DNA of 64,000 nucleotides from a virus (taxonomy: Duplodnaviria > Heunggongvirae > Uroviricota > Caudoviricetes). A model generated the notes under the pieces. The model was given only the letters and a program-made list of their open reading frames with translations, made no database searches and was not told the origin of the DNA. How positions within the stretch are numbered: the first letter of the stretch is position 1; the number at the start of each line of letters is the position of its first letter. The translations under genes were made by a program, and so were the position numbers. This document shows, in pieces, positions 1 to 64,000 of this stretch. Where the stretch lies: IMG/VR virus record IMGVR_UViG_3300009008_000004, positions 18,004 to 82,003 of that record. The stretch is one strand, 5' to 3'.

Positions 1-96
1 CAGAAGTGTACACGTTGCGTAGAGCCGGCAGAACAGTGCCCCTGGTTTATCTCCGAGCGGGACTCGGAAACACACGCAGGCTGTTGCCGGGGGACC

Positions 97-324
97 TTGG
101 GGTGGGAGGAGGAGGTAGGAGCCTTTATCTGCCTCCGACCGGACAACTCCCCCATAGTTAGGACCGTGCGGACTGTAAAAGGGACGACAAAGGATGTAGC
201 CCTAAACCTCCACGCAGACCCAAGGACATGGGAAGAGATGGAGGCCAAGGGCTACCGTGTAGTCCCCTGCACAATCCAGATACACCGGGGAAAAGACAAG
301 GAACGAGGTAAACCATGGCAGTAG
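97..324 (+). CDS. hypothetical protein
   Basis: 75-aa ORF in + strand gene array; no recognisable motif. Confidence 0.3.
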   Translation: MGWEEEVGAFICLRPDNSPIVRTVRTVKGTTKDVALNLHADPRTWEEMEAKGYRVVPCTIQIHRGKDKERGKPWQ

Positions 325-500
325 TCATCCTTGGAAGTGAAGATGAACACATTGAACCCGGGGAATTCCTGCTCATCTCTATGGATGAGTGGGACTCCTT
401 CCGGGAGGCCTTGAAGGAAGCCGGGCTCTACGAGTCCTTCAAAGAGAACGCCAACTTCAGCACCTACAAGATTAGGGTGAGCCCAGGACACGAGGAGTAA
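315..500 (+). CDS. hypothetical protein
   Basis: 61-aa ORF, acidic; abuts next gene. Confidence 0.3.
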   Translation: MAVVILGSEDEHIEPGEFLLISMDEWDSFREALKEAGLYESFKENANFSTYKIRVSPGHEE

Positions 501-506
501 GGAAAG

Positions 507-857
507 ATGCCCGAGCAATGCAAAAAATGCAAGCGAGATAAGACGGAGGCACATGATGCCGGCCTTTGGGTCGACGGATATTGTTCCACCTGCCAGCTTG
601 TCCTTGGGATGCTCAAACAAACAAAGCCCGAGGAGACCCTTGAGCTCCGTGTAACTCCCGAGAAGATCGCGGAGATCGCCTCCGCCAAGGGGAAGGGGGA
701 GTGCCCAGAATGTGGGCAAGTCGACGAACCCGCCGTCATCCGAGCCTTTAGCGGAGAACCGGATCCCGGGGTGCTCGCCGATTTCATCCGCGACTGGTGG
801 AAAATGCGCCACCACATAATCAAGCTGGAGAAAAGAGATGGACAAAAACAAGAGTAG
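507..857 (+). CDS. Zn-ribbon protein (CxxC...CxxC)
   Basis: CKKCKR...CSTC and CPECG cysteine pairs; RBS-like GGAAAG upstream. Confidence 0.45.
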   Translation: MPEQCKKCKRDKTEAHDAGLWVDGYCSTCQLVLGMLKQTKPEETLELRVTPEKIAEIASAKGKGECPECGQVDEPAVIRAFSGEPDPGVLADFIRDWWKMRHHIIKLEKRDGQKQE

Positions 858-1245
858 CTGCCCGCTGTGCGGGGCAGAAGTAGCAGTGGATGGTCCCGCA
901 TTTATCGCATTCCGATGTGGTAACCGCTACCGCAAAGATAGTGCGTTGAGCCCTCCCCGCCCGCAGGAATGTTGGCGTCGTGCGTATAAGGCTTTGGAGG
1001 CCCGTGCGCTCAAGGCTGAGGAGCTCAATGCCCACCTGTGCGAAGCATTGGAAGAAGCAGGCATCGACTCCTCTGCTATGAGGCAGGGAGAATGCCTCTA
1101 CAAGAAAGAGCTCGAGGAGCAGCGGCAGTTAGTCTCCGCTATTGAGCATGAAATGCAATCTGGCTGCGTGGCCGCGATTCCCGCGGATATTCGGGAACTC
1201 CACAGGAGGATAGCTACCCTGGAAGAAGCACTGCGCGAGAAATAG
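838..1245 (+). CDS. Zn-ribbon/coiled-coil protein
   Basis: CPLCG...RCGN cysteine pairs followed by helical heptad-like segment. Confidence 0.45.
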   Translation: MDKNKSSCPLCGAEVAVDGPAFIAFRCGNRYRKDSALSPPRPQECWRRAYKALEARALKAEELNAHLCEALEEAGIDSSAMRQGECLYKKELEEQRQLVSAIEHEMQSGCVAAIPADIRELHRRIATLEEALREK

Positions 1246-1274
1246 TACGCAGCGGGTATAAGGAGGATACGGTA

Positions 1275-1562
1275 ATGGGGACATCCCATATACAAGTAGA
1301 ACCCCAGCCAATACCTAAGAAGCTTGGCCTATGGCGGTGGTTGACGCGGTGGCTGCCGGGGCACTGTAAGTACTGCGGGAAACCGTATGTACCTGTGTAC
1401 AAAATGCCGGCCCCCTTCGTTCCCCTTGGAACGAGCGGGGCTGGCTGCCCTCTTGGCCATGTCGGTTACGTTAAGGGCTTCAACATCGGATACGGTCTTT
1501 TTAGGGATGAGTTTGATTACGTGAAGTACCCGCCAAGGGAAGAGGAGCTAAAGGATGGCTGA
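1275..1562 (+). CDS. hypothetical protein
   Basis: ATG 7 nt after AAGGAGGA; GGTATAAG box at 1255. Confidence 0.5.
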   Translation: MGTSHIQVEPQPIPKKLGLWRWLTRWLPGHCKYCGKPYVPVYKMPAPFVPLGTSGAGCPLGHVGYVKGFNIGYGLFRDEFDYVKYPPREEELKDG

Positions 1563-1977
1563 GTACCTAAATGACGTAGCGAAGGCGCGTCGGATTATCG
1601 ACGCCCACAAGAAAAGGACCATCCAACTAACAAAGCGAAGCATTATCGCTGACAAGACCATCGCGGTCTTCGAGCAAGCACTTGCCCATGCCGCGAAATT
1701 ATGCGGGAAGGGCTACCACGAACTCCTCAAAGAAGGAGAGCGCCTACTGCAGATGAAGAAAGATGGGCGTAAGCCTGGTGGTTTTACGATGTTCGACTAC
1801 CGCTTCGCGCAAATGGTGCCGACCGCGAAATACTACGGCGAGTGCCGTGTCTACGAGTGCGCACTCTGCGGGGTGCAGAGCAACTCAGTACAAAATGGGG
1901 CAGAACTCCGGCTCTGGTCTAACGCGCACTTATGTTTTGGAGATAAAAAAGATGAGCAAGGAAGGAAAGAGCCATGA
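1555..1977 (+). CDS. hypothetical protein
   Basis: 140-aa ORF overlapping upstream stop by 8 nt (coupled). Confidence 0.5.
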   Translation: MAEYLNDVAKARRIIDAHKKRTIQLTKRSIIADKTIAVFEQALAHAAKLCGKGYHELLKEGERLLQMKKDGRKPGGFTMFDYRFAQMVPTAKYYGECRVYECALCGVQSNSVQNGAELRLWSNAHLCFGDKKDEQGRKEP

Positions 1978-2708
1978 AACGTGCGGTGGGATACACACGA
2001 GAAAACCTTAGCCGGAACCCGAAGTATGAAACCTTCGATTTGATGTACGCCTTCGATTTCCAGGCAGAGAAACTGGTTGCAGAGACCTGCCCAGAAGTCG
2101 ACGGCAAAGAATTCTCCATAACTATGCTGGGCGACACCCGGAACCGACTCCGGGAACTACTCGGCCCCCCCGATTGGCAGCTCCAGGTGGGAACCCAGAG
2201 GAACGTCTACTGCGTAGCCGCAGCCGGTATGGATATCGCAATTGTCGCCTCCAAGCGTGGAACTAGTTTCGAGGGGATCCTTCCCGAGGGGATGGCTCGT
2301 CACAAGAACAGCGGGCAGCAGTATGTCCGTGCCAGCCGAGACAAGGCCGGTCGAGCACTTGGGGCTATCTACCATTTCTTAAAGACTGGGAATACCCAAG
2401 TGCGCTTCAAAGACATCAAGGAGCGGAACGCCAAGTTCCGGAAGATACTCGCCGACAGACCCATGCTGTGGAATGTTGGTTGTCAGGCGGATCGTCACTA
2501 CCTGGTGCGAATGGTCCTGGAGCTTGCAGCCTACGCCTCGAGCCTCCACGAGACGCCGAGTACGCTAAAGACCGCGGTTCCCCTGGAGGAGATTATCTCC
2601 TACATTGAGGGGCGGATCCCGGAGAAGCCCCACGTCGGCAGGCAGCAAACTATTGAGGGCGAGCCCCACTCTGAGCAGCTGAAGCGGTGGGTACGGAGGG
2701 AAGAATGA
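1974..2708 (+). CDS. hypothetical protein
   Basis: 244-aa ORF, ATGA overlap with upstream gene. Confidence 0.55.
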   Translation: MKRAVGYTRENLSRNPKYETFDLMYAFDFQAEKLVAETCPEVDGKEFSITMLGDTRNRLRELLGPPDWQLQVGTQRNVYCVAAAGMDIAIVASKRGTSFEGILPEGMARHKNSGQQYVRASRDKAGRALGAIYHFLKTGNTQVRFKDIKERNAKFRKILADRPMLWNVGCQADRHYLVRMVLELAAYASSLHETPSTLKTAVPLEEIISYIEGRIPEKPHVGRQQTIEGEPHSEQLKRWVRREE

Positions 2709-2929
2709 AAACGTGGAGAGTGGGTAAATTTGGGCACTTCTCTATCCAAGAGCTTGAAGTCGAAGAGCCTATGGAGGACTCCGAGTATGGGGCCTACTTT
2801 GAGTCACTTGAGCTCGCTATTGAGTACGCAAGATGGAGGATCGAGGGACACCTGGAAAGGGCAGAACATCAGGTGGCTTTTCTCAAGAGAGTCCTGCTTG
2901 ACTTCGAAAGAAAATACGGAAAGGGGTAG
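2705..2929 (+). CDS. hypothetical protein
   Basis: ATGA overlap start at 2705 (MKTWRV...). Confidence 0.45.
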   Translation: MKTWRVGKFGHFSIQELEVEEPMEDSEYGAYFESLELAIEYARWRIEGHLERAEHQVAFLKRVLLDFERKYGKG

Positions 2930-2932
2930 GGG

Positions 2933-3100
2933 ATGAAGGTTAAAAAGAAGGCCCCGAACCAACACACACCCAAGGTGTATGACTGGCCAGGGAGAGAAGA
3001 GCAGCTGGCACGCATCCGACTAAAGATCGGGCGTGTGTGCCGGGGAGAACTTGAAATCAGTCCCTTTGCCTGGCGTAGGCCCAGCAAGGAGGAAACATGA
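2933..3100 (+). CDS. small basic hypothetical protein (55 aa)
   Basis: hand-translated ORF MKVKKKAPNQ...; GGGG before ATG; below 60-aa ORF track cutoff. Confidence 0.3.
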   Translation: MKVKKKAPNQHTPKVYDWPGREEQLARIRLKIGRVCRGELEISPFAWRRPSKEET

Positions 3101-3276
3101 ACCCAAACATGATGCCCACAAGCGCTAATGCCATAGTAGAAGCGTGGCACAAATCATGGGAAGAGGATGTAAAGCACACCGAGAAATTGGCGAAAGTGCG
3201 GGACCCGCGGGAATTGAAACGCGGGCGGTTCGCACAGATCGAGGAGATGAAACAACGACGGCTGGAACAACAATGA
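3097..3276 (+). CDS. small hypothetical protein (59 aa)
   Basis: ATGA overlap with preceding small ORF; followed by terminator hairpin. Confidence 0.3.
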   Translation: MNPNMMPTSANAIVEAWHKSWEEDVKHTEKLAKVRDPRELKRGRFAQIEEMKQRRLEQQ

Positions 3277-3287
3277 AAAAGGGCTAA

Positions 3288-3306
3288 GGGAGGAAACTCC
3301 CTTTTT
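3288..3306 (+). terminator. rho-independent terminator (GGGAGG-aaa-CTCCC + T5)
   Basis: hairpin followed by TTTTT directly after 3276 stop. Confidence 0.55.
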
Positions 3307-3320
3307 ATCTCATTGAGATA
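3306..3320. promoter_or_regulatory. palindromic operator-like site TATCTCA-TTGAGATA
   Basis: perfect inverted repeat overlapping a TTGAGA -35-like hexamer 18-19 bp upstream of TATAAG. Confidence 0.45.
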
Positions 3321-3335
3321 TTTGGGGCTATGCCG

Positions 3336-3343
3336 GGTATAAG
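3336..3343 (+). promoter_or_regulatory. GGTATAAG box (putative -10-like promoter element)
   Basis: recurrent 8-mer in + strand intergenic regions; here 39 nt upstream of ATG 3375. Confidence 0.4.
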
Positions 3344-3374
3344 AAGGGTAGATAACCAAACGGAGGACAATACA

Positions 3375-4982
3375 ATGAAGACGTTCGAGACCCCACCGGA
3401 ACGGTGCCCCTTCTGCGATAGCATTGCGCTGATGCGCAGTAAAGGCGGGGATCGTGTGCTCTACTCCTGTCGGACAGAGGTCCTGCTCGTGGGAGGGAGG
3501 ATGTCCGAGGAGCGCATGAAGGATGGTGCGGACCGCGCCAAGGAGTGTGCCTTGCGAGAACTGCAGGAGACAAAAAAGCAGCTCGCTGCGCAGGCAACCA
3601 ACGGCGGCAACGCCCAATCCCAGGAACTCGAGGATATACTCGTTTGGATGGGCTGGAAGGACAGGGAAAGCCTCAGCGAATTTGAGGGTCGGTTCACGGA
3701 AGAATGGGGGGAGCTCCGACGTGCGTATGATCGCGAGCAGGAAATCCTTGAGAGATTCTCCATCCCCAAGAAGCTGTCGTTCGCAGAGTTTATTGAGCGT
3801 ACATGCGCTGATGAAAAGCTCAGCCGGGAGACCTTGGAAAAGATGCTCCGCGACGATCGGGCACTGCGCAAGAAATTTGGTGCCAGGGAGGGCGAGAGTA
3901 CGCATACTTTCGTCCAACGCCTCTACACGGAAGCGAACAGCCCCCTCGCCGAAGAAATGGTCTCCCTGGAGGAGGACAATTCGCGGTTAATCCAGGACGC
4001 CGCGAAAGCCCACACCGATGCCCAGAGGCTTGAGGACGAGCTCAAGATAGCTCAGGCAACTATCGATGCGCTGATACAGGGCAACAAGACAATTCGAAAG
4101 CAATTCGGTGCCCGCGAGAACGAAGAGATGTTCCACTTTGTCCAGCGCCTCCACGAGGGCTACACTGCCTACGAACGGGATGATACTAAGTTTCTTTTCG
4201 ACGTCGGGAAGGAGATGTCGGAGCTCCTGCAGGAATACGACAAGCTGGAAGGGGAAACCCTCCGGGAATGGATTGCCCGCCTGCACGCGGGATACCGCGG
4301 GGAGAAGGAAAAAGACTCCACGGACGACACTGTCCACCTGAAGCGCATTACGGTCCACACCACCGCGTACAAGGAAGAGGTACTCTACATCCCCGCCGAC
4401 CTACCGGACTGCCGTGCCTTTGTACACGAACGGTCCAAAGAGGGGCTCCCCGTCTGCTGTAGCACCGCTAAGGAAGGACAGAACTGCGTCTACTTCGGGG
4501 GTTTGATAGGAGATACGCAGGTCCTCTGCGACCAAACGCCTCGCAAGGAAAAAGAGAACACGCGAACCCTGCGTGTACACCGCTCAGACGATGCGGACGA
4601 AGATACACTCTTCGCACCAACCTGCCCGAGCAAGCCTGCTGGTGGGCGTTGCGCTGAACCACGAGGAGTTGAATGTACCTACTTTCGTGGGGCCGCTACC
4701 TCCCCCACGGAGAGTTCGTGGACTACTGCTGAGTGTGCATGCCCAACCGAGGAAGTAAAGCAGCCGCGAAGTATCACTATCCCAACAGCCTACTTGGATG
4801 GCGTCGGGGGAGCCAAAGAGCTGCGAGCCAGCCCACTAACGGCATGCCCCGATGGTACCCGCAGCTTCTGTATGCGGGGAGAGGACAAATGCCCGCACCT
4901 GGGGCCGTGGGAGAAGGATGCCGAAGGCCGCGCAACATGCCACTACCACGAGGACCTCGATGAGGTGCGTGGTCGAGGGTAG
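3375..4982 (+). CDS. large Zn-ribbon/coiled-coil protein with internal repeats and Cys-rich C-terminus
   Basis: N-terminal CPFCDS...CRTE; repeated (R/K)KFGARExE...FVQRL(Y/H) units; many Cys in last 150 aa; RBS GGAGGA. Confidence 0.6.
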   Translation: MKTFETPPERCPFCDSIALMRSKGGDRVLYSCRTEVLLVGGRMSEERMKDGADRAKECALRELQETKKQLAAQATNGGNAQSQELEDILVWMGWKDRESLSEFEGRFTEEWGELRRAYDREQEILERFSIPKKLSFAEFIERTCADEKLSRETLEKMLRDDRALRKKFGAREGESTHTFVQRLYTEANSPLAEEMVSLEEDNSRLIQDAAKAHTDAQRLEDELKIAQATIDALIQGNKTIRKQFGARENEEMFHFVQRLHEGYTAYERDDTKFLFDVGKEMSELLQEYDKLEGETLREWIARLHAGYRGEKEKDSTDDTVHLKRITVHTTAYKEEVLYIPADLPDCRAFVHERSKEGLPVCCSTAKEGQNCVYFGGLIGDTQVLCDQTPRKEKENTRTLRVHRSDDADEDTLFAPTCPSKPAGGRCAEPRGVECTYFRGAATSPTESSWTTAECACPTEEVKQPRSITIPTAYLDGVGGAKELRASPLTACPDGTRSFCMRGEDKCPHLGPWEKDAEGRATCHYHEDLDEVRGRG

Positions 4983-5031
4983 ATGAGCCAGGGGTCCCCC
5001 GGGGAAACTCGGGGGCCCCGCAGGAGATAGA

Positions 5032-5313
5032 ATGGCGAAGCAATTATCCTTTGATGAAAGAACTGCAAACCTTGTAGAGAGAATCAAGCAAGACTTCGGC
5101 CCCGATGGGGAAGCCTTCTGGTGCGCAAATTGTGGGGCGTCTAACCTCGCTAAATTCGAGGTCCGCCGACGAGCATTCGGGGCCGAAGTTATCACCGAAT
5201 GCGCAGACTGCGCATGCCGCGAGACAACGTGGATAGCCCTTGCGAAGGAAGAAACAAAGAAACCGAAAACCCGCCTGCAGAAGATACAGGAGACACATGG
5301 CAAAGAAACGTAA
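5032..5313 (+). CDS. Zn-ribbon protein
   Basis: CANCG...CADCAC. Confidence 0.45.
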   Translation: MAKQLSFDERTANLVERIKQDFGPDGEAFWCANCGASNLAKFEVRRRAFGAEVITECADCACRETTWIALAKEETKKPKTRLQKIQETHGKET

Positions 5314-5794
5314 AAAGAAGCGGATGAAGCGGGGGCCGACCCAAGTTCAAGCCTGTATCGCCGACCGGAAGCGTACGGGGGTACGGTGCGGATCCTGCCC
5401 TCTCTGCGCCAAAGAGAACTCCCGGGCCTTACTCGCCCTCGACCTACTGCTTGAAGCGACCAAGCGCTTCAAAGCTAATGAGATCAACACCCTGCTAAAA
5501 GAGGCGCAGTACCTAGCTGATACCTTCACCAGGATAGACTATGGGGTGCACACACCTACAGAGTACGAAATGGGGTTACTCCAAGAGGTCGAGAGAGCGG
5601 AAGCACTCTCGGCGGAGAGGGACCGAGTTTTGCGGGCTATGTCGGGACAAAGACGCATCCCCCCCGAAAGGTTCGACGAGTTCGAGGAGGAGCACATAAG
5701 TAAGATCCGCCAGATCCTGCCCGCACTAGTGGAGGGGCTTCCCGAAGAACTGCCTCCCATCCTCACCCTCCCAGGTGCGGAAGAAGAAGAATGA
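5297..5794 (+). CDS. hypothetical protein with highly basic N-terminus
   Basis: MAKKRKKKRMKRG...; in-frame ATG after upstream gene; acidic C-terminus. Confidence 0.45.
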   Translation: MAKKRKKKRMKRGPTQVQACIADRKRTGVRCGSCPLCAKENSRALLALDLLLEATKRFKANEINTLLKEAQYLADTFTRIDYGVHTPTEYEMGLLQEVERAEALSAERDRVLRAMSGQRRIPPERFDEFEEEHISKIRQILPALVEGLPEELPPILTLPGAEEEE

Positions 5795-5801
5795 GTAGTG
5801 C

Positions 5802-5825
5802 GTAGGGCTTCGGCCCTACTTTTAT
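5802..5825 (+). terminator. rho-independent terminator (GTAGGGC-ttcg-GCCCTAC + T-run)
   Basis: 7-bp GC stem, TTCG loop, then TTTTAT. Confidence 0.55.
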
Positions 5826-5889
5826 CTATAATGGATATTTTTGTGGGAAAGGCGATAGAAATCGATAGAATGGGAACAGAGAGGGACCA

Positions 5890-6069
5890 ATGAAGATCAA
5901 CGCAACCAGGATGTTCACCGTACTCGTGGACCTGGATGAGTCTGAGGATGAAGTGGAACTAACCGCGAGGTATCATCTCCCCGAGCATTTAGAGATGTAC
6001 GCTCCTGAGATCGCCGCCCAGCTCTACACTATCGCCAACGAAATCTTCAACAGAGAGGAGTTCCACTAA
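5890..6069 (+). CDS. small acidic hypothetical protein (59 aa)
   Basis: hand-translated ORF MKINATRMFTVLVDLDESEDE...; TAATG overlap with next gene. Confidence 0.3.
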   Translation: MKINATRMFTVLVDLDESEDEVELTARYHLPEHLEMYAPEIAAQLYTIANEIFNREEFH

Positions 6070-6611
6070 TGAAGAAACCGAAGAAAGATGAGGTTTGGAC
6101 GGAACACCCCTCCCACTTCGCGTTTACAGAGGGCTCTCCTACCACAGAACCTGCAGACAAAGTCGGCACATCCATCACCTATGAGCAGGTTGCGGCTACA
6201 CCCCTCGTCCCTGCACCCTCGTCCCCACCGTACACAATTACAACTACAGGAACCCCAAAAGCTTGGGAGCCCCCGCCAGCGTGGGAGCAAAACATCCTCA
6301 GCGCAATGGGCGTCCCTCCTTCAGTCCTCTATCCAGGCGCAGGAGCCCAACAAGCACTCTTGGGCATGCAAATAGAGCAGGCCAAGCAGATGGCGGAAAT
6401 AGCCGCGCAAGAACTCTACATGGAGGGTATAAGTCCTGTAGAAGACCTTCAAGGCAAAGTCGAAAAGGACATGCAGCAGATGATGGACGAGGAGGTTATA
6501 AAGCAGCTCATTAAGATATCAGCTGGGGCGAATACGCCTAAGAAACGCATTGGCCGGCTCAAGAAGATTGCCCAGAGGATGAAGGATGAGGAAACCGAGA
6601 AAGAAGACTAA
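6069..6611 (+). CDS. hypothetical protein (Pro/Thr-rich N-terminal half, helical C-terminal half)
   Basis: 180-aa ORF. Confidence 0.45.
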   Translation: MKKPKKDEVWTEHPSHFAFTEGSPTTEPADKVGTSITYEQVAATPLVPAPSSPPYTITTTGTPKAWEPPPAWEQNILSAMGVPPSVLYPGAGAQQALLGMQIEQAKQMAEIAAQELYMEGISPVEDLQGKVEKDMQQMMDEEVIKQLIKISAGANTPKKRIGRLKKIAQRMKDEETEKED

Positions 6612-7419
6612 AGACATACAGTGGTTCTCGTGGGATAACATTACCAATGTGGTTGGCGCGGGCTTCGCTAACCTCAAAGGTGTAGAGAAGCTCGAACTAC
6701 ACGGCGAGAAGGACATTAAAGGCACAACTTGCGACGGGGTAGTCGTGGATGAGGTAGCGTTCAACGACACATTTGTTCAGGCCTTAGAGGGGGAAGCAAA
6801 GGAAGAGAAAGCCAAGAACAACTCATTCGCTAAGGCAATGGCAGCCTCAGTGATGGAGGCGGTCAACGCGACCTCCCTCATGTCTAAGCTACTACCTGCG
6901 AAACCGATAAACTCTCAAAACGAGACTATAGAGTTGTGTAATCTGACCAACAAACTTGGTTACGGCTACGCAGATTTCACGGAAGAGGAGCGCGAGGCCC
7001 TCAAGATAGCACACGCCAATCGACCCATTGCAGACCTCAAGATGCTCGCAGACAATATTACGAAGTATAAGAAAATCTTCATCGGGAAGGTGGCAATATT
7101 GCATGAGCTCTTGAATAGCATCCCCGACTACGAAATACACCAGCACGAATTGGCAGCCTACTTCGACCATGGGTACTCAGTTGCATTGAAAGCATTAGCA
7201 AAAGACCCGGGGCTCCACTTCCCCGAAAGCCTGCACACGTATGGGCAGCTGGAGGTAGAGAGTGTTGATAAAGAGCAGGGGATAGCCACTATACTCTACG
7301 CCCCGCCGATCGCCGCCCAATATATTCAAGTGGGATTCACAATACCTGGTAAGAAGGAGACCAGACTACAAAAGATAAGGAGGAGAGTTGAAGAAGATCA
7401 GAAAAAAGCGAAAGGGTAG
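6586..7419 (+). CDS. hypothetical protein
   Basis: 277-aa ORF. Confidence 0.5.
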   Translation: MRKPRKKTKDIQWFSWDNITNVVGAGFANLKGVEKLELHGEKDIKGTTCDGVVVDEVAFNDTFVQALEGEAKEEKAKNNSFAKAMAASVMEAVNATSLMSKLLPAKPINSQNETIELCNLTNKLGYGYADFTEEEREALKIAHANRPIADLKMLADNITKYKKIFIGKVAILHELLNSIPDYEIHQHELAAYFDHGYSVALKALAKDPGLHFPESLHTYGQLEVESVDKEQGIATILYAPPIAAQYIQVGFTIPGKKETRLQKIRRRVEEDQKKAKG

Positions 7420-7735
7420 ACCAGTAACTGGGGAGCAGATCACAGCGGAGGTCGAGCGTTTGAAGGCGGCGCACAACCTCTCTAATGTCTACATGTACCC
7501 AAGCCCGGATGGGCAAGTCCACTTGGGTACACGGGAAGAACTGAACGCAGTAATTACCTGGCTACCCTGGGATTTGATTGAACTTGCGCAACAGGGAGAA
7601 CAACAAGAGGGGGACGATGAGCAAGACACCAAGGCCGGCTACATTACAATGGACGGGGGAGAACCTGCACGAAGTGATACTGATGGTGGGGAAGAGGAGA
7701 ATCCCGAACCTGTGGCTGAGCCAGTCGGGGGATAA
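7388..7735 (+). CDS. hypothetical protein with acidic tail
   Basis: MKKIRKKRKG... basic N-terminus, DTDGGEEENPEP tail. Confidence 0.4.
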   Translation: MKKIRKKRKGRPVTGEQITAEVERLKAAHNLSNVYMYPSPDGQVHLGTREELNAVITWLPWDLIELAQQGEQQEGDDEQDTKAGYITMDGGEPARSDTDGGEEENPEPVAEPVGG

Positions 7736-7889
7736 CTTGGTGTTCGGCAAACAGTCAGAAGTAAATGTAGCACAACCGGGAGACCACCTAGTGTGCAAGG
7801 GTGGAGAATTATTCAATCGAGATAAAATGCCAGCAGAAAGGGAACAAACCATTTGCAGGGTCTTTGATTACTTCCCGGGAGGGGACTAA
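7617..7889 (+). CDS. hypothetical protein
   Basis: protein-like ORF (MSKTPRPATLQWTGENLHEV...) overlapping previous ORF out of frame; start uncertain. Confidence 0.3.
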   Translation: MSKTPRPATLQWTGENLHEVILMVGKRRIPNLWLSQSGDNLVFGKQSEVNVAQPGDHLVCKGGELFNRDKMPAEREQTICRVFDYFPGGD

Positions 7890-8077
7890 TGAAGAAGGGG
7901 GAGCTATTGTACACGTTGAACACCCTCACCTCATCTGTTGACGTGTTAGCTATGTCTATGGTCCTCACCATTGATGAGGAGGAGCACCCGAAGCTTAAGA
8001 GGAAGATAAAGGAGTTGCGGAAGCAGACCCGCGAACTATCAGATGCTCTGCAAAAGGCAACGGAGATTTACAAATGA
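7889..8077 (+). CDS. small hypothetical protein
   Basis: 62-aa ORF, ATGA overlap. Confidence 0.4.
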   Translation: MKKGELLYTLNTLTSSVDVLAMSMVLTIDEEEHPKLKRKIKELRKQTRELSDALQKATEIYK

Positions 8078-8165
8078 AACGATACTGGGCCCACCTCAAG
8101 TATGTTACACGGCACAACCGGGTACAACGACTCGTTAGCAGGTACTACTCAGGAGAGGGAAAAGC

Positions 8166-8420
8166 ATGATAAAGAGCACGTACAAGGTCGAGCTCATACC
8201 AGAAGAGTGTTGTGACTACTGTCACGATATCATCCACACCCACTTCGAGGCCTGCCCCATCTGTCATGCTAAGTACGCGGGAACGTCATGCTATGGTGCC
8301 TCCTGGGAAGAAGAGGTTGGTGATGAGATCAGCTGTCTCGAGTGCAATGCTCTCTTCATCATCCGCAAGAAGATGGACGATAATTTTGAGTATACGCTTG
8401 AGCATGTGGAGGGCAAATGA
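8166..8420 (+). CDS. Zn-finger protein
   Basis: CCDYCHD...CPICH...CLECN. Confidence 0.5.
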   Translation: MIKSTYKVELIPEECCDYCHDIIHTHFEACPICHAKYAGTSCYGASWEEEVGDEISCLECNALFIIRKKMDDNFEYTLEHVEGK

Positions 8421-8584
8421 AGACGTGTCCTTACTGTGAGGAGAAACTCCGAAACCCTATGACCTTTAGATGCGGGTCCCACTACGCATTCTTCAGTGCT
8501 ACTAAAATCAACCGGAGTAAGAGATGTTTGCAGATTGAAAATGCAAGGCTGAAGAGAAGGGTACGGGAATTGGAGGAGAAATAG
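8417..8584 (+). CDS. small Zn-ribbon protein (55 aa)
   Basis: MKTCPYCEEKL...FRCGSHY; ATGA overlap with upstream gene. Confidence 0.35.
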   Translation: MKTCPYCEEKLRNPMTFRCGSHYAFFSATKINRSKRCLQIENARLKRRVRELEEK

Positions 8585-9259
8585 ATGAAAGTGATAATCG
8601 CCGGCTCCCGAGACCTCGACAACGTGTCCCACACCCTGGAGAGTAAGGTCACATTTGTGGAGCAAGTTGTAACTAACAGTGGGATGGGCGTTACAAAAGT
8701 ACTCTGCGGGGGCGCTAAAGGCGCAGACCAGTGGGGCAAAGCGTGGGCTATGTCCAGGCACCTCCCCGTAGAGGTCTACACCGCCAACTGGCAAGATTAC
8801 GGTAAAGCCGCAGGGATGATCCGCAACAATGCGATGGCAGACGACGCAGATGGGCTCATCCTTATCTGGGACGGAAAATCCCGGGGCTCCGCACATATGA
8901 AAAAGGCGGCGAAACTCCGTAACCTGTTCGTACACGAACAGTTGATGGATATTCCCCCAATTGAGGGGAAAATCAGAACCAAAACAATGTTCAAGAAAGT
9001 TGTGCATACCTTTGCTGCAGAAGAAGGGTTCCAACTACACTGCTTCTACATCGATACAAAAGGATGGGATGTTGTCCTTGCAGGCCTAGATACGGGCAAC
9101 AACTCCGCTAAACACGCAACGTATACCCTGCGGGAGTGTAAGACCCCCAAACAAAGGGACTGGTGGAAGGCGAGATTCACTGAATGGCTACCGGAGTTGG
9201 TGGCAGGCTACACCAGCAACTCGAAGGCCTATAAGAAGCTACATCTAAAGTGGGACTAG
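8585..9259 (+). CDS. SLOG-type (DprA/LOG-like, DUF2493-like) Rossmann-fold protein with C-terminal extension
   Basis: IIAGSRD...GGAKGADQWG...LILIWDGKSRGS pattern typical of YspA/DprA-like SLOG domains. Confidence 0.45.
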   Translation: MKVIIAGSRDLDNVSHTLESKVTFVEQVVTNSGMGVTKVLCGGAKGADQWGKAWAMSRHLPVEVYTANWQDYGKAAGMIRNNAMADDADGLILIWDGKSRGSAHMKKAAKLRNLFVHEQLMDIPPIEGKIRTKTMFKKVVHTFAAEEGFQLHCFYIDTKGWDVVLAGLDTGNNSAKHATYTLRECKTPKQRDWWKARFTEWLPELVAGYTSNSKAYKKLHLKWD

Positions 9260-9287
9260 GAGGAAGAATGGTAACCAAAAAGCAACT

Positions 9288-9551
9288 ATGTATGGAGGGA
9301 TGATGTCAGTTATAGAGCTGAAAAGACAGGCGCTGAAAGAGGAACTGCTCGAGGCTAAGTTGAGCGCAGAGTGGTTTATCGAAATGATGCGGAAGAACCT
9401 GGAGATCCAGCTCGAAGAGTTGAGAGGTGCTCCCCTTGAATTCCCCGAAATCTCAGTACTCGGCGGATTGGAATTCATGGGGAACACCTTGAATGCTCTC
9501 GGGCGCTACGAGAGTTTACGCAAACAATTTACCTTGGAGGGAAAAGAATGA
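9288..9551 (+). CDS. hypothetical coiled-coil protein
   Basis: 87-aa ORF, ATGA overlap with next gene. Confidence 0.4.
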   Translation: MYGGMMSVIELKRQALKEELLEAKLSAEWFIEMMRKNLEIQLEELRGAPLEFPEISVLGGLEFMGNTLNALGRYESLRKQFTLEGKE

Positions 9552-10579
9552 TCTGGAAATTTGGGATGAAAGGGTGTCACGAACTACAGGAGATACTTGG
9601 GCAGTGCGGGTTTGCAGTTGGTGCTATCGATGGGATCTTCGGTCGTATGACCGAAGCCGCGGTATTGGCATTCCAGGCTAAGCATGGATTGCAGCAAGAT
9701 GGGGTAGTGGGGCCCCGGACAATTGACATGATGGATATGATGTTGAAGCACTCCGAGAGCTACATGGAGACCCCGGAAATCGATACCTTCCATGAAGCAA
9801 TTGGGTTGCCGGCGTTGCTCCCGCAAAACAACTTGGACCGACGGATATCCGACGCCATCAAATTGATGCAAACCTGCGATGATGGACAGGGGTGTAGATA
9901 CGGTGGGTGGATTGATGCCTACCAATTTGGCAAGGACAAGTTCAAGAACGGCGACGAGTTCCCGATCCCTAAGGTCGGAAGGATTATCCCCAACGCAGGA
10001 GTTGTGAAGCCTGCGCATGGGGGAACATGCAGCCCTTGGGCAGGACTGTTCTTGGGGTGGTACTTGTGTGTGAACCAGGACTTCAACTTCCGCATTGGTA
10101 GGAATGCAAGGTGGATGGCTACATGGCCCCACGACAAAGTGTACAAGGGAACTACGATCCCCGGGTACGGCGACTATTGCGAGGTCAATGGAAAGTTGCG
10201 GTTGGAGCACCACCCATTGAACAAGCTGTATGGAGATTGGGAGTGGCTCAACAAGATCAACATCATTGAGATGGACCACCACATTGTCCTTGTATTGAAG
10301 GTTGGTGGTGAGGACGGTCTGCACCTCGAGGATCCCTACAATGAGGGAGTACCGATGAAAAGCGGGTTGTGGAGACTTGGGGCAGATGGCTACTACCCGA
10401 AAGTCAATGGGAAGAAGTATTACAGTGGGACAAAGCAGACGCTCAAGCGCATTAATGCGACAATGCGGTGTAGCCAGAAATGGGATTTTTACCGGGTTAC
10501 AGACATGAATGAAGAGACTTGTAACCCCGATGCAGGACCTTGGGCCGGTCGTACCCCGCGAAAATTGGTCTTGGAGTAG
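9548..10579 (+). CDS. cell-wall hydrolase: N-terminal peptidoglycan-binding domain + CHAP/NlpC-like Cys-His peptidase
   Basis: LGQCGFAVGAIDGIFGRMTEAAVLAFQAKHGLQQDGVVGPRT = PG_binding_1 signature; later GGTCSPWAGLFLGWY (Cys) and EMDHHIVLV (His). Confidence 0.65.
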   Translation: MIWKFGMKGCHELQEILGQCGFAVGAIDGIFGRMTEAAVLAFQAKHGLQQDGVVGPRTIDMMDMMLKHSESYMETPEIDTFHEAIGLPALLPQNNLDRRISDAIKLMQTCDDGQGCRYGGWIDAYQFGKDKFKNGDEFPIPKVGRIIPNAGVVKPAHGGTCSPWAGLFLGWYLCVNQDFNFRIGRNARWMATWPHDKVYKGTTIPGYGDYCEVNGKLRLEHHPLNKLYGDWEWLNKINIIEMDHHIVLVLKVGGEDGLHLEDPYNEGVPMKSGLWRLGADGYYPKVNGKKYYSGTKQTLKRINATMRCSQKWDFYRVTDMNEETCNPDAGPWAGRTPRKLVLE

Positions 10580-10585
10580 GATACT

Positions 10586-11218
10586 ATGGGCTACGTCAAA
10601 CGTAAGCAGTTCTTTGGTCCCGAGAACCGCGCTTCTCTCATTGTTTTCAGGGAGAAAGACGATTATCCCGCGCTCGTTTCCAATGGTCAATGGGCCGTAG
10701 TTGGTCCACGCTCGTTAAGTATTATCCCTTCTATCCTAAATCTGTGGTTGAAGAGTGTGCAGGTGCGAATAGAAAAAGGGGATATTCGATTAGGCGATAT
10801 GACTAAGCCACACTTCACCAAAGTGATCCGCGAATTGATGAGAGGTGAAGCGGAATGCATGCATAACTGGGACGGTGATGTTTATGAAGCATGCTTCCAA
10901 CCGGAACCGAGACAGAGGGAGTTGGTCTACGAAAGATTGTTGAAACTGGATGAAACCGCGACTTTGATTCGTCGACCACTACTAAGTACGAGTGGGGCCA
11001 AGCTCGGGAAAGATGGTACCCCCGTTGCCTATGCATGGGAGGTTACCTACCCCCGACCGACAACGTTTTGGTTGTACTCAGAGTATGTGGGCTTGCTTGC
11101 CCAACACGGAGGATTCATGCTCGAGTATGCGCCGGACACCAGGGCCGCGCTTGTAAAAGACAAGAAGAATAGCCTTATAGGTGCTATTGCCCCATACCAT
11201 CCCCGCGGAGAAGCATAG
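10586..11218 (+). CDS. hypothetical protein
   Basis: 210-aa ORF. Confidence 0.5.
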   Translation: MGYVKRKQFFGPENRASLIVFREKDDYPALVSNGQWAVVGPRSLSIIPSILNLWLKSVQVRIEKGDIRLGDMTKPHFTKVIRELMRGEAECMHNWDGDVYEACFQPEPRQRELVYERLLKLDETATLIRRPLLSTSGAKLGKDGTPVAYAWEVTYPRPTTFWLYSEYVGLLAQHGGFMLEYAPDTRAALVKDKKNSLIGAIAPYHPRGEA

Positions 11219-11233
11219 AGCCTACCTTTACGA

Positions 11234-11250
11234 ATATCTAATCGAGATAT
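11234..11250. promoter_or_regulatory. quasi-palindromic operator-like site ATATCTAATCGAGATAT
   Basis: same 17-mer as 34304-34320 in inverse orientation; overlaps TCGAGA -35-like hexamer. Confidence 0.45.
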
Positions 11251-11263
11251 TTCGACCAATCCG

Positions 11264-11271
11264 GGTATAAG
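11264..11271 (+). promoter_or_regulatory. GGTATAAG box
   Basis: 18 bp after TCGAGA hexamer. Confidence 0.4.
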
Positions 11272-11280
11272 GGTTTCGAA

Positions 11281-11313
11281 AGTAGCTAGAGTACCCGTAG
11301 GGTACTCGTAGCT
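11281..11313 (+). promoter_or_regulatory. 33-nt imperfect palindrome / 5' UTR hairpin (AGTACCC-gta-GGGTACT core)
   Basis: inserted between promoter box and conserved leader ataaccaaacggagga. Confidence 0.4.
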
Positions 11314-11336
11314 AAATAACCAAACGGAGGATCTCT

Positions 11337-11621
11337 ATGCCCACACCCAAGACACTGTTAGCAATACTATTTGGCATTGTGGTTATGGCCGGGTTTGTAT
11401 TCGGCCTGACCCTCATGAACATCGACAAAACACCCTCGGCAGCAATTGCAGAGGACACGCCCCCCGCGAATCAGATAGGCGTGGCCAACACCTTCTGCAT
11501 GGAAGACGTAGTCTGTGTGTACTACACACACGCCAGCGGAGTTGGGCTCGTCTGTGATTTTATGGGGGAGAGCTCACTATCCCGGAAATGCGCTCATGCA
11601 AAAAAAGTGGAAGTGGAGTGA
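11337..11621 (+). CDS. small membrane protein
   Basis: LLAILFGIVVMAGFVFGLTLM TM helix; leader ataaccaaacggagga identical to gene 3375 leader. Confidence 0.5.
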   Translation: MPTPKTLLAILFGIVVMAGFVFGLTLMNIDKTPSAAIAEDTPPANQIGVANTFCMEDVVCVYYTHASGVGLVCDFMGESSLSRKCAHAKKVEVE

Positions 11622-11851
11622 CTGGTGAAACCTGGGGGCACCGGATGAGGAGCAAGCCACTCTTCGGGGCACCGGTCTTGGTAGAACCACCGGACAGCCC
11701 TACCAAACCCACGGAGACATTGTAATGCGTAAAACACTAACCTCTATGTTTGATGAGTATCCAGGACCCGCGACGGAAATGGGTGCCTGCGAGGAAAGTT
11801 AGGATGTGATGGGAGGGGTCCTTCGGGGCCCCTCCCGGGAAGGTAACCTTT

Positions 11852-12475
11852 ATGAGCTCAAAGAGATTAGCAAAGCTCACCAAAAACAAAAAGCCGCAGG
11901 AAGAGCAGGCACCCCCACTCTATAGTGGCTCGGGACCCCCACCCTATAGTGACTCGGGAGCACGCTATTTCCTCTACCACTCTTATGGGGGATGGACAGG
12001 AAAAATTGGTGTCGATGGCGGAACCTATGGTTCGCTAGAGTTCGGCAAAGCCTGGGTACTTAGCTTCGACGGTCCAAGAGACAAATATATCCTCCGCGCT
12101 ATGGAACACATGGATAACAGTAAACACTACACACTAACCCTTTGGGCAATTTGGAACTACGACCCATATACCCGAAAATTCGTGTGTGATCATACAGACT
12201 ACAAAAAAGTCTTAGGTCTCCAGGAAGAAACCGTAGGGCTCGATGAGGGCGGTACTACGGATATCCATACTGCGAGTAAGGAGCAGCTCCGGGAAGAACT
12301 CAGCCGGCTACGGCAAGGTATTCTTCTTAGAGATTCCCACCGATACGTAACCGACGTCGGACTTTACGATAAAAGCGAGATGATCGCACACTGCGCATTC
12401 TGCGATCGTGAGCAAGGACAGGAGTGTAGAAAGCACTGCCCCACTAAAACCCACCCCGCCCACAACGAAAAGTGA
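11852..12475 (+). CDS. hypothetical protein, paralog A (SKRLAKLTK N-terminus, C-terminal Cys cluster)
   Basis: N-terminal SKRLAKLTKNKK and C-terminal HCAFC...C...HC; paralogous to next gene. Confidence 0.5.
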   Translation: MSSKRLAKLTKNKKPQEEQAPPLYSGSGPPPYSDSGARYFLYHSYGGWTGKIGVDGGTYGSLEFGKAWVLSFDGPRDKYILRAMEHMDNSKHYTLTLWAIWNYDPYTRKFVCDHTDYKKVLGLQEETVGLDEGGTTDIHTASKEQLREELSRLRQGILLRDSHRYVTDVGLYDKSEMIAHCAFCDREQGQECRKHCPTKTHPAHNEK

Positions 12476-12485
12476 GGTACTGCCT

Positions 12486-12992
12486 ATGGGCTCAAAAAGA
12501 CTCGCCAAACTTACAGAAAAAAAGAGGGAGGAGCTCCTCTCCCCGTCCCCGGATACCACATTCTCCCTCTTCTACAAAGGATCGGGGTGGGCATACAAAG
12601 TTGATAGTGTCGGCGGAACCTACAGCGAACCAACCTTCGCAAACCGGCTTATCTTCGAGCACACTCAGGCTGCGCCGATCCAGAGGGCTTTTAGGGAAAT
12701 ACAAACCCATGCGCCGGACCTAGCGAAAAACCTCTGCCTGTACGCCATTCAAAAGGGAAAGGAGACGTCGGCCACGCTTGTTTGTACAGCAGCAGATGAG
12801 ATGTTTGTCGTCGGCCAGCACCCCGAGATTAGACGCCTCCGACGAGCACTTGCAGCACGGGATAAAGACCGCTGGTTCTTTGACAGCTCTGGTATCATTC
12901 GCTGTAGTTACTGCCGGCTACCTGAGATGGACGGTTGTGATATTACCTGCCCTACAAGGGCGTACCCCATTATTTCGAAGGAGAACACCTAA
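12486..12992 (+). CDS. hypothetical protein, paralog B
   Basis: MGSKRLAKLTEKK...; C-terminal CSYC...C...C; tandem duplicate of 11852-12475. Confidence 0.5.
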   Translation: MGSKRLAKLTEKKREELLSPSPDTTFSLFYKGSGWAYKVDSVGGTYSEPTFANRLIFEHTQAAPIQRAFREIQTHAPDLAKNLCLYAIQKGKETSATLVCTAADEMFVVGQHPEIRRLRRALAARDKDRWFFDSSGIIRCSYCRLPEMDGCDITCPTRAYPIISKENT

Positions 12993-13357
12993 TGGATTAC
13001 CGACACTCTTTCTGCCTGTGTACTGGGTGGGATGTGGAAACCAATGAAGACGGGCGATGCCTCAAATGTGGGGCAACAGCGGTTGGAGAGGAGATAGAAG
13101 AGCTGGCCCACCAACGCCGCAAGCGGAAGTTGGAGGTTGGGCAGCTGAGACAACAACTGCTGACGAAGGATGATGAGATACTCCGCCGGGATCGGTGGAT
13201 CGACTTGGCAATAGCCTCTGTCGTCGTAAAGGCTGCGTCGGGCGAACACGCAAACCGCCTGCTCAAGACGTTCGCTAAGGAGAGTGGTCATGCCCCGCGA
13301 GCAGCAGACGAGGCAGCAGTAAAGGAGGGGAAGTATGCCAAACGTAAAATGTCCTGA
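12992..13357 (+). CDS. Zn-ribbon/coiled-coil protein
   Basis: CLC...CLKCG then helical region; ATGA-type junction. Confidence 0.45.
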   Translation: MDYRHSFCLCTGWDVETNEDGRCLKCGATAVGEEIEELAHQRRKRKLEVGQLRQQLLTKDDEILRRDRWIDLAIASVVVKAASGEHANRLLKTFAKESGHAPRAADEAAVKEGKYAKRKMS

Positions 13358-13700
13358 GTGCGGGAGCCCCGGAAAGGTAATCCCTATCGGGGCGGACGAT
13401 ACTGTCCAGGGCAATGGTACCTGGGAAATAACCCGATTTAGCTGCGGGCGGCAGGAAGCACGAGATGCCGAAGGGAAGCTATCCCACGACTCGCCTATGA
13501 TGAGGATCCAGCGAGGGTATGGTTGGCTGCAGGAATGTCGGGAGCGGAAGGCCATGATAACCGCCCGCGCCCTCCAAATCGTCTGCGGGGAACACAGTAT
13601 TTGCACCGGGGAAGATAGCGGGCTACTCTTAAAGGGATTGCTCAAGCAAGCTCAACAGGAGTTAGCCAATGCGAATGGGTGGACTATTGAAGACGACTAA
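13335..13700 (+). CDS. Zn-ribbon protein
   Basis: KCPECGSPG...FSCGRQ. Confidence 0.45.
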   Translation: MPNVKCPECGSPGKVIPIGADDTVQGNGTWEITRFSCGRQEARDAEGKLSHDSPMMRIQRGYGWLQECRERKAMITARALQIVCGEHSICTGEDSGLLLKGLLKQAQQELANANGWTIEDD

Positions 13701-13878
13701 CTGGCCTGGCTACGAGCCACACACAGAAACGAACACGCAGTGGGCATGGCGAGTTAGCAAGGATACAGCCGCCAAGCTCACCATCGGTACTATCTGCTTC
13801 ACAGTACTCGCTGCACTCTACACCTGCGATGCTGCGAAAGTTGTGCACCGACAAATCAAGAACCGCCTCCGCGGGTAA
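13669..13878 (+). CDS. small membrane protein
   Basis: LTIGTICFTVLAALYT hydrophobic helix; start uncertain. Confidence 0.35.
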   Translation: MRMGGLLKTTNWPGYEPHTETNTQWAWRVSKDTAAKLTIGTICFTVLAALYTCDAAKVVHRQIKNRLRG

Positions 13879-13899
13879 GAAGGGAACAGCCCTTCTTTA
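13879..13899 (+). terminator. rho-independent terminator (GAAGGG-aaca-GCCCTTC + TTT)
   Basis: hairpin directly after stop at 13878. Confidence 0.5.
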
Positions 13900-13921
13900 C
13901 ACCCAACCACCCCGGTTTTCA

Positions 13922-13929
13922 GGTATAAG
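13922..13929 (+). promoter_or_regulatory. GGTATAAG box
   Basis: 30 nt upstream of ATG 13960. Confidence 0.35.
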
Positions 13930-13959
13930 GCCAACAGAAGCAGCCTATGGAGGACGAAG

Positions 13960-14376
13960 ATGAAATGGGGGGACCGAGAAGAACTGAGGAACAGGAAGTA
14001 TAACCGACAAGATGGACAGCTGATTGAGGAGAAGTGGTTGGCTGAGAACCGAAGGACCCGCGTCGCCGGCTATATGTGGACTGCGATGACTCTCCTGCTC
14101 CTCTGTGGCGTCTTCATGCTGTTGCAGGCGGAAAATAAGTTACTGGCCGAAGTAGAGGGCATCGAGACCGTGGAAGTCTATAAGGACCGCGTTGTGCAAG
14201 CAACATGCCCCGCGTGCCCCAAACAAACAACCATTGTAGGCGGAGACCTTGATCTTCCAGCCGGTACTATGTTGTTCCTCAAGGACGGGGAATGCCGGAC
14301 TGTCAATGACAACAAACAGACGGTCACGCTGCCCACTACTGTATGCCAAGCAGCGTTGAGAGGACTAGCTGAATGA
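13960..14376 (+). CDS. membrane-anchored protein
   Basis: MTLLLLCGVFMLLQA TM helix after basic N-terminus. Confidence 0.5.
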   Translation: MKWGDREELRNRKYNRQDGQLIEEKWLAENRRTRVAGYMWTAMTLLLLCGVFMLLQAENKLLAEVEGIETVEVYKDRVVQATCPACPKQTTIVGGDLDLPAGTMLFLKDGECRTVNDNKQTVTLPTTVCQAALRGLAE

Positions 14377-14684
14377 GGGAATTCAAAGATTGGACCCACG
14401 AGGAACTGAGTGTCTTTATCATGGGGGCAGCATACGCCGACAGTACGTTAGAGCAAGTACTCGACATCCTAGTAGGCAAGGGGATGCTGGATCTCAAAAC
14501 GCACCAACTTGTCATGGACGCAACCGGGTTCACAAAACAGGGGCTGCGCATGCTATGTCAGGAGAGGGGCTATGACATCGAGGAGAACCTCGAAGCTATC
14601 CTGCGCATAGGCAGTGACGCGAAGCGAAGAATTTCAGCGCTCGGACAAGCGACCGAGGAAGCAAAGGAGGCGGAAAAACATTGA
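14373..14684 (+). CDS. hypothetical protein
   Basis: ATGA overlap. Confidence 0.45.
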   Translation: MREFKDWTHEELSVFIMGAAYADSTLEQVLDILVGKGMLDLKTHQLVMDATGFTKQGLRMLCQERGYDIEENLEAILRIGSDAKRRISALGQATEEAKEAEKH

Positions 14685-15025
14685 GCGATACGGAAAATAA
14701 GACCGCCCCCGACGATGAGGTGGAGGTCACAGAGCACGATATGGAGATGATCCTTGTCGGGAGCTCCCTTGCCATCTCTCTCGTTGAGATGCAATTGGAC
14801 ACCATGGCCAAGCATGGTATGCCCGACGTCATCCACGACTTGTTTTCCCAACTTACCCTGATACCCAAGGAAAGTATGTACACCCTCGCCAAGCACTGTG
14901 GTTACGGCTCCCACCTGGTTAACGATGCGCAGGCGATGTCCACCCAACTCAAGGACCTGATTATTGAGCTCAACAAAGCAATGAAGGAATGGATGGAGCT
15001 CCAGGACAAAGAGAACCTAACGTAA
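14681..15025 (+). CDS. hypothetical acidic protein
   Basis: 114-aa ORF. Confidence 0.45.
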   Translation: MSDTENKTAPDDEVEVTEHDMEMILVGSSLAISLVEMQLDTMAKHGMPDVIHDLFSQLTLIPKESMYTLAKHCGYGSHLVNDAQAMSTQLKDLIIELNKAMKEWMELQDKENLT

Positions 15026-15053
15026 TTATCCCATTGCGATATTTGGAGGAAAT

Positions 15054-15413
15054 ATGAGGATCGAAGAAGTATGTACGCTGGTAACTGCTGCCTACGAGGA
15101 CGCCGCAAACCGTATACGGGAAAGTAACCAATCCCTGCGGGAAGACCTACTCGGAGACGGTGTTTATCAACAGTCATATGCCCACCGGAACGCAGAAGAG
15201 ATTGGCCTCGTCACCGTCGTCATGGAGGCTGTCGCCGAGTATAAGGCGTACGTCTACTACAACGGAAAACTGCTGTATATCGTCCAGTCCCCCCGAGACA
15301 GCTTCTGGTCTGCAGTGCGCAGCCGCAGCCTCCCAATCAAAGAGGGGAAATTTACCCACGCGGAATGGGAGGAGATGGAACCCTTTGGCGATCACCTCGA
15401 AGAGGCCGAGTAA
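15054..15413 (+). CDS. hypothetical protein
   Basis: RBS GGAGGA upstream. Confidence 0.45.
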   Translation: MRIEEVCTLVTAAYEDAANRIRESNQSLREDLLGDGVYQQSYAHRNAEEIGLVTVVMEAVAEYKAYVYYNGKLLYIVQSPRDSFWSAVRSRSLPIKEGKFTHAEWEEMEPFGDHLEEAE

Positions 15414-15892
15414 TGTGGTTACAGCCGGAAGAACTACAAGAACACGCAGCTATAGCGACCAAGGACGCTATAACGGCTTTCAGCAAAGAGTACGCTCCCG
15501 GTGATGTGACCATGTTAGCGGGAGCACTCCACATCGCGTCGTTCGCCATCCACTGGCCAAGTACAACGTGCGGATATGGTGGGCTTGGGGGCGCAGCTTT
15601 CTGCTGGGCACCCTGCACCGTTGTCTATGACAAGTACCTTGGTAAGATGCGGGTCTACCACAAGCGAGGATTCGCCTATGAGTTGGCAGACCCCAACTCA
15701 GCATTCTTTGCCTTGCTCGGAATTGGGGTAGGACACCCACCAGGACTACAGGACCTTGAAAGGGCTCGCTCCCTATGCCGAGAAATTACAGATTACGATA
15801 GAACCAACTACATTCCGCGACGCCAGCGTGAAGCGCAGGAAGCGGCAGAACACGCTCGTGTAGACGAAATCATAGGAGAGAACAATGAATGA
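15413..15892 (+). CDS. hypothetical protein
   Basis: TAATG junction start MWLQPEEL. Confidence 0.45.
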   Translation: MWLQPEELQEHAAIATKDAITAFSKEYAPGDVTMLAGALHIASFAIHWPSTTCGYGGLGGAAFCWAPCTVVYDKYLGKMRVYHKRGFAYELADPNSAFFALLGIGVGHPPGLQDLERARSLCREITDYDRTNYIPRRQREAQEAAEHARVDEIIGENNE

Positions 15893-16289
15893 CATGTCAG
15901 TAACCTGCGACACCGCAAAAGTCTTGGACATCCTCAAGGAGAACCGGGAGACCCACCGCAAAATGGTACATGAAGCCCGCAAGGGATTCGTAGAAGAAGC
16001 CCACAAGATGCTGAAAGACTCCCTCAAAAAGCTAAAGGCAGGTAAGCTCAGGAGACTCAGCCTCTCCCTGCAGCCACCTGAGGACCATACCACCGAGTAC
16101 GACACAGCCATCACCATGCTGGAGCTGCATACCAAAGAGAACATCGTGCTGACTGCGGGTGACGTCAGGCGCTACATCGAAGACGAGTGGTCCTGGACCC
16201 GCGGCTTCCTCCTCTCCAATCGCCGGTTCTCAGGAACTGCAGCGGCAATGGCGGTTACCAAGTACGGGCACGAAGACGAAGGCTGGTAG
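15885..16289 (+). CDS. hypothetical protein
   Basis: 134-aa ORF. Confidence 0.45.
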   Translation: MNDMSVTCDTAKVLDILKENRETHRKMVHEARKGFVEEAHKMLKDSLKKLKAGKLRRLSLSLQPPEDHTTEYDTAITMLELHTKENIVLTAGDVRRYIEDEWSWTRGFLLSNRRFSGTAAAMAVTKYGHEDEGW

Positions 16290-16290
16290 G

Positions 16291-16710
16291 ATGTCCGCAG
16301 AGCCGAATATCAGCCAAAGAAAGGCCGATGACCTGTGGGAGATTGCAAAGGGGCTCTACAAGGGAGAATTGTACCACTCGCAGGGTATGGATGGGGATAC
16401 CATGGCAATGGTCTTCCTTCCCATCGGCCTTGGGGCCCTCAAGGACTTCACCGAAGAGGAGGTAAAAGATATTGGCCTGGTCTACGCCCCAATGAAGAGT
16501 CGCTGCAGTACCATGGGCATCGACGGCCACCCCATCTTTAGTACAGCGATCTTGGTACACCGCAAGGACATTCCGCTGCTCAACAAAATGGTCCAGAAGT
16601 TAGAGAAGATGGAGCACATGCGCTTCGAGGATATTCTCAAGGAGGAGAAATACCGGAGGAAGCTTAATGAAATACCGGAGGTGGAAGAAGATACGGAACC
16701 TCCGGGATAA
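16291..16710 (+). CDS. hypothetical protein
   Basis: ATG at 16291 just after upstream stop (MSAEPNISQ...). Confidence 0.45.
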   Translation: MSAEPNISQRKADDLWEIAKGLYKGELYHSQGMDGDTMAMVFLPIGLGALKDFTEEEVKDIGLVYAPMKSRCSTMGIDGHPIFSTAILVHRKDIPLLNKMVQKLEKMEHMRFEDILKEEKYRRKLNEIPEVEEDTEPPG

Positions 16711-16741
16711 GGAGGAGCCTCTACCAAAAGCAACCATACCC

Positions 16742-17044
16742 ATGGCCCAGAAAAAGGGATCGATGTCTGCCGCAGCGATCACTCTGCTGCTCCACAAGAT
16801 AACTGCTAAAAGAAGGGTTGACGTAGTTGGCGCTACAGGGAATGTCTATACCCTACTTAATGTTCGCGACCGCACAGAGGCAGCAGTGATCGCATCTAAC
16901 CATGAGTGCGAGCATGAGAAATGTTGTGTATGGCCCGCGTTTAGTGAGTACGGGACAGTTAAGTCCCACGCCATCGCCTCTTGCCAAATAGCTGACATAC
17001 TCCCAGACATGCCGCCAGAACCACCTATACCCGGAGGAGGCTAA
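16742..17044 (+). CDS. hypothetical protein
   Basis: in-frame ATG after upstream stop; Cys/His-containing. Confidence 0.35.
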   Translation: MAQKKGSMSAAAITLLLHKITAKRRVDVVGATGNVYTLLNVRDRTEAAVIASNHECEHEKCCVWPAFSEYGTVKSHAIASCQIADILPDMPPEPPIPGGG

Positions 17045-17045
17045 T

Positions 17046-17570
17046 ATGCCAAAAGAATACACGGCGCTCCTCCAGATACCGGAGCCTTTACACACATGCC
17101 CCAATTGTGGGGCCCACCCCTTCGAGAGCTTCATGCGCGGATCAGTCCAACGCGCAAAGAGGAGTTGGTTTACCCCCTGGAAGGAGAGACCTTACTGCTC
17201 GATTATCTGCGATATGTGCAAGGAAATAGTGGGGCATGAGTACCCCTTTCTGGGGGAGATAGAGCTAGAAAAGCCCTACCGATATAACAGGGATGTCATC
17301 GCTCCTAAGTACACCTGCGAGGGAGCGCAGCAGAACGTGCTGGCCAGCCTGCAGCAAATAGAGGAGCAGGTAGATGCGCTCGCGGAGTTTATTATGCCCA
17401 AAGAACCCAAAGTAACCGAGTTCCCGGAAAGTGAGGAGCTCGAACAATTTCTGCGAGGAGAAGAAGAGCCTCCCCCGCCGAAACCACCCAAGAAGAAGTC
17501 GAACGTGAAGAGAAGGACCCGTAAGTCCCGCCGGTGGGAACAGATCCTCAAGAAACCACAAGAGGACTAA
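17046..17570 (+). CDS. Zn-ribbon protein with Lys/Arg-rich C-terminus
   Basis: CPNCGAHP...CDMCKE; C-terminal PPPKPPKKKSNVKRRTRKSRR. Confidence 0.5.
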   Translation: MPKEYTALLQIPEPLHTCPNCGAHPFESFMRGSVQRAKRSWFTPWKERPYCSIICDMCKEIVGHEYPFLGEIELEKPYRYNRDVIAPKYTCEGAQQNVLASLQQIEEQVDALAEFIMPKEPKVTEFPESEELEQFLRGEEEPPPPKPPKKKSNVKRRTRKSRRWEQILKKPQED

Positions 17571-17585
17571 TCGCATCCGATACCG

Positions 17586-17593
17586 GGTATAAG
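17586..17593 (+). promoter_or_regulatory. GGTATAAG box
   Basis: 32 nt upstream of ATG 17618. Confidence 0.4.
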
Positions 17594-17617
17594 ACCTCCG
17601 TACGAAGGGAGTTACAT

Positions 17618-19381
17618 ATGGCACTGAAAGACGAGCAATTCATCCAACAGCTGGTCGTCCAGCTGGTAGGACAACAAGCCGAGGAGGGCAAGACAGGAAT
17701 GCACGATGCTGAAAGATGGGAGCAGCTGAACCATGCTCTGCAGGAAGCCAAGGACATCATTACCCAACAAGACGAGATGCTCCGCGAGATGAACGAGCCG
17801 CCTAACTCGTTTGGGACCATCCTCTCAATCGAAGAGCCCGAGCCACCCACGGTGGAAAACCTTCTTCGGAAGAAGGGCCGAGTCAAAGAAGGACGGCCGC
17901 ACGAAGGCCGGGGCATCTTGGTCAAGGATGCCTGGGAAGTCACAGACGAAGAGGGAAAGGCCACAGGAGTTTTCCGCATCTACGCCCAGTTCACCGAGAC
18001 CCCAACGCAGCACCAGAACTACGACCTCGACGATGTCCTCCTCATTGGGGGCGCTGGTGGGACAGTTATCCTCCATACCGGCGAGAAGATCCTGCGTGTA
18101 CCCTTCCCCTATTGGTTGGAGGAAGGTGTCGGGGTGGGCGACGAAGTCCTGCTGAACGTTATGACCCTGGCAATCATCGGAAAGGCAGGAGATCCCATCG
18201 GTGCCGGCGAGATCGGCAGCGTTCGGAATATCATCTCCGACCAACTCTGCGAAGTCGACTACGGTGGCACTACCAGAGTTGTGTTCCAGGGCAAGCATAC
18301 AGAAGAGATCAAGCTCGGGGACCGCGTCGTACTCAACCCCGGCGGAGTCGCTGTCTCCACCAACCTCGGGCGAGGGGAAGACCGGTGGAACCTCGAGACT
18401 GCCCAGGATATCACCTGGGGAGATATCGGTGGGCTCGAGAATGCAAAACGGATGATGCGGGAAGCTGTTGAGTACCCAATCCTCCACCAGGAAATCTATA
18501 CCCGCTACAACAAGAAACCCATCAAGGGTGTCCTTCTCTATGGCCCTCCAGGATGTGGGAAGACTATGCTTGGGAAAGCTGCTGCAACCGCAGTTGCTAA
18601 CCTGCACGGCGGGACGAAGGGTGGTTTCCTCTACATCAAGGGGCCTGAGCTGCTCAACAAGTGGGTTGGTGAGACGGAGGCACAGATTCGCTCCATCTTC
18701 GCAGTTGCCCGTCGGTATCACGAGGAGAATGGCATTCCGGCCCTCATCTTCATAGACGAGGCAGATGCGATCCTCTCCAAACGCGGGTCTGGGAGATCCT
18801 CCGACATGGAGAAGACCATGGTCCCGATGTTCTTGGCTGAGATGGATGGTCTCGACAAGTCGTCTGCACTTGTCGTACTCGCCACCAACAGGTCAGATAA
18901 GTTGGACTCTGCTGTGGTGCGGGATGGTCGTGTGGATCGTAAGATCAAGATTACCCGGCCCACCCCCGAGAGCACCGCGGAGATATTTGCGCTCAACCTT
19001 GTCGACCTTCCGTTTGCGAACGGTGAGGCTGTCGAAGACCTCGCGGAATTCGCGGCACAACAGCTGTTTGACCCCAAGCGAGTGCTGTACCAGATGCAGG
19101 CCAAATCGGGCAACATCCACGAAATTCGGATGGAGCATGCGATCAACGGCGGTATGATTGTGAGTGCTGTCGATCAGGCTACCTCACGGGCAATCGCTCG
19201 GGAGATGGAGGCCAAGAAGGAATCTGGGCTCGCCAAAGTAGACCTGGCTGCAGCAATCAATGATCTGTATCTCCAGAACGCCGATCTGGATCACCACGAA
19301 CTTCTCGTTGAGGTGGCAGACAACCTCGAAGAGGAGATCGCGTCCGTGCGTCCTATGATGCGCGGTAGGAGAGCTGCATGA
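17618..19381 (+). CDS. AAA+ ATPase, PAN/ARC (proteasome-associated ATPase)-like architecture
   Basis: N-terminal coiled coil, beta-rich middle, then classical AAA: GPPGCGKTM Walker A, ALIFIDEADAIL Walker B, second region of homology; RBS GAAGGGAG. Confidence 0.8.
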   Translation: MALKDEQFIQQLVVQLVGQQAEEGKTGMHDAERWEQLNHALQEAKDIITQQDEMLREMNEPPNSFGTILSIEEPEPPTVENLLRKKGRVKEGRPHEGRGILVKDAWEVTDEEGKATGVFRIYAQFTETPTQHQNYDLDDVLLIGGAGGTVILHTGEKILRVPFPYWLEEGVGVGDEVLLNVMTLAIIGKAGDPIGAGEIGSVRNIISDQLCEVDYGGTTRVVFQGKHTEEIKLGDRVVLNPGGVAVSTNLGRGEDRWNLETAQDITWGDIGGLENAKRMMREAVEYPILHQEIYTRYNKKPIKGVLLYGPPGCGKTMLGKAAATAVANLHGGTKGGFLYIKGPELLNKWVGETEAQIRSIFAVARRYHEENGIPALIFIDEADAILSKRGSGRSSDMEKTMVPMFLAEMDGLDKSSALVVLATNRSDKLDSAVVRDGRVDRKIKITRPTPESTAEIFALNLVDLPFANGEAVEDLAEFAAQQLFDPKRVLYQMQAKSGNIHEIRMEHAINGGMIVSAVDQATSRAIAREMEAKKESGLAKVDLAAAINDLYLQNADLDHHELLVEVADNLEEEIASVRPMMRGRRAA

Positions 19382-19584
19382 ACAACAACAACGAGGGAGG
19401 CCAGGGCCGCATGAGACCCCAGACCGGTGGCGGGGGTGGCAGTCTTGACCTCGAACTTCAGGAGCTGCTGGAGACCGGCAACATTCTTGATACGCTTGAT
19501 GCGGCTATCGAGGAGTCCAGCAGAGCAGCGCAACAGGCGCGGGAGTACGAAGAAGAGAGAGATTGGTGCACGCCCTGCGAGTAG
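19378..19584 (+). CDS. small hypothetical protein
   Basis: ATGA overlap; Gly-rich then acidic. Confidence 0.35.
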   Translation: MNNNNEGGQGRMRPQTGGGGGSLDLELQELLETGNILDTLDAAIEESSRAAQQAREYEEERDWCTPCE

Positions 19585-19982
19585 AGCACATCCTCCAACT
19601 ACTCCTGCTCTCCTGCAGCACAGCTGCGATTGCCACAACGATCACCAAGGCAAGCATCTTCAAACCATTGCGGGTACGCCTCCATGGCGCGGGCGAGACT
19701 TCCACATCCATGCACTGGGTATGGAAGCTCTTCGCCTGCCCGTATTGTATGGTCCACTGGGTCGCCTTGGGGATGACACTTCTCTTCTTCCCACGCCCAA
19801 TTGAATTTTGGTGGCCAGCTGATATGGTAGTTAGTTGGTTCGCCCAGGTATATATCGCATCGCGCTTGATTGGTCGGTTACTTGAAGTCTATAAGTTCCC
19901 ACCGGATGACGCGGAGCCGCGGTACACAATGGAGGAGGCAGTGGCGTTCATCAAAGAACTCCATAAGAAGAAGACCGAATAG
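19563..19982 (+). CDS. integral membrane protein (CPYC motif)
   Basis: several hydrophobic segments, WKLFACPYCMVHW. Confidence 0.5.
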   Translation: MVHALRVEHILQLLLLSCSTAAIATTITKASIFKPLRVRLHGAGETSTSMHWVWKLFACPYCMVHWVALGMTLLFFPRPIEFWWPADMVVSWFAQVYIASRLIGRLLEVYKFPPDDAEPRYTMEEAVAFIKELHKKKTE

Positions 19983-19986
19983 GAAT

Positions 19987-20016
19987 GGGGGTCGGTGCCG
20001 GCCGACCCCATTTCCT
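19987..20016 (+). terminator. rho-independent terminator (GGGGGTCGG-tgcc-GGCCGACCCCC + ATTTCCTT)
   Basis: 9-10 bp GC stem immediately after stop 19982. Confidence 0.5.
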
Positions 20017-20032
20017 TAGCTTAGGAGTAGGA

Positions 20033-20530
20033 ATGGCTCTCTATAATGCGCAGATATGCAGCATCTGCAAAGGATCGGGAATTATCCACGGGAAACTCTG
20101 TAACATTTGCACCGGTAAGGGGATTGTCGGTGGAGACCCCGCAGGACACCCAGCTCCCCCACTAACTATGGGAGGGGAAGCACTGGAGTACGTGGAACCA
20201 AAGAACATGGGGTACGGCCGCTTCCGGATGAAGAAGCAGCGTCCGGTAAAGCCGCGCCGCCGCTTTGATGTCTTTCCCCCGGCCACAATAAAGACCCACC
20301 AGCTACGCACTCGGAAGGGGAGATTTCAGGCAATTAGGGATTTAGCACGGGGGCAAGAAGAGCGGCGGCTGAACAAGATTATTGGAAGACGTTACGCGAA
20401 TACACGGGTGTGCGTCTCTTGTGAAGAGGTGATGCGATATAACGAAAACCTCGATATCTTCTTCTGTGCGGCCTGCAAGAGCATGATCCCTTGCCGAAGC
20501 CAAGCAACGGTAGCCTGGTTCACAGAGTAA
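20033..20530 (+). CDS. DnaJ-type CxxCxGxG zinc-finger protein
   Basis: CSICKGSGIIHGKLCNICTGKGIV repeats; C-terminal CVSCEE...CAAC. Confidence 0.5.
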   Translation: MALYNAQICSICKGSGIIHGKLCNICTGKGIVGGDPAGHPAPPLTMGGEALEYVEPKNMGYGRFRMKKQRPVKPRRRFDVFPPATIKTHQLRTRKGRFQAIRDLARGQEERRLNKIIGRRYANTRVCVSCEEVMRYNENLDIFFCAACKSMIPCRSQATVAWFTE

Positions 20531-20559
20531 TATCTCAACTGAATAATTTGGAGGGGGAG

Positions 20560-20916
20560 ATGACCAGACCGATTCACCACGACAAACAGTACATGCACAA
20601 ACTGACCCTCAATGTCCCGAAGGACCAGAAGTCCCACGACTTGTACTGGGAGATACTCAGAGAACGGTCCTCCGGGGAGACTCCGCCACTCATAGTCTCT
20701 GCCCAGAAGTTCATTGCTAATGCGCTCACAGGGCGCGGGCACAACATATCCTGCGGGATGCCGGATTGTGATGGCACTATTTTATTGGACCGCGACCAAG
20801 AAACTCTTGCCCTCAAAGACACCTGTAAGTGCCTCCTCTGCGGGCAGAGATACAACCTCGTAGATATGGGCACATTCAACGAGGGGTACCGCACCCCAAA
20901 AAGAGGCGACAAATGA
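20560..20916 (+). CDS. hypothetical Cys-containing protein
   Basis: RBS GGAGGGGGAG; CGMPDCDG...CKCLLCG. Confidence 0.45.
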   Translation: MTRPIHHDKQYMHKLTLNVPKDQKSHDLYWEILRERSSGETPPLIVSAQKFIANALTGRGHNISCGMPDCDGTILLDRDQETLALKDTCKCLLCGQRYNLVDMGTFNEGYRTPKRGDK

Positions 20917-21092
20917 CAAAGAAATGGGACGTTACCCTCGGGATTCCGCGCACCTTCCGGGTAATAGCGGAAACAGGAGACGATGCTGTGCGGCTGGCAT
21001 GGTCTCTCGACCCCCTAACAGACAGCCGGATGCCAGAGAATATGCCTCAAAAGGTATATGTCCACGAGGTAACAGAGGTTACAGAGGAATGA
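20913..21092 (+). CDS. small hypothetical protein
   Basis: ATGA overlap (MTKKWDVTLG...). Confidence 0.4.
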   Translation: MTKKWDVTLGIPRTFRVIAETGDDAVRLAWSLDPLTDSRMPENMPQKVYVHEVTEVTEE

Positions 21093-21508
21093 AGAAACCT
21101 AAAGTAGTCGGGGTAACCACCGACAAAGCAATGCAAACCAAGGACGGGGAGATGACCGAGGAGGATAAGTCGGTGATGGGGCTAGACCCCGATGCCGAGT
21201 TCATCGAGGTTACCTCTGCAGAGCAGCTGATGGACATCGTCAAAGCCGTCGGCGCTAAGGCAGACGAATTCAAAGAACAGGTGGGCGGTAAAGGGCTCAC
21301 TCAAGAGCAAGCGGACTTCATACGAAATCTGCGGGTAGAAGTAGGCTGCACCTGGCGGGCAGTTGCAGCGCATTGCCACGCACAGAAAGGTTTCGTGGAA
21401 GCGCTGGGGGATTGGGCTCCTCCCAGTAACCAGTTGATGGGCATTGAGTTATGCAAGACTGCGGCGGCAATGTTCGGGGAGGACCCAAACGCAGATCCCT
21501 GGAACTAA
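21089..21508 (+). CDS. hypothetical protein
   Basis: ATGA overlap (MKKPKVVGVTTD...). Confidence 0.45.
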   Translation: MKKPKVVGVTTDKAMQTKDGEMTEEDKSVMGLDPDAEFIEVTSAEQLMDIVKAVGAKADEFKEQVGGKGLTQEQADFIRNLRVEVGCTWRAVAAHCHAQKGFVEALGDWAPPSNQLMGIELCKTAAAMFGEDPNADPWN

Positions 21509-21972
21509 GGATCGAAAGTTAGCACCTCAACAGGCATACCTAATTGCCCCACATCCCGCTCCAGCTCCACAAGATTCTTCTCCAGATCCCGTAGACGGAG
21601 AAGGATATCCTTTCGCTCCCTTTGACATTGCGACATCTTCGTCAAAGAAAGTTCCTTCAAAGCAACTATGGCATCCTTCAACCGGCCCAGCTTATCTGAA
21701 ATCCCTTCCTTAAGATGAGAAACTTCTTTCTCAAGCTTGCCATCCACTTCCTTGAGGGCTGCCGTTAGTTCCTCGTCAAGCATTGTCGCTACCGCGGCAT
21801 CAACATGGGTCTGCTCAACCTCGGGGCCAACCCCGGGGATTTGATCGAGGCCCTTTCCACCTACCATCGCTAAAAGCAGGGTGGCGAGGTAGGGCAATGC
21901 TTGGCGCGCTATACCCACTTCCACTGCTGAGCTGCCCGCACCATTACTCGAGTTCTTGTTCGTCAGTGGCAT
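21505..21972 (-). CDS. hypothetical coiled-coil protein
   Basis: 155-aa minus-strand ORF in a local strand-switch island; heptad-like LxxL repeats. Confidence 0.4.
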   Translation of the reverse strand: MPLTNKNSSNGAGSSAVEVGIARQALPYLATLLLAMVGGKGLDQIPGVGPEVEQTHVDAAVATMLDEELTAALKEVDGKLEKEVSHLKEGISDKLGRLKDAIVALKELSLTKMSQCQRERKDILLRLRDLEKNLVELERDVGQLGMPVEVLTFDP

Positions 21973-22141
21973 TGGATTCTTCCTCCTTTATTGGCTCAGC
22001 AATATCCCAATCCTCTAAACCATTCAGCGCCTGCTCTACTTCCTCGTATTGCACCAACATCTCCGGATCGATTTCCTCTTCCGGTGGGTCTGGTGGTGGA
22101 AATAACAACGCCAATAATGTGAAAACATGTAGGAATCTCAT
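21944..22141 (-). CDS. small secreted/acidic protein
   Basis: N-terminal hydrophobic signal-like MRFLHVFTLLALLF then acidic tail. Confidence 0.3.
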   Translation of the reverse strand: MRFLHVFTLLALLFPPPDPPEEEIDPEMLVQYEEVEQALNGLEDWDIAEPIKEEESNATDEQELE

Positions 22142-22262
22142 AGAAATACCCTCCTATGACGCAAATTCTACCACGCAGGCCCTTGCTACGGAAGGACTCT
22201 CTCCCTTACAATATAGGCAGTTTGGTGCTGACAACGCGACCCGTTACCGCTCTTGTACGAGG

Positions 22263-22664
22263 ATGAGCTACCCGATGGAACAGACAACGAAAGAGACAAC
22301 AGACCTTATTGGCTACGCCGAGTGGCGAGGTTCTGTGCGAGAAGCACTAACCTCGTTAAAGGGGACCGTAGCTCAGCTTAGAGAAGAAAGCGCAACCAAG
22401 GAAGATATCAAAGCTACCTGCCGCAAAATGGATGCCGTCCAAGAACAAATGGAAAAGGCATTGAGCTCTCTCGAGAAATCCGTGGAAAAAGCACTCACAG
22501 GACTTCCATGCCACACAATTGCCAGCCGTGTGTCAGAAAGTGAGAAAGAGATTGCTAAACTCGGGGTAGCCTTCAAGATCAAATCCTCTGTTTGGGGATT
22601 ACTTGGGGGTATTATCCCAAGTGCAATAGTGATTGCCTACATGGTAATCAAAGCAGTCGCTTAG
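22263..22664 (+). CDS. hypothetical protein with C-terminal TM helix
   Basis: in-frame ATG within long + ORF after the minus-strand island; C-terminal WGLLGGIIPSAIVIAYMVI. Confidence 0.4.
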   Translation: MSYPMEQTTKETTDLIGYAEWRGSVREALTSLKGTVAQLREESATKEDIKATCRKMDAVQEQMEKALSSLEKSVEKALTGLPCHTIASRVSESEKEIAKLGVAFKIKSSVWGLLGGIIPSAIVIAYMVIKAVA

Positions 22665-22695
22665 CTAATCCACCACAACCAGCTATGGAGTAGCC

Positions 22696-23028
22696 ATGGG
22701 AATCGATTTCTTGGCCCGGGCTATTACGCGGGTCAAAGCCCTCGATCGGGTACTCCGGCAAGCGAGCAAACAAGACTGGACTTACTATCTACAAAAAGGA
22801 GTGAACACTGAATACCGGGCGGTTGGTAGAGACCAACTTATCCTGGTCAAAGCTCTCCGACTCCTTGCCGAAGTAATCGTCGATATCAGTTACCTAAAAA
22901 TAGACCCCAAACTTCGCGAAAAGATGATTCGGGAACGGATCGATTACGCGATCGACTCTGCTCAGGTACTACTCGCTGAAGAGGAGGCGGAAAAGACCGC
23001 CCACACTCGGTATAAGAGCGATAAGTAG
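22696..23028 (+). CDS. hypothetical protein
   Basis: 110-aa ORF. Confidence 0.45.
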   Translation: MGIDFLARAITRVKALDRVLRQASKQDWTYYLQKGVNTEYRAVGRDQLILVKALRLLAEVIVDISYLKIDPKLREKMIRERIDYAIDSAQVLLAEEEAEKTAHTRYKSDK

Positions 23029-23077
23029 ACAAGTAGAAAAAAGATTACAGGTGCTCGTTGAGGCCTGTTTTCTTTAC

Positions 23078-23884
23078 CTAGAAGTCCAGGGCAGTGCCGC
23101 AATTCCCGCAGAATTTCTGGGAACTCCTCCACCTCCTACCGCAAGTCTTGCAGGCAAGACGGGTCTTTGTCGTAACTGCCTTCCTCACCCGTTGCTTGCC
23201 TACTGCACCTACAAGCTCAAGGACGATTACATTCGGAGGTTCAAGAAGACCCACAGAAGTAGAGTGGAACTTCTGGTCTACAGCGGACCCCGCAACAGTA
23301 ATGCCCTCATCGGAAGCAGGAACTGTACAATTAAAGCAACTGATAGACCCACCGGTAGATGCGCTCTTTACCTGGTGGGGGCCCGTAGTCGTACTACAAG
23401 TAAAGGTACCGCCAGGGGTAGAGGTATACGTCCACGTACCCGGGGCATACGTATAGCTCCACGTAATCGCAGGCTTCTCAAGAGCATACTGTACACGGAT
23501 AAACCCGTCTGAGACGTCGTCCCCCCGATGCTCCTGTATCTCCTCTGTCTTCTGAATGAACTTGAAAGCCTTCCGGGCACGGTCCCCCTTCATGAAACCT
23601 TTGAGCTCCAGTTCTGTGTTGGGAGCTATAACCAGTTGCGTTCCGTCCAAGACATCTGAGCCGTCGATCTCTACGTCTACTACCGCACGTTGGGTAGACA
23701 TGTTCTTCAGCAAGATCGTGTACTCCTCCCCAAAAGGCAGCCGTACACGGCCAGTACGTCGAGTTTCCCCCGGAAGACCCCCGCCTTCCCCACTTACTTG
23801 TTCTTCTCTGAGAAACCGATTGCCAACTTTTACTACAGCCACAAATTGTTCGTGATACATCATGAGAGCCTCCTCTCGGGTCAC
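23078..23884 (-). CDS. hypothetical protein with C-terminal Zn ribbon
   Basis: 268-aa minus-strand ORF ending CKTCGRRW...CGNCG; divergent from HTH gene. Confidence 0.5.
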   Translation of the reverse strand: MTREEALMMYHEQFVAVVKVGNRFLREEQVSGEGGGLPGETRRTGRVRLPFGEEYTILLKNMSTQRAVVDVEIDGSDVLDGTQLVIAPNTELELKGFMKGDRARKAFKFIQKTEEIQEHRGDDVSDGFIRVQYALEKPAITWSYTYAPGTWTYTSTPGGTFTCSTTTGPHQVKSASTGGSISCFNCTVPASDEGITVAGSAVDQKFHSTSVGLLEPPNVIVLELVGAVGKQRVRKAVTTKTRLACKTCGRRWRSSQKFCGNCGTALDF

Positions 23885-23990
23885 CGGCTAAGACCCGTGT
23901 AGTTTACAGCCGGTTAGAGCAACGTCACCGCGACGTCAATATTAGAATACCGCCCCAAAAAATATCTGCAAGGAATAAAGTGGTCCTTCT

Positions 23991-23998
23991 GGTATAAG
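23991..23998 (+). promoter_or_regulatory. GGTATAAG box
   Basis: 32 nt upstream of ATG 24030 in divergent intergenic region. Confidence 0.4.
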
Positions 23999-24029
23999 GG
24001 AGTCAGAGACTACACCTACGGAGCTTATA

Positions 24030-24299
24030 ATGACGGAAATAGATTGGAGACGAAGTTTTGGATTGCGCTTACGTTTAGAGATGACGCGCCAAAACCTTTC
24101 TGCACGAGCACTGAGCCGCGCTACAGGATTGCACCACGACTACATTGGCAGCCTTATCAGGCAACAAACCCCAAGAAATCCCTCGATAGGAACACTACTG
24201 CGGCTAGCAGATGCACTTGGTATTCCCCTGGAACGCCTCTGCGTGCGGGACGGCAAGGGGAAATACCTCTTTACCGATTTACAGGAAACCTATGAGTAG
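24030..24299 (+). CDS. XRE/Cro-CI family helix-turn-helix transcriptional regulator
   Basis: LRLRLEMTRQNLSARALSRATGLHHDYIGSLIRQ...IGTLLRLADALGIPLERL: canonical HTH_3 pattern. Confidence 0.65.
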   Translation: MTEIDWRRSFGLRLRLEMTRQNLSARALSRATGLHHDYIGSLIRQQTPRNPSIGTLLRLADALGIPLERLCVRDGKGKYLFTDLQETYE

Positions 24300-24846
24300 C
24301 GCACACATAATTGAGGACTACCTCGCAGCCACAGTCCACGGGATGGAACTCTTCGGCTTCAAGAAGCCAGAGGGCTGGAACTACCTCAGCATTCAAGACT
24401 ATCTCTTAGATACGGGGAAGGAGTTCGGCACGACCGAGTATCCGGCTGAGGACATTATCCGGGAAATCCAAGAATCGCCTTTCGTAAGGATGGCGGTACA
24501 AGAATGTTTCGCCAACTGCCAGGGGGCAGCGCTTTTGCTTAACGACCCGCGGGTATTGTACGCAGAAGGATTTGCGCTCTCCAGTGGAAGCCTTCCCCTG
24601 CCCGTGCTGCATGCGTGGCTGGTAATAGAGGGTAAAGTCTACGATCCCACCTGGGAAATGGTGGGGCACTATGATAGAAAAACCAGTGCGTACTTCGGGC
24701 GCACCTTTGAAACCGGGTACGTGAGGAGATCTGTACTCGATTCGCGGATGTACGAATCCCTTATCGATGCATGGAGGCACGGCTACCCGCTGCTGCAAGA
24801 GGAAAGGAGGTATCCAGGAAATGAGCGACAGGTTGGAGGAGTTTAA
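24292..24846 (+). CDS. putative papain-like Cys-His peptidase/hydrolase
   Basis: CFANCQGAALLL (Cys) and LHAWLVIEGKVYDPTW (His+aromatic); assignment tentative. Confidence 0.4.
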   Translation: MSSAHIIEDYLAATVHGMELFGFKKPEGWNYLSIQDYLLDTGKEFGTTEYPAEDIIREIQESPFVRMAVQECFANCQGAALLLNDPRVLYAEGFALSSGSLPLPVLHAWLVIEGKVYDPTWEMVGHYDRKTSAYFGRTFETGYVRRSVLDSRMYESLIDAWRHGYPLLQEERRYPGNERQVGGV

Positions 24847-25222
24847 ACGGTTGTGTGCCAAGGAAGATGCCCTGGGCGCAAAGTACCCCGAGATACTGCA
24901 GTACGAAAAAGCCGATGGTACAAAGTACACAATCGGAATGGGACTCGCAGAGGGATGGTATCCACTTATTGATAAGCTCTGCGCAGGGATTATGGCACTC
25001 TCCAAGGAACAGGGGTTCCCGCCCCCACAGGCACTACAAATCAAAGAGAAGTTCGGAACCCTCCGCTTCTATATAGGGCCGGCAACCCAAGAAGTCCACG
25101 ACCTCGTCAACAAGATATGCGCCGAGAGTGCTACTACTTGCGAACGATGTGGGGCTCCGGGAGAATTGCGTGGTGAAGGTTGGGCAAAAACGCTCTGCGA
25201 CAAATGCGACAAAGGAGAGTAA
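24821..25222 (+). CDS. hypothetical protein with C-terminal Zn ribbon
   Basis: CERCGAPG...CDKCDKGE. Confidence 0.45.
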   Translation: MSDRLEEFKRLCAKEDALGAKYPEILQYEKADGTKYTIGMGLAEGWYPLIDKLCAGIMALSKEQGFPPPQALQIKEKFGTLRFYIGPATQEVHDLVNKICAESATTCERCGAPGELRGEGWAKTLCDKCDKGE

Positions 25223-26146
25223 ATGTCGAAGAATGAAGCTAAAATCCCAGAGAATTTGAAACCCCTTTTTGAGGGGTTAGAGTCCGGGGAGATCAAGTAT
25301 GTCGAACCCACAGATACGTTCAAATTCGACTGCTCTGCCTGCGGGCAGTGCTGTATGAACAAGGATGTGTTGGTAAATCCGCATGATATTTGGATGCTCT
25401 TTGAGTCAGGAGTAGCGCAGTCCCTTGGCTTCAACCAGACCGTTGACCTTTACGAGGGCGTACATGCGCCCCTCAGCCTCCACCTGGGTCCGCACTCAGG
25501 GGCTCCTGTATCATCTATCAACTTCCGCCCGGTGGCAGAACCAGAAGAGGGGAAAGAACCCATTACCATCTGCCCCTTCGCAGCACCGGTAGTTACGGAG
25601 TTTGTCTCCGAAGAAAAACTCGAGGCGTTCAAGCTTGGGAAGATCGAGGATCCTGCGGAGGCAAAGGAGATCCTCCAGAAGATAACAAACATCGAGGTTC
25701 TCGAGAATGGGGTTCCGCGGTTCCTTTGCGCACTTCACTCTGCGAAGCCCACAATCTGCCGTGCCTACCCCATCGGGAGAGCGGGGTCCCTCGCAGTGGA
25801 AGATGCCAAAGACGGAAAGGTAGCACCAATGCGGTATGTGCAAGTTCCCCTGACCTGCGGCAAACCAACAGTCGAGTGGACAGTACAAAAGTGGGTTGAC
25901 CACTGGGGCCTCGAAGAGCGGTACAAGGGCTCTGACCTGTACCACGAGCTCGCAAGCTTCATCTCCGCCAACAAAGATGTTCTGCCTCAAGAATTACGGT
26001 GGAATATTGCCAACATCATCTACAACTTCGACTGCTGGGGTGCGCGGGAGTTCCCGGCATCCTACGAAACAGTCATAGCCGCTGGCCACCAGATGGCGCT
26101 TGGGTACCTGGAGGGTAAAACCAATGGTGAGCAAAAAGAAGGGTGA
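25223..26146 (+). CDS. YkgJ-family Zn/Fe-chelating domain protein (CxxCxxCC)
   Basis: FDCSACGQCCMNKDV plus later LCALHSAKPTICRAYP, typical of PF03692-like proteins. Confidence 0.55.
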   Translation: MSKNEAKIPENLKPLFEGLESGEIKYVEPTDTFKFDCSACGQCCMNKDVLVNPHDIWMLFESGVAQSLGFNQTVDLYEGVHAPLSLHLGPHSGAPVSSINFRPVAEPEEGKEPITICPFAAPVVTEFVSEEKLEAFKLGKIEDPAEAKEILQKITNIEVLENGVPRFLCALHSAKPTICRAYPIGRAGSLAVEDAKDGKVAPMRYVQVPLTCGKPTVEWTVQKWVDHWGLEERYKGSDLYHELASFISANKDVLPQELRWNIANIIYNFDCWGAREFPASYETVIAAGHQMALGYLEGKTNGEQKEG

Positions 26147-26459
26147 GCTCTGCCGCCTCTGTATGACCGAAGTACCACTCAACCTGCTCGAGCCTGCGCT
26201 TGTAGTCGGGCCCCGGAAAGCAGATCCCCAGATGGTCTGTGCCTCCGTGGGTATGCTCTGCCGTAAATGCATTACGAAGGCCAAGTCCGCCTCCCTGAAA
26301 GAGCAGGGTGTGCTGGCTGAGCAAATCGAGGCTAACCTCAATACGCTGCAAAGGAATAGGCAGCAACATTGGGGTATAACAGAAAAAGGAGAAGCCTACC
26401 CGATAGAGACGCCCAACCAAGAGGAGGTACACTGCTGGGGTTTGCTCAGGTTCCTGTAA
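26124..26459 (+). CDS. hypothetical Cys-containing protein
   Basis: MVSKKKGELCRLC...; overlaps upstream gene end. Confidence 0.4.
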   Translation: MVSKKKGELCRLCMTEVPLNLLEPALVVGPRKADPQMVCASVGMLCRKCITKAKSASLKEQGVLAEQIEANLNTLQRNRQQHWGITEKGEAYPIETPNQEEVHCWGLLRFL

Positions 26460-26476
26460 ACGAGCTTCACAAGGAG

Positions 26477-26755
26477 TTGAAGAGGGAGCTCATCGCTACT
26501 GGTAAAAGTCTTCAGGCCAGCAGCTTTCGTTACACCGTAGACCTGCGGCACTTAGATGGGTCCTACGTGCATCTGACCAACGCAGAAGTCCAGGCACTGC
26601 AGGCCGGGGACGGCGGCTGGGTCGGCATCTACACTGAACACATGGGCTACTTTTATGCCCATCGCACAGATCTTGAGGAACTTCGGTACCACAAGAACGA
26701 CGACGCCTGGAACGAGGCAGTCGGAGATTGTTGGAACGACCCAGTTGAAGAGTAG
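26477..26755 (+). CDS. hypothetical protein, paralog A (TTG start proposed)
   Basis: no ATG; TTG in frame after upstream stop; C-terminal half homologous to 26769-27131 (IYTEHMGYFYAHRTDLEEL vs IFTEHHGYLLYPRDELTTL). Confidence 0.35.
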   Translation: MKRELIATGKSLQASSFRYTVDLRHLDGSYVHLTNAEVQALQAGDGGWVGIYTEHMGYFYAHRTDLEELRYHKNDDAWNEAVGDCWNDPVEE

Positions 26756-26768
26756 GAGGACTGCACTT

Positions 26769-27131
26769 ATGGTGACTCAGAACGAATTGTCCCACAAAGA
26801 GGCGAAGAAGATCGCCGATGCTCTGGCTGCCAAATTCAGGATTGGCCGGAGTACTGAACAGCGGTTGATGGACCGCGAAGGTGCCGAGGTAGATAAAGCC
26901 TTGGCAGGCAAGGCACCCTTCCGATCTATCGTCGCCTTTGCCCACGAAGATGGCTCCATGTGCACATTCACGCACGCGGAGTTAGTCGAACTCAACCAGA
27001 AGTGGGTTGCCATCTTTACGGAACACCACGGATACTTGCTCTATCCCCGGGATGAGCTGACTACCCTAACCGAGTCGGTACACGACGGGGAGGAGGACGT
27101 ATGGAAGTCGAGAAAAGTGTACAGGCGGTAG
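26769..27131 (+). CDS. hypothetical protein, paralog B
   Basis: MVTQNELSHKEAKK...; tandem paralog of preceding gene. Confidence 0.45.
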   Translation: MVTQNELSHKEAKKIADALAAKFRIGRSTEQRLMDREGAEVDKALAGKAPFRSIVAFAHEDGSMCTFTHAELVELNQKWVAIFTEHHGYLLYPRDELTTLTESVHDGEEDVWKSRKVYRR

Positions 27132-27685
27132 AAGTCCTGGCCAAGATTGTCGAAGAGCTTGGGGGACCGGAGAAGCAAGTACTCTGGTCCTCCATCCACG
27201 AGCGTGTACTGAGCTTGGCGGTCTTTGAACTTGTCTGGTGCCTGATTATCGTGCTGATCGGCGGAGGATACTTAGTTTGGCTTTTCGCGCATATGGAGTT
27301 CCTCACCATCATCATGCGGATCTGCGAGAAAGGCCTACTCCTCAACGAGATGGATACCGGGCCCTTCAAGAGTATGGCGTACCTCATAGTACACAGCGCA
27401 ATCGCATTCGTGTGCGCAATAGTTGTCCTAACCAACCTCGGTAAAGCCGTCGATACCGGTTGGAGTATCGCACACCCCGAAGCAGCCGCAATCGAATGGG
27501 TAATCGGGCAGACCGACAAGCTGGTCCCCGACAAGGTGAACTTCAACACCAACGGCATCAAGAACCGTATCAAGGAATACCGAGAGGAAATTCGTGGAGA
27601 AGGGAAGAGTTTGCGCGCGGAAATGCGAGATCTTCGCAAGGAGATGCGTGATCTCTCGAAGAGCGTTCAAAAGACCTGTCGGTAA
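27101..27685 (+). CDS. integral membrane protein
   Basis: multiple hydrophobic helices (VFELVWCLIIVLIGGGYLVWLF; AYLIVHSAIAFVCAIVVL). Confidence 0.5.
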   Translation: MEVEKSVQAVEVLAKIVEELGGPEKQVLWSSIHERVLSLAVFELVWCLIIVLIGGGYLVWLFAHMEFLTIIMRICEKGLLLNEMDTGPFKSMAYLIVHSAIAFVCAIVVLTNLGKAVDTGWSIAHPEAAAIEWVIGQTDKLVPDKVNFNTNGIKNRIKEYREEIRGEGKSLRAEMRDLRKEMRDLSKSVQKTCR

Positions 27686-27765
27686 AACTTGACGGATGGG
27701 GTCCCGGAGATGGAAAATATCAAGTTGAGATATTCCGCTCCGGGGCCTACATCCATGGGGGAACA

Positions 27766-28266
27766 ATGGACTTCATACTTTCATTCATAAAGGGGATAAC
27801 ACTCAAACAATGGGGATGGGGGCTACTTATTGCATTAGCCTTCGTCGGATTCGCGTCCATCGTACTGAGCTTCCGGAGCTGCGGTAATGAAGCGCGCGTT
27901 ATCGTGGGGACTCTCGTTGACTCCCAGGTAAAGGGAGATAAGCTACTCGCCGACTCCGTACATAAGTTACTGGAGAGCCATAAGGCGGTCCTCGCAGAGC
28001 AGGCCAAGCTCGAGAAAGAGTTAGTCGGGCTCCGCCAGGCGTATGACGAAGAGCTCCGCTCGCTCGAGGCCAAGATAGCCAAGAAAGACCAGGCCATCAA
28101 AGAGGAGTTTGCGCAACGGCTCGCCGAGAGGAGCAAACAATTGAGGGACAACTATGAGAAAACACTTTCTGATCCAGCTGCTGCTAGGGATTCTTTTATC
28201 AATTCTCTGCATCTGTGGGACGACCTCTGGAGCCCTGGGGCAGGAGAAACCCCTGCTGGACCCTGA
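27766..28266 (+). CDS. membrane-anchored coiled-coil protein
   Basis: N-terminal TM (WGWGLLIALAFVGFASIVLSF) then helical region. Confidence 0.45.
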   Translation: MDFILSFIKGITLKQWGWGLLIALAFVGFASIVLSFRSCGNEARVIVGTLVDSQVKGDKLLADSVHKLLESHKAVLAEQAKLEKELVGLRQAYDEELRSLEAKIAKKDQAIKEEFAQRLAERSKQLRDNYEKTLSDPAAARDSFINSLHLWDDLWSPGAGETPAGP

Positions 28267-28690
28267 CGGGTTACGTTGGGTACCGAGAGAAAACTGCTTC
28301 TGCATCAACCACCAGCACCTGGCCAAGGCAAGCCATGCGCTGCAGTATGCCAAAGAGAAGCTGACACTGAAGGACGATGAGTTCAAGAAGAGGATTGATG
28401 CCCTCAATATGGGCTCCGAGCTAAAGCTGAAGCTCACCAAAGACCACTGTGACACACAGCTCAACCTTGTTAGGTCCAGTTACCAGAACCAAATGGACCT
28501 GCTCCTTAAGCAGAGCGACACCCTTGTTTCCGATATCACAAGCACCTACAGCGAGCGGTTAAGGGAGGTTTCTTCTCTCGCCGCACCCCAAAAACCATCA
28601 TGGTATCAACACCCCATGTTTTGGGGTATCATAGGGGCCGTAGGCGGTACAGCGCTGGGTATTAGTATTGGCGCTATTATCTGGAAATAA
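28154..28690 (+). CDS. secreted/lipoprotein-like protein with C-terminal TM
   Basis: signal-like MRKHFLIQLLLGILLSILCICG; C-terminal FWGIIGAVGGTALGISIGAIIW; overlaps previous ORF by 113 nt. Confidence 0.4.
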   Translation: MRKHFLIQLLLGILLSILCICGTTSGALGQEKPLLDPDGLRWVPRENCFCINHQHLAKASHALQYAKEKLTLKDDEFKKRIDALNMGSELKLKLTKDHCDTQLNLVRSSYQNQMDLLLKQSDTLVSDITSTYSERLREVSSLAAPQKPSWYQHPMFWGIIGAVGGTALGISIGAIIWK

Positions 28691-28708
28691 CGAATAGGTG
28701 TCGAAATC

Positions 28709-29095
28709 ATGTGGAAGATACTTGCTCAAGCTGCCCCGAACGCGCCGGCTGTGCAGCACATTGCCCCCGTTGCGAATGATGTGAACTGGTGGATTATCGC
28801 CTTAAGTATCGCAGGTGCCACCGCAATGTTCACCTTCGGTTTCAGCAAAGTGATACGGTTTGCCATACAAGGATCCGAGCGAGAAGGAGTATACGAAGTA
28901 ATCGCGCGCGCAATCTTGGTTGCTATCTGCACTGCCGCAGGCGGTATTGCTGGATGGCGTAGCTGGGATCCCTGGCTTGGCGGACTTGCAGGAATGGTAG
29001 GCTCTGGTGCCTCCACAACGATCATGTATTATCTCAATAAAATATTTAGCAGATTCGCAGCCGGTAACGGGAGCAACCGTCCGCCAGCCGCGTAA
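28709..29095 (+). CDS. small integral membrane protein
   Basis: three hydrophobic segments. Confidence 0.5.
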   Translation: MWKILAQAAPNAPAVQHIAPVANDVNWWIIALSIAGATAMFTFGFSKVIRFAIQGSEREGVYEVIARAILVAICTAAGGIAGWRSWDPWLGGLAGMVGSGASTTIMYYLNKIFSRFAAGNGSNRPPAA

Positions 29096-29153
29096 CCCAC
29101 TGACCTAGAAGGAGGTGTTCCATGCTAATGTAGAACAACTACGGAGGCATGAA

Positions 29154-29408
29154 ATGTACCTGCATCGTTATCTATGTGACGTCCTCGAGGAAATGCGCGC
29201 CTGCGCTAAGACCCTCAACTTCGCAGCACTTCCCGGTCTCATCGAAGAAGCCCAAAGTATGGGCAACCGTATGGAAAACGCCCTTTCGCATAAAAACGAT
29301 ATTGAGCGTTACATGAAAGAGACTAAGGAAGCGAAAGCGGAACGCGACGCTTTGCAGGAAGAAGTGAAACAACTCAAGAAGGAGAAGGAGGCACTCCAAG
29401 GGGAATAA
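29154..29408 (+). CDS. hypothetical coiled-coil protein
   Basis: ATG after ACGGAGG RBS; the 29115 GTG alternative seems less likely. Confidence 0.4.
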   Translation: MYLHRYLCDVLEEMRACAKTLNFAALPGLIEEAQSMGNRMENALSHKNDIERYMKETKEAKAERDALQEEVKQLKKEKEALQGE

Positions 29409-29887
29409 TGAAAATCGTATTTTTGGACATAGACGGGGTCCTGGTAAATAAGCAATACAGCGCCCTCCAGGCGAAGGACATGCGGAAATTTGACCCCGAC
29501 TGTGTAAAACAACTCAACAGGCTACTAGAGGCGGGAGACGCAAATGTGGTCGTGTCCAGCACCTGGCGTCTCGGATACACCAGCCTGCAAGACCTACAGC
29601 ACATGCTTTGGGACCAAGGTGTTGCCTGCGACGTCGTAGGGACTACGCCCCAGCTGGATGGTGTTCGCGGGGAAGAAATACAGGAGTGGCTCGATGTATC
29701 CGATTTGGATATTGAGTCCTTCGTTATCCTGGACGACGACAGCGATATGGCCCATCTGCTCCCCTTCCTCGTAAAAACTACCTTCGACCGCGGGCTGATT
29801 GCAGAGCACGTCGACCGCGCCCTCGAGGTACTACGGGGGGACCATGAGGAAACCAAGATCAAACAAACCCTGGAAGACGGAACCTGA
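29408..29887 (+). CDS. HAD-superfamily phosphatase-like protein
   Basis: MKIVFLDIDGVLVN (motif I DxDGxx) and FVILDDDSD (motif IV). Confidence 0.55.
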   Translation: MKIVFLDIDGVLVNKQYSALQAKDMRKFDPDCVKQLNRLLEAGDANVVVSSTWRLGYTSLQDLQHMLWDQGVACDVVGTTPQLDGVRGEEIQEWLDVSDLDIESFVILDDDSDMAHLLPFLVKTTFDRGLIAEHVDRALEVLRGDHEETKIKQTLEDGT

Positions 29888-30269
29888 TAATTGGGCAGGG
29901 GAATACCATGGATTTCCGGTAGCCATCACACGCAACAACCTGTTAGCGTTGTGTGGGTACGTCGGGGTTCCGCCCACCCACAAGCATTTTGGTAAGCACT
30001 ACAACGACCTCTACGAAGAGGACCCGAGTATTGAAGCGCATGGGGGAATTACCTGGTCGGGAGATCTTCCGAAAGAGATTCCCGGGGCCCCTACAGAGGG
30101 GTACTGGTGGTTCGGCTTCGACTGCGCACATACCTGGGATTTTGTCCCTGGGGTGCTGGAGTATGCTTCAAAAGGATTCTCCTCTGCCTACACAAGCTAT
30201 GCTGAATATCGTACGATAGACTTCGTGAAAACCGAACTCGAGTCTCTAGCAAAGCAGCTAAAGGAGTGA
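29844..30269 (+). CDS. hypothetical protein
   Basis: in-frame ATG (MRKPRSNKPW...); overlaps HAD gene end. Confidence 0.4.
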   Translation: MRKPRSNKPWKTEPDNWAGEYHGFPVAITRNNLLALCGYVGVPPTHKHFGKHYNDLYEEDPSIEAHGGITWSGDLPKEIPGAPTEGYWWFGFDCAHTWDFVPGVLEYASKGFSSAYTSYAEYRTIDFVKTELESLAKQLKE

Positions 30270-30272
30270 GTT

Positions 30273-31004
30273 ATGCAGTTCCTGGCAATGTCAGATATCC
30301 ATGTTGAGTTCCACCGAGATAAAGGGAAATCTTTCCTCCGCTCTCTGGATACTCCAGAGGAAGTTGACGCCATCTTGATCGCCGGCGACCTGGGTAACTA
30401 CCCGGTCCTGGCTAATGCTGTGGGATGGCTCTGTGAGAAGGGGCCGCGGATTATCCTGGTTGCCGGGAACCATGACTTCTATTTCTCCTCCTTCAAGAAG
30501 ACCCGCGAACTTTACAAGAGCCTCGAGGAGAAGCACGAGAACTTCACCTTCCTCGATAATTCCTCAACGGAAGTAGAGGGCGTCGCCATCCACGGAACAA
30601 CCCTTTGGTTCCCCGGCGGCCCACAAAACGAGCGATACTCCCGAGGGCTCAATGATTTCGATGTAATCCAGAACTTCCGCCAGCATGTGTACAAGGAGCA
30701 CAAGAAAGCAAAGAAGTTCTTGTGGGATGTGGTCAAGAAAGGGGATGTTGTCCTCACTCACCACGCCCCCAGTGCAAAATCCATCCGTCCGAGGTACGGA
30801 GCCAGTAACATGAACTGCTTCTACTTCGCGGCGATGGACCAACTCATCCACGAAGTACAACCCCTCTTCTGGATTCACGGCCACATGCATACGCACAATG
30901 GCTACTACATCCAGAAGACCGGGGTATACTGTAACGCCTTCGGCTACTTCGGCCGAGAAGACTGCAATCGCACTTTCCGGGAGCGAGAGATCTTCGCTGT
31001 CTAA
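30273..31004 (+). CDS. calcineurin-like metallophosphoesterase
   Basis: MSDIHVEF (motif I), IAGDLGN (II), VAGNHD (III), LTHHAP, IHGHMH (V). Confidence 0.7.
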   Translation: MQFLAMSDIHVEFHRDKGKSFLRSLDTPEEVDAILIAGDLGNYPVLANAVGWLCEKGPRIILVAGNHDFYFSSFKKTRELYKSLEEKHENFTFLDNSSTEVEGVAIHGTTLWFPGGPQNERYSRGLNDFDVIQNFRQHVYKEHKKAKKFLWDVVKKGDVVLTHHAPSAKSIRPRYGASNMNCFYFAAMDQLIHEVQPLFWIHGHMHTHNGYYIQKTGVYCNAFGYFGREDCNRTFREREIFAV

Positions 31005-31018
31005 CCGGACACCCGCCC

Positions 31019-31026
31019 GGGTATAA
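31019..31026 (+). promoter_or_regulatory. GGTATAAG box
   Basis: CCCGGGTATAAGAG 54 nt upstream of ATG 31080. Confidence 0.4.
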
Positions 31027-31079
31027 GAGACTCGTAACCGAACCTGCCGTATTTCTATTGAGCACACAGGAGGGAAAGT

Positions 31080-32942
31080 ATGCTCGCAATTCTTGTTTTG
31101 ATCACCATCGTAGTACTGTGCAGCATTGTCGTACTGTGGAAGTTCCGCTTCACCAAGAAGGAGTACACCGGGGAGACCACCATGGGTGGTTACGAGAAGT
31201 ACAAGACGGTGAAGCACCATCTGCCGCGCAAACTGCAGATCCTCGGAACTGCGCTTGCTATCATCCTATGGGCAGCAACATTTCTCGGAACGACTCTGTA
31301 CGTCGCACCGAAGACGGGGTACCTCGAGTACTCAAAGACATGGGGTGGTGGCTCCATGGGACCGGGGCAGATCGTTGCCTACGACGGAGAGAACGGCCCG
31401 CAAGCAGAAATTCTGCCGCCCGGACCCCACATCCTACCCCCGTGGCAATTCGAGGTCATCGAACGCTCCGACTTCGTAGTCCCTCCGGGCCAGATCGCAG
31501 AGCTGTCGACCAAGGACGGCGAACCACTATCCCCGGGTATGCGCTATGCACCTGAGTGGCAAGAGCTATCTGCCTTCCTCGATGCAGTAAACTTCCTCTC
31601 CTCTGGGAAAGGCTACAAAGGCGACCAAGTCACAATCCTCAAACCTGGTAACTGGAAGTTCAACCAGAACCTGTATGTCGCCGAACTCGCGAATGTTACC
31701 AACGTCCAGGTTGGGCACGTAGCAGTCGTCAAGGCAAACTACGGAGATGTCCCCACGCCGAAGACGATCAAGACCGCGAATATCATGGAAGTCGAGGTCC
31801 CGCTAACCAAGGAAGAGTTGGACATGGCCTACAAGGAGGCCATCGAGCTGGAGACCCAGCGGCAATTGGCTACAGGCATCCCCGCGGACCAGGTCAATGT
31901 AAAGCGGGAAGACGTAAAGGTCAAGAAGTCCAAAGTCATGCTCAAGGAAGTGGAGCAAGAAGTGGACGATCCCCTGGTAGACGTCGGCGAGCGTGGGATC
32001 TGGAGGAAGCCGCTGATCCCCGGAGAGTACTTCATGCACACGAAGGCGCATGAATTCAAGGATATTTTGACCATGAAGGTTCGCGTTGCCTACAGTCCTG
32101 AGGACAAGAAAGAACAGGACAACGTAGCGTTGGACCCAATCATCGTAAGGTCGAAAGATGGCTTTGAGTTCCCCGTCGACGTGCGCGTGGTCTACCATAT
32201 CGAACCCTCCGATGCACCTTGGGTGGTGGCAACCATCGGCGATGACGACTACGTGCTGGACAAAGTCATGACTCCTGCGGTTCGGTCAATCTTCCGAAAC
32301 CTCATGGGACGCTCGAAAGCACTCGACTTCGTAGCCGACCGCGAACTCAAGCAGCGGGAAGCAAAGTCACTGATTGCGAAAAAGTGCGCAGTGCACGGCG
32401 TCACTGTCGATGAAGTGCTGATCGGCCGGGTTGGTGATGATGCTACGCTGGGGGCGCTGATGAAAACGCAGAAGGACCGCGAGATTGCAGTCCAGCAGCA
32501 AGTGACCCTTGGGGTGCAGCAGAAGGCCGCTGAGCAGCAGAAAGAGCTCAGTAAGACCCAACAGGAGGCCGAGGAGGAAAAGTCCCTGGCAAAAGCCGCC
32601 TACGAGGTCCAGAGGGCACAACAGCGCAAGCTCCAGGCCCAAGAAGACGCGGATGCGGAGGCAATCAAGGTGAAGGTCGCAGCAGAGGCTGAAGCTGAGA
32701 AGATCCGAACGATCGCTCGCGCAGAAGCGGATGGCTACACAATGAAGGTCACCGCACTTGGGCGAGACACAGTCCGGACTATCGAGGCCCTGCGCATCGT
32801 TGGGGACGCCAATCTACGGATCACGCCAAACGTCATGGTATCTGGTGGAACCGAGGGAGTCGTCAGCGCACTCGCAGGAACACTCCTCAACAACTTCAAT
32901 GTCGCTGGGAAGGGCACAGGAATGCCCATACCCACCGAGTAG
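31080..32942 (+). CDS. SPFH/band-7 (flotillin-like) membrane protein
   Basis: N-terminal TM helices, SPFH-like core (FEFPVDVRVVYHIEP), long Ala/Glu/Gln-rich flotillin-type coiled coil. Confidence 0.65.
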   Translation: MLAILVLITIVVLCSIVVLWKFRFTKKEYTGETTMGGYEKYKTVKHHLPRKLQILGTALAIILWAATFLGTTLYVAPKTGYLEYSKTWGGGSMGPGQIVAYDGENGPQAEILPPGPHILPPWQFEVIERSDFVVPPGQIAELSTKDGEPLSPGMRYAPEWQELSAFLDAVNFLSSGKGYKGDQVTILKPGNWKFNQNLYVAELANVTNVQVGHVAVVKANYGDVPTPKTIKTANIMEVEVPLTKEELDMAYKEAIELETQRQLATGIPADQVNVKREDVKVKKSKVMLKEVEQEVDDPLVDVGERGIWRKPLIPGEYFMHTKAHEFKDILTMKVRVAYSPEDKKEQDNVALDPIIVRSKDGFEFPVDVRVVYHIEPSDAPWVVATIGDDDYVLDKVMTPAVRSIFRNLMGRSKALDFVADRELKQREAKSLIAKKCAVHGVTVDEVLIGRVGDDATLGALMKTQKDREIAVQQQVTLGVQQKAAEQQKELSKTQQEAEEEKSLAKAAYEVQRAQQRKLQAQEDADAEAIKVKVAAEAEAEKIRTIARAEADGYTMKVTALGRDTVRTIEALRIVGDANLRITPNVMVSGGTEGVVSALAGTLLNNFNVAGKGTGMPIPTE

Positions 32943-33164
32943 CACCAACATCTGCGAAGGGGGCCTGGTTGGCAGGGCCGGGCCCCCTACAGCAGTTTAT
33001 CCCAATTAGATATTCGAGCAGAAGAGGGTAAAGGAGTAGGTGTTGCTGTAAGGATGACAGCAGGAATCTCCTTCAGTATACTACTGCTACTTCAACCAAT
33101 CCGCGTATGGCCGGGAAACTACTCCCGGCTGTGCCGCCTGGGTTGAACGGCGATGGAGGTAACG

Positions 33165-33299
33165 ATGGGAAAGGAAATGTCCACCTATAAGAAACTTATA
33201 CTCGCCGTGAAACTTGCGGCGACGTACTGGTTCTCGATGGGCAAGTTCCCGACCAAGGAGAAGGTGGCAAAGATGGTCCGGGAGAACAAGCGCGGGTAA
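33165..33299 (+). CDS. small hypothetical protein (44 aa)
   Basis: hand-translated ORF MGKEMSTYKKLILAVKLAATYWF...; below ORF-track cutoff. Confidence 0.25.
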   Translation: MGKEMSTYKKLILAVKLAATYWFSMGKFPTKEKVAKMVRENKRG

Positions 33300-33315
33300 A
33301 GCTACGGAGGTGTGT

Positions 33316-33969
33316 ATGCTACACGTTATATTACAACTACTGCTTGCTGTTGGACCAGCCGAAAAAAGCCAGGTGGAGGACCATGTCGTCCGCCAGGTGA
33401 TCGAGACCAACTTCGACTTTGACGAGACTATAGTCGAAGACATCTTCTATGTCGCAGAGAGGGCTGAGGCGGATCCGATGATCTTAGCCTCAGTAGTAAA
33501 CCGGGAAAGCAACGGCCACCGGCAAGCTACACGTTACTGCGCTAAATGGAAGAGGAAGGAGGACGGGAAGCGAACGTGTGTAAAAGAGAAGTCGTGCTAC
33601 ACAAAGTGCGCAACCCGTACGTTCAAAGATGCCAACGGCATCATCCAAAGTGTGTGGAAGAATCGCTTAGATGTAGGGCTCTGGCAACTACGAGACGCAC
33701 CATCCTGGTCGTGGGTAAGGTGGTACCGCAAAAACCATGACCCGAGCATCCCCAAGAAATGCGCGGTCCAGCGAGAGTGCAGCCGAGAGGCCATGGTGCA
33801 TATCGTGAAGTACCTGAAGAAGCGGGCAAGCTATAAGAATTCCCGCAGCTGCCGCAAACCCCTGCACATACCAGAGTACCAATGGATCGCCTACTGGAAC
33901 TGGTGCGGCTCCTACAACAACCACGTCAAAACAGCTATCCGGCTGTGGAAAGAAGCGCTCGCGATGTAA
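33316..33969 (+). CDS. SLT-like lytic transglycosylase (tentative)
   Basis: signal-like N-terminus, VVNRESNGHRQA (catalytic E-S) and DVGLWQL resembling SLT GLMQ motif; RBS GGAGG. Confidence 0.45.
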   Translation: MLHVILQLLLAVGPAEKSQVEDHVVRQVIETNFDFDETIVEDIFYVAERAEADPMILASVVNRESNGHRQATRYCAKWKRKEDGKRTCVKEKSCYTKCATRTFKDANGIIQSVWKNRLDVGLWQLRDAPSWSWVRWYRKNHDPSIPKKCAVQRECSREAMVHIVKYLKKRASYKNSRSCRKPLHIPEYQWIAYWNWCGSYNNHVKTAIRLWKEALAM

Positions 33970-34054
33970 ATCCCCTGCAGTATCGGGAATAAGAGAAGTC
34001 CAATAGGCCCACTAACGGGCAAAGTTCTGTAAACACAGAGAGGTGAAGTACGTC

Positions 34055-34279
34055 ATGACAGACAAGAAGACTATCAAGGTTACCGTGGCGAAGCTGGGTG
34101 CTGACGATGTGATCGTCGAGGTCCCGGATGGATCGGAAGTTTGCAAGGTAGCGGGGCAGTCCGGCCTCGATACCCGTGGTTGCGTGTTCCAGCTCGACGG
34201 CGAGACTGTCGAAGGGACCGAATTGGTTGGTGAGGGCCAGATCCTCCAACTCGTCCCCCGCGTCGAGGGAGGGGAATAA
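34055..34279 (+). CDS. ubiquitin-like beta-grasp protein (ThiS/MoaD-like) with C-terminal GG-E
   Basis: 74 aa, KVTVAKLG...VEVPDGSEV...GQILQLVPRVEGGE: size, alternation and penultimate Gly-Gly typical of Ubl precursors. Confidence 0.6.
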   Translation: MTDKKTIKVTVAKLGADDVIVEVPDGSEVCKVAGQSGLDTRGCVFQLDGETVEGTELVGEGQILQLVPRVEGGE

Positions 34280-34303
34280 GAACGTGCGGGTGGGCTGCTC
34301 AAA

Positions 34304-34320
34304 ATATCTCGATTAGATAA
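34304..34320. promoter_or_regulatory. quasi-palindromic operator-like site ATATCTCGATTAGATAA
   Basis: reverse complement of the 11234-11250 site; just upstream of E2-like gene RBS. Confidence 0.45.
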
Positions 34321-34351
34321 TTGGGCAGCCTGCCCAACAAGGAGGAACCAG

Positions 34352-35818
34352 GTGGCATACCAGTACAAAACCAACTACAAAGAGCTGGATGAAGCTCTCA
34401 CGACAGAGGCGGAAGTACTTGGGGCGTATATCATCCCCAGATTCGTTGACGTAAACGGGGCAGCCGACGTACACCACAAGCAAGCAGGGATCCCAAAAGC
34501 ACCTGCGGTATTCCTTGCTATCCAGCAGTATGACGTAGGAAATCCCATCTCAGAGGCGCGATTGCGTGTGCGGGGCGAAGACCTCACACTCACGAAGCCC
34601 ATACGCCCAACAAAGACGCCGGGGGTACCGATCGTTGTTAACAACGGCAAAAAACATGGTACCATAACCATCGGCTCGGTCTACGAGAACACGGTCTACC
34701 TCAACTTCAACCTGCCGAACTTTATCAACGCCAAGCGCTACACCAGAACTGCGCGGGGGAAAACGGGCAACACCGATGGCAGCTTCTTACCCAAACTATT
34801 CGCCCAGCACCTCCGTCCAGCATTCCAACTCGCGGCCAAGTTCGACGAAGGCTACAGCTACGCCGACGAAAAGAGAGTCCACGTCCAGAATGTGCTAAAG
34901 ACTCAAAAGACGGTCAAGAAAGAGCTTGAGCGCAAAATCTCCGTCCAAAGGAGGTCTATCGCCAACCACATCCAGGCAATCGAACAAGCAACCTCTAGGC
35001 TGGGAGAGATGCAACAGACGCTTGCCGGCCTCGAGGCCGACCAGGTGAAGCTTGCGAAAAAGGGGGAGACTCGCTTCCGCATCTTCAACAGCTTGTGGGG
35101 TAATGGCATTCACGATCTACGGATCGAGCCCACGCACATCATATTCCTCACAGCCCCGATCTTCTCCGAAGGGCTACCTTTCGGGCGCTTCTGGGTAACT
35201 ATCCCGCGGGGCGCAGACCGTCAGTACTCCAATATCACGATCAAGGCAGAAAACAACACCTACAACATAGGCGGATACGTACACCCACACATCCACGAGA
35301 ATGGGAGTATTTGCTGGGGCACAGCCGGCACGGTTATTGCGCAATTCCGCGGGCGGGGACAAGAGATCGAATGTATCCCCATTATCCTGGAGTACCTCCG
35401 GACCTACCATCATGACCACCAGTACCGCGCCATTGAGTACTGGGACGAGAAATTCGGTAAAAAGGGGGATAAAAAGCGAACTGACCGTGGTTCTCGCTGG
35501 CGTGAGTGTTACAGTAAGGTTACAGATCCGTACGAGTGTGCAGGATGCTTTGCCCCGGAATGCCCTTACCGGGACGGTGCCGAAGATCGTTGCTACAGGC
35601 AGCGGAACAAGAAGCAGGAGTACATTCGGTGTATGCAGTGTAAGGCCTGCAATAACTGGAAACACGCCAAAGCTGCCTGCCGGAAAAACCATCAGCAGGA
35701 CAGGAAGGATTGCGTGGGCTGCCCAGTAACATCATGTACCTACGCCGAGCCTGAGAAAGTGGCAAAAGCCCGCAAACCCAGACGGAAAACGGCTAAAGGG
35801 AGGACTAAGGCCGCATGA
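34352..35818 (+). CDS. E2 (UBC)-like ubiquitin-conjugating domain protein with N-terminal extension and Cys-rich C-terminus
   Basis: GTG start 7 nt after AAGGAGG; GGYVHPHIHENGSICWGTAG matches E2 HPN-x-x-x-x-G-x-I-C active-site signature; C-terminal 100 aa has 14 Cys (Zn-binding-like). Confidence 0.6.
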   Translation: MAYQYKTNYKELDEALTTEAEVLGAYIIPRFVDVNGAADVHHKQAGIPKAPAVFLAIQQYDVGNPISEARLRVRGEDLTLTKPIRPTKTPGVPIVVNNGKKHGTITIGSVYENTVYLNFNLPNFINAKRYTRTARGKTGNTDGSFLPKLFAQHLRPAFQLAAKFDEGYSYADEKRVHVQNVLKTQKTVKKELERKISVQRRSIANHIQAIEQATSRLGEMQQTLAGLEADQVKLAKKGETRFRIFNSLWGNGIHDLRIEPTHIIFLTAPIFSEGLPFGRFWVTIPRGADRQYSNITIKAENNTYNIGGYVHPHIHENGSICWGTAGTVIAQFRGRGQEIECIPIILEYLRTYHHDHQYRAIEYWDEKFGKKGDKKRTDRGSRWRECYSKVTDPYECAGCFAPECPYRDGAEDRCYRQRNKKQEYIRCMQCKACNNWKHAKAACRKNHQQDRKDCVGCPVTSCTYAEPEKVAKARKPRRKTAKGRTKAA

Positions 35819-36753
35819 AAATCAAAGTAGAACCAACAATTTTCCTTCTGCCAGAAGTCATCACGAAGATCGACATCTGGTGTAAGAAGGCCAAAGGGGA
35901 GGTCTCTGGCCTCGGCCTCATCGACATCGATGAAGATGGGGACATCTTTGTAACTGATGTCTACCTACTTGAGCAAAAGTCATCCAGTGGTAATACGGAC
36001 CTCGACCAGGAGGCTGTTGGTAACCTGATGACCGAACTCAGAAAGGAAGGCATCTCAATGTCCAAGCTCCGCTTCTGGTGGCATTCACATGGGAATGGTG
36101 GAGTATTTTGGTCGGGAACCGATGACAAGACCATCGATATTCTCGGCAAAGGCGGCTTTATGGTCTCCATGGTCACCAACAAGAAGCGGGAGAAGAAGTT
36201 CCGGATCGGGATGCAGAAACCGCTGAAACTGGACCTGGATGACGTTGGGTGGAGCCTCGCCTACTTCCCAGACGAAGAGTTTGAGAAGGAGTGCGAAAAG
36301 GAATTCGATGAGAAGGTCAAGGAGGTCACGACGATCACTACCTTCAAGGGTTCCGGAAACTACGGGCACAACCGCTCCGGCCGGGGCCGCTTCTACCATA
36401 ATGGGCGGTGGCACGACTCCTGGCCCGGTGGCAATGGGGGTTCCCGGACCGATTCTCCAGGAGGTGGGCTTCATCAGCCCGTCCCTTTTCAGGGAGAGGA
36501 CACAAGCCCCGGGACAAACAACCCACTCGAAATGCTCCCGTCGTGGGGAGAAATCCCCGGGACCGACGCAAGAAGTAGAGTCAGCGATCTCGTTGGTCAA
36601 GAGATTGAAGAGGTCGATACTCTCTGGCTTATTCTCAACGAAGCGGACTACACGGTAGCCGGGCTTGACCAACTCCGTAAGGCTAACAAGATCGAAACTG
36701 CGGAGCACAACCAAGCACGCGCCCAACTGAAGGAGCTCGGACTCGATGACTGA
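35815..36753 (+). CDS. JAB/MPN (JAMM) metallopeptidase
   Basis: E...WWHSHGNGGVFWSGTD = HxHx7Sx2D JAMM motif; ATGA coupling to E2-like gene. Confidence 0.8.
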   Translation: MKIKVEPTIFLLPEVITKIDIWCKKAKGEVSGLGLIDIDEDGDIFVTDVYLLEQKSSSGNTDLDQEAVGNLMTELRKEGISMSKLRFWWHSHGNGGVFWSGTDDKTIDILGKGGFMVSMVTNKKREKKFRIGMQKPLKLDLDDVGWSLAYFPDEEFEKECEKEFDEKVKEVTTITTFKGSGNYGHNRSGRGRFYHNGRWHDSWPGGNGGSRTDSPGGGLHQPVPFQGEDTSPGTNNPLEMLPSWGEIPGTDARSRVSDLVGQEIEEVDTLWLILNEADYTVAGLDQLRKANKIETAEHNQARAQLKELGLDD

Positions 36754-37411
36754 TATCGACAGGAATGCTATGTATCATCGGCAGCTCGATATCCTCGATC
36801 CGGAGAAGGCTGCCAAACTCAACGTCACTATTATCGGGGCCGGCGCTATCGGCTCCTTCACCGCACTCTCCCTGGCAAAGATCGGCGTAACCAACATCAC
36901 GGTCTACGACGATGACACGGTAGAGCTGCACAACATCCCGAACCAGTGGTACAGACTATCGGATGTCGGGAAGAAGAAGGTCATTGCCCTCCGCGAGATT
37001 ATCGAGCAGTTTACCGGGGTCAAGATTACCGCGATCCCGGAAAAGTTCGATAAGCAGAAGGCAAAAGGATTCGTCATCAGCGGAGTCGACTCCATGGATG
37101 CTCGCATTGGCATCTGGCAGAACCTCAAGATGCAGTTTCCACAGAGGTATCTGGATGCCCGCATGGGAGCGGAGGTGGGGGAGATACACATGGTGAACCC
37201 GGCCGACTTCGACAACGCCGAACAGTACGAGGAGAAGCACCTATTTCCCTCAACTGAGGCTGCTCCAGGAGCATGTACTGCCCGCAGCACAATGTACTGC
37301 GCCAGCGGGCTCGCTGCGATCATTGCGGCAAAGGTCAGCAACTTCATCAACCAGAGGCCCGACTCGGACCTGATCGTGGACTTCCGAAATATGAAGGTGT
37401 TGCCTGTTTGA
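36746..37411 (+). CDS. E1-like ThiF/MoeB-family adenylyltransferase
   Basis: VTIIGAGAIGS nucleotide-binding loop, YDDDTVELHNIPNQ E1 signature, 8-nt overlap with JAB gene. Confidence 0.8.
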   Translation: MTDIDRNAMYHRQLDILDPEKAAKLNVTIIGAGAIGSFTALSLAKIGVTNITVYDDDTVELHNIPNQWYRLSDVGKKKVIALREIIEQFTGVKITAIPEKFDKQKAKGFVISGVDSMDARIGIWQNLKMQFPQRYLDARMGAEVGEIHMVNPADFDNAEQYEEKHLFPSTEAAPGACTARSTMYCASGLAAIIAAKVSNFINQRPDSDLIVDFRNMKVLPV

Positions 37412-37465
37412 TGTGGGAAGCGCGGGGGCCCTCCGGGGCCCTCGCAGCAACCTTGGGAGAAGACC

Positions 37466-38950
37466 ATGGGAGAAAAACGAACCATCGCTGAAGAGGTGAA
37501 GGATCAATTCACGATCGACACCCTTCAAAAACGCACGGCCGAGCTACTCAATGAGTTGCATACGGCCAATGGACCAACGCATAAGAAAGCCCGGATGAAG
37601 CTCCGCTTCCTGACGTTGACGTCTGCCAAGACGTGCGAGCAGGTCAAAGTGGGGCCCACGGAGACCGTGAGAGTCGTACTCGACGCCGCGGATAAGTACC
37701 TCCAGAAGGACGGATTGTCCAAGGAGGAGCGCAACATGGTCCACAGCTTCAAATACGGACTGCGCCTATTCTCTGCTTTGCAGACTACAGGACGCTTAGA
37801 CTCCGACGGGCCTCGACTCGTCAAAGTGCGCAAAACCAAGACAACAACGAAGGCCGTAAGGCGTACGGCACCACAACCCACGGCAGCGGTTGTAACCCCC
37901 AAACCGAAACCGAAAGAAGCCCCCGGCCGCTATCCGGGCATCACTCGGGACGGTACCGTGCTTTCAGGAACCTCCTGGGTAGCCTTCGAATGGGCACGCG
38001 GAGTATTCGTTGCCCTCGATCCACGAGACCGCAGTCGTGTCGACATCTTTGCACAGCACAAGATGGCAGGGCTAAACTCCACAGGCGCACCGGTAATCTA
38101 CCTGCCCTGGTTGACAGGAGACACGAACCCCACGAGTACGATCACCACCCCGGTCTTACTTTCCGCGTTCCTCTGCGGGACAGGTGAGGAAATATCCCAT
38201 CTGAATAAAGACCCATACGACTTCCGCCGTACCAACCTGCGTATCAGCGGAACCCCTATCGACTTCTCCGACAACAACCTGTGCACGCAGTTCGCCCAGG
38301 GGCTGGTAACGGCGACACACTCCGTTGCTGCGCTGGATAAGATGATCACCGAGATCCGGGACACCACAAAACCCGTGACACTCGAGAAGGAGAAGAAAGA
38401 ATGGCTTGCTCTGGTAGAGCTGGCCGAAACTGAGCGAGACGCTACCAAGACACAGGTAGCAGACCTGGAACTCAAGCTCAAAGCTGCGGAGACTGCGGTC
38501 ACCAAAGCAAAGACCGCACTGAAAAGTGCCCGAGCCCGCCAGGATGCCCAGGGTGAGCTGCAGAATACTCTGCGGGAACTGCGATCATCCCTCAACGCCA
38601 AACGACAGGAGTGTGTAGCCCTCAAAGAGGAGCTTACCGAGATACGGGAAACAAGCAACAAGTTCGAGAAAGTCTCCAGTATGGAAGACGAACTCAGCGA
38701 AGCGCACACCTCAGTAGCAAACCTCGAGGTCCAGGTGGAACGCCTGACTAAGGCCAACAAGGAACTCGGGTCGCGGCTACGCAAGCGGGTGGGCGGGGAG
38801 AACGGTTCTATCCAAAAGGTAGCCGTGGTCCCGCCAGCGGTCGTTGACGCTGTCGACGTCATCCGTGATCTCCTCAACGGATCCTTGAAAGACGAGTACA
38901 AACTCCGCTTCATCGGGGATACCATCGCCAACCTGCAACTGCCGGAGTAA
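37466..38950 (+). CDS. hypothetical protein with long C-terminal coiled coil
   Basis: 494-aa ORF; RBS GGGAGAAG; heptad-rich 300-450 region. Confidence 0.55.
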   Translation: MGEKRTIAEEVKDQFTIDTLQKRTAELLNELHTANGPTHKKARMKLRFLTLTSAKTCEQVKVGPTETVRVVLDAADKYLQKDGLSKEERNMVHSFKYGLRLFSALQTTGRLDSDGPRLVKVRKTKTTTKAVRRTAPQPTAAVVTPKPKPKEAPGRYPGITRDGTVLSGTSWVAFEWARGVFVALDPRDRSRVDIFAQHKMAGLNSTGAPVIYLPWLTGDTNPTSTITTPVLLSAFLCGTGEEISHLNKDPYDFRRTNLRISGTPIDFSDNNLCTQFAQGLVTATHSVAALDKMITEIRDTTKPVTLEKEKKEWLALVELAETERDATKTQVADLELKLKAAETAVTKAKTALKSARARQDAQGELQNTLRELRSSLNAKRQECVALKEELTEIRETSNKFEKVSSMEDELSEAHTSVANLEVQVERLTKANKELGSRLRKRVGGENGSIQKVAVVPPAVVDAVDVIRDLLNGSLKDEYKLRFIGDTIANLQLPE

Positions 38951-38954
38951 CATC

Positions 38955-40295
38955 ATGAAACCGACCCGTCTTTGGTCGACATGGAGTGTCTCGAAATTGG
39001 TGCGGGTCCTGGACTGCCCACGATCCTTTGACCTTGTCTACATCAGACAGACGAAGGGTCCCGAAAGCCCGTACAAGGTTTTCGGCTCGGCGGTCCACAC
39101 CATGCTCGAGAGATTCTTCAAAGTGAACTACCAAACAGCTGAGTCCTTCGCCAAGGCGGGCGTCGGTTTCTGGATGGGGGTCGTAGACGGAAGTCACGGC
39201 CCCTCTTCTTTTAGTGCCGAGGTAAGCAAACCAGTCATTATTGACTTCAGTAACGTGAAGGCACCAATGATGTTCCTGGGCATGATGAAGAAGATACTGC
39301 GGATCTTCTACAACGATAATTTGGAGTATAGAGATGGTCCAAAACCTACGCCAGAGGTGGAAAAAAATTTCACGCTTGATCTGGAAGGCAAAAAGATTCG
39401 AGGTATCCTGGATCGACTCCAGCCCGACCATCCGGATCTTGCCTGGAACCGGCGAGACGGGGAGCTCGGCACACGGGTGGGCCACCATATCATCGACTAC
39501 AAGCCATACGTACTCGACCAGTTCGGGCTCCACCTTGACCTGCAACTCACCATGTACAATCTGTGGTACATCCAGCAGTACGGCAGAGACCCCCTCTCAC
39601 TTGGAATCTACAATTACAAAGAGCCCATCGACAGAGTTGTATGCACACCTCCCCGCACCCAGAAGGATTTCGCCGACCTCGCCCTCAAGTTTCAGGAGGC
39701 CTCAGAGTATGTCATTGGCGTGCTCACCGGCGACATGTCGAGGCCCTCCGCAATAACCGGGTTCCGGCATTTCATCCAAGATGACCTGATGACCGGGGTA
39801 ATGACGCCCAAGAAGGTAATGGGTGGTCCCGGGTGTAAGTTCTGTGAGTTCAAGGAGAATTGCCTGAAGATTCACAAAGGGGAGCTACCGACCACGCGGG
39901 AATACGTCAAGAAGAAGTACGAACTTCCAAGCTCCCCACTCCTCCCCTTCGCGGTAAAACATAAGGGAGCGGACCGACCGCGTACCCGCGCGAATCTGCG
40001 GAGAGTGCTTGCCCGCAGAAGGGTAGAGCCTCTGCCCACCAAACCGGAGGAGGTCTATCTCCGCCTACAACTGAAGGTGGATAGGACATCCGACAAAACC
40101 GACCCAACCAAGTATGGGCGCTGCCCCCACTGCGGGTTCGCCCTCCAGAAGAACGGGAAGTGTAACAACTGCCTCTCCTGGTATAGCAAGGATGGCAACT
40201 TCCTCCCCGAGAAATCATGGAAGTCCGTCTCCGACAGGATCAAAAGGAGGAAAGAAAAGGATGAGCAGGATGTGGGACCAGGTAATAGCGGATGA
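38955..40295 (+). CDS. PD-(D/E)xK nuclease, Cas4/RecB-like with Fe-S cysteines and C-terminal Zn ribbon
   Basis: N-terminal Cys (LDCPRSF), ...DRLQPD...IIDYKPY (D-x-K), GGPGCKFCEFKENC three-Cys cluster: Cas4-family arrangement; C-terminal CPHCG...CNNC. Confidence 0.6.
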   Translation: MKPTRLWSTWSVSKLVRVLDCPRSFDLVYIRQTKGPESPYKVFGSAVHTMLERFFKVNYQTAESFAKAGVGFWMGVVDGSHGPSSFSAEVSKPVIIDFSNVKAPMMFLGMMKKILRIFYNDNLEYRDGPKPTPEVEKNFTLDLEGKKIRGILDRLQPDHPDLAWNRRDGELGTRVGHHIIDYKPYVLDQFGLHLDLQLTMYNLWYIQQYGRDPLSLGIYNYKEPIDRVVCTPPRTQKDFADLALKFQEASEYVIGVLTGDMSRPSAITGFRHFIQDDLMTGVMTPKKVMGGPGCKFCEFKENCLKIHKGELPTTREYVKKKYELPSSPLLPFAVKHKGADRPRTRANLRRVLARRRVEPLPTKPEEVYLRLQLKVDRTSDKTDPTKYGRCPHCGFALQKNGKCNNCLSWYSKDGNFLPEKSWKSVSDRIKRRKEKDEQDVGPGNSG

Positions 40296-40926
40296 GTATA
40301 ACCTCCGCCAACAAGTAGCAGACCACACGAACAACACCCTTAACTCCGTCTGTAAGGAATGCGATTCCCCCGTCTGCTGTATGCAGATGTTTGAGGTTAC
40401 CCCGTGGGATGCGCTCCTTATCATCAGGACACATCCGCAAGCGGTAACTCGGCTTATACCCAAGCTGGAAGAGCAGGCTGAACTGGAGAAGAAGTACGCC
40501 GGCGAGATGGAGGAGTACATCCATAACGAACGGCATCCCTGCGCCTTTCTCACTGCCGACGGCAAATGCGAAATATACGCCATGCGCCCCATCATTTGCG
40601 CTATGATGCATATTCGCGAAGGAGAGAAGCGCTGCGGAGACATGGACGCCAAAGAGAAGCATGCAGTTGGGCTCCTCCCGGAGCTCACTGTACGATACCT
40701 CTCCACAACACACAAAGTGTGGGAAGGTGTAGACGGACAACAGGGAATGCGGCACTTCCTACTGGAGAACGGGATGGAGGATATACCTTTTGGATTTATC
40801 CCGGGCCTTGCCACAGCCATACTCGCTGTCGGCGAAGGCAAGAAACCTCCTATGTTCTCCGAGCGGGACATGCTCATGACCGAACTTCGTATGCGGCAAA
40901 AGGGGTACATGAAAGACGCCCCATGA
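40261..40926 (+). CDS. YkgJ-family Zn/Fe-chelating domain protein (second copy)
   Basis: CKECDSPVCC...CAFLTADGKCEIYAMRPIIC. Confidence 0.55.
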   Translation: MSRMWDQVIADEYNLRQQVADHTNNTLNSVCKECDSPVCCMQMFEVTPWDALLIIRTHPQAVTRLIPKLEEQAELEKKYAGEMEEYIHNERHPCAFLTADGKCEIYAMRPIICAMMHIREGEKRCGDMDAKEKHAVGLLPELTVRYLSTTHKVWEGVDGQQGMRHFLLENGMEDIPFGFIPGLATAILAVGEGKKPPMFSERDMLMTELRMRQKGYMKDAP

Positions 40927-40928
40927 AT

Positions 40929-40936
40929 GGTATAAG
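40929..40936 (+). promoter_or_regulatory. GGTATAAG box
   Basis: in 82-bp intergenic region before 41009. Confidence 0.35.
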
Positions 40937-41008
40937 GACGGCAGTAGCTGAAAGGCCGCTGCCGTCCAAGTCCTATAACCCTAACCAGCGCAAGCCGGGA
41001 GCGCATCG

Positions 41009-41653
41009 ATGACAACTATCTCTACACAAGTGATCAACTGGAACCTGATGGCGGGAAGCGTCGATATGGAGGAGAACAGATTGTTGTTCGCCAAAATCCG
41101 GAAAGACGTCTTCATTGCCATCCCTGAGAGTAAGGAAGCTCGTTGCTGGGCACCAATGCTAATCCTAAACCCGAAGAGTCCCATTGTCCGTGGGGGATTA
41201 GCAAAAAAGTACACCGCGGACATCCTTGGAATAGCGAGGGAGCATGTTCAAGGAGAGATTTTACGGCAGCTGATCAGAGCGACTGCTGATGAGAAAAGGA
41301 ATGGGCCGATGGACCGCCTGTCGGTTGTCGAAGCCATGCTCCCTTTTGAGGCCCGGCTGGAATATACAGCGGGAGACACCCCTGACATCCTCAGGCAATT
41401 CCTGGTACCTGCGTGGACAATTGAGCTCCTCGACTACCAGCGCCTGCGTATCGGATGGGTGGACGTAAAGGATGTTCTCCATTGCGTAATGCCCAAGAGC
41501 CTGCGTATCCTGCCAGATAAGCCCTACGACGAAGAGTCTTGGAGGCTGCTTACTGCCCACAATGTCCCGGACCAGCTCGTTGAACTGCTTGAGCACAATG
41601 GAATTGCAATCAGACAAAAGAGACCACGAAAACGTAACAAGAGGAGCCGGTAA
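41009..41653 (+). CDS. hypothetical protein
   Basis: 214-aa ORF. Confidence 0.5.
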   Translation: MTTISTQVINWNLMAGSVDMEENRLLFAKIRKDVFIAIPESKEARCWAPMLILNPKSPIVRGGLAKKYTADILGIAREHVQGEILRQLIRATADEKRNGPMDRLSVVEAMLPFEARLEYTAGDTPDILRQFLVPAWTIELLDYQRLRIGWVDVKDVLHCVMPKSLRILPDKPYDEESWRLLTAHNVPDQLVELLEHNGIAIRQKRPRKRNKRSR

Positions 41654-42543
41654 TGCCAATAGTCATATGCGAAGGAGTAAAGATTCGTATTGTCGGCCAC
41701 CCCTCAAAAAGTAAGTGGGCAGCCGCAACTAACACATACTTTGATGCAGAGACCGGGGAGGAGTTTGACCCGGAGAGCCTGCCCCCGGAGGGACGTGGGC
41801 ACAAGTACGTAATACGTAAGCATATAGCCGACGTACGAGGCTATTACACAATCACCAACGATTTACGGTACTGGGATGGGGAGACCGCCAAAGTGCTGCA
41901 GGTATGCGGGGCAGCCCCACCCAATATCGCTGCGCCCCTAATAGCGGCTGGGCGCAACCTCGTGGAAGCTGCGTGCGGGCCCGGAGAGTTCGATTGTAAC
42001 AAAGTCTACTTAGAGCCCGAGTACCTTGACCTCTTCGAGCAAAAGGCACAAGAGCGGGGATGGTCCGTGGACCACATTGCATGGTGCCCAAAAAGGCACG
42101 CGACACTCGAGCAAACAGCAAAGCTACTCTATGCGGGCCAAGTTGACCCTGAGAAAAGCGGGGACCGCGAAGTGCTCCAGACTGCCGTAGAATCTGCAGA
42201 GCAGCTGCTGGAGAATCCCACCGACCCTGCCTTTATCGCTAACCCCGAAAGGTATACAGTAATCGAAACGCACCTGCACAACCTCAAGGATGCGTTGGGT
42301 TTAGAGATTACCCCCAAGGCACGGCTGGAACTGACGTATGATTTACTGCGGTCCGCAACCTCCTACAAGGATTCCATCCAACTCCAAAATAATCACGTTG
42401 TGATAAATCTTCCGATGGGCCGTGTGAAGATTGGTTTAGAGGAGTGCGTTTACACCTCAGATGCTGGCACACAGACCCTTCATGGGACCGCGAAGAAGAA
42501 ATCGCGGTTGAGCAAAATCAAGAAAAATGGAGGGGACCCTTAG
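41653..42543 (+). CDS. hypothetical protein
   Basis: 296-aa ORF, TAATG junction. Confidence 0.5.
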   Translation: MPIVICEGVKIRIVGHPSKSKWAAATNTYFDAETGEEFDPESLPPEGRGHKYVIRKHIADVRGYYTITNDLRYWDGETAKVLQVCGAAPPNIAAPLIAAGRNLVEAACGPGEFDCNKVYLEPEYLDLFEQKAQERGWSVDHIAWCPKRHATLEQTAKLLYAGQVDPEKSGDREVLQTAVESAEQLLENPTDPAFIANPERYTVIETHLHNLKDALGLEITPKARLELTYDLLRSATSYKDSIQLQNNHVVINLPMGRVKIGLEECVYTSDAGTQTLHGTAKKKSRLSKIKKNGGDP

Positions 42544-42796
42544 TGTTTCACATACTGTCGATTTTTTTCTGCAGTAGTGATGGCGCCTCTCAGACGCCAT
42601 AACGAGCATTTTATTTTTCATTTCTCTGGTGTTTATAAGGTAGTGGTAATTAAAAACTGGTTTTTCCAGTTGAACTGCCTTAACCCGAACGAGAAAAATC
42701 CCATTAAGATATTGATCGGATCCAGCGGGTATGGCACAGTATTAGGCGTCCCATACTTGTGCGGGTCAACAACCACAATTGGAGGTACTCCAGGCT
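42544..42796. promoter_or_regulatory. AT-rich intergenic region with palindrome ATGGCG-N9-CGCCAT and T-runs (candidate partition site/origin/promoter)
   Basis: only sizeable AT-rich non-coding stretch; lies immediately upstream of ParB-like operon. Confidence 0.35.
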
Positions 42797-43090
42797 ATGC
42801 AACAGTTGCTTCCTCAAATCCGGCAGTTTGCCGCAGACAGGACAAGGGAGGCTGCGAGCGCTCTAAATGCTCTTGGCCGTGTCGTCAAAGTTCTCCAGGT
42901 GCTCGACTCCGAATACCAGGAGACGTACCAAACCCTTACGGTACGAGTCGATTCCGGGAAGTACGAGGGGCAAGTCCTGCCCGTCGTACAGATCCAGCTG
43001 GATGGTAAAGGGGTTACCATTTGGGCTACCCACAACGAAAACCCCAAGAAATTTCGCGTCACAGGCGAATTGGAGGTCACACAAGCATGA
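42797..43090 (+). CDS. hypothetical protein
   Basis: ATG 8 nt after GGAGG; 97 aa. Confidence 0.5.
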   Translation: MQQLLPQIRQFAADRTREAASALNALGRVVKVLQVLDSEYQETYQTLTVRVDSGKYEGQVLPVVQIQLDGKGVTIWATHNENPKKFRVTGELEVTQA

Positions 43091-44016
43091 GCAAGAAAAC
43101 CGTACACCTGGTCCTGGAGGATATCCGGTTGGATTCCGATGGTATGTCCAATTGCCGATCGGCTATGGAGGGTATCGAGGAGCTGGCACAGGACATCGTA
43201 GATGAGGGATGCCTGCTCAACCCCATTGGGGTATGGCAGCCCCCGGGAAAGGACTACTACGTCTTGAACTATGGCTACCGTAGGCTCCATGCGCTGAAGT
43301 GGCTCAAAGAACACCGACCCAAAGATTTCATCTCCCTTGACTTTGAGGAGGCTGGGAAGATCCCATGTGCCGCATACGGTGGGGATTTGAACGCCGCATT
43401 GATCAGGAACCTCTCTGAGAACCTGAAGCGGAAGCGGGTAAACCCGGCAGATCTGGTTACCCGGGTCGGGTACCTGCACGAAGTCCGGGGGATGACGGAG
43501 ACACTAATCGCGAAGACCATTGGGATTGCCCAGTCCCAAGTCTCAGGTATGCTGGGAGTCCACCTTGGGTGCTCCAAGGCAGTTATTGGTGCCCTCCGGC
43601 AGAAGCTCATCAACCTGTCCAACGCCAAGAAGTTCAGCAAGCTCCCACACGAGCAGCAGGATGAATTGCTGGAGAAGCTGCTTGAGCAGGACCCTGAGCA
43701 GGCAAAGAAGATCAAGAAGCTTTTGGCCAAGAAGACCGAGGCCTCCGTGCGTCCGGGTGTAAAGACTCTGAAGTCTACTCTTGGGCAGGTAGCTGCACGT
43801 AAGGAAGAGCGGGACAAGGAGTACCGCGATGGAGTCATTGCCGGCCTCAAGTTTGCATTGGGTATCATTGATAAGGTCGAATGGCTGTTTGCTCCGGCAC
43901 ACGCAGTTCCGGAAGATGCAGCTCCTCAGGCCCCGACGAGACTCGTTCGTGCGATGAAACCGAAGAAGAAGTTCGCTGGGAAAGCGCAAGAAAAGGAGAC
44001 CACCAAACCAAAGTGA
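43087..44016 (+). CDS. ParB/Sulfiredoxin-fold (ParB N-terminal domain) protein
   Basis: NPIGVWQ...YYVLNYGYRRLHALKWL = ParB GxxRxxA box; HTH-like middle; Lys-rich C-terminus; ATGA overlap. Confidence 0.6.
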   Translation: MSKKTVHLVLEDIRLDSDGMSNCRSAMEGIEELAQDIVDEGCLLNPIGVWQPPGKDYYVLNYGYRRLHALKWLKEHRPKDFISLDFEEAGKIPCAAYGGDLNAALIRNLSENLKRKRVNPADLVTRVGYLHEVRGMTETLIAKTIGIAQSQVSGMLGVHLGCSKAVIGALRQKLINLSNAKKFSKLPHEQQDELLEKLLEQDPEQAKKIKKLLAKKTEASVRPGVKTLKSTLGQVAARKEERDKEYRDGVIAGLKFALGIIDKVEWLFAPAHAVPEDAAPQAPTRLVRAMKPKKKFAGKAQEKETTKPK

Positions 44017-44031
44017 GGTGTTGATTAGACA

Positions 44032-45639
44032 ATGTCCAAGCTAGAAACCCTGATCCGGGCTGCGTACCCGGTGATCTACGTTGAGACCCCCGAAGAGGAG
44101 CGGTTGTTCCATGAACTTTCACGGATCACCACCGAAACGGGGCTGGATTTATTCACTTGGGATATTTCCGCTGGCTTCCGCCAGTATAAGGACGACGAGT
44201 TCAAGGACATCGATCCTGAAGCGGTAGAGCCACGCGAGGCTATCCCGCAGTATTTCATCAACAAAGATGACGTGAATGGGATTCTGGTACTCCCCGACAT
44301 CCACCGCCTGTTCCATGATGCCGCCTGCCTACGCTTGCTGCGCAACGCGCTCCAGCTGCGGCACCAGGGTGGCATCAAGATCATCTTGATGTGCTCCCCT
44401 ATCATTGACCTTCCCCTGGAGCTCCGCCGGCAGGTAGCTACTGTCGACTTCCCCCTCCCCTCCCGGGAGGAAATCAAGGAATTCCTCGAGGAGCAGCGCA
44501 ACGACGTCCCCAAGACCCTCTTCCCTGTGAAGAAGGAGATGGCGGAGGTGGTTGATAGCTGCCGTGGGCTGACGATGATGGAGATTGAGAATGTTCTGGC
44601 CAACTGCCTGGTCGAGGATTCTCCTCTGAAACCCAGCCGGGTTATCGGGGAGAAGAAAGAGATTCTCCGTGGGGCCAAGTCCCTGGAGTACATCGAATCT
44701 CCCTTGGAACTGAACAAGGATGTCGGGGGTCTCGAGAACGTGATTGCCTGGCTCGAGCTTCGCAAGCGTGCCTTCTCTGAGGATGCTGTGAAGTTCGGGA
44801 TTCCTGCGCCCAAAGGCTTGCTCCTGGTGGGTTTGCCTGGAACAGGGAAAAGCTTGGTCGCCAAAGCAGTTGGTGGTTCTTGGAAGTTCCCTCTGATCCG
44901 CTTCAATATGGGCGCTGCCTTCTCGAAGTGGCAGGGGGAATCCGAGGCGGAGATCCGGAATGCCTGGAACACCGCAGAGGCCTGCGCACCATGCCTCTTG
45001 GTAGTGGATGAAATTGATAAAGCGACCGGCGGTCTGGGCGGCGACTCAGACAATGGGACCGGGAACCGAATTCTTGGAGACCTGCTGACGAAGATGCAGG
45101 AGAACACCAAGGGCGTGGTCGTTATTGCTACCTGTAATGACGTACAGGCGATGCACCCAGCATTGCTTCGTAAAGGCCGCTTTGACGAGATTATCTTCGT
45201 GGACTTGCCCGGCCCCAAGGCCATCGAGCAGATCCTCGATATCCACTTGACGGCAAAGAAGCAGCCAACGTTGGATTCGTTCACCAAGAAAGAACGGAAA
45301 AGCATCGTCGAGCACATGCAGGGCATGACCGGCGCGGAGATTGAGCAGGCAGTTGTAGATGCCATGTACCTGGCATTTGCTGCTGAGCGGGCCCTCCTTC
45401 CTGAGGACCTCGTAGCTGCCGCTACTAACACCCGACCGTATTGCGTCCTGAAAGAGGAGGAAGTCAAATGGATGCGGAAGTGGGCAGAAAACAGGGCGGT
45501 GCCAGCATCCGCCGAAGTCTTGGACTTGACGAAAGCCCTGGACTTTCGCAAGCGCTTGGGCCAAGAACTCCCAGCGGATTCACCAATGTCTACGGTAAAG
45601 AAGCTGCGGCTAAAACGTCCCTCGCGCTCTGGCTCGTAG
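44032..45639 (+). CDS. AAA+ ATPase (classical AAA clade) with N-terminal domain
   Basis: LLLVGLPGTGKSLVAKAV Walker A, CLLVVDEIDKA Walker B, ATCNDVQAMHPALLRKGRFDEII sensor/Arg-finger region. Confidence 0.8.
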   Translation: MSKLETLIRAAYPVIYVETPEEERLFHELSRITTETGLDLFTWDISAGFRQYKDDEFKDIDPEAVEPREAIPQYFINKDDVNGILVLPDIHRLFHDAACLRLLRNALQLRHQGGIKIILMCSPIIDLPLELRRQVATVDFPLPSREEIKEFLEEQRNDVPKTLFPVKKEMAEVVDSCRGLTMMEIENVLANCLVEDSPLKPSRVIGEKKEILRGAKSLEYIESPLELNKDVGGLENVIAWLELRKRAFSEDAVKFGIPAPKGLLLVGLPGTGKSLVAKAVGGSWKFPLIRFNMGAAFSKWQGESEAEIRNAWNTAEACAPCLLVVDEIDKATGGLGGDSDNGTGNRILGDLLTKMQENTKGVVVIATCNDVQAMHPALLRKGRFDEIIFVDLPGPKAIEQILDIHLTAKKQPTLDSFTKKERKSIVEHMQGMTGAEIEQAVVDAMYLAFAAERALLPEDLVAAATNTRPYCVLKEEEVKWMRKWAENRAVPASAEVLDLTKALDFRKRLGQELPADSPMSTVKKLRLKRPSRSGS

Positions 45640-46355
45640 GTATCGCTCAGAATACGCGGCCCACTTACTGGCTGCCTTTTGAGCCCTTACCCGAAAGAGA
45701 CTACATCTCCTCTCTGCAGGTGGACCTGTCAAAGCTCCTCCTCGCAGAAGACGTACGTACCATGGATGACGTGGGGTACCTCCTTGCTGGACTTCCCAGG
45801 GAGGCGCTCCTCGTGATCGATTCCATGGATACTATGCCGATCGGGGCTGGACGACGACTAACTACTGAAAAGCAAGGGGTGAGTTCCGCACTACAGGAAC
45901 TCGCCGCCTTTGCTCCCTTGCTACAATCAAGGCAGATCAGCGTTATCCTGATCTCCCAAATACGGTATAGGCCGGCAACTGGACTACAATCCAGCGCAGG
46001 TGCAATGGAGGGTGCACTTACTGCTGCACTAAACCTCCGAGTACTCAGCCGAGAAACCAAATACGGGGAGCGTACGTGGACCCAGATAGCGGTAGAGAAC
46101 ACACGGCATACGTTGAACCCCCCGGGAAGGGAATGCATACTCTACATGCACCCGTCTCTCGGAATATCGCCCGAACGAGAACTGGTAGAGGAGTTGAAGA
46201 AACGGTACGGTACTAAGTGGAGGTCGGAGCTCACCGGGCGTACAGGTGTTCGACTTCCCAATGGTCTTGTTGCTGCGGCTCAAGCGATCCGCGACAACCC
46301 GGAAACCGCAGAGAAGCTATGGAGGTTACTGTGGCAAAGAAGAAAATCGAAGTAA
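45468..46355 (+). CDS. RecA-like recombinase homolog with degenerate P-loop
   Basis: SLGLDESPG...ALG, YGKEAAAKTS (cf. RecA YGPESSGKTT), LLVIDSMDTM (cf. VVDSVAAL), ILISQIR (cf. IFINQIR), AIRDNPETAEKLWRLL (cf. [20 protein letters not shown]); N-terminus overlaps AAA gene. Confidence 0.5.
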   Translation: MDAEVGRKQGGASIRRSLGLDESPGLSQALGPRTPSGFTNVYGKEAAAKTSLALWLVGIAQNTRPTYWLPFEPLPERDYISSLQVDLSKLLLAEDVRTMDDVGYLLAGLPREALLVIDSMDTMPIGAGRRLTTEKQGVSSALQELAAFAPLLQSRQISVILISQIRYRPATGLQSSAGAMEGALTAALNLRVLSRETKYGERTWTQIAVENTRHTLNPPGRECILYMHPSLGISPERELVEELKKRYGTKWRSELTGRTGVRLPNGLVAAAQAIRDNPETAEKLWRLLWQRRKSK

Positions 46356-46543
46356 CAATCAACCCTGACGGGACTGTCGAGGGGGAGGCCATGGGCCATG
46401 AAGGGGATGGCTGCATGGATGCCCTGCGGGGGATTACCTCCGGAATGAAACGATTGCGGACAAAGCGAAAGCCCGAGTTCTTCAGAACCTGCAAGGTCAG
46501 CGCCCCCGCACTGCGGTATGGTGGTAAGGAGACCAAGCATTAA
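46319..46543 (+). CDS. small hypothetical protein
   Basis: ATG with GGAGG-containing context; basic. Confidence 0.3.
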   Translation: MEVTVAKKKIEVTINPDGTVEGEAMGHEGDGCMDALRGITSGMKRLRTKRKPEFFRTCKVSAPALRYGGKETKH

Positions 46544-46554
46544 GGAGGTCCCAT

Positions 46555-47163
46555 ATGCGCCACAACGCACCGATGCTCCATATAGAGGGCATTGTGTACC
46601 CAACGCAGGCGAACGGCCCAGGAAAGCGCATCCTTGTTGCTGTCCGTGGGTGTTCTCTGCAATGCCCCGGGTGTGTAAACAAACATCTATGGGATCGTAC
46701 CCTCGGCGGAAGATACGTAGACCCAGCGAAGTTCGTGGATGAGTTGCTGAAGACAACGGGACTCTCTCGGGAGGATGCCACTAATGTCGGGCTTACAATC
46801 TCCGGGGCAGAGCCACTAGACCAAGCAGCCGCTCTCTTCATCCTACTTGTCCAAGCAGCCCTGACCTTCAGGGATATCATCGTCTTCTCCGGTTACACCA
46901 TCGAGGAGATCGAGGAAGACGCTCTGAAGAGCTCTTGCCTGGCATGGCTGGACGCAATTATCACAAATAGATATTTGCGGGAGCAGCACGCTACACAGGG
47001 CCTCAAAGGGTCTGCCAATCAGGAAATCATCGTCAACCCCTACCGGAACAAGCTCACTCTGCAAGAGTTGGAGGATTTCGAGCATGTAGTTGAGATCCAC
47101 CCAATCGGGGTGATAACCGGCTTCCCATCAAAGGAAGAGGAGGAAGCATGTCAGCATTCATAG
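46555..47163 (+). CDS. radical-SAM activating-enzyme-like protein (NrdG/QueE-like CxxxCxxC)
   Basis: YPTQANGPGKRILVAVRGCSLQCPGCVN: CxxxCxxC cluster in NrdG/QueE-type context; RBS AGGAGG. Confidence 0.55.
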   Translation: MRHNAPMLHIEGIVYPTQANGPGKRILVAVRGCSLQCPGCVNKHLWDRTLGGRYVDPAKFVDELLKTTGLSREDATNVGLTISGAEPLDQAAALFILLVQAALTFRDIIVFSGYTIEEIEEDALKSSCLAWLDAIITNRYLREQHATQGLKGSANQEIIVNPYRNKLTLQELEDFEHVVEIHPIGVITGFPSKEEEEACQHS

Positions 47164-47573
47164 TTTGCGATCCTGTGGAGCTCACCGAGGATCAGATACT
47201 CCAAACCCTCAAGCTCCTGGGCTATGAGACCATCGAACAGGGAAAAGATCTCCACCTGTATGGCTACCAGGGAGACAAGCGGAAAGAGACCGCGGATATT
47301 GTTGTGCGTCGAAAGTACATCGGCCACTCCAGCAATGACCTTGGCTTCAAGAAGGGTGCGGACGGGAAATACAAGATGATCGTTTCCGAGTACGATCAGC
47401 GTGCCCTCGTAACCAAGCACAACGGTAAGCGAGGAATGCGTTTCCAGCAACTCTTCACGCAAGCAGCCTCTACCTCGAAGGTAATCGAGAATGCTCGCCA
47501 GAAGAAACTCCGGGTCGAAATGCCACAGGAAGGTCTACGGTGGGGAGAACCGATTAAGCTCTCAATTGGCTAA
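47148..47573 (+). CDS. hypothetical protein
   Basis: 141-aa ORF; last + strand gene before strand switch. Confidence 0.45.
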   Translation: MSAFIVCDPVELTEDQILQTLKLLGYETIEQGKDLHLYGYQGDKRKETADIVVRRKYIGHSSNDLGFKKGADGKYKMIVSEYDQRALVTKHNGKRGMRFQQLFTQAASTSKVIENARQKKLRVEMPQEGLRWGEPIKLSIG

Positions 47574-48364
47574 CCGTCGTCGACAATGCTGGCATTGATA
47601 GATGCGCCAAACTCAGGCTGCTGATTCGGAGCTGCCGTCACCAGGTTCACAGCCGGGGTGTTGATCGGAACCACGTTCCCCGGAATGATGGTGATAGTCT
47701 CCTGGATAATCAGGCCCTGGGAGTCCACAGCCATAGTATGTGTCGGAATCATGCACTGCTCGAGGTAGTACGCCCCGACAGTGTTGTCTTCCGTGTCCCG
47801 CATGAGCAACATAATGCCCGTCGGGACGCGGAAGATATCCGACGCCAAGTTCAACCACAGGTTATCATACCCGGGCTGAGTATGGATTGTGGGCAACTCT
47901 CCCGTGAGGGCTGCGCCGTAATCAGAAGCCGTACCCGTGGACGAGAAGGGCTGCAGATAGTCGGGGACAGAGCCCTCGAACATATCGTTGATTGCGGACA
48001 CATCCTGAGGTGAGTCGCTTCCAGTGTAGTACCAGGCGTACATAACACGCAGCAGCGAGGGCCCGTGGTACACAATACGACCCAGGGTTACCTGGCGTAC
48101 TGTACGGCCGCGGAAGAAGTAAGACTTCTCACTCCCAATCTCGAAGAGCTGTTGGACCGCCGAGTTCTGTGCGATAGCAAAGTTCTGAGCCAGACCTATA
48201 GGGTAAACATTGCTCGTCGCCGCAGTACCAAGTGCCTGCAAGAAAGGCGGGCCCACGCACAACAACGTATTTTTACCTGTCAGGTAGTTATTGTCCCGGA
48301 GGCCCCCTTGAACATGTTGGCCCCAGGGGTTCCAGCCGTCAGTTCCGAAAATCTTTTCAGTCAT
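47570..48364 (-). CDS. virion structural protein (hypothetical)
   Basis: 264-aa ORF in minus-strand structural block; stop overlaps + gene stop. Confidence 0.5.
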   Translation of the reverse strand: MTEKIFGTDGWNPWGQHVQGGLRDNNYLTGKNTLLCVGPPFLQALGTAATSNVYPIGLAQNFAIAQNSAVQQLFEIGSEKSYFFRGRTVRQVTLGRIVYHGPSLLRVMYAWYYTGSDSPQDVSAINDMFEGSVPDYLQPFSSTGTASDYGAALTGELPTIHTQPGYDNLWLNLASDIFRVPTGIMLLMRDTEDNTVGAYYLEQCMIPTHTMAVDSQGLIIQETITIIPGNVVPINTPAVNLVTAAPNQQPEFGASINASIVDDG

Positions 48365-48394
48365 TAGTTGGACCTCCGTTGAGGGTCACTACCT

Positions 48395-49012
48395 TTACGA
48401 TAGATCGACCGTGTTCTCAGTAAACTGGACCACAGCAGAGGTGAGAATCACTGCGGAAGTTCCGCCACCTGTGTCGTCCACGAAAAAACGGAAAAGGAGC
48501 GTTTCGCCCGCACCCATGTATGCCGGGGTGCCCGCATCGACCAGTGTTGCTTTGTGCAGCTCGGGAGCTGCGGTGTCATCACCGCGCTTCGCCGGGGTGT
48601 TATGGTCTGCATCGTAGTCAGCATTGTCGTTCCCAAAGAGAACTGCTGCTGTCCGTGCCGCACCATCAGCACCCTGGGTCACCTTCCAGAGCTCGCAACG
48701 AAGATCGACAACCACATCCGCAGTACCTACGGTGTAGTTGACCGTCATACCTGTAGGCATAATCCCCTTTCCAGCAGTTGTTCTGTTGGGTACAGGAACA
48801 GAAACCCACCAGGATTCGCCGCTGGCAGCTGCTGCCCGCGTAACGGACTGAAGACCGCCGGACGTAACAGAAGGCGTAAAGCCTCCACCGTCCTTGAATC
48901 CCATCAAAATATCGACAGCGATTTCGCCGTCAGTCTCCGCTGTGCCGGCGGCGGCAAGCTGTGTATCAAGCGGAGTAGTTGTATTGGCATCAAGTGTAAA
49001 TGCTTTTACCAT
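48395..49012 (-). CDS. virion structural protein (hypothetical, Thr/Ala/Gly-rich)
   Basis: 205-aa ORF. Confidence 0.5.
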   Translation of the reverse strand: MVKAFTLDANTTTPLDTQLAAAGTAETDGEIAVDILMGFKDGGGFTPSVTSGGLQSVTRAAAASGESWWVSVPVPNRTTAGKGIMPTGMTVNYTVGTADVVVDLRCELWKVTQGADGAARTAAVLFGNDNADYDADHNTPAKRGDDTAAPELHKATLVDAGTPAYMGAGETLLFRFFVDDTGGGTSAVILTSAVVQFTENTVDLS

Positions 49013-49038
49013 TGTAATCCTCCCTGCCTACTCCGAGG

Positions 49039-49506
49039 CTATTCAGAAATCACGTAGTCGATGAAAGCTACGATACGGCCAGTAACTCCCAGATCGGCTG
49101 CGGCGACAGTCAGATCCAAGGTCTGCGCTGCCGTGGTTTTAATCATCACTGCTTCCAAGCTAATGCCGCCCGAGAAGGGAGCCGCATTGAAGGCAGTCGC
49201 CAGCTTGACGTCATTCGCGGCTTCGATCCCGAGGGCTACCGTAGCAGCACCACCTGAGGACAGCAGCGTAGTAACATCAAGACGAACATTGGTGACAATC
49301 GCGTTGTCGGGAATGGTAAGGCTGGTACCGGCCGCAGTCCTAAAGGGATGCGGACTACCAGCGATATCCAGCGTATCCTCAGAAGCATCGATGTATGCCT
49401 TGAGGGTCCCGGTCATCTGATCCCCATAGGTGGTCCCATCAGTGGCCACAACACCGTCGCCCTGAGTGAGGTCCAACCCCGTCGAATCAATAGTGAATCC
49501 TTTCAT
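49039..49506 (-). CDS. small structural protein, paralog A
   Basis: near-identical block DTLDIAGSPHPFRTAAGTSLTIPDNAIVTNVRLDV shared with next gene. Confidence 0.55.
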   Translation of the reverse strand: MKGFTIDSTGLDLTQGDGVVATDGTTYGDQMTGTLKAYIDASEDTLDIAGSPHPFRTAAGTSLTIPDNAIVTNVRLDVTTLLSSGGAATVALGIEAANDVKLATAFNAAPFSGGISLEAVMIKTTAAQTLDLTVAAADLGVTGRIVAFIDYVISE

Positions 49507-49531
49507 GGTATTCCTCCCGCCCTACTCAGGC

Positions 49532-50254
49532 TTATTCGGTTACAAAGTAGTCAACCAGCGCCACAATCTTACCCGCGGTCAGGTCCTCTGCGGCAACCGT
49601 AAGGTCCAGTGTCTGAGCACCAGTGGTCTTCACAATAAGAGTCTCCAGGCTCTGCCCGACAGCACCACCAGCATTGAAGGGGGCCCCGGTAATAATGGTA
49701 ACGCCCTTGACGTCAGTAGTAGTCTCAACACCCAGAGAAACTGTAGCCGCGTTAGTAGCAGACGCCAGCACAGTTACCACATCCAGACGCACGTTAGTGA
49801 TAATGGCGTTGTCTGGGATAGTGAGGCTCACACCAGCCGCAGTTCTGAAGGGGTGAGGGCTACCGGCAATATCGAGCGTATCCTCGGTAGCATCAATGTA
49901 GGCATGCGCAGTGTAGCAAGCCTGCGTTGCTCCGTAGGTAGCTCCCTGCGCGAAACTGGTAACACCGGCGTTGGTGATGGCCAGCGGGCCAGTCACTGCG
50001 ACAGAAGTTGCGGTGGTACCGTTACCGACCACGATCTGTGCATTTCCACTGATGTCCAACGCAGTGGGGATATTGGTAGCATTACCGATAAGCATGTTTC
50101 CTTCGGTCAGACCACCAACAATTCCGCCCAGTGCAGTTTCCAGCAGTACAAACGCTGCATCGACATCGCCACGTAGGTCGCGCGCGACCTCATCCCCTCT
50201 TTCCAAGTGGGGGATCGAAGCGACCTGGCTTCCGAAATAAGTACTAGATCCCAT
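49532..50254 (-). CDS. structural protein, paralog B (N-terminal extension + paralogous C-terminal domain)
   Basis: C-terminal 150 aa about 65% identical to 49039-49506 product. Confidence 0.55.
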   Translation of the reverse strand: MGSSTYFGSQVASIPHLERGDEVARDLRGDVDAAFVLLETALGGIVGGLTEGNMLIGNATNIPTALDISGNAQIVVGNGTTATSVAVTGPLAITNAGVTSFAQGATYGATQACYTAHAYIDATEDTLDIAGSPHPFRTAAGVSLTIPDNAIITNVRLDVVTVLASATNAATVSLGVETTTDVKGVTIITGAPFNAGGAVGQSLETLIVKTTGAQTLDLTVAAEDLTAGKIVALVDYFVTE

Positions 50255-50298
50255 GGTTCATTCCTCCCTATAAGGTCCGTCTTTCAAACGAATTCATT

Positions 50299-50315
50299 TT
50301 ATCTCAACGAGATAA
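50299..50315. promoter_or_regulatory. perfect palindrome TTATCTC-AAC-GAGATAA
   Basis: in 66-bp gap upstream (minus-strand sense) of gene 49532-50254; same family as sites at 3306, 11234, 34304. Confidence 0.5.
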
Positions 50316-50320
50316 TTCTC

Positions 50321-53300
50321 CTACACTACCAGCGTCACGTTGATCTGGTTGGCCGGGTAGTACGGCGTCACCGAGATATCCACATACAGCGTATCCGGCT
50401 GCTGTGAGTCGATGTAGATGTTGGTGATCGTGATCTTCGATACGATTGTCCCAGTCATCCCACCGATTACAGAGCTAACCAAAATGCTCACGTAGTCAAG
50501 GAAATTCCTTGTCAGATTGAACTTCCCAGCCAACCCCTGCATAGAGACCCGGAGCCGCTTCGTGATGTAGTCCAGCACATGGGTGATGGACGCTTCCCTG
50601 GTTTGCAGGGAGGTGACATCGGTAGTCAGCTGATGCCGAGTTTCAACTGCGGAGTAGCTGTCCTGCTGGATCAACCACCAAACACCGCCGCCGGCCGCGG
50701 TATCCATGTCGGAAGCTGACAGGAGATCCCAGGAGCCAGAGACACTCTCAATACCCGCAAGAGTAAGTCCGGTAAAGGACTGCTGCGGGGCAGTCGAAGC
50801 GCACAACCCAGCAAGGGCTGCACAAGTGTACATCCCATGGATAGAGGTCGAGGACCCACTTTCCAGGTAGGTAGCAGACGAGGGCTGCACGTACCGAACA
50901 CGGCGGTATCCGTACGCCGTCGCCTTTGAAGCAAGAGCAGCTGCGAGCTGCGCACGCCCCGTCGAGGTTGTGGTATCGATGGAGGCCTGCCTGACATAGA
51001 GAGTAACTGTCTCGCCATCAGCATCCCAAGCCGGGCTGTCTCCACCGGCCTCAACCATAGTAGTTGCGTAGAAGTTATCATCGTTACCGGTGGTCCCCGG
51101 GCCGGAGCCTGCGGAGAAACCGGTGATGCGGCACTTCAACACGTTGCCGGCCTTAATCTCAGACACGGAGTACTTGAACGGATCGTCCGTACGAGTGATG
51201 TAAAGGCCGTTTTCAATGGTAACTGCTCCCGAAATAGGGACAGTCGCACCATTTGCGTCGGTCTTGCCAGCCAGCACAGCAGCAATATTGAAACCGGTGG
51301 CCGCATCGATTGTGACCTCAAAAGAGGTACCAGCAATCTTGTTGAACGGAGCCGTGGTATTCGGTGCCGAGCCACAAGTAGTCGGGGTGCGCTCTGTAGG
51401 TGAATCTTCACAAACGAAGCACACACGCTCGCTCTTTCCGGTAGTCGGGTCTGCCATCGCAGTTACGTGGGCATCAAGCAGCTCATGGACTGCAGGGCTA
51501 TCCGACATCGGAGCAATGGCGTAAACATCGGCAGACTGCAGGAAGTCGAAGGCCTTGGCGTAGGCGCTCGTGGTTCCATAAGCCATCAAAGTCGAGGTTT
51601 CTTCGACACCAAATGCCTTCACCTGGATATTCGGTGCGTTCAGCATCGCAAGGTACACACCGAGGGCCAGCGGGTTCGAAGAATTGACGGGACCAATTGC
51701 AGTCTCCATCTCAGCGTAGGTCGAGTAAATCTGCACAGCCGGGCTTGCACCCGCGGCAGTTATGTCGGTACGCAGGGCAGTGTATCCAGCAGCCAGCTGC
51801 GCAGTGCTGCTCTGGTACTCAACACCACCACCATCTCGGTTAAGCCCGCCCTTCAGGTAGATCAGTTGGTTGGTAGTATCAAACCAGACCTCAGACCGCG
51901 GCTTATCAGAAGTAGTGTTACCCTGGTACTGCCCATCGGTAGCCGCACCAGTAATACCTTGAGAGGAGATGTACCAGGTGCCAAGAGCAGTACCTACTGT
52001 GGCGTTTTGCTCTGTCAGGTCGAGGTATGCGTTGGTCAGTGTCTGAGCGCCAACTATGCCGTCGTTCCAGGTATAGTTAGCGAAGGCAGAGATTGTTCCA
52101 ACGTAACTTCCGGCGTTATACAACTTATCACCGACCTGCACGCGCAGGGGGTCCCCGCGGAAGATCTTACCGGTGAAGTCTGTTGTAGACGTGGTGTACG
52201 GCCCACGGAACAGCATGTTCGCGGCATCTCCACCGAACTCAATTCCCGCATCGTAACCGGCGTAGTTACCGCACATGGTTGCGTCCAAGGTACACTTCAA
52301 AACTTTTTGGCCCGTAGTGAGCAAACGGTAGTCTACCGTATAGGGCCCAGCACCAAGAGAAGCAGCCAAGGTAATCGTCCCAGTCGCTGGGTTGATCCCA
52401 GATACCGTTGAGATAGTTCCCCCCAACGTACCGGATCCTCGGGGAACTGTGTCCCCGGTAATCTGCGCAAGAATAGTCGCCCCACCAACCCGAGCAGCCT
52501 CAACATACGTTAGAGCCGCGACATCGGCCGAAGCGTCTACGAGGGAAGTTGTAGTTAGCGTAGCTGATGTACTGCCATACATCTCTGTAGCATATGGAAT
52601 ATCGGCAGCAGCTTCGGCTGTGAACGGGGAACCGCCGGTCACCAACGCATTAAGGGCTGCAAGCAATCCCGCCTCATTCGTCATGTCAGCCGCATCAAGC
52701 GTATCCGACGTAACCGGTCCCCCATTCACCCTAACAGTAATTGTCTTATTGATCAGGGGTGAGGACGCGCCGTAGAATGACGCCGCGGTGAGCGGGCATT
52801 CCCCAAGTACCGTGGGGTAGGTTTGAGTTGCGCTTGTCGCGGCGTAGTTATATGGATCCGCCCCAAAGTTTAGGCCGTAGATCTTGCCGCTCAAGTCATC
52901 AGAAAGTAAAGCAGATGTAGAACCGTCCAAGTAGCTAATGTTAGTGCTCCCGACAGTCGTGTTAGGTCCAAGAAACGGCTCAATGGTCGCATTCGCCTTC
53001 ATGGCAGTATCAAGGGCGGCCGCCTTGCAGATGTCGGGAACAGCTACTGTCCAAGCCGCGCCACCTGCCCCGCAAACCGCTGGGCAGTATTCAATTTCAA
53101 TTTCTACCGGGAAGGCCGCCCCAGCTACGGGATTCTTTACATTCGGGAGAATATAAGACCCGGGCGATACCGTAAATCCTACGTCAGCCGCGACGCTCGA
53201 GATAATCGTAACGGCCCCACCGGTAAGGGTAGTCAGAGTAAAGACGGGACCAGCGCCTGTAAGGATATACCAACCATTATAGGCTTCGCCCGGGCCCGAC

Positions 53301-54523
53301 CCAGCTTCGAGGTACACGTATGCACCGGTAGCAACCGTACCGGCTGCAACGCCAAGAACACTGGTGAACTGGTCAGGCGCTGTTACATTGCCGTCGGCCA
53401 AAATTCCGTGGCCTGCCCCATCAACATCAGTTTCAGTAAATTTGACCGCAATTTGATTACCGAAAGCTCCTACACCAACACCGGGAGTTACACTCTGGTC
53501 AGTGATGAACTTTTGGAATCCATGGGCCTCAAAATGGTACGCAGCAGTAGTAGTTACACCATCCGCCGACAATTGAATGTCTGTGTACGCGTGCCGGCCT
53601 GTTTGCAGGAGACGACTTGAGGTAGAACCTGTCCCAACTGGCCACAACAATTGGTTGTTTGGGAGTGCATCCAAATCCCACTCGTTACCTGTCAATTGAG
53701 TATCAAGCCAAAGCTCTTTTCCGCCGGGAACAGCGGTACCACCGCCAATGGGCTGCACATGTCCTTCGCGACCAAAGAACCGTTTACCACCCTGGTAGTT
53801 GATGGATTCCTGGTTTGCTGCGTAAGTGCCGGCACCCGCACCGTTATCATATGTAACGCCGACACGGTTATATCGGTTACGGTTGATGGCACTTTCATCA
53901 CTCAAGGTAACAATCGATCCACCCCAGATCCGCGCGACATTGATATTGGTCTCGTCGAAGGTGAGGTAGTCGATAATCCCCCGAGAATCGGGAAGAGACT
54001 TGTACGGGAAAACCATCGGGTTATTCTCGTAGTCACCACTTCCGTAGTACCGAATATCCTCAAAGCCGTTAAACCCGAGAATGGTATGCGCAGAGGTTGC
54101 CCCACCCGAGCGGAACATCAAGCTCGAGCTGTCTCCAGTAGAGACGGTCCGTACACGGATGGTGGTTCCAAAGTAGTCCCAATAGAGATACCCAGAAAAG
54201 GCCTCATTGAGCTTAGAACAGACCGTAGCAATCGGAAGAGTACCCACCGTAGTGAAGGTATACTCACGGTTCGTCCCGTCAACCTCGACATAAATGCTTT
54301 TTGCCGAAGCGCTGATCGCGTAAGTCGCGGTACCACCACCAGAGATGATGGGCGGGAGCGACAGCAGCGCACTGCTGTTCACCGAGCCGTCAGAACTCTG
54401 CATTTCGATGATCTGGTAACAAGGCCCGACAATACATGCCGGGAAGGTAGGACTGTAGATAGTCGGGGTGACAGTCTGCAGTACCTGCTGAATCGTCAAT
54501 CCGGGCTGAGGAATAGAAGCCAT
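50321..54523 (-). CDS. large (1400 aa) Thr/Gly/Ala/Ser-rich structural protein, putative tail fibre/host-recognition protein
   Basis: single 4.2-kb ORF, beta-rich low-charge composition, not helical like a tape measure. Confidence 0.65.
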   Translation of the reverse strand: MASIPQPGLTIQQVLQTVTPTIYSPTFPACIVGPCYQIIEMQSSDGSVNSSALLSLPPIISGGGTATYAISASAKSIYVEVDGTNREYTFTTVGTLPIATVCSKLNEAFSGYLYWDYFGTTIRVRTVSTGDSSSLMFRSGGATSAHTILGFNGFEDIRYYGSGDYENNPMVFPYKSLPDSRGIIDYLTFDETNINVARIWGGSIVTLSDESAINRNRYNRVGVTYDNGAGAGTYAANQESINYQGGKRFFGREGHVQPIGGGTAVPGGKELWLDTQLTGNEWDLDALPNNQLLWPVGTGSTSSRLLQTGRHAYTDIQLSADGVTTTAAYHFEAHGFQKFITDQSVTPGVGVGAFGNQIAVKFTETDVDGAGHGILADGNVTAPDQFTSVLGVAAGTVATGAYVYLEAGSGPGEAYNGWYILTGAGPVFTLTTLTGGAVTIISSVAADVGFTVSPGSYILPNVKNPVAGAAFPVEIEIEYCPAVCGAGGAAWTVAVPDICKAAALDTAMKANATIEPFLGPNTTVGSTNISYLDGSTSALLSDDLSGKIYGLNFGADPYNYAATSATQTYPTVLGECPLTAASFYGASSPLINKTITVRVNGGPVTSDTLDAADMTNEAGLLAALNALVTGGSPFTAEAAADIPYATEMYGSTSATLTTTSLVDASADVAALTYVEAARVGGATILAQITGDTVPRGSGTLGGTISTVSGINPATGTITLAASLGAGPYTVDYRLLTTGQKVLKCTLDATMCGNYAGYDAGIEFGGDAANMLFRGPYTTSTTDFTGKIFRGDPLRVQVGDKLYNAGSYVGTISAFANYTWNDGIVGAQTLTNAYLDLTEQNATVGTALGTWYISSQGITGAATDGQYQGNTTSDKPRSEVWFDTTNQLIYLKGGLNRDGGGVEYQSSTAQLAAGYTALRTDITAAGASPAVQIYSTYAEMETAIGPVNSSNPLALGVYLAMLNAPNIQVKAFGVEETSTLMAYGTTSAYAKAFDFLQSADVYAIAPMSDSPAVHELLDAHVTAMADPTTGKSERVCFVCEDSPTERTPTTCGSAPNTTAPFNKIAGTSFEVTIDAATGFNIAAVLAGKTDANGATVPISGAVTIENGLYITRTDDPFKYSVSEIKAGNVLKCRITGFSAGSGPGTTGNDDNFYATTMVEAGGDSPAWDADGETVTLYVRQASIDTTTSTGRAQLAAALASKATAYGYRRVRYVQPSSATYLESGSSTSIHGMYTCAALAGLCASTAPQQSFTGLTLAGIESVSGSWDLLSASDMDTAAGGGVWWLIQQDSYSAVETRHQLTTDVTSLQTREASITHVLDYITKRLRVSMQGLAGKFNLTRNFLDYVSILVSSVIGGMTGTIVSKITITNIYIDSQQPDTLYVDISVTPYYPANQINVTLVV

Positions 54524-54526
54524 GGT

Positions 54527-55180
54527 CTAGTTCCCTCCATTCAACAAAGTTTCCATGCGCATTGTAATATACTGAATCATAGGTTGGAAAGCCTCGTCAC
54601 CCGTTGCATCCAAATGCAACCGATCTTTTATGAGGAAAGGAGCCTGTACAGCGACGAGCTTCCATTCCGGCATTGAAGATCCCTGCACGAGAGCTCCAGC
54701 CGAGGTTTCCTGCCCAACTACGAGATTGTTGACAACCCCGTGAATACCCATTTTCTGCAGGACCTTTTCAAAAACCGGCACCAACCTAAATACGTAATAT
54801 GCCAATTTTCTCGCCTCCGCCCCCTCACGCGCAATACAATTGATGGTGAAGGCAGCGTTGATGAGTCCCTGGTAGTACGTGGAATTGTCGTTGATAAAGC
54901 TATCCATCGACAACATCTGAGACATCCCCTGCCCGGTCCATGTACTTGCTCCGAGCTGGGTAACTATTGCGGGTCGGGAGGACGAAGATTCCATCTGCAC
55001 CGGACCCTGATCAACAATGATAAGGTCAGTTTCAGTTTGGTTGCCTACCCAACGGTAGTCCCCGGGGGGCCGGGAGCTAAAAATCGCCTTCAACCAGGAG
55101 ACCCAGGCCCGCACCCCTTCCTGGAGAACATCCGGGATGGGATCCTTGAAAGGATGGTATGCGGTAACCGTACTACTCAC
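54527..55180 (-). CDS. structural protein (hypothetical)
   Basis: 217-aa ORF. Confidence 0.5.
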   Translation of the reverse strand: MSSTVTAYHPFKDPIPDVLQEGVRAWVSWLKAIFSSRPPGDYRWVGNQTETDLIIVDQGPVQMESSSSRPAIVTQLGASTWTGQGMSQMLSMDSFINDNSTYYQGLINAAFTINCIAREGAEARKLAYYVFRLVPVFEKVLQKMGIHGVVNNLVVGQETSAGALVQGSSMPEWKLVAVQAPFLIKDRLHLDATGDEAFQPMIQYITMRMETLLNGGN

Positions 55181-55706
55181 TCTTCTTCTCCTGTTTAGGC
55201 TGGTATTTCTTTACCAGGTAAGCCCCAAGGGCCCCGAGTCCAGCGCCTCCTACACCAAGCCCCAACGTCGCGAGAAGCCTACGGGAACGTGGCATACGTC
55301 GGATCTTACGTGAAACCAGGGGAAGGAGTGCTCGAGCAGAAAGTGTGCCCGCAGTACCCCCAAAGGTAGCGGCCATCGCTATCTGCTTTTTACTGTACTT
55401 CTTCCTTCTTCCACGAACCGAAGCATACACCAATTTGCCCGTCGGGGCTGGCGCTGGAGCGCGCCTCTGGACTCGGTTATAGGAACCGAGACTCCTCGCC
55501 AAGTACTTGTTGTCCGCTTGTGGTACAGACAGGTCTGTGCCGGCACCAACCCCCGCAGGCTGCATTGGGTTCTGCGTTTGCTTCTCGGGGGAACCAATGG
55601 CTACTCTGGATTCCGGAGTACCAGAACCCTCAGACCCACCCTGGAAACGACGGGAGCTCAGCTTTACCAACGTTTCCTCAAAGGTATGTTCGGGCGTCCA
55701 ACTCAT
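55173..55706 (-). CDS. hypothetical protein with C-terminal TM helix
   Basis: LATLGLGVGGAGLGALGAYLV near C-terminus. Confidence 0.45.
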   Translation of the reverse strand: MSWTPEHTFEETLVKLSSRRFQGGSEGSGTPESRVAIGSPEKQTQNPMQPAGVGAGTDLSVPQADNKYLARSLGSYNRVQRRAPAPAPTGKLVYASVRGRRKKYSKKQIAMAATFGGTAGTLSARALLPLVSRKIRRMPRSRRLLATLGLGVGGAGLGALGAYLVKKYQPKQEKKSE

Positions 55707-56602
55707 AGTCTGTACACTCCTCGCAGAGCATCATACTCTGGGTCCTTATCGTGACCGACATCCTGGGGGTTTGTAAATAGCCGCTGCGGAGCGGGGAACA
55801 TCGCAATCTTCTCCGCATCCGTCATATTCAAGGGGAGCTTGTACTCTATATCTCCCCGGGGGATCGCATGAAGAGGGAAGTCTTGGCGGACAAGAGCCCT
55901 TCCCTTCTCAACACGACGAATTCCTTCTCCTATCCGCCACCTACGATTTTCCGAGTCTATAACAATCCATCGCGGGTGAATTTCCGGATAATTTGACAAA
56001 CGACCTGTGGCGTTGATGTTCTGGATTTCTCCGAGGTCAGCAGTCGTAGTAGCTTCCGGGGGCATGATTATCTGCATGTTGAGTTCCATGGGACGATGGA
56101 AGCCCCCCACCCATCGAGTATCATAGCAGGCGAGGCACATGGATGTGCTTTTCCGCATCGTAACCGGATCAACACAGGTGCAGATTTGGCCGAAGGTCCT
56201 AATGGGGAATACCCACACTGTACGGCCTGTATACTCTTCCAACCGAATTTGGGCGTTCCGGGCCATCTCCATAGCGTACAAATCCAACTCTGCCCGAAGA
56301 GTTACTCCCCCCTGGGGAGGGTAGTACGCAGATGGGTTTCCCGCCCGTCGCTTATCAATTATCCTAATGCGATAAAACCATTGGCGGTACTGAGATTTTT
56401 GCCCGCGGAGGGTTGTATCCCGGAAACGGAAAGTATCGGAAAAGGGCCCTACGAGGGTAACGTACCCGCTGTGTTCATGGTCGCTGCGCTCAATATAGAA
56501 GTCGTAGTCGAAAAGATCCTCGGTTGTAGGCGCAATTTCCCAGTATAGATCCAGGTAATCCAGATCAAAGCTACGTACCCGAAAATTTTTGACCTCCAAC
56601 AT
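55703..56602 (-). CDS. structural protein (hypothetical)
   Basis: 299-aa ORF. Confidence 0.5.
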   Translation of the reverse strand: MLEVKNFRVRSFDLDYLDLYWEIAPTTEDLFDYDFYIERSDHEHSGYVTLVGPFSDTFRFRDTTLRGQKSQYRQWFYRIRIIDKRRAGNPSAYYPPQGGVTLRAELDLYAMEMARNAQIRLEEYTGRTVWVFPIRTFGQICTCVDPVTMRKSTSMCLACYDTRWVGGFHRPMELNMQIIMPPEATTTADLGEIQNINATGRLSNYPEIHPRWIVIDSENRRWRIGEGIRRVEKGRALVRQDFPLHAIPRGDIEYKLPLNMTDAEKIAMFPAPQRLFTNPQDVGHDKDPEYDALRGVYRL

Positions 56603-56623
56603 ATGGATTACGTTCCTTCTCCA

Positions 56624-57184
56624 TTACGAATTATAGACATTGATTTCCCGTTTCGGTTTAAGAGCAGCTGCAGCACCACCAGTGAGAACCAAGCCCCCAG
56701 TAGTAACCCCAAGCGCAGGACTCTTCTTGTACACATTGACTATCCCATCCAGCGGCTTGAGCCACTTGTTGGACTCTTTTGCAGCACCCCGGCGATACGC
56801 TTTCCGAATCTTCCGGCCCTGCTGACCAAGCTGCGTCAATCGGTCAACCTTCTTACCCTGCTTTCCAACAGTACCAGTAGCCAAGCTTTTCAGCGCACGA
56901 AACCCACGAGAAAGGTACGGCTTGAGAGCCTTATCCCAAATGCCAGCTTCCTTGACCATCTCGGGGGTGATCCGAGCGTTAGCGCCAATACTCGCCACAA
57001 AAGCGAGCTTGGCCAGGAGAGCCTCGTCCCCCCCTTCCTCGGGAGCAGCAACAGTTGCTCTATCAGTAACAAGGAGTTCTTCGCGAGTCATCGCACCGAC
57101 TACGGAGGCCAACTTCACTTGCCGGGCCACATCGTCGGCGGTGTCCTTCTGGCAGTCGGCCAGGAATTGGGTCAAGGCATCCAT
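56624..57184 (-). CDS. hypothetical protein
   Basis: 186-aa ORF. Confidence 0.45.
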   Translation of the reverse strand: MDALTQFLADCQKDTADDVARQVKLASVVGAMTREELLVTDRATVAAPEEGGDEALLAKLAFVASIGANARITPEMVKEAGIWDKALKPYLSRGFRALKSLATGTVGKQGKKVDRLTQLGQQGRKIRKAYRRGAAKESNKWLKPLDGIVNVYKKSPALGVTTGGLVLTGGAAAALKPKREINVYNS

Positions 57185-57843
57185 TATACACTCCGCGGGT
57201 TCTTCAGCTTATCCAGCAGAGGTTTTGGGGCCTCTACCTTCTTATTCATGGAGACTACCGAAGGCTGCTTTATAGGCTTTACTGCAGAAGGAAGCTTAGG
57301 CCTCGGTACCTTTGGGGGCTTGTACCCCTGCACCAGCTGCCGTGCAGACCGGAATTTCCCGGGCGGAGCCTTCGACAAAGTAGGCTTGGGTACTACCTTA
57401 GGCATTTTCGAGCGCTGCAAAAACTTACCTGCCTTTTGAGCCTTCTGGGCTTTTCGCAGAAGTTTATAGGCGCGAGCAAAAGTCCCGGCGGACGCCATCT
57501 TAGGCATACCCTGCTGCGGCTGCCCCTGCGTCGGATCCACTCCCTGCTGCTCTGAAGCTTCTTCCGGAGCCGGGTTTTTGGAGAACAGAGAGATAACTGG
57601 AGACTTCTGCATGTTCTCCAGCACCTTCCGCAGCATCTGTTCCTTATCCGGCTGTGCAGCACCTGCGTGACCTTGGCCAGTGGGTGGCGCGGCCGGCATT
57701 GCTCCACCTGCGGGCTGCGGGGCAGAGGGGACAGCGGCAACTTGTTGGGCTTCTTTCTTCAAATGTACAAAATCGAAGGGGGCTGAAAGCTTTTCTGTCA
57801 GCTCCTCTTCGCGTAGAAAGGCTTCTCTGAGATAACGTTCCAT
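57184..57843 (-). CDS. Pro/Lys-rich basic protein (possible internal/DNA-associated protein)
   Basis: 219 aa, KPxxPK repeats. Confidence 0.45.
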   Translation of the reverse strand: MERYLREAFLREEELTEKLSAPFDFVHLKKEAQQVAAVPSAPQPAGGAMPAAPPTGQGHAGAAQPDKEQMLRKVLENMQKSPVISLFSKNPAPEEASEQQGVDPTQGQPQQGMPKMASAGTFARAYKLLRKAQKAQKAGKFLQRSKMPKVVPKPTLSKAPPGKFRSARQLVQGYKPPKVPRPKLPSAVKPIKQPSVVSMNKKVEAPKPLLDKLKNPRSV

Positions 57844-58226
57844 TAGAGTGACCTCGTCTGCGTACCCTGATAGACATCGTCATACAGGCGAATGATTATT
57901 CCTGCGGGACCCGCGGCATTGATGGAATACGTCAGCACAAGCGGGAGCGGAATACCTTTTGTATAAAAGAGTTGTCCGGGTCCTGTAAGCTGAGGGGAAC
58001 CCCCAACTGCCCCAGCTATATCCTCTCCGACCAGGAAGTGGGTGGTGGCATCGGCAGGAGTCAGGGATGCATCCAGGTCAATAACATCAAGACCAACGTT
58101 CCCGGAGACTACTTGTACAATAGCCTGAGAAAAGAGGTCCGCGTAAGGAATGGTGTATGTCCCCGAAGCGCCCGCTGCAAGGGTCAAGCGGATTACCCGC
58201 TGGGGAGCTGCGGTTATAGACGCCAT
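57843..58226 (-). CDS. small structural protein, paralog A
   Basis: shares VLFYTKG(L/I)..PLVL(S/T)Y...LYDDVYQGT(K/Q)TRSL with next gene. Confidence 0.5.
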   Translation of the reverse strand: MASITAAPQRVIRLTLAAGASGTYTIPYADLFSQAIVQVVSGNVGLDVIDLDASLTPADATTHFLVGEDIAGAVGGSPQLTGPGQLFYTKGIPLPLVLTYSINAAGPAGIIIRLYDDVYQGTQTRSL

Positions 58227-58606
58227 TACAACGACCTCGTCTTAGTGCCCTGGTATACATCATTATACAGGCGGATCTGCAACACAGCATCGGAAACAGC
58301 CCCAATGGCATACGAGAGAACCAACGGTATTGCCAGGCCCTTGGTATAGAACAGGACTCCTTGCCCTGTTAGCTGCCAGTGGGCAGGGACAGTGCCCGCG
58401 ATGTTCTCCCCAACACGGAAGAGTGTACCGGCTACTGCGGGGGTAAATGATGCCAGGAGATCGTAAGTATCCCCGGCATTACCGGACAATACTTGGACAA
58501 CCGCTGCCGAGAAATTCTCGGAGTACGGAATGTCATAAGTGTCCGTGGTATTCTTCGTCAACGTAAGCGATATGTTGCGCCGGCATGTTGCGGTGGTAGA
58601 TACCAT
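58226..58606 (-). CDS. small structural protein, paralog B
   Basis: tandem paralog of 57843-58226. Confidence 0.5.
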   Translation of the reverse strand: MVSTTATCRRNISLTLTKNTTDTYDIPYSENFSAAVVQVLSGNAGDTYDLLASFTPAVAGTLFRVGENIAGTVPAHWQLTGQGVLFYTKGLAIPLVLSYAIGAVSDAVLQIRLYNDVYQGTKTRSL

Positions 58607-59073
58607 TAGTTGAGCTCCTCGCTACGGTCGAAGTTAGGCTCGTAGAAGTCGCTGGTAACTCCCCCACCCATGGCCTGCCGGACATTAAGGCGAGCAATCA
58701 GCTTCATCTTTCTACGCTCCCACTCCGCGGTCAACCGATTTATCAAATTGAGATAAATTGGTGCCTTGTCCGATTCATTGACCTGCACACCCTGCCCATC
58801 GGAGTACGTAAGATGGTTTCGGGCCTGCAAAAACGTGACCGATTCGAGCAAGTATTTCGCGGCACCAATCTTCAATAGAGAAATCGCGGGGAAGGTATCA
58901 GGAGTAAACGCCCCCAAAGGGGAATCCAAATTAAAGTCCTCAATGGCATCAAGAATCGCCATAGCGATGGAACGCTTGCTCGACTCCTCATCTTTAATAA
59001 GACGGTTGAGTTCGGGGAAGTCCCGCAAGTACGCACGAACTACCTCAACAAGCTGTTCCAGACGTGACGCCAT
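58606..59073 (-). CDS. hypothetical protein
   Basis: 155-aa ORF. Confidence 0.5.
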   Translation of the reverse strand: MASRLEQLVEVVRAYLRDFPELNRLIKDEESSKRSIAMAILDAIEDFNLDSPLGAFTPDTFPAISLLKIGAAKYLLESVTFLQARNHLTYSDGQGVQVNESDKAPIYLNLINRLTAEWERRKMKLIARLNVRQAMGGGVTSDFYEPNFDRSEELN

Positions 59074-59379
59074 TTAGTCTTCCTTCTTTTTCTTAGTCGA
59101 CTTCCGCTTCTTCCGTTTCTTCGGCTTGATCTCTACTACATCGTCGGGTGTTCCGAGTTCTCCATCAGGCCCAGGAGAAATTTCAACGCTGACAATCCCA
59201 ACGTCTACTTCGATCTTTTTCTCCGGTTCAGGAGGAGGTGTAGCTGACAGAAAGCCCACGTCGAGAAGATGCTTTAGCTGCGAAGACATGTGCGGGATAT
59301 CCGCAAAGCTTCCTGCCCGAACCTTCCCTACCTGCGGGACGACAACATCAAAGTTCGATGTATTCCATACGCGTAGCAT
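59074..59379 (-). CDS. hypothetical protein with poly-Lys C-terminus
   Basis: ends KPKKRKKRKSTKKKKED. Confidence 0.45.
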   Translation of the reverse strand: MLRVWNTSNFDVVVPQVGKVRAGSFADIPHMSSQLKHLLDVGFLSATPPPEPEKKIEVDVGIVSVEISPGPDGELGTPDDVVEIKPKKRKKRKSTKKKKED

Positions 59380-59814
59380 TTACTTCTTCCCCTTAGAACT
59401 CTTCTTCTTAGTAGCCTTCTTCTTGGGCTTCGGTGCTTCCTTCTCCGGTTCTGGTTCCGGTTCCGGCTCGGGTTCCGGCTCGGGTTCCGGCTCGGGAATA
59501 GGCTCTGGTTCGGGAGTAGGCTCTGGTTCAGGCTCAGGAGTAGGTTCGGGCTGCCCAACAACCTCGGGACCGTCCATATCCTCTGCCATTACCAACTCAA
59601 AGAGGCCGGCGTCAATGGCCTTATCAAGAAGCGCGGCGTACCGGACAAAGATATCGCCGGTAATAGTCACCTGCCCTCCAGGAGCAAGGCGGTAAGGACC
59701 AAACTTGATAATCCCAGACTCAAACAGCTTCCGGAGTTCCGGGTGCTTCGCTTTTGCCATGGCCCAGGCCTTTGCCAAGGTGCGTGGCGCGCGGATGGTA
59801 TATTGGGTTGCCAT
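59380..59814 (-). CDS. hypothetical protein with (PE)n linker and Lys-rich C-terminus
   Basis: [37 protein letters not shown] then [14 protein letters not shown]. Confidence 0.5.
59444..59550. repeat. tandem hexanucleotide-type repeat (GGTTCCGGCTCG-like) encoding PE repeats
   Basis: ggttccggctcgggttccggctcgggttccggctcggg... visible in sequence. Confidence 0.6.
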
Positions 59815-59918
59815 GATTAACTCCTAACGTCGGTTATCAAAATGAACCACAAATACTGGTGAGCCCCCGTTCCGAAAGGAGCCGGGGGCCCATTCACCAA
59901 AAGGCAAGGCACCCAGGC

Positions 59919-61064
59919 TTAGTACGTCCACAGACCCGGGTAGGTGTAACCGTCGGCAACCTGGTTGTTGACTGCGCCAAGCGCGGTCTCAGCAGCCGGG
60001 GCAACCGTCGCACGAATGTTTGCCACACCCGGTGCGATGGTATTACCAGACATCAGCTCCAGGCGGTTGACAGCGGCAATATTGGCGAGGCCCATGCCGA
60101 TGTTTTCCCATGCCCAGAAAGAGATGCTGCGAGCTTCCTTCTTCACATAGAACTTGACGTTGTCCAGGATGTAGGACTTTCCGAAGAAAGCCGGATCCGT
60201 GAAACCATAGACAAATCCGTCGTGAAGCAGGTTACCCTTCAGGGTGGTGAGGATCTGGTAGCCAAGTACGGTGTTGTACTTGTAACCCTTCACCATGACG
60301 TCCTTGGTCAGAACGTGACCGAGGTCGGCAGCAGTCAGCTGTCCGAAGTCTGCGAAGGTATACTCAGTCATCAGAACCTTGGACATCCGCAATGCGCGGC
60401 CCGACAGAGTGAACAGCTTTGCCAAGTAGGCAATGTCCACTTTCTGGATCGGGTTCACAGTTGCGTTATCAGCAACTGCGACGGCAGCAAGCTCACCCTT
60501 GACGGTGGCGTCACGGACATTACCAGCACCGGCTACGGTAGCGTTGGTAACCCAAGTGGTGTTGTCGTTGGGATCTCCACCATTCGCGAGAGCTTCGCGG
60601 GCTTCGATGCACGACATGATATGGACCAGGAAGTACCTGTCCTCAATTTCCTGGATATCCTTCACAATGTTGTTCTTGATAACATCGGAAATCGGGTAGG
60701 TATAGGTCCGGAGTTCTTCGGTGTAACCTTCCCACTTCAGGGAGCTAACAGTGAAGAACGCGACAGCCATCCGGCGTCCCTTGATGAGGCGGGGGTCCGG
60801 CTCACCTCTGAACGAGATCGACATTGCACGGGAGCCGGGCTCCACGTCGACGATCTTGTAGACAGTGTCGTGGTAAAGGGACCGCTGGCATTCAGCAACA
60901 GTCACGGGTTTGGGCGGAAGAATCTTCCGGCAAAAGGACATCTCACGCAGCTTATCACGAACATAGGCGGAGCCGGCGGCAGCCAGCTTCTCTTTCTCAC
61001 CGCTCATGTCATCAGCCTTGGAGATGAACAATTCATTGAGTACGCTTGCAGGCATATTTTCCAT
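59919..61064 (-). CDS. putative major capsid protein (HK97-fold candidate)
   Basis: 381 aa from ATG with AGGAGGAGAA RBS; position downstream of scaffold-like acidic proteins. Confidence 0.5.
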   Translation of the reverse strand: MENMPASVLNELFISKADDMSGEKEKLAAAGSAYVRDKLREMSFCRKILPPKPVTVAECQRSLYHDTVYKIVDVEPGSRAMSISFRGEPDPRLIKGRRMAVAFFTVSSLKWEGYTEELRTYTYPISDVIKNNIVKDIQEIEDRYFLVHIMSCIEAREALANGGDPNDNTTWVTNATVAGAGNVRDATVKGELAAVAVADNATVNPIQKVDIAYLAKLFTLSGRALRMSKVLMTEYTFADFGQLTAADLGHVLTKDVMVKGYKYNTVLGYQILTTLKGNLLHDGFVYGFTDPAFFGKSYILDNVKFYVKKEARSISFWAWENIGMGLANIAAVNRLELMSGNTIAPGVANIRATVAPAAETALGAVNNQVADGYTYPGLWTY

Positions 61065-61077
61065 TGTTCTCCTCCTA

Positions 61078-61725
61078 TTAAGCCACGGTGAGCTGCTGCT
61101 GGAACGGCATGCTATAAATCTGCGCCAGCAACGGTGCACCCGCAACGGCTGCTTCCATCGCTACACCAACAATCCAAATATTCTGGCCTATACCAGCGAT
61201 TGTATGGATGTTACCAGTAGTCGCTACCGTGGTCGGGGTTGTAAGAATGCCCTTGATGCCAGTAAAGCCCATCGAGGTCACGAACTTCGCATTGTCGCCA
61301 TCGGCGTATACAACACAGAGCTCCTCACCCGCGGCGATACCAGTCTCGGCTGCCCACATGTAAGTGTCGATTTCGATGGTTCCCTGAACGATGATGGGAA
61401 CCTTCTGGACGGCCTGCACATCAGTGCCGCCACGCTCGTACCACACCAGGGCCGGGCGGGTCACACAATTGACGGTCCCACTAATGGTACTATGGGTAGC
61501 GTCAATATCATTTGCGCTTGGATCCTGGGAAGGCCGGTCGATGCCGTCAGATGCGGTCATCTGGACCCACTCCCCGACGTCGCAGTACGCTGCATTGTTC
61601 GGGTTATACGAAATACGGTCAGTGCTTGCTACAGCATAGTCCCGCACGCGGATATCCTTCACAATGGAGGTCCGGAGCGTCATGGAGCGGCCTTTGTCTT
61701 TGTATACTCCATTGATAAGGGCCAT
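61078..61725 (-). CDS. Gly/Thr-rich beta protein (head-associated, hypothetical)
   Basis: 215-aa ORF between scaffold-like genes and capsid gene. Confidence 0.45.
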   Translation of the reverse strand: MALINGVYKDKGRSMTLRTSIVKDIRVRDYAVASTDRISYNPNNAAYCDVGEWVQMTASDGIDRPSQDPSANDIDATHSTISGTVNCVTRPALVWYERGGTDVQAVQKVPIIVQGTIEIDTYMWAAETGIAAGEELCVVYADGDNAKFVTSMGFTGIKGILTTPTTVATTGNIHTIAGIGQNIWIVGVAMEAAVAGAPLLAQIYSMPFQQQLTVA

Positions 61726-61736
61726 AGCTCTCCTCC

Positions 61737-62084
61737 TTAGCTAGTCAAAAAAGTTTCAAGTGCATCCGAATTCCCGGCGTCGGCAGAGTCATCTACCTGT
61801 GCGGGAGAAAGGTCACCCACCTGCATCTGCACGGCCTGCGCCAGAACTTCCAGATCTTGGCCAGAGTCAAGAAGAGCGGCGACCTTCTCCTGACGCGGAG
61901 CATCGGGGTCTACAAGTCCTCTCTCTTCCATCTCAGCTACCAGAGCTTCAGCTTTAGCCTGCTTTTCCAGGTCAGCAGTCTTCTCTCTTGCCGCGGAAAC
62001 CTCCTCAGCAAGAGCACGGAGCATTGTCGGTATCTGCTGAAGAACTTCAGCAATTTTTTCCATTTCATTACTCATCGGTACCAC
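61737..62084 (-). CDS. acidic coiled-coil protein (scaffold-like)
   Basis: 115 aa, EKQAKAEALVAEMEERG helical. Confidence 0.45.
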   Translation of the reverse strand: MVPMSNEMEKIAEVLQQIPTMLRALAEEVSAAREKTADLEKQAKAEALVAEMEERGLVDPDAPRQEKVAALLDSGQDLEVLAQAVQMQVGDLSPAQVDDSADAGNSDALETFLTS

Positions 62085-62553
62085 CTCCTACAAGGTCGAG
62101 TACCGTCTTCACTGAAGCCGGCGACGACTTGGGAGCTACGGGGGCCGAAGCCTCCTTGATCTTGCTAACCCACCCTTCGAGGGTCCCCTTGATCTGCTCA
62201 TTAGCGTCGTCTGTTGAATCGGAGGTATCGCTCTGTACCTCGGCCTCGGGAGTGAGGTGGGCCAGTTTCTGGAGGACATGCTCTCGAATTTCTGCGGTAT
62301 CCCCAGCAGGAGCTGCCTCCGCCTGCTTGACGGAAGCAACTTTCTGCTTGAGATATTCTCCGAGATCAAGCTGATCCCCATCAGACTCTACCTGCTTCTC
62401 AGCAGCCAGGGCCTCGATGATACCCTCCACGGACTGTGCCACCTTCTCCACGAACCCAAGGTCCAACGGAACGACCTCCTGAGTGGACTGATTCCCAGAA
62501 TCGATGTTGCGCGCTTCCAGGTCATTCACCAGTAGGTCTTGAAGTGACGACAT
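62068..62553 (-). CDS. acidic hypothetical protein
   Basis: 161 aa, highly acidic. Confidence 0.45.
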   Translation of the reverse strand: MSSLQDLLVNDLEARNIDSGNQSTQEVVPLDLGFVEKVAQSVEGIIEALAAEKQVESDGDQLDLGEYLKQKVASVKQAEAAPAGDTAEIREHVLQKLAHLTPEAEVQSDTSDSTDDANEQIKGTLEGWVSKIKEASAPVAPKSSPASVKTVLDLVGGGTDE

Positions 62554-62565
62554 ATCCGCTCCTCC

Positions 62566-63483
62566 TTATTCGGTTTCCTGCAGAGCTGCGATCATCTCGT
62601 CGACCGGGTAACCGGCTTCGGCGAGCTTCTCGAAAGCGTGGATGGTTACTGCTTCATCCAAATCTTCGTCTGCAGCGACTTTTTCCTGGCCAAGCTCAAA
62701 CATGCCAAGAATTTCATTGGCCCGCTCATCAGCAAGAGCGTCAAGTGCAGAGCCAGTCTTCCTCTTACCCAAAGAATAACTACCACCTGCGAGAGCAGCA
62801 GTGGGGATACCATAAGCGGTACCAGTCTGGAGGCCACCAAGCAGCATCTTGTTGCGGCCTGCTTTGCCCTTCTTGGCTCCCAGGCCAAAACGCTTAGCAG
62901 CGATTTCGCCGGCCCGCTTTTTGCCCTTGCTGCTCATGGTGCCCTTCTGGCCCATGTGCTTGGCACGTTCGCCCAAATACTTCAGCTTCTTGCTTTCGCC
63001 GCGAAGAGCATGCCCGGCACGCAGATTTTTGGCGGTGTACGCGCCCTTTACTCCACGCAGAAGCTTCTCCAGCCATGCGGGAACCGCTTCCTTTTCCATC
63101 TCAGTGAGCTCTGATTCGGTGTACTCGTTTCCGTCTTCATCGACATAGATGGATTCGGTCTCTTCCTGCTCAGAAGCAATTTTGGTCAACTCATCCATGA
63201 GCCCGTGAGCCATCACGCGGCCATAGGCGTCATAAGCAGCGGCAACCTTCTGCAGCTCTCCGTCGCCCATGCCTTCCTGCTCTCCAGCTTCTTTCTGCAG
63301 GTGACCCTGCTCTTCCAGGTCCTGCACAACGGCGGTTTCCAGTTCATCCAGTTGTTCGGGGGTCAGATCGCTAAGATCTACTTCGTACTCGGCAGCAAGC
63401 TTCTCAATGAACTTAGCCTGCGCTGCCTTTTCCAGAGCATCCTGCCCGTCTGTACCATAGATGGTTTCGAGAATGTCACTCAT
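62566..63483 (-). CDS. putative scaffolding protein
   Basis: 305 aa with acidic N- and C-terminal helical regions and basic Gly/Lys-rich centre. Confidence 0.45.
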   Translation of the reverse strand: MSDILETIYGTDGQDALEKAAQAKFIEKLAAEYEVDLSDLTPEQLDELETAVVQDLEEQGHLQKEAGEQEGMGDGELQKVAAAYDAYGRVMAHGLMDELTKIASEQEETESIYVDEDGNEYTESELTEMEKEAVPAWLEKLLRGVKGAYTAKNLRAGHALRGESKKLKYLGERAKHMGQKGTMSSKGKKRAGEIAAKRFGLGAKKGKAGRNKMLLGGLQTGTAYGIPTAALAGGSYSLGKRKTGSALDALADERANEILGMFELGQEKVAADEDLDEAVTIHAFEKLAEAGYPVDEMIAALQETE

Positions 63484-63545
63484 AGTTTTCTCCTCCTAAG
63501 GACATACAAATACAACGATCGAAAAAAAGTTATCGGCGAGAGTAA

Positions 63546-63566
63546 TGGACTTTTAGGAAAGTCCGT
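63546..63566. promoter_or_regulatory. palindrome GGACTTT-tagg-AAAGTCC
   Basis: 7-bp inverted repeat in intergenic region upstream of scaffold-like gene. Confidence 0.3.
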
Positions 63567-63621
63567 GTGAGCCTGCTTTCCAGCTTTTCCGGCCCGTTCG
63601 AACCACAGTGTATACTGGTTT

Positions 63622-63996
63622 CTACGTAAAAGGCAAGCGATTGAGCACACTTTTTATCTCATTTTGCCGTAATCCTGCAGCTACAAGGCCAGAAGAGAAC
63701 AAAACTGGATGCTTCGCTATGAAGCGCTGAAGCATGTTTTGGGGTACGCCTTTCTTCTCTTCTTTACGCAGGTGTGCGCTATACGCGTACACTAAAGGAA
63801 GTAGGAGTGCCCACGCGGGAACCCGCTTAAGGGCACTACCAACTACGGATGCTGACTTCTCCAAACCCCCATTTACGACAATATCATCCAAATGCTCAAG
63901 CGCTTGTCGCCGGTAGTCATTATAGAGACCCCCAAGCATTCTATCGAGCTCCCCGCCCAAAGGAGTCTCTACGTCGGCAGGTTGCGCTTCCGCCAA
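63622..63996 (-). CDS. hypothetical protein
   Basis: 124-aa ORF at window edge. Confidence 0.4.
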   Translation of the reverse strand: MAEAQPADVETPLGGELDRMLGGLYNDYRRQALEHLDDIVVNGGLEKSASVVGSALKRVPAWALLLPLVYAYSAHLRKEEKKGVPQNMLQRFIAKHPVLFSSGLVAAGLRQNEIKSVLNRLPFT

Positions 63997-64000
63997 CTTT

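Follow-up and report, generated by a model that had tools for sequence, protein, structure and literature searches.

A zinc-ribbon-tailed RecB/Cas4-family exonuclease gene is probably a neighbour, not a component, of a phage Ubl conjugation cassette

An uncultured phage of about 183 kb carries a cassette that unites in one operon the same four activities as the bacterial BilABCD system (Ubl, E2, JAB deubiquitinase and E1). Directly downstream of its E1 gene lie genes for a coiled-coil protein (hereafter CC), a Cas4-like nuclease and a YkgJ-type cysteine-cluster protein, and the question raised by this locus is whether these genes extend the cassette into a larger functional unit or merely adjoin it. 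A preliminary description of the window (the whole stretch of 64,000 nucleotides analysed, positions 18,004 to 82,003 of IMG/VR record IMGVR_UViG_3300009008_000004) had favoured neither outcome, proposing on the one hand an extended unit that includes the nuclease and on the other an ordinary phage recombination exonuclease. Bil-type Ubl conjugation operons are known from bacteria (10.1101/2023.09.04.556158, 10.1101/2023.09.26.559546), but the term 'nuclease' is absent from both accounts, and the literature searched contains no account of Bil-like cassettes that are encoded by phages or linked to a nuclease.

The layout of the locus is as first described, in that E1 and the three genes run in one direction on the plus strand and are closely packed (Table 1), with 54 nt between the E1 and CC genes, 4 nt between CC and the nuclease, and a 35-nt overlap of the YkgJ gene start with the nuclease stop. 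The YkgJ frame is readable from 40114, and a start at 40261 or 40270 is backed by homologues and by an AGGAGG Shine-Dalgarno sequence. Two minus-strand ORFs opposite the nuclease gene (38910-39545 and 40055-40243) were rejected as genes, since they match relatives only as the mirror image of the conserved sense frame. A terminator scan found no terminator-like sites on the plus strand between 33 and 48 kb, so that the region is a single long block of co-directional genes, where adjacency carries little information. The scan did not call a perfect 9-bp inverted repeat without a T-run in the 82-nt gap 3' of the YkgJ gene; this is the sole intergenic hairpin of its type between 33 and 48 kb, and it may form a hairpin in the RNA or mark the edge of a unit. 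The three genes would sit within a co-directional block of about 14 kb of early, DNA-metabolism and accessory genes, and their close spacing would reflect the packing of phage operons and translational coupling, with no obligatory partnership.

Table 1. Features of the locus downstream of the E1 gene (window coordinates)
Feature	Position	Strand	Basis or remark
CC, 494-aa coiled-coil protein	37466..38950	+	ORF list
Weak HNH_3-like motif LCGTGEEISHLNKDPYDFRRTNLRISG in the CC middle domain	38171..38251	+	Pfam HNH_3
RecB/Cas4-family PD-(D/E)XK exonuclease, 446 aa	38955..40295	+	PDDEXK_1, phrog_69
CxxCxxxxxC triad C294/C297/C303 (CKFCEFKENC)	39828..39869	+	alignment A1
C-terminal zinc ribbon KYGRCPHCGFALQKNGKCNNCLSWY between basic stretches	40110..40184	+	C390/C393...C403/C406 (CPHCG...CNNC)
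YkgJ-type cysteine-cluster protein (PF03692), 221 aa	40261..40926	+	Pfam CxxCxxCC
Perfect 9-bp inverted repeat GGACGGCAG...CTGCCGTCC	40936..40967	+	14-nt loop, no T-run

The Cas4/RecB-like character ascribed to the nuclease is borne out by profile searches and by its motifs. The protein matches Pfam PDDEXK_1 (PF12705) over residues 9-303 (53.1 bits, cut-off 22; E=5.6e-14) and the 'exonuclease' family phrog_69 (3.1e-16), and it possesses D153 of motif II (GILDRLQ), D181-Y-K183 of motif III (IIDYKPY) and Q197..Y201 of the QxxxY motif. C21 (LDCPR, 39015-39017) and the downstream triad together make up the four-cysteine set of the Cas4/AddB/Dna2 type, the predicted ligands of an Fe-S cluster. Catalytic motifs and all four cysteines are invariant in five homologues (alignment A1), and the distant relatives L103 and L104 keep the catalytic motifs as well as the triad, in the form CSLCDYEKIC. 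Judged by these residues, the protein would be a catalytically competent RecB/Cas4-family PD-(D/E)XK enzyme with an Fe-S-type cluster. The same C...CxxCxxxxxC arrangement with RecB motifs occurs in Cas4 (SSO0001) and in the Fe-S domains of AddB, AdnB and Dna2 (for the phage protein the Fe-S cluster is predicted), although unlike AddB, AdnB and Dna2 the window nuclease has no helicase domain. A bona fide CRISPR-associated Cas4 was rejected, as Pfam scans of the window ORFs revealed no Cas family (cas1, cas2) and no tandem repeat array in the window resembles a CRISPR.

The top Foldseek matches of the nuclease in the PDB are AdnAB, Dna2, the Cas4-family ACE1, RecE, AddAB and SSO0001 Cas4, with E-values of 4e-3 at best and TM scores of about 0.3; these values are weak because the AlphaFold model is poor (pLDDT 52), so that the fold evidence is used in a supporting role only. 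The low confidence of the nuclease and CC models is due to alignments of only five and three sequences, respectively. Searched against BFVD, the nuclease model retrieves phage RecB-family and Cas4-family exonucleases (best E 6e-6), such as the RecB-family exonuclease of Thermus virus P23-45 and a Streptomyces phage 'Cas4 family exonuclease'. A profile of the nuclease alignment run against PDB sequences gave chance matches only, for example Grainyhead.

The window nuclease has in common with the phage RecB-/Cas4-family exonucleases a PD-(D/E)XK core, the motifs D...(D/E)xK...QxxxY and a set of four cysteines, one of them N-terminal and three C-terminal. The window protein differs from them in being about 130 aa longer (typical phage RecB-family exonucleases have 250-340 aa); the extra length lies in a linker, a conserved zinc ribbon of the form CxxC...CxxC and a tail of basic character. 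This ribbon, already pointed out in the preliminary description, has all four of its cysteines invariant in the five homologues with at least 38% identity and is missing from the relatives of about 320 aa (L103/L104); it thus appears to be an addition particular to the subfamily of the window's nuclease, and with its basic flanks it would probably act as an added DNA-binding or partner-docking module. The subfamily is metagenome-only and comprises five clusters in a word-indexed search of 5.8 billion proteins. No match to the nuclease was obtained by tblastn in 50,697 deposited phage genomes. In IMG/VR, single-protein scans for the nuclease and for CC, and alignment-based scans for the nuclease and for E2, gave no matches either.

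By analogy with phage RecB-family and Cas4-like enzymes, the nuclease most likely resects DNA ends for recombination-dependent replication or repair, and membership of this family suggests a 5'-3' resection role. The window offers no clear candidate for a single-strand annealing partner and no PHROG match to one, and a RecA-like match at 45.4-46.4 kb is weak (E 9e-4). A different role, in attack on the host or in counter-defence (for example through degradation of host DNA or interference with CRISPR or other immunity), would be in keeping with the presence or absence of its gene among close relatives, as for many accessory genes, with the small size and metagenome-only distribution of the subfamily, and with a zinc ribbon that could target a specific substrate. 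We regard this as quite unlikely, however, as core and motifs are those of the widespread phage RecB-family exonucleases of DNA-metabolism modules, no defence or anti-defence model in Pfam, PHROGs or NCBIfam was matched, and the nuclease is conserved at 73% identity, unlike typical arms-race genes. That figure comes from a comparison of the window with the L001 lineage, where E1 is 76%, JAB 49%, YkgJ 48%, E2 42% and CC about 36-40% identical, so that the nuclease equals E1 in conservation and far exceeds the others; it points to strong purifying selection on the nuclease, with CC (about 36-43%) and YkgJ (41-48%) seemingly drifting. The best reading of the nuclease is still an ordinary phage recombination/replication exonuclease whose small subfamily carries a zinc ribbon as its tail, and here the more conservative suggestion of the preliminary description appears to have been right.

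Whether the nuclease belongs to the Ubl cassette can be judged from their distribution among related phages. Three independent assemblies (L097-L099), with 73% identity to the window in E1 and 74% in the AAA protein, have the order Ubl-E2-JAB-E1-CC followed by a 450-nt gap and YkgJ, with no nuclease at that position; about 20 kb was examined per large relative, and the nuclease could lie elsewhere in genomes of this type. More distant syntenic relatives (L021/L022, with L024/L025) possess E2-JAB-E1 and the downstream backbone without CC, nuclease or YkgJ, E1 being followed by an unrelated 273-aa ORF and then by a homologue of w41653, ParB, AAA and Fer4_12. Two pattern scans of all IMG/VR, a pattern-dependent approach, found no nuclease relative on contigs of the L022 type. 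Conversely, five independent relatives of the nuclease (L005, L009/L101, L010, L103 and L104; 27-43% identity) have no Ubl, E2, JAB, E1, CC, YkgJ or AAA gene around them by HMM, phmmer or tblastn, the flanking DNA covered reaching up to 10 kb in either direction for the longer contigs (10 kb in both directions for L005).

A wider view is provided by 84 phage loci with E1 relatives, among which a Cas4-like nuclease is present in six, always 3-9 kb from E1, and absent from the other 78; HMMs for CC, YkgJ and w41009 match none of the 84. Among the 50,697 deposited phage genomes, neither the E2-like protein nor the nuclease or YkgJ found a match at the DNA or protein level. By co-occurrence, then, the nuclease does not behave as a member of a Bil-like extended operon, each of the two being found without the other, and the locus departs from the Bil operons both in this respect and in being phage-encoded. 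The synteny comparison thereby speaks, for the nuclease, against the proposed extended unit and against a constant linkage of nuclease and Ubl genes: since related phages carry nuclease and cassette independently, theirs looks like an ordinary neighbourhood and not a functional unit. We consider it probable that all three genes adjoin the Ubl cassette without being components of it, the nuclease being a phage RecB/Cas4-family exonuclease and CC and YkgJ being accessory.

Known phages offer a parallel. In crAss001 and Flavobacterium phage FpV4 a homologous cassette (JAB and E1, with a questionable Ubl and E2) lies within a replication module (primase, UDG), and RecE-like DUF3799 exonucleases (crAss001 gp70 and FpV4 gp47), also of the PD-(D/E)XK superfamily, occur on the same strand a few genes later, about 1.6-2.8 kb 3' of the cassette. 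These enzymes differ from the window nuclease in belonging to DUF3799 and not PDDEXK_1, in lacking the Fe-S cysteines and zinc ribbon by family definition, and in not being adjacent to the cassette, and phmmer detects no homology between them and the window nuclease. Such an arrangement fits 'same module' better than 'same machine'. A functional tie between the cassette and the Cdc48/PAN-like AAA ATPase encoded downstream was rejected, as the ATPase is found at only 4 of the 84 E1 loci; members of its family are also encoded by Corndog-like mycobacteriophages, by PaMx31-like Pseudomonas phages and by further phages that the E1 search did not retrieve.

For CC the case has to be argued differently, as it occurs in three closely related lineages only, each time immediately 3' of E1 and about 55 nt from it. 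The protein opens with a helical domain (aa 9-108), followed by a disordered linker rich in Pro, Lys and Thr (aa 111-164) and by a middle domain of alpha/beta type (aa 165-265) that is optional; a long single helix comes next, and a short conserved segment forms the C-terminus. The coiled-coil assignment agrees with the AlphaFold model, in which residues 306-442 form one helix of 137 residues (mean pLDDT 60, about 80 for the N-domain and the long helix). Alignment A4 shows conservation over the first 125 and the final 30 residues, and the 369-aa homologue P0009 lacks the middle domain. No family in Pfam, PHROG or NCBIfam reaches its cut-off with CC, a word-indexed search returned the query alone, and the family amounts to just three clusters among 1.84 billion representative proteins. 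SMC/Rad50 models match CC through coiled-coil segments only (residues 280-440, scoring no more than 28.9 bits where the cut-offs are 300-1087), and an SMC/Rad50/SbcC identity was rejected, as neither Pfam nor the AlphaFold model reveals an ATPase domain. The middle domain scores 16.2 bits against Pfam HNH_3 (cut-off 24.8; E=0.008 on the isolated domain) and has no significant similarity to the HNH protein gp67 of crAss001. The His of the motif is not conserved in P0008 (...ACENGD...); the motif is probably degenerate, and with a score below the cut-off and the His lost the evidence was too weak to accept a remnant of an HNH/AP2 homing endonuclease. From these comparisons CC appears as a fast-evolving, lineage-restricted accessory protein that forms an orphan family.

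Could CC, possibly with YkgJ, nevertheless serve the Ubl-E2-JAB-E1 system as a lineage-specific adaptor, E3-like factor or target, the nuclease having been inserted later between them? CC and YkgJ are both confined to cassette-bearing lineages and follow the cassette in each of the three closest relatives that make up the immediate lineage, and rapid evolution of CC would fit a surface that interacts with a host or target. Other cassette lineages also place a lineage-specific gene in the post-E1 slot, namely the 273-aa ORF in phages of the L022 type and, at 50 of 82 loci, the gp75/gp49 family of crAss-like and FpV4-like phages. The co-occurrence, however, concerns three closely related genomes in which the whole region is syntenic, so that statistically it counts for next to nothing; every other lineage examined has a complete cassette but neither CC nor YkgJ; and profile searches found no E3-like, Ubl-binding or catalytic domain in CC. 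Homology of CC to its slot-mates in other lineages was rejected by hhalign, with probabilities below one in a hundred. On balance this role for CC is unlikely. Quite improbable, too, is the broader idea of a variable 'fifth slot' after E1, filled by CC, the 273-aa protein or the gp75/gp49 family, that would supply a lineage-specific specificity factor or substrate, with YkgJ and, in genomes that have it, the nuclease as clients recruited through the long coiled coil.

The third gene product was correctly recognized as a YkgJ-type protein, its score against Pfam CxxCxxCC (PF03692) being 26.8 bits (E=8.5e-6) with a cut-off of 23. Its motifs (CKECDSPVCC and HPCAFL..GKCEIY..RPIIC) retain their cysteines in the L002 and L097 homologues, and it resembles the YkgJ/UPF0153 proteins in the CxxC...CC motif and the downstream C..FL..G.C.IY..RP..C; it differs from them in its first motif, which is CxxCxxxxCC instead of CxxCxxCC. 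A word-indexed search returned only the query, tblastn of 50,697 phage records gave no match, and no NCBIfam, PHROG or DUF3109 model was matched. The protein is, as far as its motifs indicate, a divergent metal-binding member of PF03692. The phage encodes a second YkgJ-type paralogue elsewhere. Among PF03692-related proteins FliB, a flagellin lysine-N-methylase, has an assigned function, and no function can be transferred from the YkgJ/UPF0153 relatives to the window protein.

One analogy bears on the nuclease as well. DpdM, a phage preQ1-DNA methyltransferase, is described as a YkgJ homologue (10.1101/2023.04.13.536721), and by this analogy nuclease and YkgJ could form a pair for DNA modification or repair, with YkgJ as a metal-dependent modifying enzyme. 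The 35-nt overlap with its strong Shine-Dalgarno sequence suggests translational coupling, and a radical-SAM-like gene (Fer4_12) is found 5.6 kb farther downstream. Yet YkgJ remains without the nuclease in L097, the nuclease remains without YkgJ in its five independent relatives, and the Fer4_12 gene is nearer to NrdG-type activases (1.7e-23) than to QueE (1.1e-7). The lack of a DUF3109 match tells against the pair too, as does the absence of TGT/DpdA, QueC, QueD and FolE families among the window ORFs, on which ground a 7-deazaguanine pathway involving YkgJ was rejected. Such a pair seems very improbable, and the probable reading remains that of separate neighbours.

The result is mainly a negative one, in that the nuclease is not to be treated as a Ubl effector or as a regulated output of the cassette. 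The unit to test consists of the four cassette genes, possibly together with the variable gene after E1, which in this lineage encodes a true orphan. The nuclease also adds a small zinc-ribbon-tailed subfamily to the phage RecB/Cas4-like exonucleases.

The three genes that follow the ubiquitin-like (Ubl) cassette are real but ordinary: a RecB/Cas4-like exonuclease gene beside two lineage-specific accessory genes, which encode a 494-aa coiled-coil protein (CC) and a 221-aa YkgJ-type protein. Their common orientation and their short gaps or overlap, as given in the preliminary description, are borne out by the ORF coordinates, with 54 nt between E1 and CC, 4 nt between CC and the nuclease, and a 35-nt overlap of the nuclease and YkgJ genes; a Shine-Dalgarno sequence is present at each of the three starts. 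No terminator-like site was found on the + strand between 33 and 48 kb of the window, and the three genes therefore lie within a long co-directional block, which continues with a ParB-like gene, a Cdc48/PAN-like AAA ATPase, a weak RecA-like gene and an NrdG-like Fer4_12 gene. The sole intergenic hairpin of its kind in this interval, a perfect 9-bp stem with a 14-nt loop and without a T-run, lies in the 82-nt gap 3' of the YkgJ gene. No deposited phage matches the window at the DNA level, the window's proteins occur on a 182.7-kb metagenomic contig, and its source is an uncultured large phage. Among its other features are a 1400-aa ORF, of unusual length for a sheath protein, and two tandem repeats unlike CRISPR, one inside a gene at 11.9 kb and one coding and GS-rich.

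Features of the window discussed in the text
Feature	Position	Strand	Basis
Tandem repeat, 24-nt unit x2	11911-11959		
Second AAA-type ATPase, 615 aa	17534-19381	+	phrog_30773, 4.9e-34
Second PF03692 paralogue, 307 aa	25223-26146	+	canonical CSACGQCC
HAD_SAK_2 protein; metallophosphoesterase; 620-aa Band_7 (SPFH) protein	29799-32942	+	HAD_SAK_2/phrog_2164; metallophosphoesterase, phrog_1649, 1e-44
Ubl, 78 aa, C-terminal ...VEGGE	34043-34279	+	ORF
E2-like protein, 488 aa, HPH...C motif	34352-35818	+	ORF
JAB protein	35815-36753	+	ORF
ThiF-type E1	36746-37411	+	Pfam 4.5e-21
CC, 494 aa	37466-38950	+	ORF
Nuclease, 446 aa	38955-40295	+	ORF
YkgJ, 221 aa	40261-40926	+	ORF
Hairpin	40936-40967		
Cdc48/PAN/FtsH-like AAA+ ATPase	44032-45639	+	NCBIfam CDC48 7.6e-39; phrog_8638 1e-109
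1400-aa ORF	50321-54523	-	C-terminal ~200 aa match tail-sheath phrog_279, 1.1e-12
Tandem repeat, 6/12/24-nt	59443-59529		

The profile matches, motifs and cysteine pattern of the 446-aa protein place it among the phage RecB/Cas4-like exonucleases (PF12705). Its Pfam PDDEXK_1 score is 53 bits (E 5.6e-14; cut-off 22), PHROG 69 'exonuclease' is matched as well, and an alignment of five homologue clusters keeps C21, D153 (GxxDRxQ), D181-Y-K183 (IIDYKPY) and Q197..Y201 invariant, together with C294/C297/C303 (CxxCxxxxxC) and the zinc-ribbon cysteines C390/C393/C403/C406. The Cas4/RecB-like arrangement with an extra zinc ribbon that had been read from the sequence is thus confirmed. Although the AlphaFold model is of poor quality (pLDDT 52), all of its best PDB matches are RecB-family or Fe-S nucleases, the top ones being AdnAB, Dna2, the Cas4-family ACE1, RecE, AddAB and the SSO0001 Cas4, and its best viral structure matches are phage RecB-family/Cas4-family exonucleases (E down to 6e-6). 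As the latter measure 250-340 aa, in contrast to the 446 aa found here, the last ~130 aa are an addition, and distant relatives of ~320 aa (L103 and L104, 27-29% identity) keep all the nuclease motifs and the cysteine triad and have no zinc ribbon. The nuclease thus belongs to a zinc-ribbon-tailed subfamily within a known group of phage exonucleases. The identity of a CRISPR-associated Cas4 was rejected because the window contains no cas genes and no CRISPR-like tandem repeat array.

It had been suggested that the trio forms an extended functional unit with the Ubl module, but for the nuclease this proposal failed the synteny comparison named along with it. In one lineage of relatives (L001-L004, L100 and L102) the entire block occurs in the same order, with nuclease and E1 73% and 76% identical to those of the window, a co-occurrence that is little informative because the whole region is syntenic. 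A second lineage (L097-L099), reached via the CC homologue P0008 and about as close (E1 73%, AAA 74%), has the order Ubl-E2-JAB-E1-CC, a 450-nt gap, YkgJ and a homologue of window gene 41009-41653, concordantly in three independent assemblies, and tblastn (E<=0.01) detected no trace of the nuclease at that locus. This lineage is represented by ERZ24794647 NODE_722 (121.5 kb). In it an additional 426-aa gene (L097 13448-14728; Pfam SSO2105_N) separates the homologues of window genes 41009-41653 and 41653-42543, another indel in the same block that shows the plasticity of the region. The cassette's upstream neighbourhood is variable too, as tblastn matched none of the proteins of 29799-32942 in the loci of L001 and L097.

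Four IMG/VR contigs of up to ~181 kb (L021, L022, L024 and L025; the first two 178-181 kb), among them IMGVR_UViG_3300009103_000003 (181 kb, L022 type), have E1 identities of 38-39% and the order E2-JAB-E1, an unrelated 273-aa ORF, a homologue of window gene 41653-42543, ParB, AAA (E 1e-94), RecA-like and Fer4_12, and CC, nuclease, YkgJ and the 41009-41653 homologue are all absent between E1 and this backbone. Two pattern scans of all IMG/VR contigs, the outcome of which depends on the patterns used, returned no nuclease relative, which suggests that within the limits of those patterns these four genomes lack the nuclease. Around five groups of nuclease relatives (L005-L008, L009/L101 and L010/L011, 38-43% identical, and the two ~320-aa forms), flanks of up to 10 kb per side on the longer contigs gave no match to Ubl, E2, JAB, E1, CC, YkgJ or AAA. 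L005 has only two further genes in common with the window, and its nuclease lies ~1 kb after a homologue of window gene 28154-28690; in the window ~10 kb, including the cassette, intervenes. Since relatives carry the cassette without the nuclease and the nuclease without the cassette, the two vary independently.

This is in keeping with the wider distribution of such cassettes, which were compared between the window (34043-37411), Flavobacterium phage FpV4 (L013, 3607-7618), crAss001 (L015, 4238-8648) and 84 viral loci (L017-L096). E1 relatives occur widely among phages (88 deposited genomes and >540 IMG/VR stretches), including crAss-like Bacteroides phages (crAss001 gp76-79), FpV4-like Flavobacterium phages and Xanthomonas/Erwinia jumbo phages; primase and UDG of the replication module are their usual neighbours, and a JAB gene is recognisable beside E1 in 54 of 84 phage loci. 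An iterated profile detected a Cas4-like nuclease in six of the 84, each 3-9 kb from E1, and HMMs of CC, YkgJ and the 41009-41653 protein matched none of them. In crAss001 and FpV4 the homologous cassette is part of the replication module, with a RecE-like DUF3799 exonuclease ~1.6-2.8 kb downstream; the other nuclease family and other distance are expected if cassette and exonuclease are merely both early/replication-region genes. A term search for 'nuclease' gave no match in the two papers on bacterial Ubl/E2/JAB/E1 (Bil) operons (10.1101/2023.09.04.556158, 10.1101/2023.09.26.559546), and Bil-like Ubl operons do not include the nuclease as a conserved component. In deposited annotation E1 is labelled 'thiamine biosynthesis protein', and FpV4 gp53 has an N-terminal Ubl-like domain with an internal ...SGG and a long tail after it.

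CC lies directly after E1 in every case, a co-occurrence that carries almost no weight because only three closely related genomes are involved. It is an orphan, with three clusters among 1.84 billion representative proteins and only itself returned by a word-indexed search; its members are 36-43% identical, and a ~150-aa middle domain is found in two and missing from the third. In the model a helical N-domain and a disordered linker are followed by a small alpha/beta middle domain and a single 137-residue helix, and of the SMC/Rad50 models only the coiled-coil parts match CC, far under cut-offs. HNH_3 was rejected for the middle domain, as the weak motif scores under cut-off and lacks a conserved His. 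Elsewhere the slot after E1 holds the 273-aa ORF (L022 type) or, in 50 of 82 loci, a conserved family of 230-360 aa (crAss001 gp75/FpV4 gp49; L013 7621-8709, L015 8648-9460, L014 7669-8436 and 47 other loci), which may be a fifth component of its cassette type; hhalign found no relationship among the three groups. There is a small chance that this slot encodes a lineage-specific cassette partner, and it is improbable that CC itself would be a lineage-specific adaptor or target of the cassette.

The YkgJ-type metal-binding call for the third gene stands, as the protein exceeds the PF03692 (CxxCxxCC) cut-off and its cysteines are kept in two homologues; no match was found in phages, NCBIfam or the 84 E1-bearing loci, and among relatives YkgJ and the nuclease each occur without the other. 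The second PF03692 paralogue lies 14 kb upstream of the first. One paper (10.1101/2023.04.13.536721) describes DpdM (DUF3109), a phage preQ1-DNA methyltransferase, as homologous to YkgJ; a search of the window for genes of a deazaguanine pathway found none.

The AAA+ ATPase at 44 kb, 6.6 kb past the cassette, is retained in every cassette-bearing relative of the lineage, and in the L001 lineage it is an 887-aa protein (L001 14927-17590) with a ~330-aa insertion (tblastn) and a faint Intein_splicing match. A functional tie to the Ubl system is unlikely, since Corndog-like mycobacteriophages and PaMx31-like phages, both absent from the E1 search results, encode members of the family too. The PHROGs related to the 615-aa ATPase overlap those matched by this protein.

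On its sequence the nuclease retains an intact RecB-family active site and four-cysteine set and is under strong purifying selection; its identity to the L001-lineage homologue is 73%, versus 42-49% for E2, JAB and YkgJ. No clear annealing partner was found, the RecA-like match being weak (E 9e-4) and a PHROG match absent. The zinc ribbon and its basic flanks probably form an extra module for binding DNA or a partner. RecB-family and Cas4-like nucleases carry out metal-dependent exonucleolytic processing of DNA ends. By analogy the nuclease would process DNA ends in the same way, an activity that in such a phage enzyme would most often serve recombination-dependent replication or repair.

Follow-up and report, generated by a model that had tools for sequence, protein, structure and literature searches.

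An orphan ParB-family protein of an uncultured phage and the AT-rich gap ahead of its operon

A 309-aa open reading frame in the 64-kb stretch of phage DNA analysed here (the window) encodes a genuine ParB-family protein, by sequence as well as by fold, and this protein is an orphan member of the Noc/KorB/VirB type. The reading that we favour, and hold to be reasonably probable, is that it acts as a regulator or organiser on phage DNA and that the AT-rich gap ahead of its operon is a putative terminator-plus-promoter junction. It is carried by a marine phage of about 180 kb that looks lytic. The gene and the recognisable parts of its product are the following:

43087-44016, + strand: orphan ParB-family protein, 309 aa plus stop codon (PF17762, phrog_4715, PDB profiles, AF2, Foldseek)
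43273-43293, + strand: Box II, a P-motif, G63-Y-R65-R66-L-H-A69 (GYRRLHA, the GxxRxxA box; profile alignment)
43417-43431, + strand: Box III, a P-motif, E111-N-L-K-R115 (ENLKR), the counterpart of ENIQR and ENLQR in Spo0J and Noc
43477-43692, + strand: ParB-type helix-turn-helix (HTH), residues 131-202 (Pfam HTH_ParB; model helices H138-145, H149-161 and onward)
43894-44013, + strand: disordered C-terminal tail rich in Lys/Arg, about residues 270-309 (composition, pLDDT)

The family assignment draws on independent profile and structure comparisons. The HTH region matches PF17762 (HTH_ParB) in Pfam (residues 131-202, E 2.4e-5, 24.9 bits, the cutoff being 22.6), as do 44 of the 56 family members compared, and the protein matches phrog_4715 in PHROG at 3.6e-21. 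Profile searches against the PDB retrieve ParB (4umk, 1.3e-12) and Spo0J (1vz0, 1.2e-11) and also Noc and KorB. PF02195 (ParB_N) does not reach E 0.1 for the 309-aa protein in Pfam; it is matched by 29 of the 56 members. The AF2 model has a pLDDT of 88.7, exceeding 90 over residues 1-200, and its best Foldseek matches are Noc, ParB-CTP/CDP, KorB and Spo0J at about 1e-8, with a probability of 1.0 to the CTP/CDP-bound ParBs. The translation, in which LNYGYRRLHALKWL is present, aligns with Spo0J and Noc in Box I (the C motif) and in Boxes II and III as well, the counterparts of Box II being GERRLRA and GERRYRA in Spo0J of H. pylori and T. thermophilus, respectively. In the 56 members G63 and R66 never vary, conservation is at least 90% at R65, A69 and N112, and each residue of the nucleotide pocket (R24, G63, R65, R66, N112) reaches at least 90%; E111, N112 and R115 are invariant in four close homologues. 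The public JGI gene call, P0001, gives a protein of 283 aa whose N-terminus is 26 residues short, and we prefer the 309-aa start because homologues conserve the N-terminal residues. The GxxRxxA box of the 309-aa protein and its Lys-rich tail, both named in a first-pass annotation made from the letters of the window, are thus confirmed: the final 40 residues hold 10 K/R as against 4 D/E and have a pLDDT of 48-57 in the AF2 model, and homologues carry a basic tail there too. Between the HTH and the tail lies a helical C-terminal region. As Pfam detects no canonical dimerisation domain (PF23552) at the C-terminus of the protein, the predicted clamp topology is to be taken as putative. The predicted nucleotide of the N-domain is probably CTP, a choice that sequence cannot decide; the preference for ATP, GTP or CTP has been described as unpredictable from sequence or from AF3 (PMC12704722).

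The N-domain fold is shared with enzymes. The first-pass annotation had listed a ParB-family nuclease among its options and had named a ParB-fold nuclease or sulfiredoxin as the outcome that would count against its partition reading. An enzyme of this kind, or one like sulfiredoxin or SerK, with no DNA-clamp function, would account for weak matches to SerK (NF053625, E 0.0057) and to the structures of Srx, SerK and SbnI (E 0.02-0.07). Yet these matches extend over about 100 residues only, cover just the shared N-domain and are 5-6 orders of magnitude weaker than those to the two-domain proteins ParB, Noc and KorB, and the protein carries no fused nuclease domain, HNH or other. Since it is a ParB family member with a DNA-binding HTH, it is not a bare ParB-fold nuclease or sulfiredoxin, and we rejected sulfiredoxin, SerK, SbnI and nuclease assignments alike; a purely enzymatic role seems to us barely conceivable.

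Orphan ParB-CTPase proteins are widespread on mobile elements and phages, where they are common and almost entirely uncharacterised (PMC12704722). The protein belongs to this known class of orphan phage ParB-CTPase-fold proteins, whose members in that survey combine the ParB fold with an HTH, measure 250-350 aa and have no ParA. Many phage ParB-HTH proteins in BFVD share the fold, and entries such as those from Vibrio phage VpV262 and uncultured Caudovirales are matched by Foldseek at E 1e-10 to 1e-7; unlike many orphans, the protein described here keeps Box III. Within the class it defines a separate small subfamily of about 18 clusters, all of them from phage-like metagenome contigs of 150-190 kb and none from deposited phages. 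A tblastn search of 50,697 deposited phage genomes gave nothing below E 0.1, no cultured phage proved to carry this ParB, pattern scans of IMG/VR and GTDB returned no matches, and a metagenome scan recovered a single lineage, L001. The protein offers a clean, full-length example that keeps all three nucleotide boxes and a ParB HTH, lacks a ParA and stands at the head of a deeply conserved operon in an uncultured phage clade, and the same genomes carry obvious candidate DNA sites.

Among characterised proteins, Noc and VirB have in common with it the orphan status, the two-domain architecture and the retention of Boxes I-III. Noc also provides the best NCBIfam match (TIGR04285, E 4e-9) and the top Foldseek match (7ol9/7nfu). 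The protein is nevertheless not a Noc orthologue, because it scores 36.2 bits against the TIGR04285 cutoff of 315; moreover, the N-terminal amphipathic membrane helix of Noc is not evident in it, and the C-terminal regions are unrelated. That the best relatives with solved structures are chromosomal, namely Spo0J/ParB and Noc, might suggest that the protein is aimed at host DNA, binding host parS-like sites or spreading on the chromosome of the host and, during takeover, interfering with segregation, SMC loading or the organisation of the nucleoid. The lack of canonical parS in the phage window counts for such a role, as it leaves a phage-borne target not evident. However, the subfamily stands well apart from chromosomal ParB/Noc (members score at least 263 bits, the best Noc 123 bits), and its recognition helix differs among phage lineages, a pattern easier to reconcile with lineage-specific phage sites than with a conserved host parS. 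We consider an attack on host DNA quite improbable and continue to favour a protein that works on the phage genome.

But what sets this protein apart from a partition ParB? The partition proteins (ParB/Spo0J of TIGR00180; P1 ParB) have a homologous N-domain and HTH and a basic C-terminal region, and the same domain layout here could belong to a classical partition system of a low-copy plasmid prophage, with a centromere in or near the gap and ParA encoded outside the window, which covers roughly one third of the 182.7-kb contig. Against this, the deviant Walker A motif of ParA, KGGxGK, does not occur in any of the six frames of the 64 kb, and nine related phage contigs have no ParA-type Pfam family within 10 kb of their ParB-like genes, so that the earlier remark that no ParA partner was seen nearby is upheld. 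The ParA-binding motif, which has the form (L/F/I)G(K/R)G(L/F/I) and lies close to the N-terminus (PMC12704722), is likewise missing: a regular-expression search of the 309 aa for [LFI]G[KR]G[LFI], and hence for LG(K/R)GL, was negative, although P1 ParB also lacks the consensus motif (PMC12704722). The TIGR00180 score, 33 bits, is below the cutoff of 58.45, and the PF23552 match is wanting as well. Canonical parS (TGTTNCACGTGNAACA, up to 3 mismatches) occurs in the window at chance level, with 3 matches against 2.06 expected and none near parB, and no repeated or palindromic parS-like array was found in or near the gap. A parS half-site, TGTTTCAC, which opens the gap, was rejected, half-site and canonical parS both being at chance frequency. 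Finally, the scan of window proteins brought up no integrase, no repressor and no further gene for lysogeny or partition, and in the nine related contigs such genes were not seen within 10 kb either. Classical partition is thus very improbable, and the proposals of the first-pass annotation that the gap might be a partition site and the element a plasmid-like prophage are not supported. For annotation this means that the protein should not be labelled as partition, nor the gap as origin or centromere.

The gene belongs to an operon whose other members are these:

42797-43090, + strand: conserved 97-aa gene, first of the operon and translationally coupled to parB (GGAGG RBS, homologues)
44032-47573, + strand: rest of the operon (profile searches, gene order in nine related contigs), made up of the next five
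44032-45639, + strand: Ycf46-like AAA ATPase
45720-46355, + strand: 211-aa protein
46319-46543, + strand: DUF2997
46555-47163, + strand: NrdG-like radical-SAM activase
47148-47573, + strand: DUF1257-like

In all relatives the ParB-like gene, or a small gene before it, is the first gene past an intergenic gap. Here this small gene encodes 97 aa, is preceded by a GGAGG RBS at 42781-42785 and has a stop codon that overlaps the parB start (ATGA); homologues of 28-54% identity adjoin the ParB-like gene upstream in five lineages. Its product matches no Pfam, PHROG, NCBIfam or PADLOC family, and the AF2 model (pLDDT 69), a long helix with a 5-strand barrel, has no significant match in the PDB, WYL/KOW-like matches being non-significant. 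The gene, which lies between the gap and parB, was absent from the first-pass annotation. A competing ORF, at 42577-43008, overlaps the gap in a different frame; we discarded it and kept the conserved 97-aa gene instead. Further downstream, the 211-aa protein had by eye a RecA-like GKEAAAKTS motif; we do not call it RecA-like because no similarity to the RecA_N protein that occupies this position in L012 could be detected (E = 45) and no family matched.

Nine related contigs share the order ParB, AAA, RecA_N or 211-aa protein, DUF2997, radical SAM, DUF1257, even where the identity of the ParBs has fallen to about 25%. Conserved synteny with this AAA/radical-SAM cassette could mean service to that machinery and not regulation. 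The ParB-like protein would then be an NTPase accessory subunit that targets or regulates a DNA-modifying or -processing activity of the cassette on phage DNA, an arrangement favoured by the persistence of the gene order in nine lineages and by the AAA gene beginning only 15 nt past the parB stop. ParB-like proteins are indeed known to serve DNA enzymes, as with DndB (PMC12704722), DpdB and the ParB-dependent phage T-dioxygenases, and the literature offers precedent for ParB-like regulators of phage DNA-modifying enzymes (PMC13229309). In neither the cassette nor the window, however, was a TGT/DpdA, dioxygenase, methyltransferase or DndA-E protein detected, and the radical-SAM protein resembles activases of the NrdG/PflA type and not base-modifying enzymes. 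PADLOC assigns the cassette to no family or defence system beyond generic AAA and E1 matches. Adjacency, moreover, is weak evidence by itself because synteny of the whole region is conserved in these phages. We regard an accessory role in the cassette as unlikely, and a regulator or organiser of phage DNA remains the preferred reading of the protein.

Gene content also recalls the PRTRC system, as a ParB homologue and a ThiF/E1-like gene stay within 3-6 kb of one another in all relatives. Membership was rejected on scores, which are far below the cutoffs for both TIGR03734 (30.3 versus 278.6 bits) and TIGR03736 (54.6 versus 144.75 bits). The PRTRC ParB, furthermore, has 555 aa as compared to 309 aa, and no models of PRTRC proteins A-F match any neighbour.

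The DNA ahead of the operon contains the following elements:

42544-42796, no strand assigned: AT-rich intergenic region between two + strand operons (253 bp, GC 0.43)
42570-42618, + strand: candidate weak intrinsic terminator, a hairpin at 42570-42608 that holds the ATGGCG palindrome, then UUUUAUUUUU at 42609-42618
42655-42671, no strand assigned: small hairpin AACTGG-TTTTT-CCAGTT (folding and repeat scans)
42697-42711, + strand: AATCCCATTAAGATA, a degenerate palindrome copy with 3 mismatches to TATCTCAnTGAGATA, whose right arm gives a -35-like TTAAGA
42727-42735, + strand: GGGTATGGC, by its sequence a -10-like element resembling GGGTATAAG

With the upstream gene ending at 42543 and the next start codon at 42797, the gap measures 253 bp, and it contains the lowest 200-bp GC of the window (0.375 versus a mean of 0.539, sd 0.035, that is, about 4.6 sd below). 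The first-pass annotation had described about 250 bp of AT-rich DNA before the operon, which is correct, and had called it the only extended AT-rich non-coding region, which stands in part: it is the most AT-rich stretch, and gaps of similar length at 4983-5239, 23885-24210 and 32943-33213 are not AT-rich, but shorter promoter-bearing gaps are equally so (GC 0.38-0.44). The AT-richness is kept in the three closest lineages (gap GC 0.36-0.39 versus 0.55-0.57 for the loci) and is not found at the homologous position in the distant relatives L012, L014 and L015.

Such a composition, together with several A/T tracts and a position within a DNA-metabolism region that includes genes for a PD-(D/E)XK nuclease and a metallophosphatase, would also be compatible with a replication origin or DNA-unwinding element near which the ParB-like protein acts. 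The gap, however, has no iterons and no tandem repeats, its direct repeats being chance pairs of 8-10 nt, and DnaA boxes do not cluster and are no commoner than chance predicts, a single one-mismatch match falling in the gap. The cumulative GC skew has its maximum and turning point at about 47.5 kb, at the coding-strand switch, and no inflection at 42.5 kb. Together with the equal AT-richness of other promoter-bearing gaps and its absence in the three distant relatives, these results make an origin extremely improbable; in the window, the parS, iteron and skew analyses by which the first-pass annotation had hoped to recognise a partition site or origin gave no sign of either.

Instead, the elements of the gap resemble those found between transcription units, and the gap looks like a putative terminator-plus-promoter junction of two operons. 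The T-runs and the ATGGCG-N9-CGCCAT palindrome noted at first pass are there (T7 at 42562-42568, TTTTATTTTT at 42609-42618, the palindrome at 42580-42600), but the prominence then given to the palindrome is not warranted: neither it nor the hairpin is conserved in sequence in the three related lineages aligned, and the hairpin at 42570-42608, which has internal loops, folds with an MFE of -11.9 kcal/mol (z = -1.16 versus shuffles), not significant alone. The most sensible reading of this lineage-specific palindrome is that it belongs to a weak terminator hairpin. A simple consensus terminator scan did not call the 42570-42618 element; a hairpin and T-run directly before a promoter motif do occur elsewhere in the phage, at 3286-3303 and 5802-5819. 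The small hairpin at 42655-42671 aligns with an A-run/T-run/CAG element conserved in L001, L004 and L007. Rfam gave no match in the gap or in the whole window, which also has no tRNAs, and zero pairs were predicted for a conserved RNA structure in the leader across five lineages.

The promoter half of the proposed junction is suggested by a recurrent 15-bp palindrome, TATCTCAnTGAGATA (consensus form TATCTCATTGAGATA), to which the window, when up to 3 mismatches are allowed, has 17 matches versus 1.9 expected, an about 9-fold over-representation reached by 0 of 100 shuffles. The palindrome is almost confined to intergenic gaps, its better copies standing there upstream of genes, and strong copies are followed by GGGTATAAG, as in GAGATATT-N11/12-GGGTATAAG at 3315 and 11244. 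We define a candidate promoter class as a palindrome-derived -35-like element with GGGTATnnn 12-15 nt further on, upstream of a gene start. In the gap this class would be represented by AAGATATT-N13-GGGTATGGC, which ends 62 nt before the ATG of the 97-aa gene, with a spacing of 20 nt between -35 and -10. The copy is weak, having 3 mismatches, and roughly a fifth of such matches could be chance; a sigma-70 scan found no + strand promoter in the gap. The homologous position in L001 reads TTGAGA-17-TATGCT, and the succession of terminator and motif recurs at 3286-3320 and 5802-5837. Two further options of the first-pass annotation, a promoter and a regulator, agree with the findings as a whole.

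On this basis we suggest the following course of events. The weak terminator hairpin and its U-tract would end the upstream operon, and the promoter, composed of the palindrome-derived -35-like element and GGGTATnnn, would drive an operon of the 97-aa, ParB, AAA, DUF2997, radical-SAM and DUF1257 genes. The HTH of the ParB-like protein would recognise specific DNA sites, and nucleotide binding by its N-domain might, by analogy with the clamps of the ParB family, lead to self-engagement and to holding or sliding on DNA. The DNA-bound protein may then control transcription or DNA access and organise the phage genome, rather than take part in ParA segregation.

A more daring version of this scheme, which we think distinctly unlikely, would have the ParB-like protein, perhaps with the 97-aa protein as a partner, load at the lineage-specific 15-bp promoter palindromes and control phage transcription genome-wide as an NTP-switched sliding clamp. 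One of the closest known systems is KorB of plasmid RK2, which shares the ParB-CTPase N-domain and HTH (match to 8qa9/8qa8 at E about 1e-7; PF08535, KorB, matches 10 of the 56 family members) and acts on transcription from palindromic operators across a mobile element, as the 15-bp palindrome here is found at putative phage promoters; KorA would be the precedent for a small partner, given the about 100-aa gene before the ParB gene. KorB, however, has a ParA (IncC) and a ParA-binding motif, whereas the phage protein has neither, and the 97-aa protein neither looks like an HTH protein nor shows similarity to KorA. Furthermore, nothing ties the ParB-like protein to the palindromes, and its recognition helix does not covary with them. 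If true, the scheme would give a large lytic phage long-range regulation of the KorB/KorA kind, with autoregulation through the weak leader site. Covariation of the recognition helix with lineage-specific palindromes was rejected as not clean, and palindromes near parB across lineages as inconsistent. The palindromes of the relatives take the forms TATTAC-N3-GTAATA and TATTTTGcCAAAATA.

The ParB-like protein considered here is encoded in the following arrangement.

Features of the ParB locus (window coordinates)
ends at 42543, + strand: upstream gene, the last before the gap
42544-42796: AT-rich gap, 253 bp, between the upstream gene and the 97-aa ORF
42797-43090, + strand: 97-aa ORF, GGAGG 11 nt 5' of its ATG
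43087-44016, + strand: ParB-like ORF, 309 aa, with its own GGAGG 10 nt upstream

The GxxRxxA motif and Lys-rich tail described in the first-pass annotation are both present, and the protein belongs to the orphan class combining a ParB-CTPase fold with an HTH, which has been surveyed in mobile elements and phages (PMC12704722); many of that class differ from it in that it retains Box III. HTH_ParB lies on residues 131-202, marginally over the Pfam threshold, and the best PHROGs match is phrog_4715, 'ParB-like partition protein' (E 3.6e-21). Against solved structures a four-sequence profile matched ParB/Spo0J best (4umk, 1.3e-12; 1vz0, 1.2e-11), followed by Noc, the Myxococcus and Caulobacter ParBs, PadC and KorB. 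Profile alignments place Box I (IEELAQDIVDEGCLLNPIGVW) on LxELAxSIxxxGLLQPxxV of solved ParB-family proteins, Box II (GYRRLHA) on GERRxRA and Box III (ENLKRKRVNP) on ENxQRxDLNP. Conservation among 56 relatives reaches at least 90% at R24, G63, R65, R66 and N112, which are the known phosphate-contacting positions of canonical ParB (Box II/III P-motifs). The public JGI call (P0001, 283 aa) begins 26 codons late and omits 43087-43164, and with it I13, G19, N22 and R24, all invariant among homologues, R24 being the P-motif arginine.

The AlphaFold2 model, computed from an alignment of 56 sequences, is confident (mean pLDDT 88.7; residues 1-200 above 90). Its best PDB matches are Noc, ParB-CDP/CTPgammaS, KorB and Spo0J (E about 1e-8, probability 1.0), and the top structural matches are all two-domain nucleotide-bound clamps; the same fold occurs in many phage proteins (BFVD). 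Residues 203-268, in the C-terminal third, are modelled as helical, followed by a disordered basic tail, and no dimerisation domain was matched in Pfam. Sulfiredoxin, SerK and SbnI match the model at E 0.02-0.07 only. The DNA-binding architecture argues against a bare ParB-fold enzyme or nuclease, as the first-pass annotation had allowed for, and we regard this reading as exceedingly improbable. We rather favour, as a reasonably probable reading, an orphan ParB-family DNA-binding protein that would be switched by nucleotide and would regulate or organise the phage genome, its own expression being driven by a putative promoter within the AT-rich junction.

The absence of a ParA partner nearby was confirmed. 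KGGxGK (deviant Walker A) occurs in no frame of the 64 kb window, in which two classical AAA ATPases are the sole P-loop proteins, and the larger + strand module ORFs, scanned against Pfam and NCBIfam, gave no ParA, integrase or repressor. The protein itself lacks (L/F/I)G(K/R)G(L/F/I), the ParA-binding motif used in a survey of the ParB fold (PMC12704722). It scores 33 bits against TIGR00180 (cutoff 58.45) and far under the cutoffs of the Noc and PRTRC-ParB models; membership of the partition ParB, Noc and PRTRC families was tried on their defining features and rejected. Both canonical parS in the window and the half-site TGTTTCAC at the gap start occur at chance level, and the gap contains no repeats, so that the suggested partition site is not borne out. 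True partition with a distant ParA is improbable. Nor is the suggested plasmid-like prophage state supported by the window genes scanned.

When the whole window was searched for repeats, a 15-bp palindrome, TATCTCAnTGAGATA, stood out as recurrent; it is separate from the ATGGCG-N9-CGCCAT palindrome of the gap. TATCT-N5-AGATA (at most 1 mismatch) has 13 matches against 1.1 expected and the full 15-mer (at most 3 mismatches) 17 against 1.9, about ninefold, with no shuffle as high in either case. Nearly all copies in the window lie between genes.

Good intergenic copies of TATCTCAnTGAGATA (weaker copies also occur)
3306-3320
11235-11249
15027-15041
32998-33012
34305-34319
50300-50314

Good copies are often immediately preceded by a GC hairpin and T-run, GGGTATAAG follows 12-15 nt 3', and a gene start lies 25-70 nt beyond. 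Since these elements stand in this order they have the anatomy of a promoter class, and TATCTCAnTGAGATA with GGGTATAAG probably represents a promoter or operator class, in which the right arm TTGAGA, if a promoter, would be the -35-like element. Distant structural relatives of the Arash type encode multisubunit RNAPs and have short AT-rich motifs as early promoters (PMC7598289); none could be recognised among the genes of the 64 kb window, the visible third of this genome. In related phages, too, there are 15-bp palindromes of like outline, each version specific to its lineage; chance would hardly produce them, least of all in DNA of 64% GC.

Palindromes in related metagenome contigs (contig coordinates)
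TATTAC-N3-GTAATA: L007 237/13835; L012 3101/7616/9244/14339; L015 12604/15555; L017 5220/15414
TATTTTGcCAAAATA, four identical copies: L016 4715/4925/12855/17091

In manner of working the ParB-like protein would be closest to KorB, Noc and VirB, and the palindromes are scattered in this phage clade as KorB operators are in RK2. By analogy the protein might read the palindromes, to which we attach a low probability. Comparison of the related lineages did not tie them to it: recognition helices differ between lineages sharing the TATTAC core (SQPQVSNLIAV against SQENVSVYYKL), the distance from parB to the nearest palindrome is inconsistent, and several copies are intragenic. Targeting of host DNA is quite unlikely.

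The gap had been described as the only extended AT-rich non-coding region. It does contain the window's minimum 200-bp GC (0.375; mean 0.539, sd 0.035), and the further long gaps are not AT-rich, but short promoter-bearing gaps equal it in AT-richness. It is AT-rich in the three closest lineages and not in GC-rich distant ones. The T-runs and ATGGCG-N9-CGCCAT are present as reported, the latter at the centre of an imperfect hairpin that extends beyond it (42570-42608) and has UUUUAUUUUU directly after it. Together these are a plausible candidate for a weak terminator, although the hairpin is no better in energy than shuffles, is not conserved, and was negative in a consensus terminator scan. 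For the proposed strong promoter the gap offers a weak candidate: a degenerate copy of the palindrome (AATCCCATTAAGATA, 42697-42711) is followed by GGGTATGGC (42727-42735) and the ATG at 42797. At the homologous position of L001 scanning gives TTGAGA-17-TATGCT. A replication origin, to which an AT-rich gap might also point, is very improbable: the gap lacks iterons, tandem repeats and families of direct repeats and matches nothing in Rfam, DnaA boxes are as frequent as chance predicts, and cumulative GC skew shows no inflection at 42.5 kb, climbing steadily until about 47.5 kb and declining after, with the + to - gene switch at 47573. The most economical reading of the gap is an inter-operon junction, in which a weak terminator precedes one of the phage's own kind of promoters. 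The pre-ParB gaps of the GC-rich distant relatives L012 (9885-10000), L014 (9856-10000) and L015 (9864-10000) are not AT-rich and share a conserved CAAG(T/A)CCTGGCTGC about 45 nt 5' of the start codon.

The 97-aa ORF, absent from the first-pass account, is on comparative grounds a real gene, because five lineages have a homologue (28-54% identity) immediately 5' of their ParB-like gene; its TGA in the window overlaps the parB ATG (ATGA). Close homologues of the ParB-like protein itself number only four among 5.8 billion clustered proteins. A profile search gave about 18 clusters above 260 bits, the next score being Noc at 123 bits, and HMMER against 1.84 billion representatives gave 17 matches below 1e-30, grading into generic ParBs lower down. 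A search of 50,697 deposited phage genomes and pattern searches of IMG/VR and of GTDB genomes yielded no similar protein, and members with long contigs are all on metagenome contigs of 150-190 kb. The protein represents a new, rare subfamily confined to an uncultured phage clade, and the main value of the analysis lies in its correct annotation and in a well-posed binding question. The neighbourhood is the same in nine lineages.

Gene order around the ParB-like gene
ThiF/E1-like gene: 3-6 kb upstream, in every related contig
intergenic gap: before the small ORF or ParB-like gene, nine lineages
small ORF: between gap and ParB-like gene, window's subclade only
Ycf46-like AAA ATPase: after the ParB-like gene, in some lineages with an intein or HNH interruption
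protein of about 200-280 aa: next, with a RecA_N domain in distant lineages
DUF2997: next, nine lineages
NrdG-like radical-SAM activase: next, nine lineages
DUF1257: next, nine lineages
convergent structural module: next, first protein about 1400 aa
AAA/DUF2997/radical-SAM/DUF1257 cassette: window 44032-47573 (+); L001 10905-13568; L007 10920-13352; L015 10941-13557

In the window's cassette the AAA ATPase matches phrog_8638 (1e-109) and the DUF1257 protein is Ycf35-like; the AAA gene carries an intein-like insert in L001 (887 aa), an HNH gene in L007 and another insert in L015. Cyanobacteria also keep DUF2997-DUF1257 as a gene pair (PMC4284462). The ParB-like gene is a stable component of this core layout, at the operon start in every case. 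Such constancy would suit an accessory NTPase of the AAA/radical-SAM cassette, which we consider unlikely; a regulator or organiser of the phage genome remains our preferred reading.

The structural module (47570-63483, - strand, opposite to the ParB operon) is distantly related to that of Salmonella phage Arash and Vibrio phages D69/D148/D181, which marks the element, as judged from its sequence, as a large, lytic-looking tailed phage. The major capsid protein-like 408-aa ORF (59919-61145, -) is 27% identical to its counterparts in these phages, and four more ORFs resemble Arash structural proteins, among them a 1400-aa protein (50321-54523). Paralogous neighbours occur within the module at 49039-49506/49532-50254 and 57843-58226/58226-58606 (-); a 143-nt direct repeat (76% identity) joins 49256-49398 to 49761-49903, and at 57843-58606 the similarity between the two proteins (126/127 aa) is clear.

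Other window genes
8585-9259, + strand: YspA/SLOG (YAcAr)
17534-19381, + strand: 615-aa AAA ATPase
29408-29887, + strand: HAD_SAK_2 (RNA-repair-type HAD)
30273-31004, + strand: calcineurin-like phosphoesterase
31080-32942, + strand: SPFH/Band-7 protein, 620 aa
35815-36753, + strand: Prok-JAB-like protein (weak, E 0.0077)
36746-37411, + strand: ThiF/E1-like adenylyltransferase (PF00899, 4.5e-21)
38955-40295, + strand: PD-(D/E)XK nuclease
40255-40926, + strand: CxxCxxCC zinc/iron-chelating protein

The overlapping Prok-JAB-like and ThiF genes may form a ubiquitin-like conjugation or deconjugation pair; ThiF as a PRTRC member was ruled out by score. TIGR03689, which models the proteasome ATPase Mpa/ARC, aligns nearly end to end with the 615-aa ATPase (positions 14-486 of 512) at 315 bits, below its cutoff of 505, and such an ATPase, unusual in a phage, is a possible hint to the host lineage.

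Follow-up and report, generated by a model that had tools for sequence, protein, structure and literature searches.

A divergent phage RecA homologue whose P-loop is encoded within the end of an upstream AAA+ ATPase gene: a conserved out-of-frame overlap of probable boundary-collapse origin

Background

How a gene for a RecA-like protein comes to begin inside the gene that precedes it, and whether its product is still a RecA, are the questions raised by one locus in a 64,000-nucleotide stretch of phage DNA from a metagenome contig (referred to as the window). At this locus, all the features of which lie on the plus strand, a frame with RecA landmarks (45441-46355) overlaps, in another reading frame, the gene for an AAA+ ATPase (44032-45639), as a preliminary description of this DNA had rightly observed. 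Three explanations were offered at that time: a genuine long out-of-frame overlap, a programmed frameshift linking the two proteins or a sequencing indel.

The evidence assembled here makes it very probable that these are two genuinely overlapping genes of a large tailed phage, the second with an independent start inside the first, that the overlap arose by the collapse of a gene boundary and that the second gene encodes a protein derived from RecA, which may have an accessory role. Such a locus would represent polarity-resolved overprinting in a large dsDNA phage, with an ancient RecA P-loop shared with another gene's newly extended tail and with selection measurable on both frames of the shared stretch. 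It also exposes a systematic annotation error, in which the P-loop and catalytic Glu are cut off in most database entries, and defines a rare RecA subfamily that has no polymerisation domain and invariably occurs alongside a classic AAA+ ATPase, DUF2997 and DUF1257. This subfamily provides a handle on the role of the DUF2997/DUF1257 module, which is widespread in phages and cyanobacteria.

A genuine RecA homologue, greatly diverged

Counted from a TTG at 45441, the RecA-like frame spans 304 amino acids, the reading being open from 45429. From its best-supported start (45468-46355) it encodes 295 amino acids and a stop codon, comprising a RecA core and a C-terminal domain. All of the motifs on which its recognition had been based (SLGLD...ALG, YGKEAAAKTS, LLVIDSMDTM, ILISQIR and AIRDNPETAEKLWRLL) are found in the translation. 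In a search of a library of 1.84 billion proteins, a two-sequence profile of the family matched bona fide, Pfam-verified RecAs at E values of 1e-5 to 1e-7, while a seven-sequence profile, compared with E. coli RecA chains from the PDB, aligned positions 25-281 with RecA residues 51-325 (E~4e-13). An AlphaFold2 model (pLDDT 90.9) retrieved RecA or phage RecA as all of its best structural matches (E~1e-17), and the top 50 Foldseek matches in the PDB were all RecA (TM ~0.72), although the model was built on an alignment rich in true RecAs and is biased toward the RecA fold to that extent.

Curated RecA models from Pfam, NCBIfam and PHROGs do not reach threshold with this protein; its single-sequence scores are 14.7 bits for PF00154 (cut-off 27) and 18.8 bits for TIGR02012 (cut-off 325.3). 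RecA is nonetheless the best Pfam family for five of the seven family members, in every case below threshold, and the PHROG matches of the family are confined to phrog_97 (UvsX-like) and one weak match to phrog_8337. Neither the two-sequence alignment nor the AAA+ protein, when scanned against viral contigs, recovered any close relative. Judged from sequence comparison, the product of this frame is a true but very divergent homologue of RecA, in agreement with the family assignment made initially.

Relative to bacterial and phage RecA (PF00154 plus PF21096, TIGR02012), homology extends over RecA residues ~51-325 at about 20% identity, and the protein is short, with 295 amino acids as opposed to 330-480 in phage RecAs. 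The equivalents of the Walker A Lys and Thr, Glu96, Asp144, Gln194-x-Arg196 and NPET are kept, whereas the N-terminal polymerisation helix is missing, loops L1 and L2 are shortened and the window copy carries Ala in place of Gly71. A further difference is the constant location of the RecA-like gene, with an AAA+ gene on one side and a DUF2997 gene on the other. Its C-terminal part (46152-46352), which contains helices at residues 235-294 in the predicted model, is homologous to the RecA C-terminal domain, the profile alignment continuing to RecA residue 325 and pairing the NPET motif with its RecA counterpart.

Retention of this bacterial-RecA C-terminal domain distinguishes the family from Sak4 and archaeal RadB, which are core-only RecA-like phage recombination proteins (PMC5928155, PMC2896510). 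The likeness to those proteins lies in a short, phage-encoded RecA fold without the N-terminal domain and, plausibly, in a role as an accessory or annealing-type factor instead of a classical recombinase. The RadB structure 2cvf matches the family profile at an E value of 0.0086, in contrast to ~1e-13 for RecA, and the RecA-like protein has no PHROG match to Sak4.

An internal start codon and ribosome-binding site

It had been suggested that RecA similarity continues upstream to the first in-frame stop, 150-200 nt into the AAA+ gene. Similarity inside the 3' end of that gene is indeed present, an HMM made from RecA alone aligning from nt 45534 and, hence, upstream of 45640, but its reach is shorter than proposed: the family profile, the model and the RecA HMM demonstrate it only from about nt 45519-45549, which corresponds to the last ~90-120 nt of the AAA+ gene. 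The RecA-like gene opens with a non-RecA leader of ~17 codons that is predicted to be disordered.

Ahead of the P-loop, the only in-frame start codons are TTG 45441, ATG 45468 and GTG 45480, the next being GTG 45720. The best start is predicted to be ATG 45468 rather than TTG 45441. A Shine-Dalgarno-like sequence, GAGGAGGA (45454-45461), places AGGAGG 7 nt before this ATG. In every lineage the start codon (ATG, or GTG in L017) falls on the NNA-TGG Trp site of an AAA+ motif, and in most of them the purine-rich Shine-Dalgarno sequence moves together with it, being weak in L005 and L012. The RecA-like protein would then be produced by independent initiation at a ribosome-binding site internal to the AAA+ gene, the Glu-Glu-Glu codons of which would supply AGGAGG, while the ATG itself would be composed of the last base of a Lys codon and the TG of a Trp codon, a Trp that is conserved in the closest relatives.

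Gene callers have mostly chosen otherwise, shortening the RecA-like gene in five of seven database entries (to GTG 45720 in the window). These calls are the argument for a start past the AAA+ stop codon, which would leave the upstream similarity as an untranslated relic and the protein without a P-loop. A product beginning at 45720 would lack strand beta-1, Walker A and the catalytic Glu72, yet the residues lost are invariant and, from about codon 43, the codon pattern of a RecA gene, with the third position most variable, is already apparent inside the overlap. Moreover, the RecA frame is open for 48-59 codons in all lineages, as opposed to a stop every ~20 codons further upstream, and one gene caller did report the full-length form (P0003). 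A start at 45720 is thus very unlikely. Because the callers remove the P-loop and catalytic Glu, members of the family look like domain-less orphans.

Two frames under selection

The upstream partner (44032-45639) encodes a classic-clade AAA+ ATPase of 535 amino acids (Pfam AAA, 7e-32; phrog_8638, 1e-109) that is CDC48/FtsH/PAN-like in NCBIfam. Its family matches cover amino acids 1-495, homology ceasing at about nt 45517 with the motif KEEEVKWMRKWAENRAVPAS; the ~40 codons that remain run through the 5' region of the RecA-like gene and specify a basic tail. With the start at ATG 45468 the two genes share 172 nt (45468-45639), where RecA-like codons are read in the -1 frame relative to those of the AAA+ gene. 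Nine divergent lineages (34-59% identity, on phage contigs of roughly 90-183 kb) have overlaps of 142-178 nt. In the window, the shared stretch holds the first 57 RecA-like codons, encompassing the disordered leader, the first helix, strand beta-1 and the entire P-loop.

Both frames are open for 46-59 codons in the nine lineages. The density of stops per codon is 0.053 for the AAA+ frame in the RecA-like genes outside the overlap and 0.050 for the RecA frame in the remainder of the AAA+ gene. At a density of ~0.05, each open stretch taken alone therefore has a probability of P~0.04-0.09, a per-lineage value that is not fully independent from one lineage to the next, as the lineages are related.

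Divergence by codon position reveals an AAA+ pattern over RecA-like codons 1-16, constraint on all three positions over codons 17-48 and a RecA pattern from about codon 43. Third positions of the RecA frame, which are second positions of the AAA+ frame, diverge by 0.23-0.49 over codons 1-48, in comparison with 0.55-0.78 in 221 non-overlap windows. The doubly constrained zone, with purifying selection on both frames, occupies 45516-45611 (codons ~17-48). Selection on the AAA+ frame itself was not detected in its final ~10-15 codons, and some of the overlap may amount to tolerated read-through instead of functional dual coding. As a whole, the overlap is genuine: it has been conserved, and selection acts on each of the two frames, the translation of which is deduced from this conservation.

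Frameshift and indel alternatives

Programmed -1 frameshifting is known from the phage tail assembly chaperones G/GT and from dnaX, where the downstream -1 frame opens shortly before the upstream stop, as it does in the RecA-like overlap. Late in the AAA+ gene, a frameshift could, in the same manner, yield an AAA+-RecA fusion, the RecA-like part having no initiation of its own; the exact -1 relation of the two frames would suit this mechanism, as would the near coincidence of the end of AAA+ homology with the onset of RecA similarity. The overlap departs from G/GT and dnaX, however, in having no slippery heptamer, stimulatory structure or fused homologues and in carrying a conserved internal Shine-Dalgarno sequence and start codon instead. 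No X XXY YYZ heptamer is present in the window's permissive zone and none is conserved, L001 and L012 containing only unrelated single matches. RNA structure in 45418-45537 is neither conserved nor unusually stable (consensus -1.0 kcal/mol, z = +0.42), and none of 53 homologues, the longest of 478 amino acids, is an AAA+-RecA fusion. Outgroups in which the AAA+ and RecA-like genes are separate also oppose the frameshift, which we consider highly improbable.

A sequencing or assembly indel within 45430-45640 could likewise mimic an overlap between genes that are truly separated, and indels are possible in metagenomic assemblies such as the source of the window. Nevertheless, the window's overlap contains no homopolymer of 5 or more nucleotides, its closest relative aligns with it gap-free through the overlap in both frames and the same two-frame architecture recurs in independent assemblies (JGI, ENA, Logan, IMG/VR) across the nine lineages. 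The chance of such an artefact is vanishingly small. Among the explanations initially put forward, it is the genuine long overlap that is borne out by the nine lineages, by selection on both frames and by the conserved internal start and Shine-Dalgarno sequence, while the frameshift and indel options lose their footing.

Origin of the overlap

In the outgroups L020/L021 and L022 the AAA+ gene is followed by a short RecA-like gene with an ATGA overlap of 4 nt, and in L020 the DUF2997 gene was confirmed as the next gene. Because two outgroups with the same gene order overlap by only 4 nt, the long overlap is the derived state. It would have originated when a boundary of this kind collapsed in the clade, after which the AAA+ frame would have extended into the RecA-like 5' region and acquired a new basic tail, the initial two thirds of which are now under purifying selection.

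Dual-coding viral genes that arose by overprinting have been reviewed (PMC8227390, PMC6195259), and the present case resembles them in that one stretch of DNA is read in two frames, both of which are constrained, and in that one segment is a younger, basic tail of biased composition. It differs in that the overlap lies in a dsDNA phage of ~180 kb with no obvious genome-size pressure, that the overlapped segment of the older frame encodes a RecA homologue's catalytic P-loop and that polarity can be read directly from outgroups with a 4-nt overlap.

ATP site, loops and the missing N-terminal domain

The P-loop of the window copy, GKEAAAKT (45594-45617; residues 43-50 counted from ATG 45468), does not match the Walker A consensus GxxxxGK[ST], Ala48 (GCT, 45609-45611) occupying the position of RecA Gly71, a position reported to be conserved in RecA (PMC5240526). 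This Gly-to-Ala change is specific to the lineage of the window. Six of the nine lineages keep a GxxxxGKT P-loop. The relatives' P-loops are GKEAAGKT, GQEAAGKT, GPPGSGKT, GQESAGKT, GRESSGKT and GHEGVGKT, together with the variants GEPSTYKT and G-GPFGKT; L013 has Tyr at the Gly71 position and the P-loop of L011 is one residue shorter by deletion.

Elsewhere in the site, Glu72 (45681-45683), the equivalent of the RecA catalytic Glu96, is invariant across the family, as is Asp118 (45819-45821), the Asp144 equivalent, which lies in the Walker B strand LLVIDSMDTM (45807-45836). The SQIR motif (45954-45965) provides Gln164, the equivalent of Gln194, and is followed by the shortened L2. In total, K49, T50, E72, D118, Q164 and R166 are invariant, the three lineages with variant P-loops included. 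Because the Lys, Thr, catalytic Glu, Walker B Asp and Gln do not vary, the ATP site of the family still looks selected. The change in the window has probably weakened the site, though not necessarily abolished it; the P-loop Gly is replaced, as first described, but an impaired ATPase is not established, given these invariant residues.

The whole clade, outgroups included, is without the N-terminal domain (RecA 1-33) that mediates filament polymerisation. Alignments to RecA begin at RecA residue ~45-51, the ~17-22 preceding residues are predicted to be disordered and the outgroup proteins likewise begin at the core. The DNA-binding loops L1 and L2 fall short of their RecA counterparts by 4-5 residues apiece; the RecA HMM alignment shows deletions of 4 residues in both loop regions and the replacement of the Gly-Gly in L2.

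Possible functions and the conserved module

With the polymerisation domain lost and L1 and L2 shortened while the ATP-site residues are kept, the protein may bind nucleotides and assist in phage DNA replication or recombination rather than act as a canonical filament-forming strand-exchange enzyme, a reading that carries about half of our confidence. The accessory paralogue envisaged in the preliminary description is thus plausible, but on grounds of the missing N-terminal domain and shortened loops, not of the P-loop. A fully competent phage recombinase, assembling nucleoprotein filaments and exchanging strands as RecA and UvsX do, could be argued from the presence of both the RecA core and the C-terminal domain, from the conserved ATP site, from a PD-(D/E)XK exonuclease gene 5 kb upstream and from the fact that a RecA HMM detects no second RecA-like gene in the 64-kb window. 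The clade-wide loss of RecA 1-33, the altered loops and the Ala at the otherwise conserved Gly71 position in the window's copy render this unlikely.

The accessory protein would be co-expressed, and would probably cooperate, with the AAA+ ATPase and with the DUF2997, radical-SAM and DUF1257 products. Upstream, the module includes a ParB-like gene (43021-44016), and its next member after the RecA-like gene, which it overlaps by 37 nt at the 3' end, is the DUF2997 gene (46319-46543; Pfam DUF2997, 5.8e-6). An NrdG-like radical-SAM activase gene (46555-47163; Fer4_12, 1.7e-22; TIGR02491, 3.9e-21, below cut-off) and a DUF1257-like gene (47148-47573) follow; the latter has no direct Pfam match in the window and is assigned by position, its counterparts in the relatives matching DUF1257. 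Among the relatives, the RecA-like gene always precedes the DUF2997, radical-SAM and DUF1257 genes. In other phages, the slot after the AAA+ gene is filled by an unrelated protein, so the function of the RecA-like protein may belong with the module and not with recombination. The proteins of ~200-240 amino acids found in this slot in Rhizobium phage L338C, Agrobacterium phage JP1 and Pseudomonas phage SM1 were considered as cryptic RecA-like relatives and were rejected (no HMM match; hhalign probabilities of at most 2%).

More tentatively, the RecA-derived protein might be no recombinase at all and might instead serve as a dedicated non-polymerising partner of the unfoldase-type AAA+ ATPase within the AAA+/DUF2997/DUF1257 module, a proposal that we regard as somewhat doubtful. 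If true, it could act as a nucleotide-gated adaptor or client of that ATPase, or it could cap host RecA filaments and so blunt SOS or a RecA-triggered defence; binding to a filament end would be possible because the acceptor surface is kept while the donor N-terminal helix is missing. The long dual-coding overlap would then be maintained to fix the proportion in which the two ATPases are made.

For the DUF1257/DUF2997 module, the literature searched contained only a cyanobacterial gene-cluster listing with the ferredoxin Fed7. Elsewhere in the window, the ORFs 38955-40295 and 40114-40926 show an apparent overlap of 182 nt, which a likely start at ATG 40261, endowed with a good Shine-Dalgarno sequence, reduces to 35 nt.

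A RecA-like family in a conserved gene neighbourhood

The mechanical open reading frame (ORF) at 45441-46355 (+), 304 aa when counted from its TTG, contains all the motifs quoted in the preliminary description, including the P-loop GKEAAAKT. Against curated models the single sequence scores weakly (Pfam RecA, 14.7 bits, cut-off 27; TIGR02012, 18.8 bits, cut-off 325; the UvsX-like phrog_97, E 0.004); profiles and structure, by contrast, give decisive evidence of RecA likeness. Among 1.84 billion representative proteins, a two-sequence profile found 53 matches, comprising five family members, two intermediates and a remainder that includes bona fide RecAs, five of them confirmed by Pfam (1e-71 to 1e-92); their alignments span the query from position ~20-36 to ~290. 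Searched against the PDB, a seven-member family profile retrieved RecA chains from E. coli, M. tuberculosis and others at E~1e-13, with profile positions 25-281 aligned to RecA 51-325, while RadB reached only E 0.0086. The AlphaFold model (pLDDT 90.9, pTM 0.89) is disordered over residues 1-15 and folded from about residue 19; its 54-sequence input alignment is rich in true RecAs, a caveat from which the sequence-profile results are independent. The best 50 Foldseek matches in the PDB were all RecA (E~1e-17, TM ~0.72), and the best viral structural matches, 333-476 aa long, were RecA proteins or RecA-like recombinases of phages. The RecA-like identity proposed at the outset thus holds. Within a known superfamily, these proteins form a rare subfamily that is itself new, rather than a system of a categorically new kind.

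A word-indexed search recovered only two homologues, while an exhaustive profile search and two collection scans resolved nine distinct lineages at 34-59% identity: the window and the loci L001, L014/L016, L005-7/L019, L008-10/L015, L011, L012, L013 and L017, drawn from JGI, ENA, Logan and IMG/VR assemblies that include contigs of 174, 181 and 183 kb. Where contigs reach, the gene order is ParB-like, AAA+, RecA-like, DUF2997, NrdG-like radical-SAM and DUF1257. The AAA+ gene (44032-45639, +) encodes a classic-clade ATPase of 535 aa (Pfam AAA 7e-32; phrog_8638 1e-109; CDC48/FtsH/PAN-like by NCBIfam), on which the phrog_8638 match stops at residue 495, about nt 45517. At the other end, the DUF2997 gene (46319-46543, +) overlaps the RecA-like gene by 37 nt, and its counterparts in L001, L005, L008, L011, L012 and L013 do so by 4-34 nt. 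Such tight packing, from the AAA+ gene through to DUF1257, suggests translational coupling. In this clade, the NrdG-like activase gene (46555-47163, +; TIGR02491 3.9e-21, below cut-off) always separates DUF2997 from DUF1257; no glycyl-radical partner was identified near it. In L014, the ParB-like and AAA+ regions share one stop-free frame of 907 codons (434-3157), which may be a fusion or just an open frame.

A long out-of-frame overlap

The 3' end of the AAA+ ORF is overlapped by the RecA-like ORF, whose frame is that of the AAA+ gene shifted by -1 and is open from 45429, after a TAA stop. Before the P-loop it offers only three start codons, TTG 45441, ATG 45468 and GTG 45480; the next, GTG 45720, was chosen by the JGI gene caller and yields a 211-aa product without the P-loop and catalytic Glu. 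Upstream of ATG 45468 lies the Shine-Dalgarno-like GAGGAGGA (45454-45461), which places AGGAGG 7 nt 5' of the ATG and, in the AAA+ frame, reads as Glu-Glu-Glu codons. The ATG itself joins the final A of a Lys codon to the TG of a Trp codon within the AAA+ C-terminal motif KEEEVKWMRKWAENRAVPAS, and from it to the AAA+ stop the overlap measures 172 nt. All nine lineages share the arrangement (142-178 nt), with the start, ATG or, in L017, GTG, occupying either of two NNA-TGG Trp sites in that motif; a purine-rich Shine-Dalgarno-like sequence, of weak form in L005 and L012, shifts with it. For five of the seven database entries (the miscalled ones are among P0001, P0002 and P0004-P0007), gene callers placed the start downstream of the AAA+ stop; these truncated calls lack the P-loop, in several cases also the catalytic Glu, and carry no Pfam annotation.

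Three possibilities had been entertained for this overlap, and two of them fail. A sequencing indel is rejected because the architecture is common to independent assemblies and because the window aligns gap-free with its closest relative in both frames; moreover, the overlap in the window contains no homopolymer of at least five. A programmed -1 frameshift is rejected in turn, as the X XXY YYZ heptamer is absent from the window and none is conserved in the relatives; neither a conserved or unusually stable RNA structure (consensus -1.0 kcal/mol, z = +0.42) nor, among the profile-search matches, a homologue longer than 478 aa was found. A downstream start that leaves an untranslated relic is contradicted by the invariance of K49, T50 and E72 and by a RecA-type codon pattern within the overlap. 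The remaining possibility, a genuine long overlap, is borne out by its presence in nine lineages with constraint on both frames.

Stops occur at 0.053 per codon in the AAA+-equivalent frame of the RecA-like genes outside the overlap (mean open run 15 codons) and at 0.050 per codon in the RecA-equivalent frame of the remainder of the AAA+ genes, while the overlap is open in both frames over 46-59 codons in all nine lineages (P~0.04-0.09 per lineage and frame). Codon-position divergence is the more telling indicator of a maintained overlap. Outside it, third positions of the RecA frame are saturated in pairwise comparisons (mean divergence 0.69, minimum 0.55, 221 windows); within codons 1-48, where these are AAA+-frame second positions, divergence is only 0.23-0.49. 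Codons 1-16 show an AAA+-type pattern, with RecA first positions (AAA+ third positions) most variable; codons ~17-48 (nt ~45516-45611) are constrained at all three positions; and from about codon 43 onward the pattern is of the ordinary RecA type. This three-step pattern points to a RecA-like leader of ~17 residues dictated by the AAA+ motif and to a tolerated tail in the last 10-15 AAA+ codons, within which the AAA+ stop falls at differing places among lineages.

Origin of the overlap

The genes of two further RecA-like outgroup proteins, P0009 (Pfam RecA 9e-24; followed by a DUF2997 gene in locus L020) and P0008 (followed by a short open frame), likewise lie downstream of a member of this AAA+ family. 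At both loci a separate tail of 21-35 aa closes the AAA+ gene, and the RecA-like gene begins right at the core (MRFSTGIPLLDMALGGG...), with an overlap of only 4 nt (ATGA). This makes the long overlap a derived trait of the clade of the window, and one that the loss of the RecA N-terminal domain predates. AAA+ homologues of the cultured phages L338C, JP1 and SM1 carry basic tails of 30-40 aa after the PAS motif, so that the overprinted tail replaces one of biased composition, probably tolerant of change. Overprinting is a known phenomenon, of which this is a well-documented, polarity-resolved instance.

The P-loop and the proposed function

In the window P-loop (45594-45617, +), Ala48 (GCT, 45609-45611) replaces Gly. 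The motif is intact in L001 (GKEAAGKT), L014 (GQEAAGKT), L005 (GPPGSGKT), L008 (GQESAGKT), L012 (GRESSGKT) and L017 (GHEGVGKT); L013 has Tyr for Gly (GEPSTYKT) and L011 is one residue short (GGPFGKT). The two closest relatives of the window have Gly at this position, so that the Ala is a recent, lineage-specific change. Conserved positions of the RecA P-loop are G66, G71, K72 and T73 (PMC5240526, which cites Konola et al. 1994); given the conservation of G71, the change likely has some effect on the ATP site. The Walker A is thus degenerate, as originally described, while the accompanying suggestion of an impaired ATPase does not follow: the Lys and Thr, Glu72 (RecA E96), Asp118 (D144) and Ser-Gln164-x-Arg166 (Q194, R196) are invariant in seven aligned lineages, the three variant P-loops included, a retention that speaks for continuing selection on the nucleotide site. 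On these residues a weakened ATPase is possible; an "ATPase-dead" protein is not supported. Family-wide differences from RecA are larger than this substitution: the N-terminal polymerisation helix is absent, L1 and L2 each have deletions of 4-5 residues, and the Gly-Gly of L2 is lost.

With those differences in view, a canonical filament-forming recombinase is unlikely, and less likely than an accessory role, even though the ATP-site residues are retained. The reading that we favour, at about even odds, is that the protein is a nucleotide-binding accessory factor which serves the phage in replicating or recombining its DNA, is co-expressed with the AAA+ ATPase and is probably its partner; such a role would be analogous to that of the core-only RecA relatives Sak4 and RadB (PMC5928155, PMC2896510). 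No second RecA-like gene occurs within the 64 kb. Cultured phages, among them Rhizobium phage L338C and Pseudomonas phage SM1, also have the AAA+, DUF1257 and DUF2997 trio; in these the slot after the AAA+ gene holds an unrelated protein of ~200 aa, followed by DUF1257 and DUF2997. The trio is accordingly a widespread phage module with a variable slot. A role for the RecA-like protein tied to this module, or in capping host RecA filaments, is less probable than the accessory function. In cyanobacteria, DUF2997 and DUF1257 are clustered with the ferredoxin Fed7 (PMC4284462).

Other features of the phage

The window is part of a large tailed phage, without tRNA genes in the stretch. The last ~200 residues of a 1400-aa ORF (50321-54523, -) match tail sheath (phrog_279 1e-12); it is unusually long for a sheath protein and has a 1372-aa counterpart in relatives. 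An apparent second long overlap, between a PD-(D/E)XK exonuclease gene (38955-40295, +) and the adjacent gene for a CxxCxxCC-domain protein (40114-40926, +), is mechanically 182 nt, but shrinks to 35 nt with the likely start ATG 40261, upstream of which lies AAAGGAGGA. A 620-aa protein (31080-32942, +) has an SPFH/Band-7 domain (2.5e-11), uncommon in phages. A second AAA+ protein of 615 aa (17534-19381, +) is strongly similar to Mpa/ARC, the proteasome ATPase of actinobacteria (TIGR03689, E 9.6e-94; the score of 315 bits falls short of the equivalog cut-off); together with a ThiF/E1-like protein encoded about 17 kb downstream (36746-37411, +), it may represent phage-borne Pup- or ubiquitin-like machinery.
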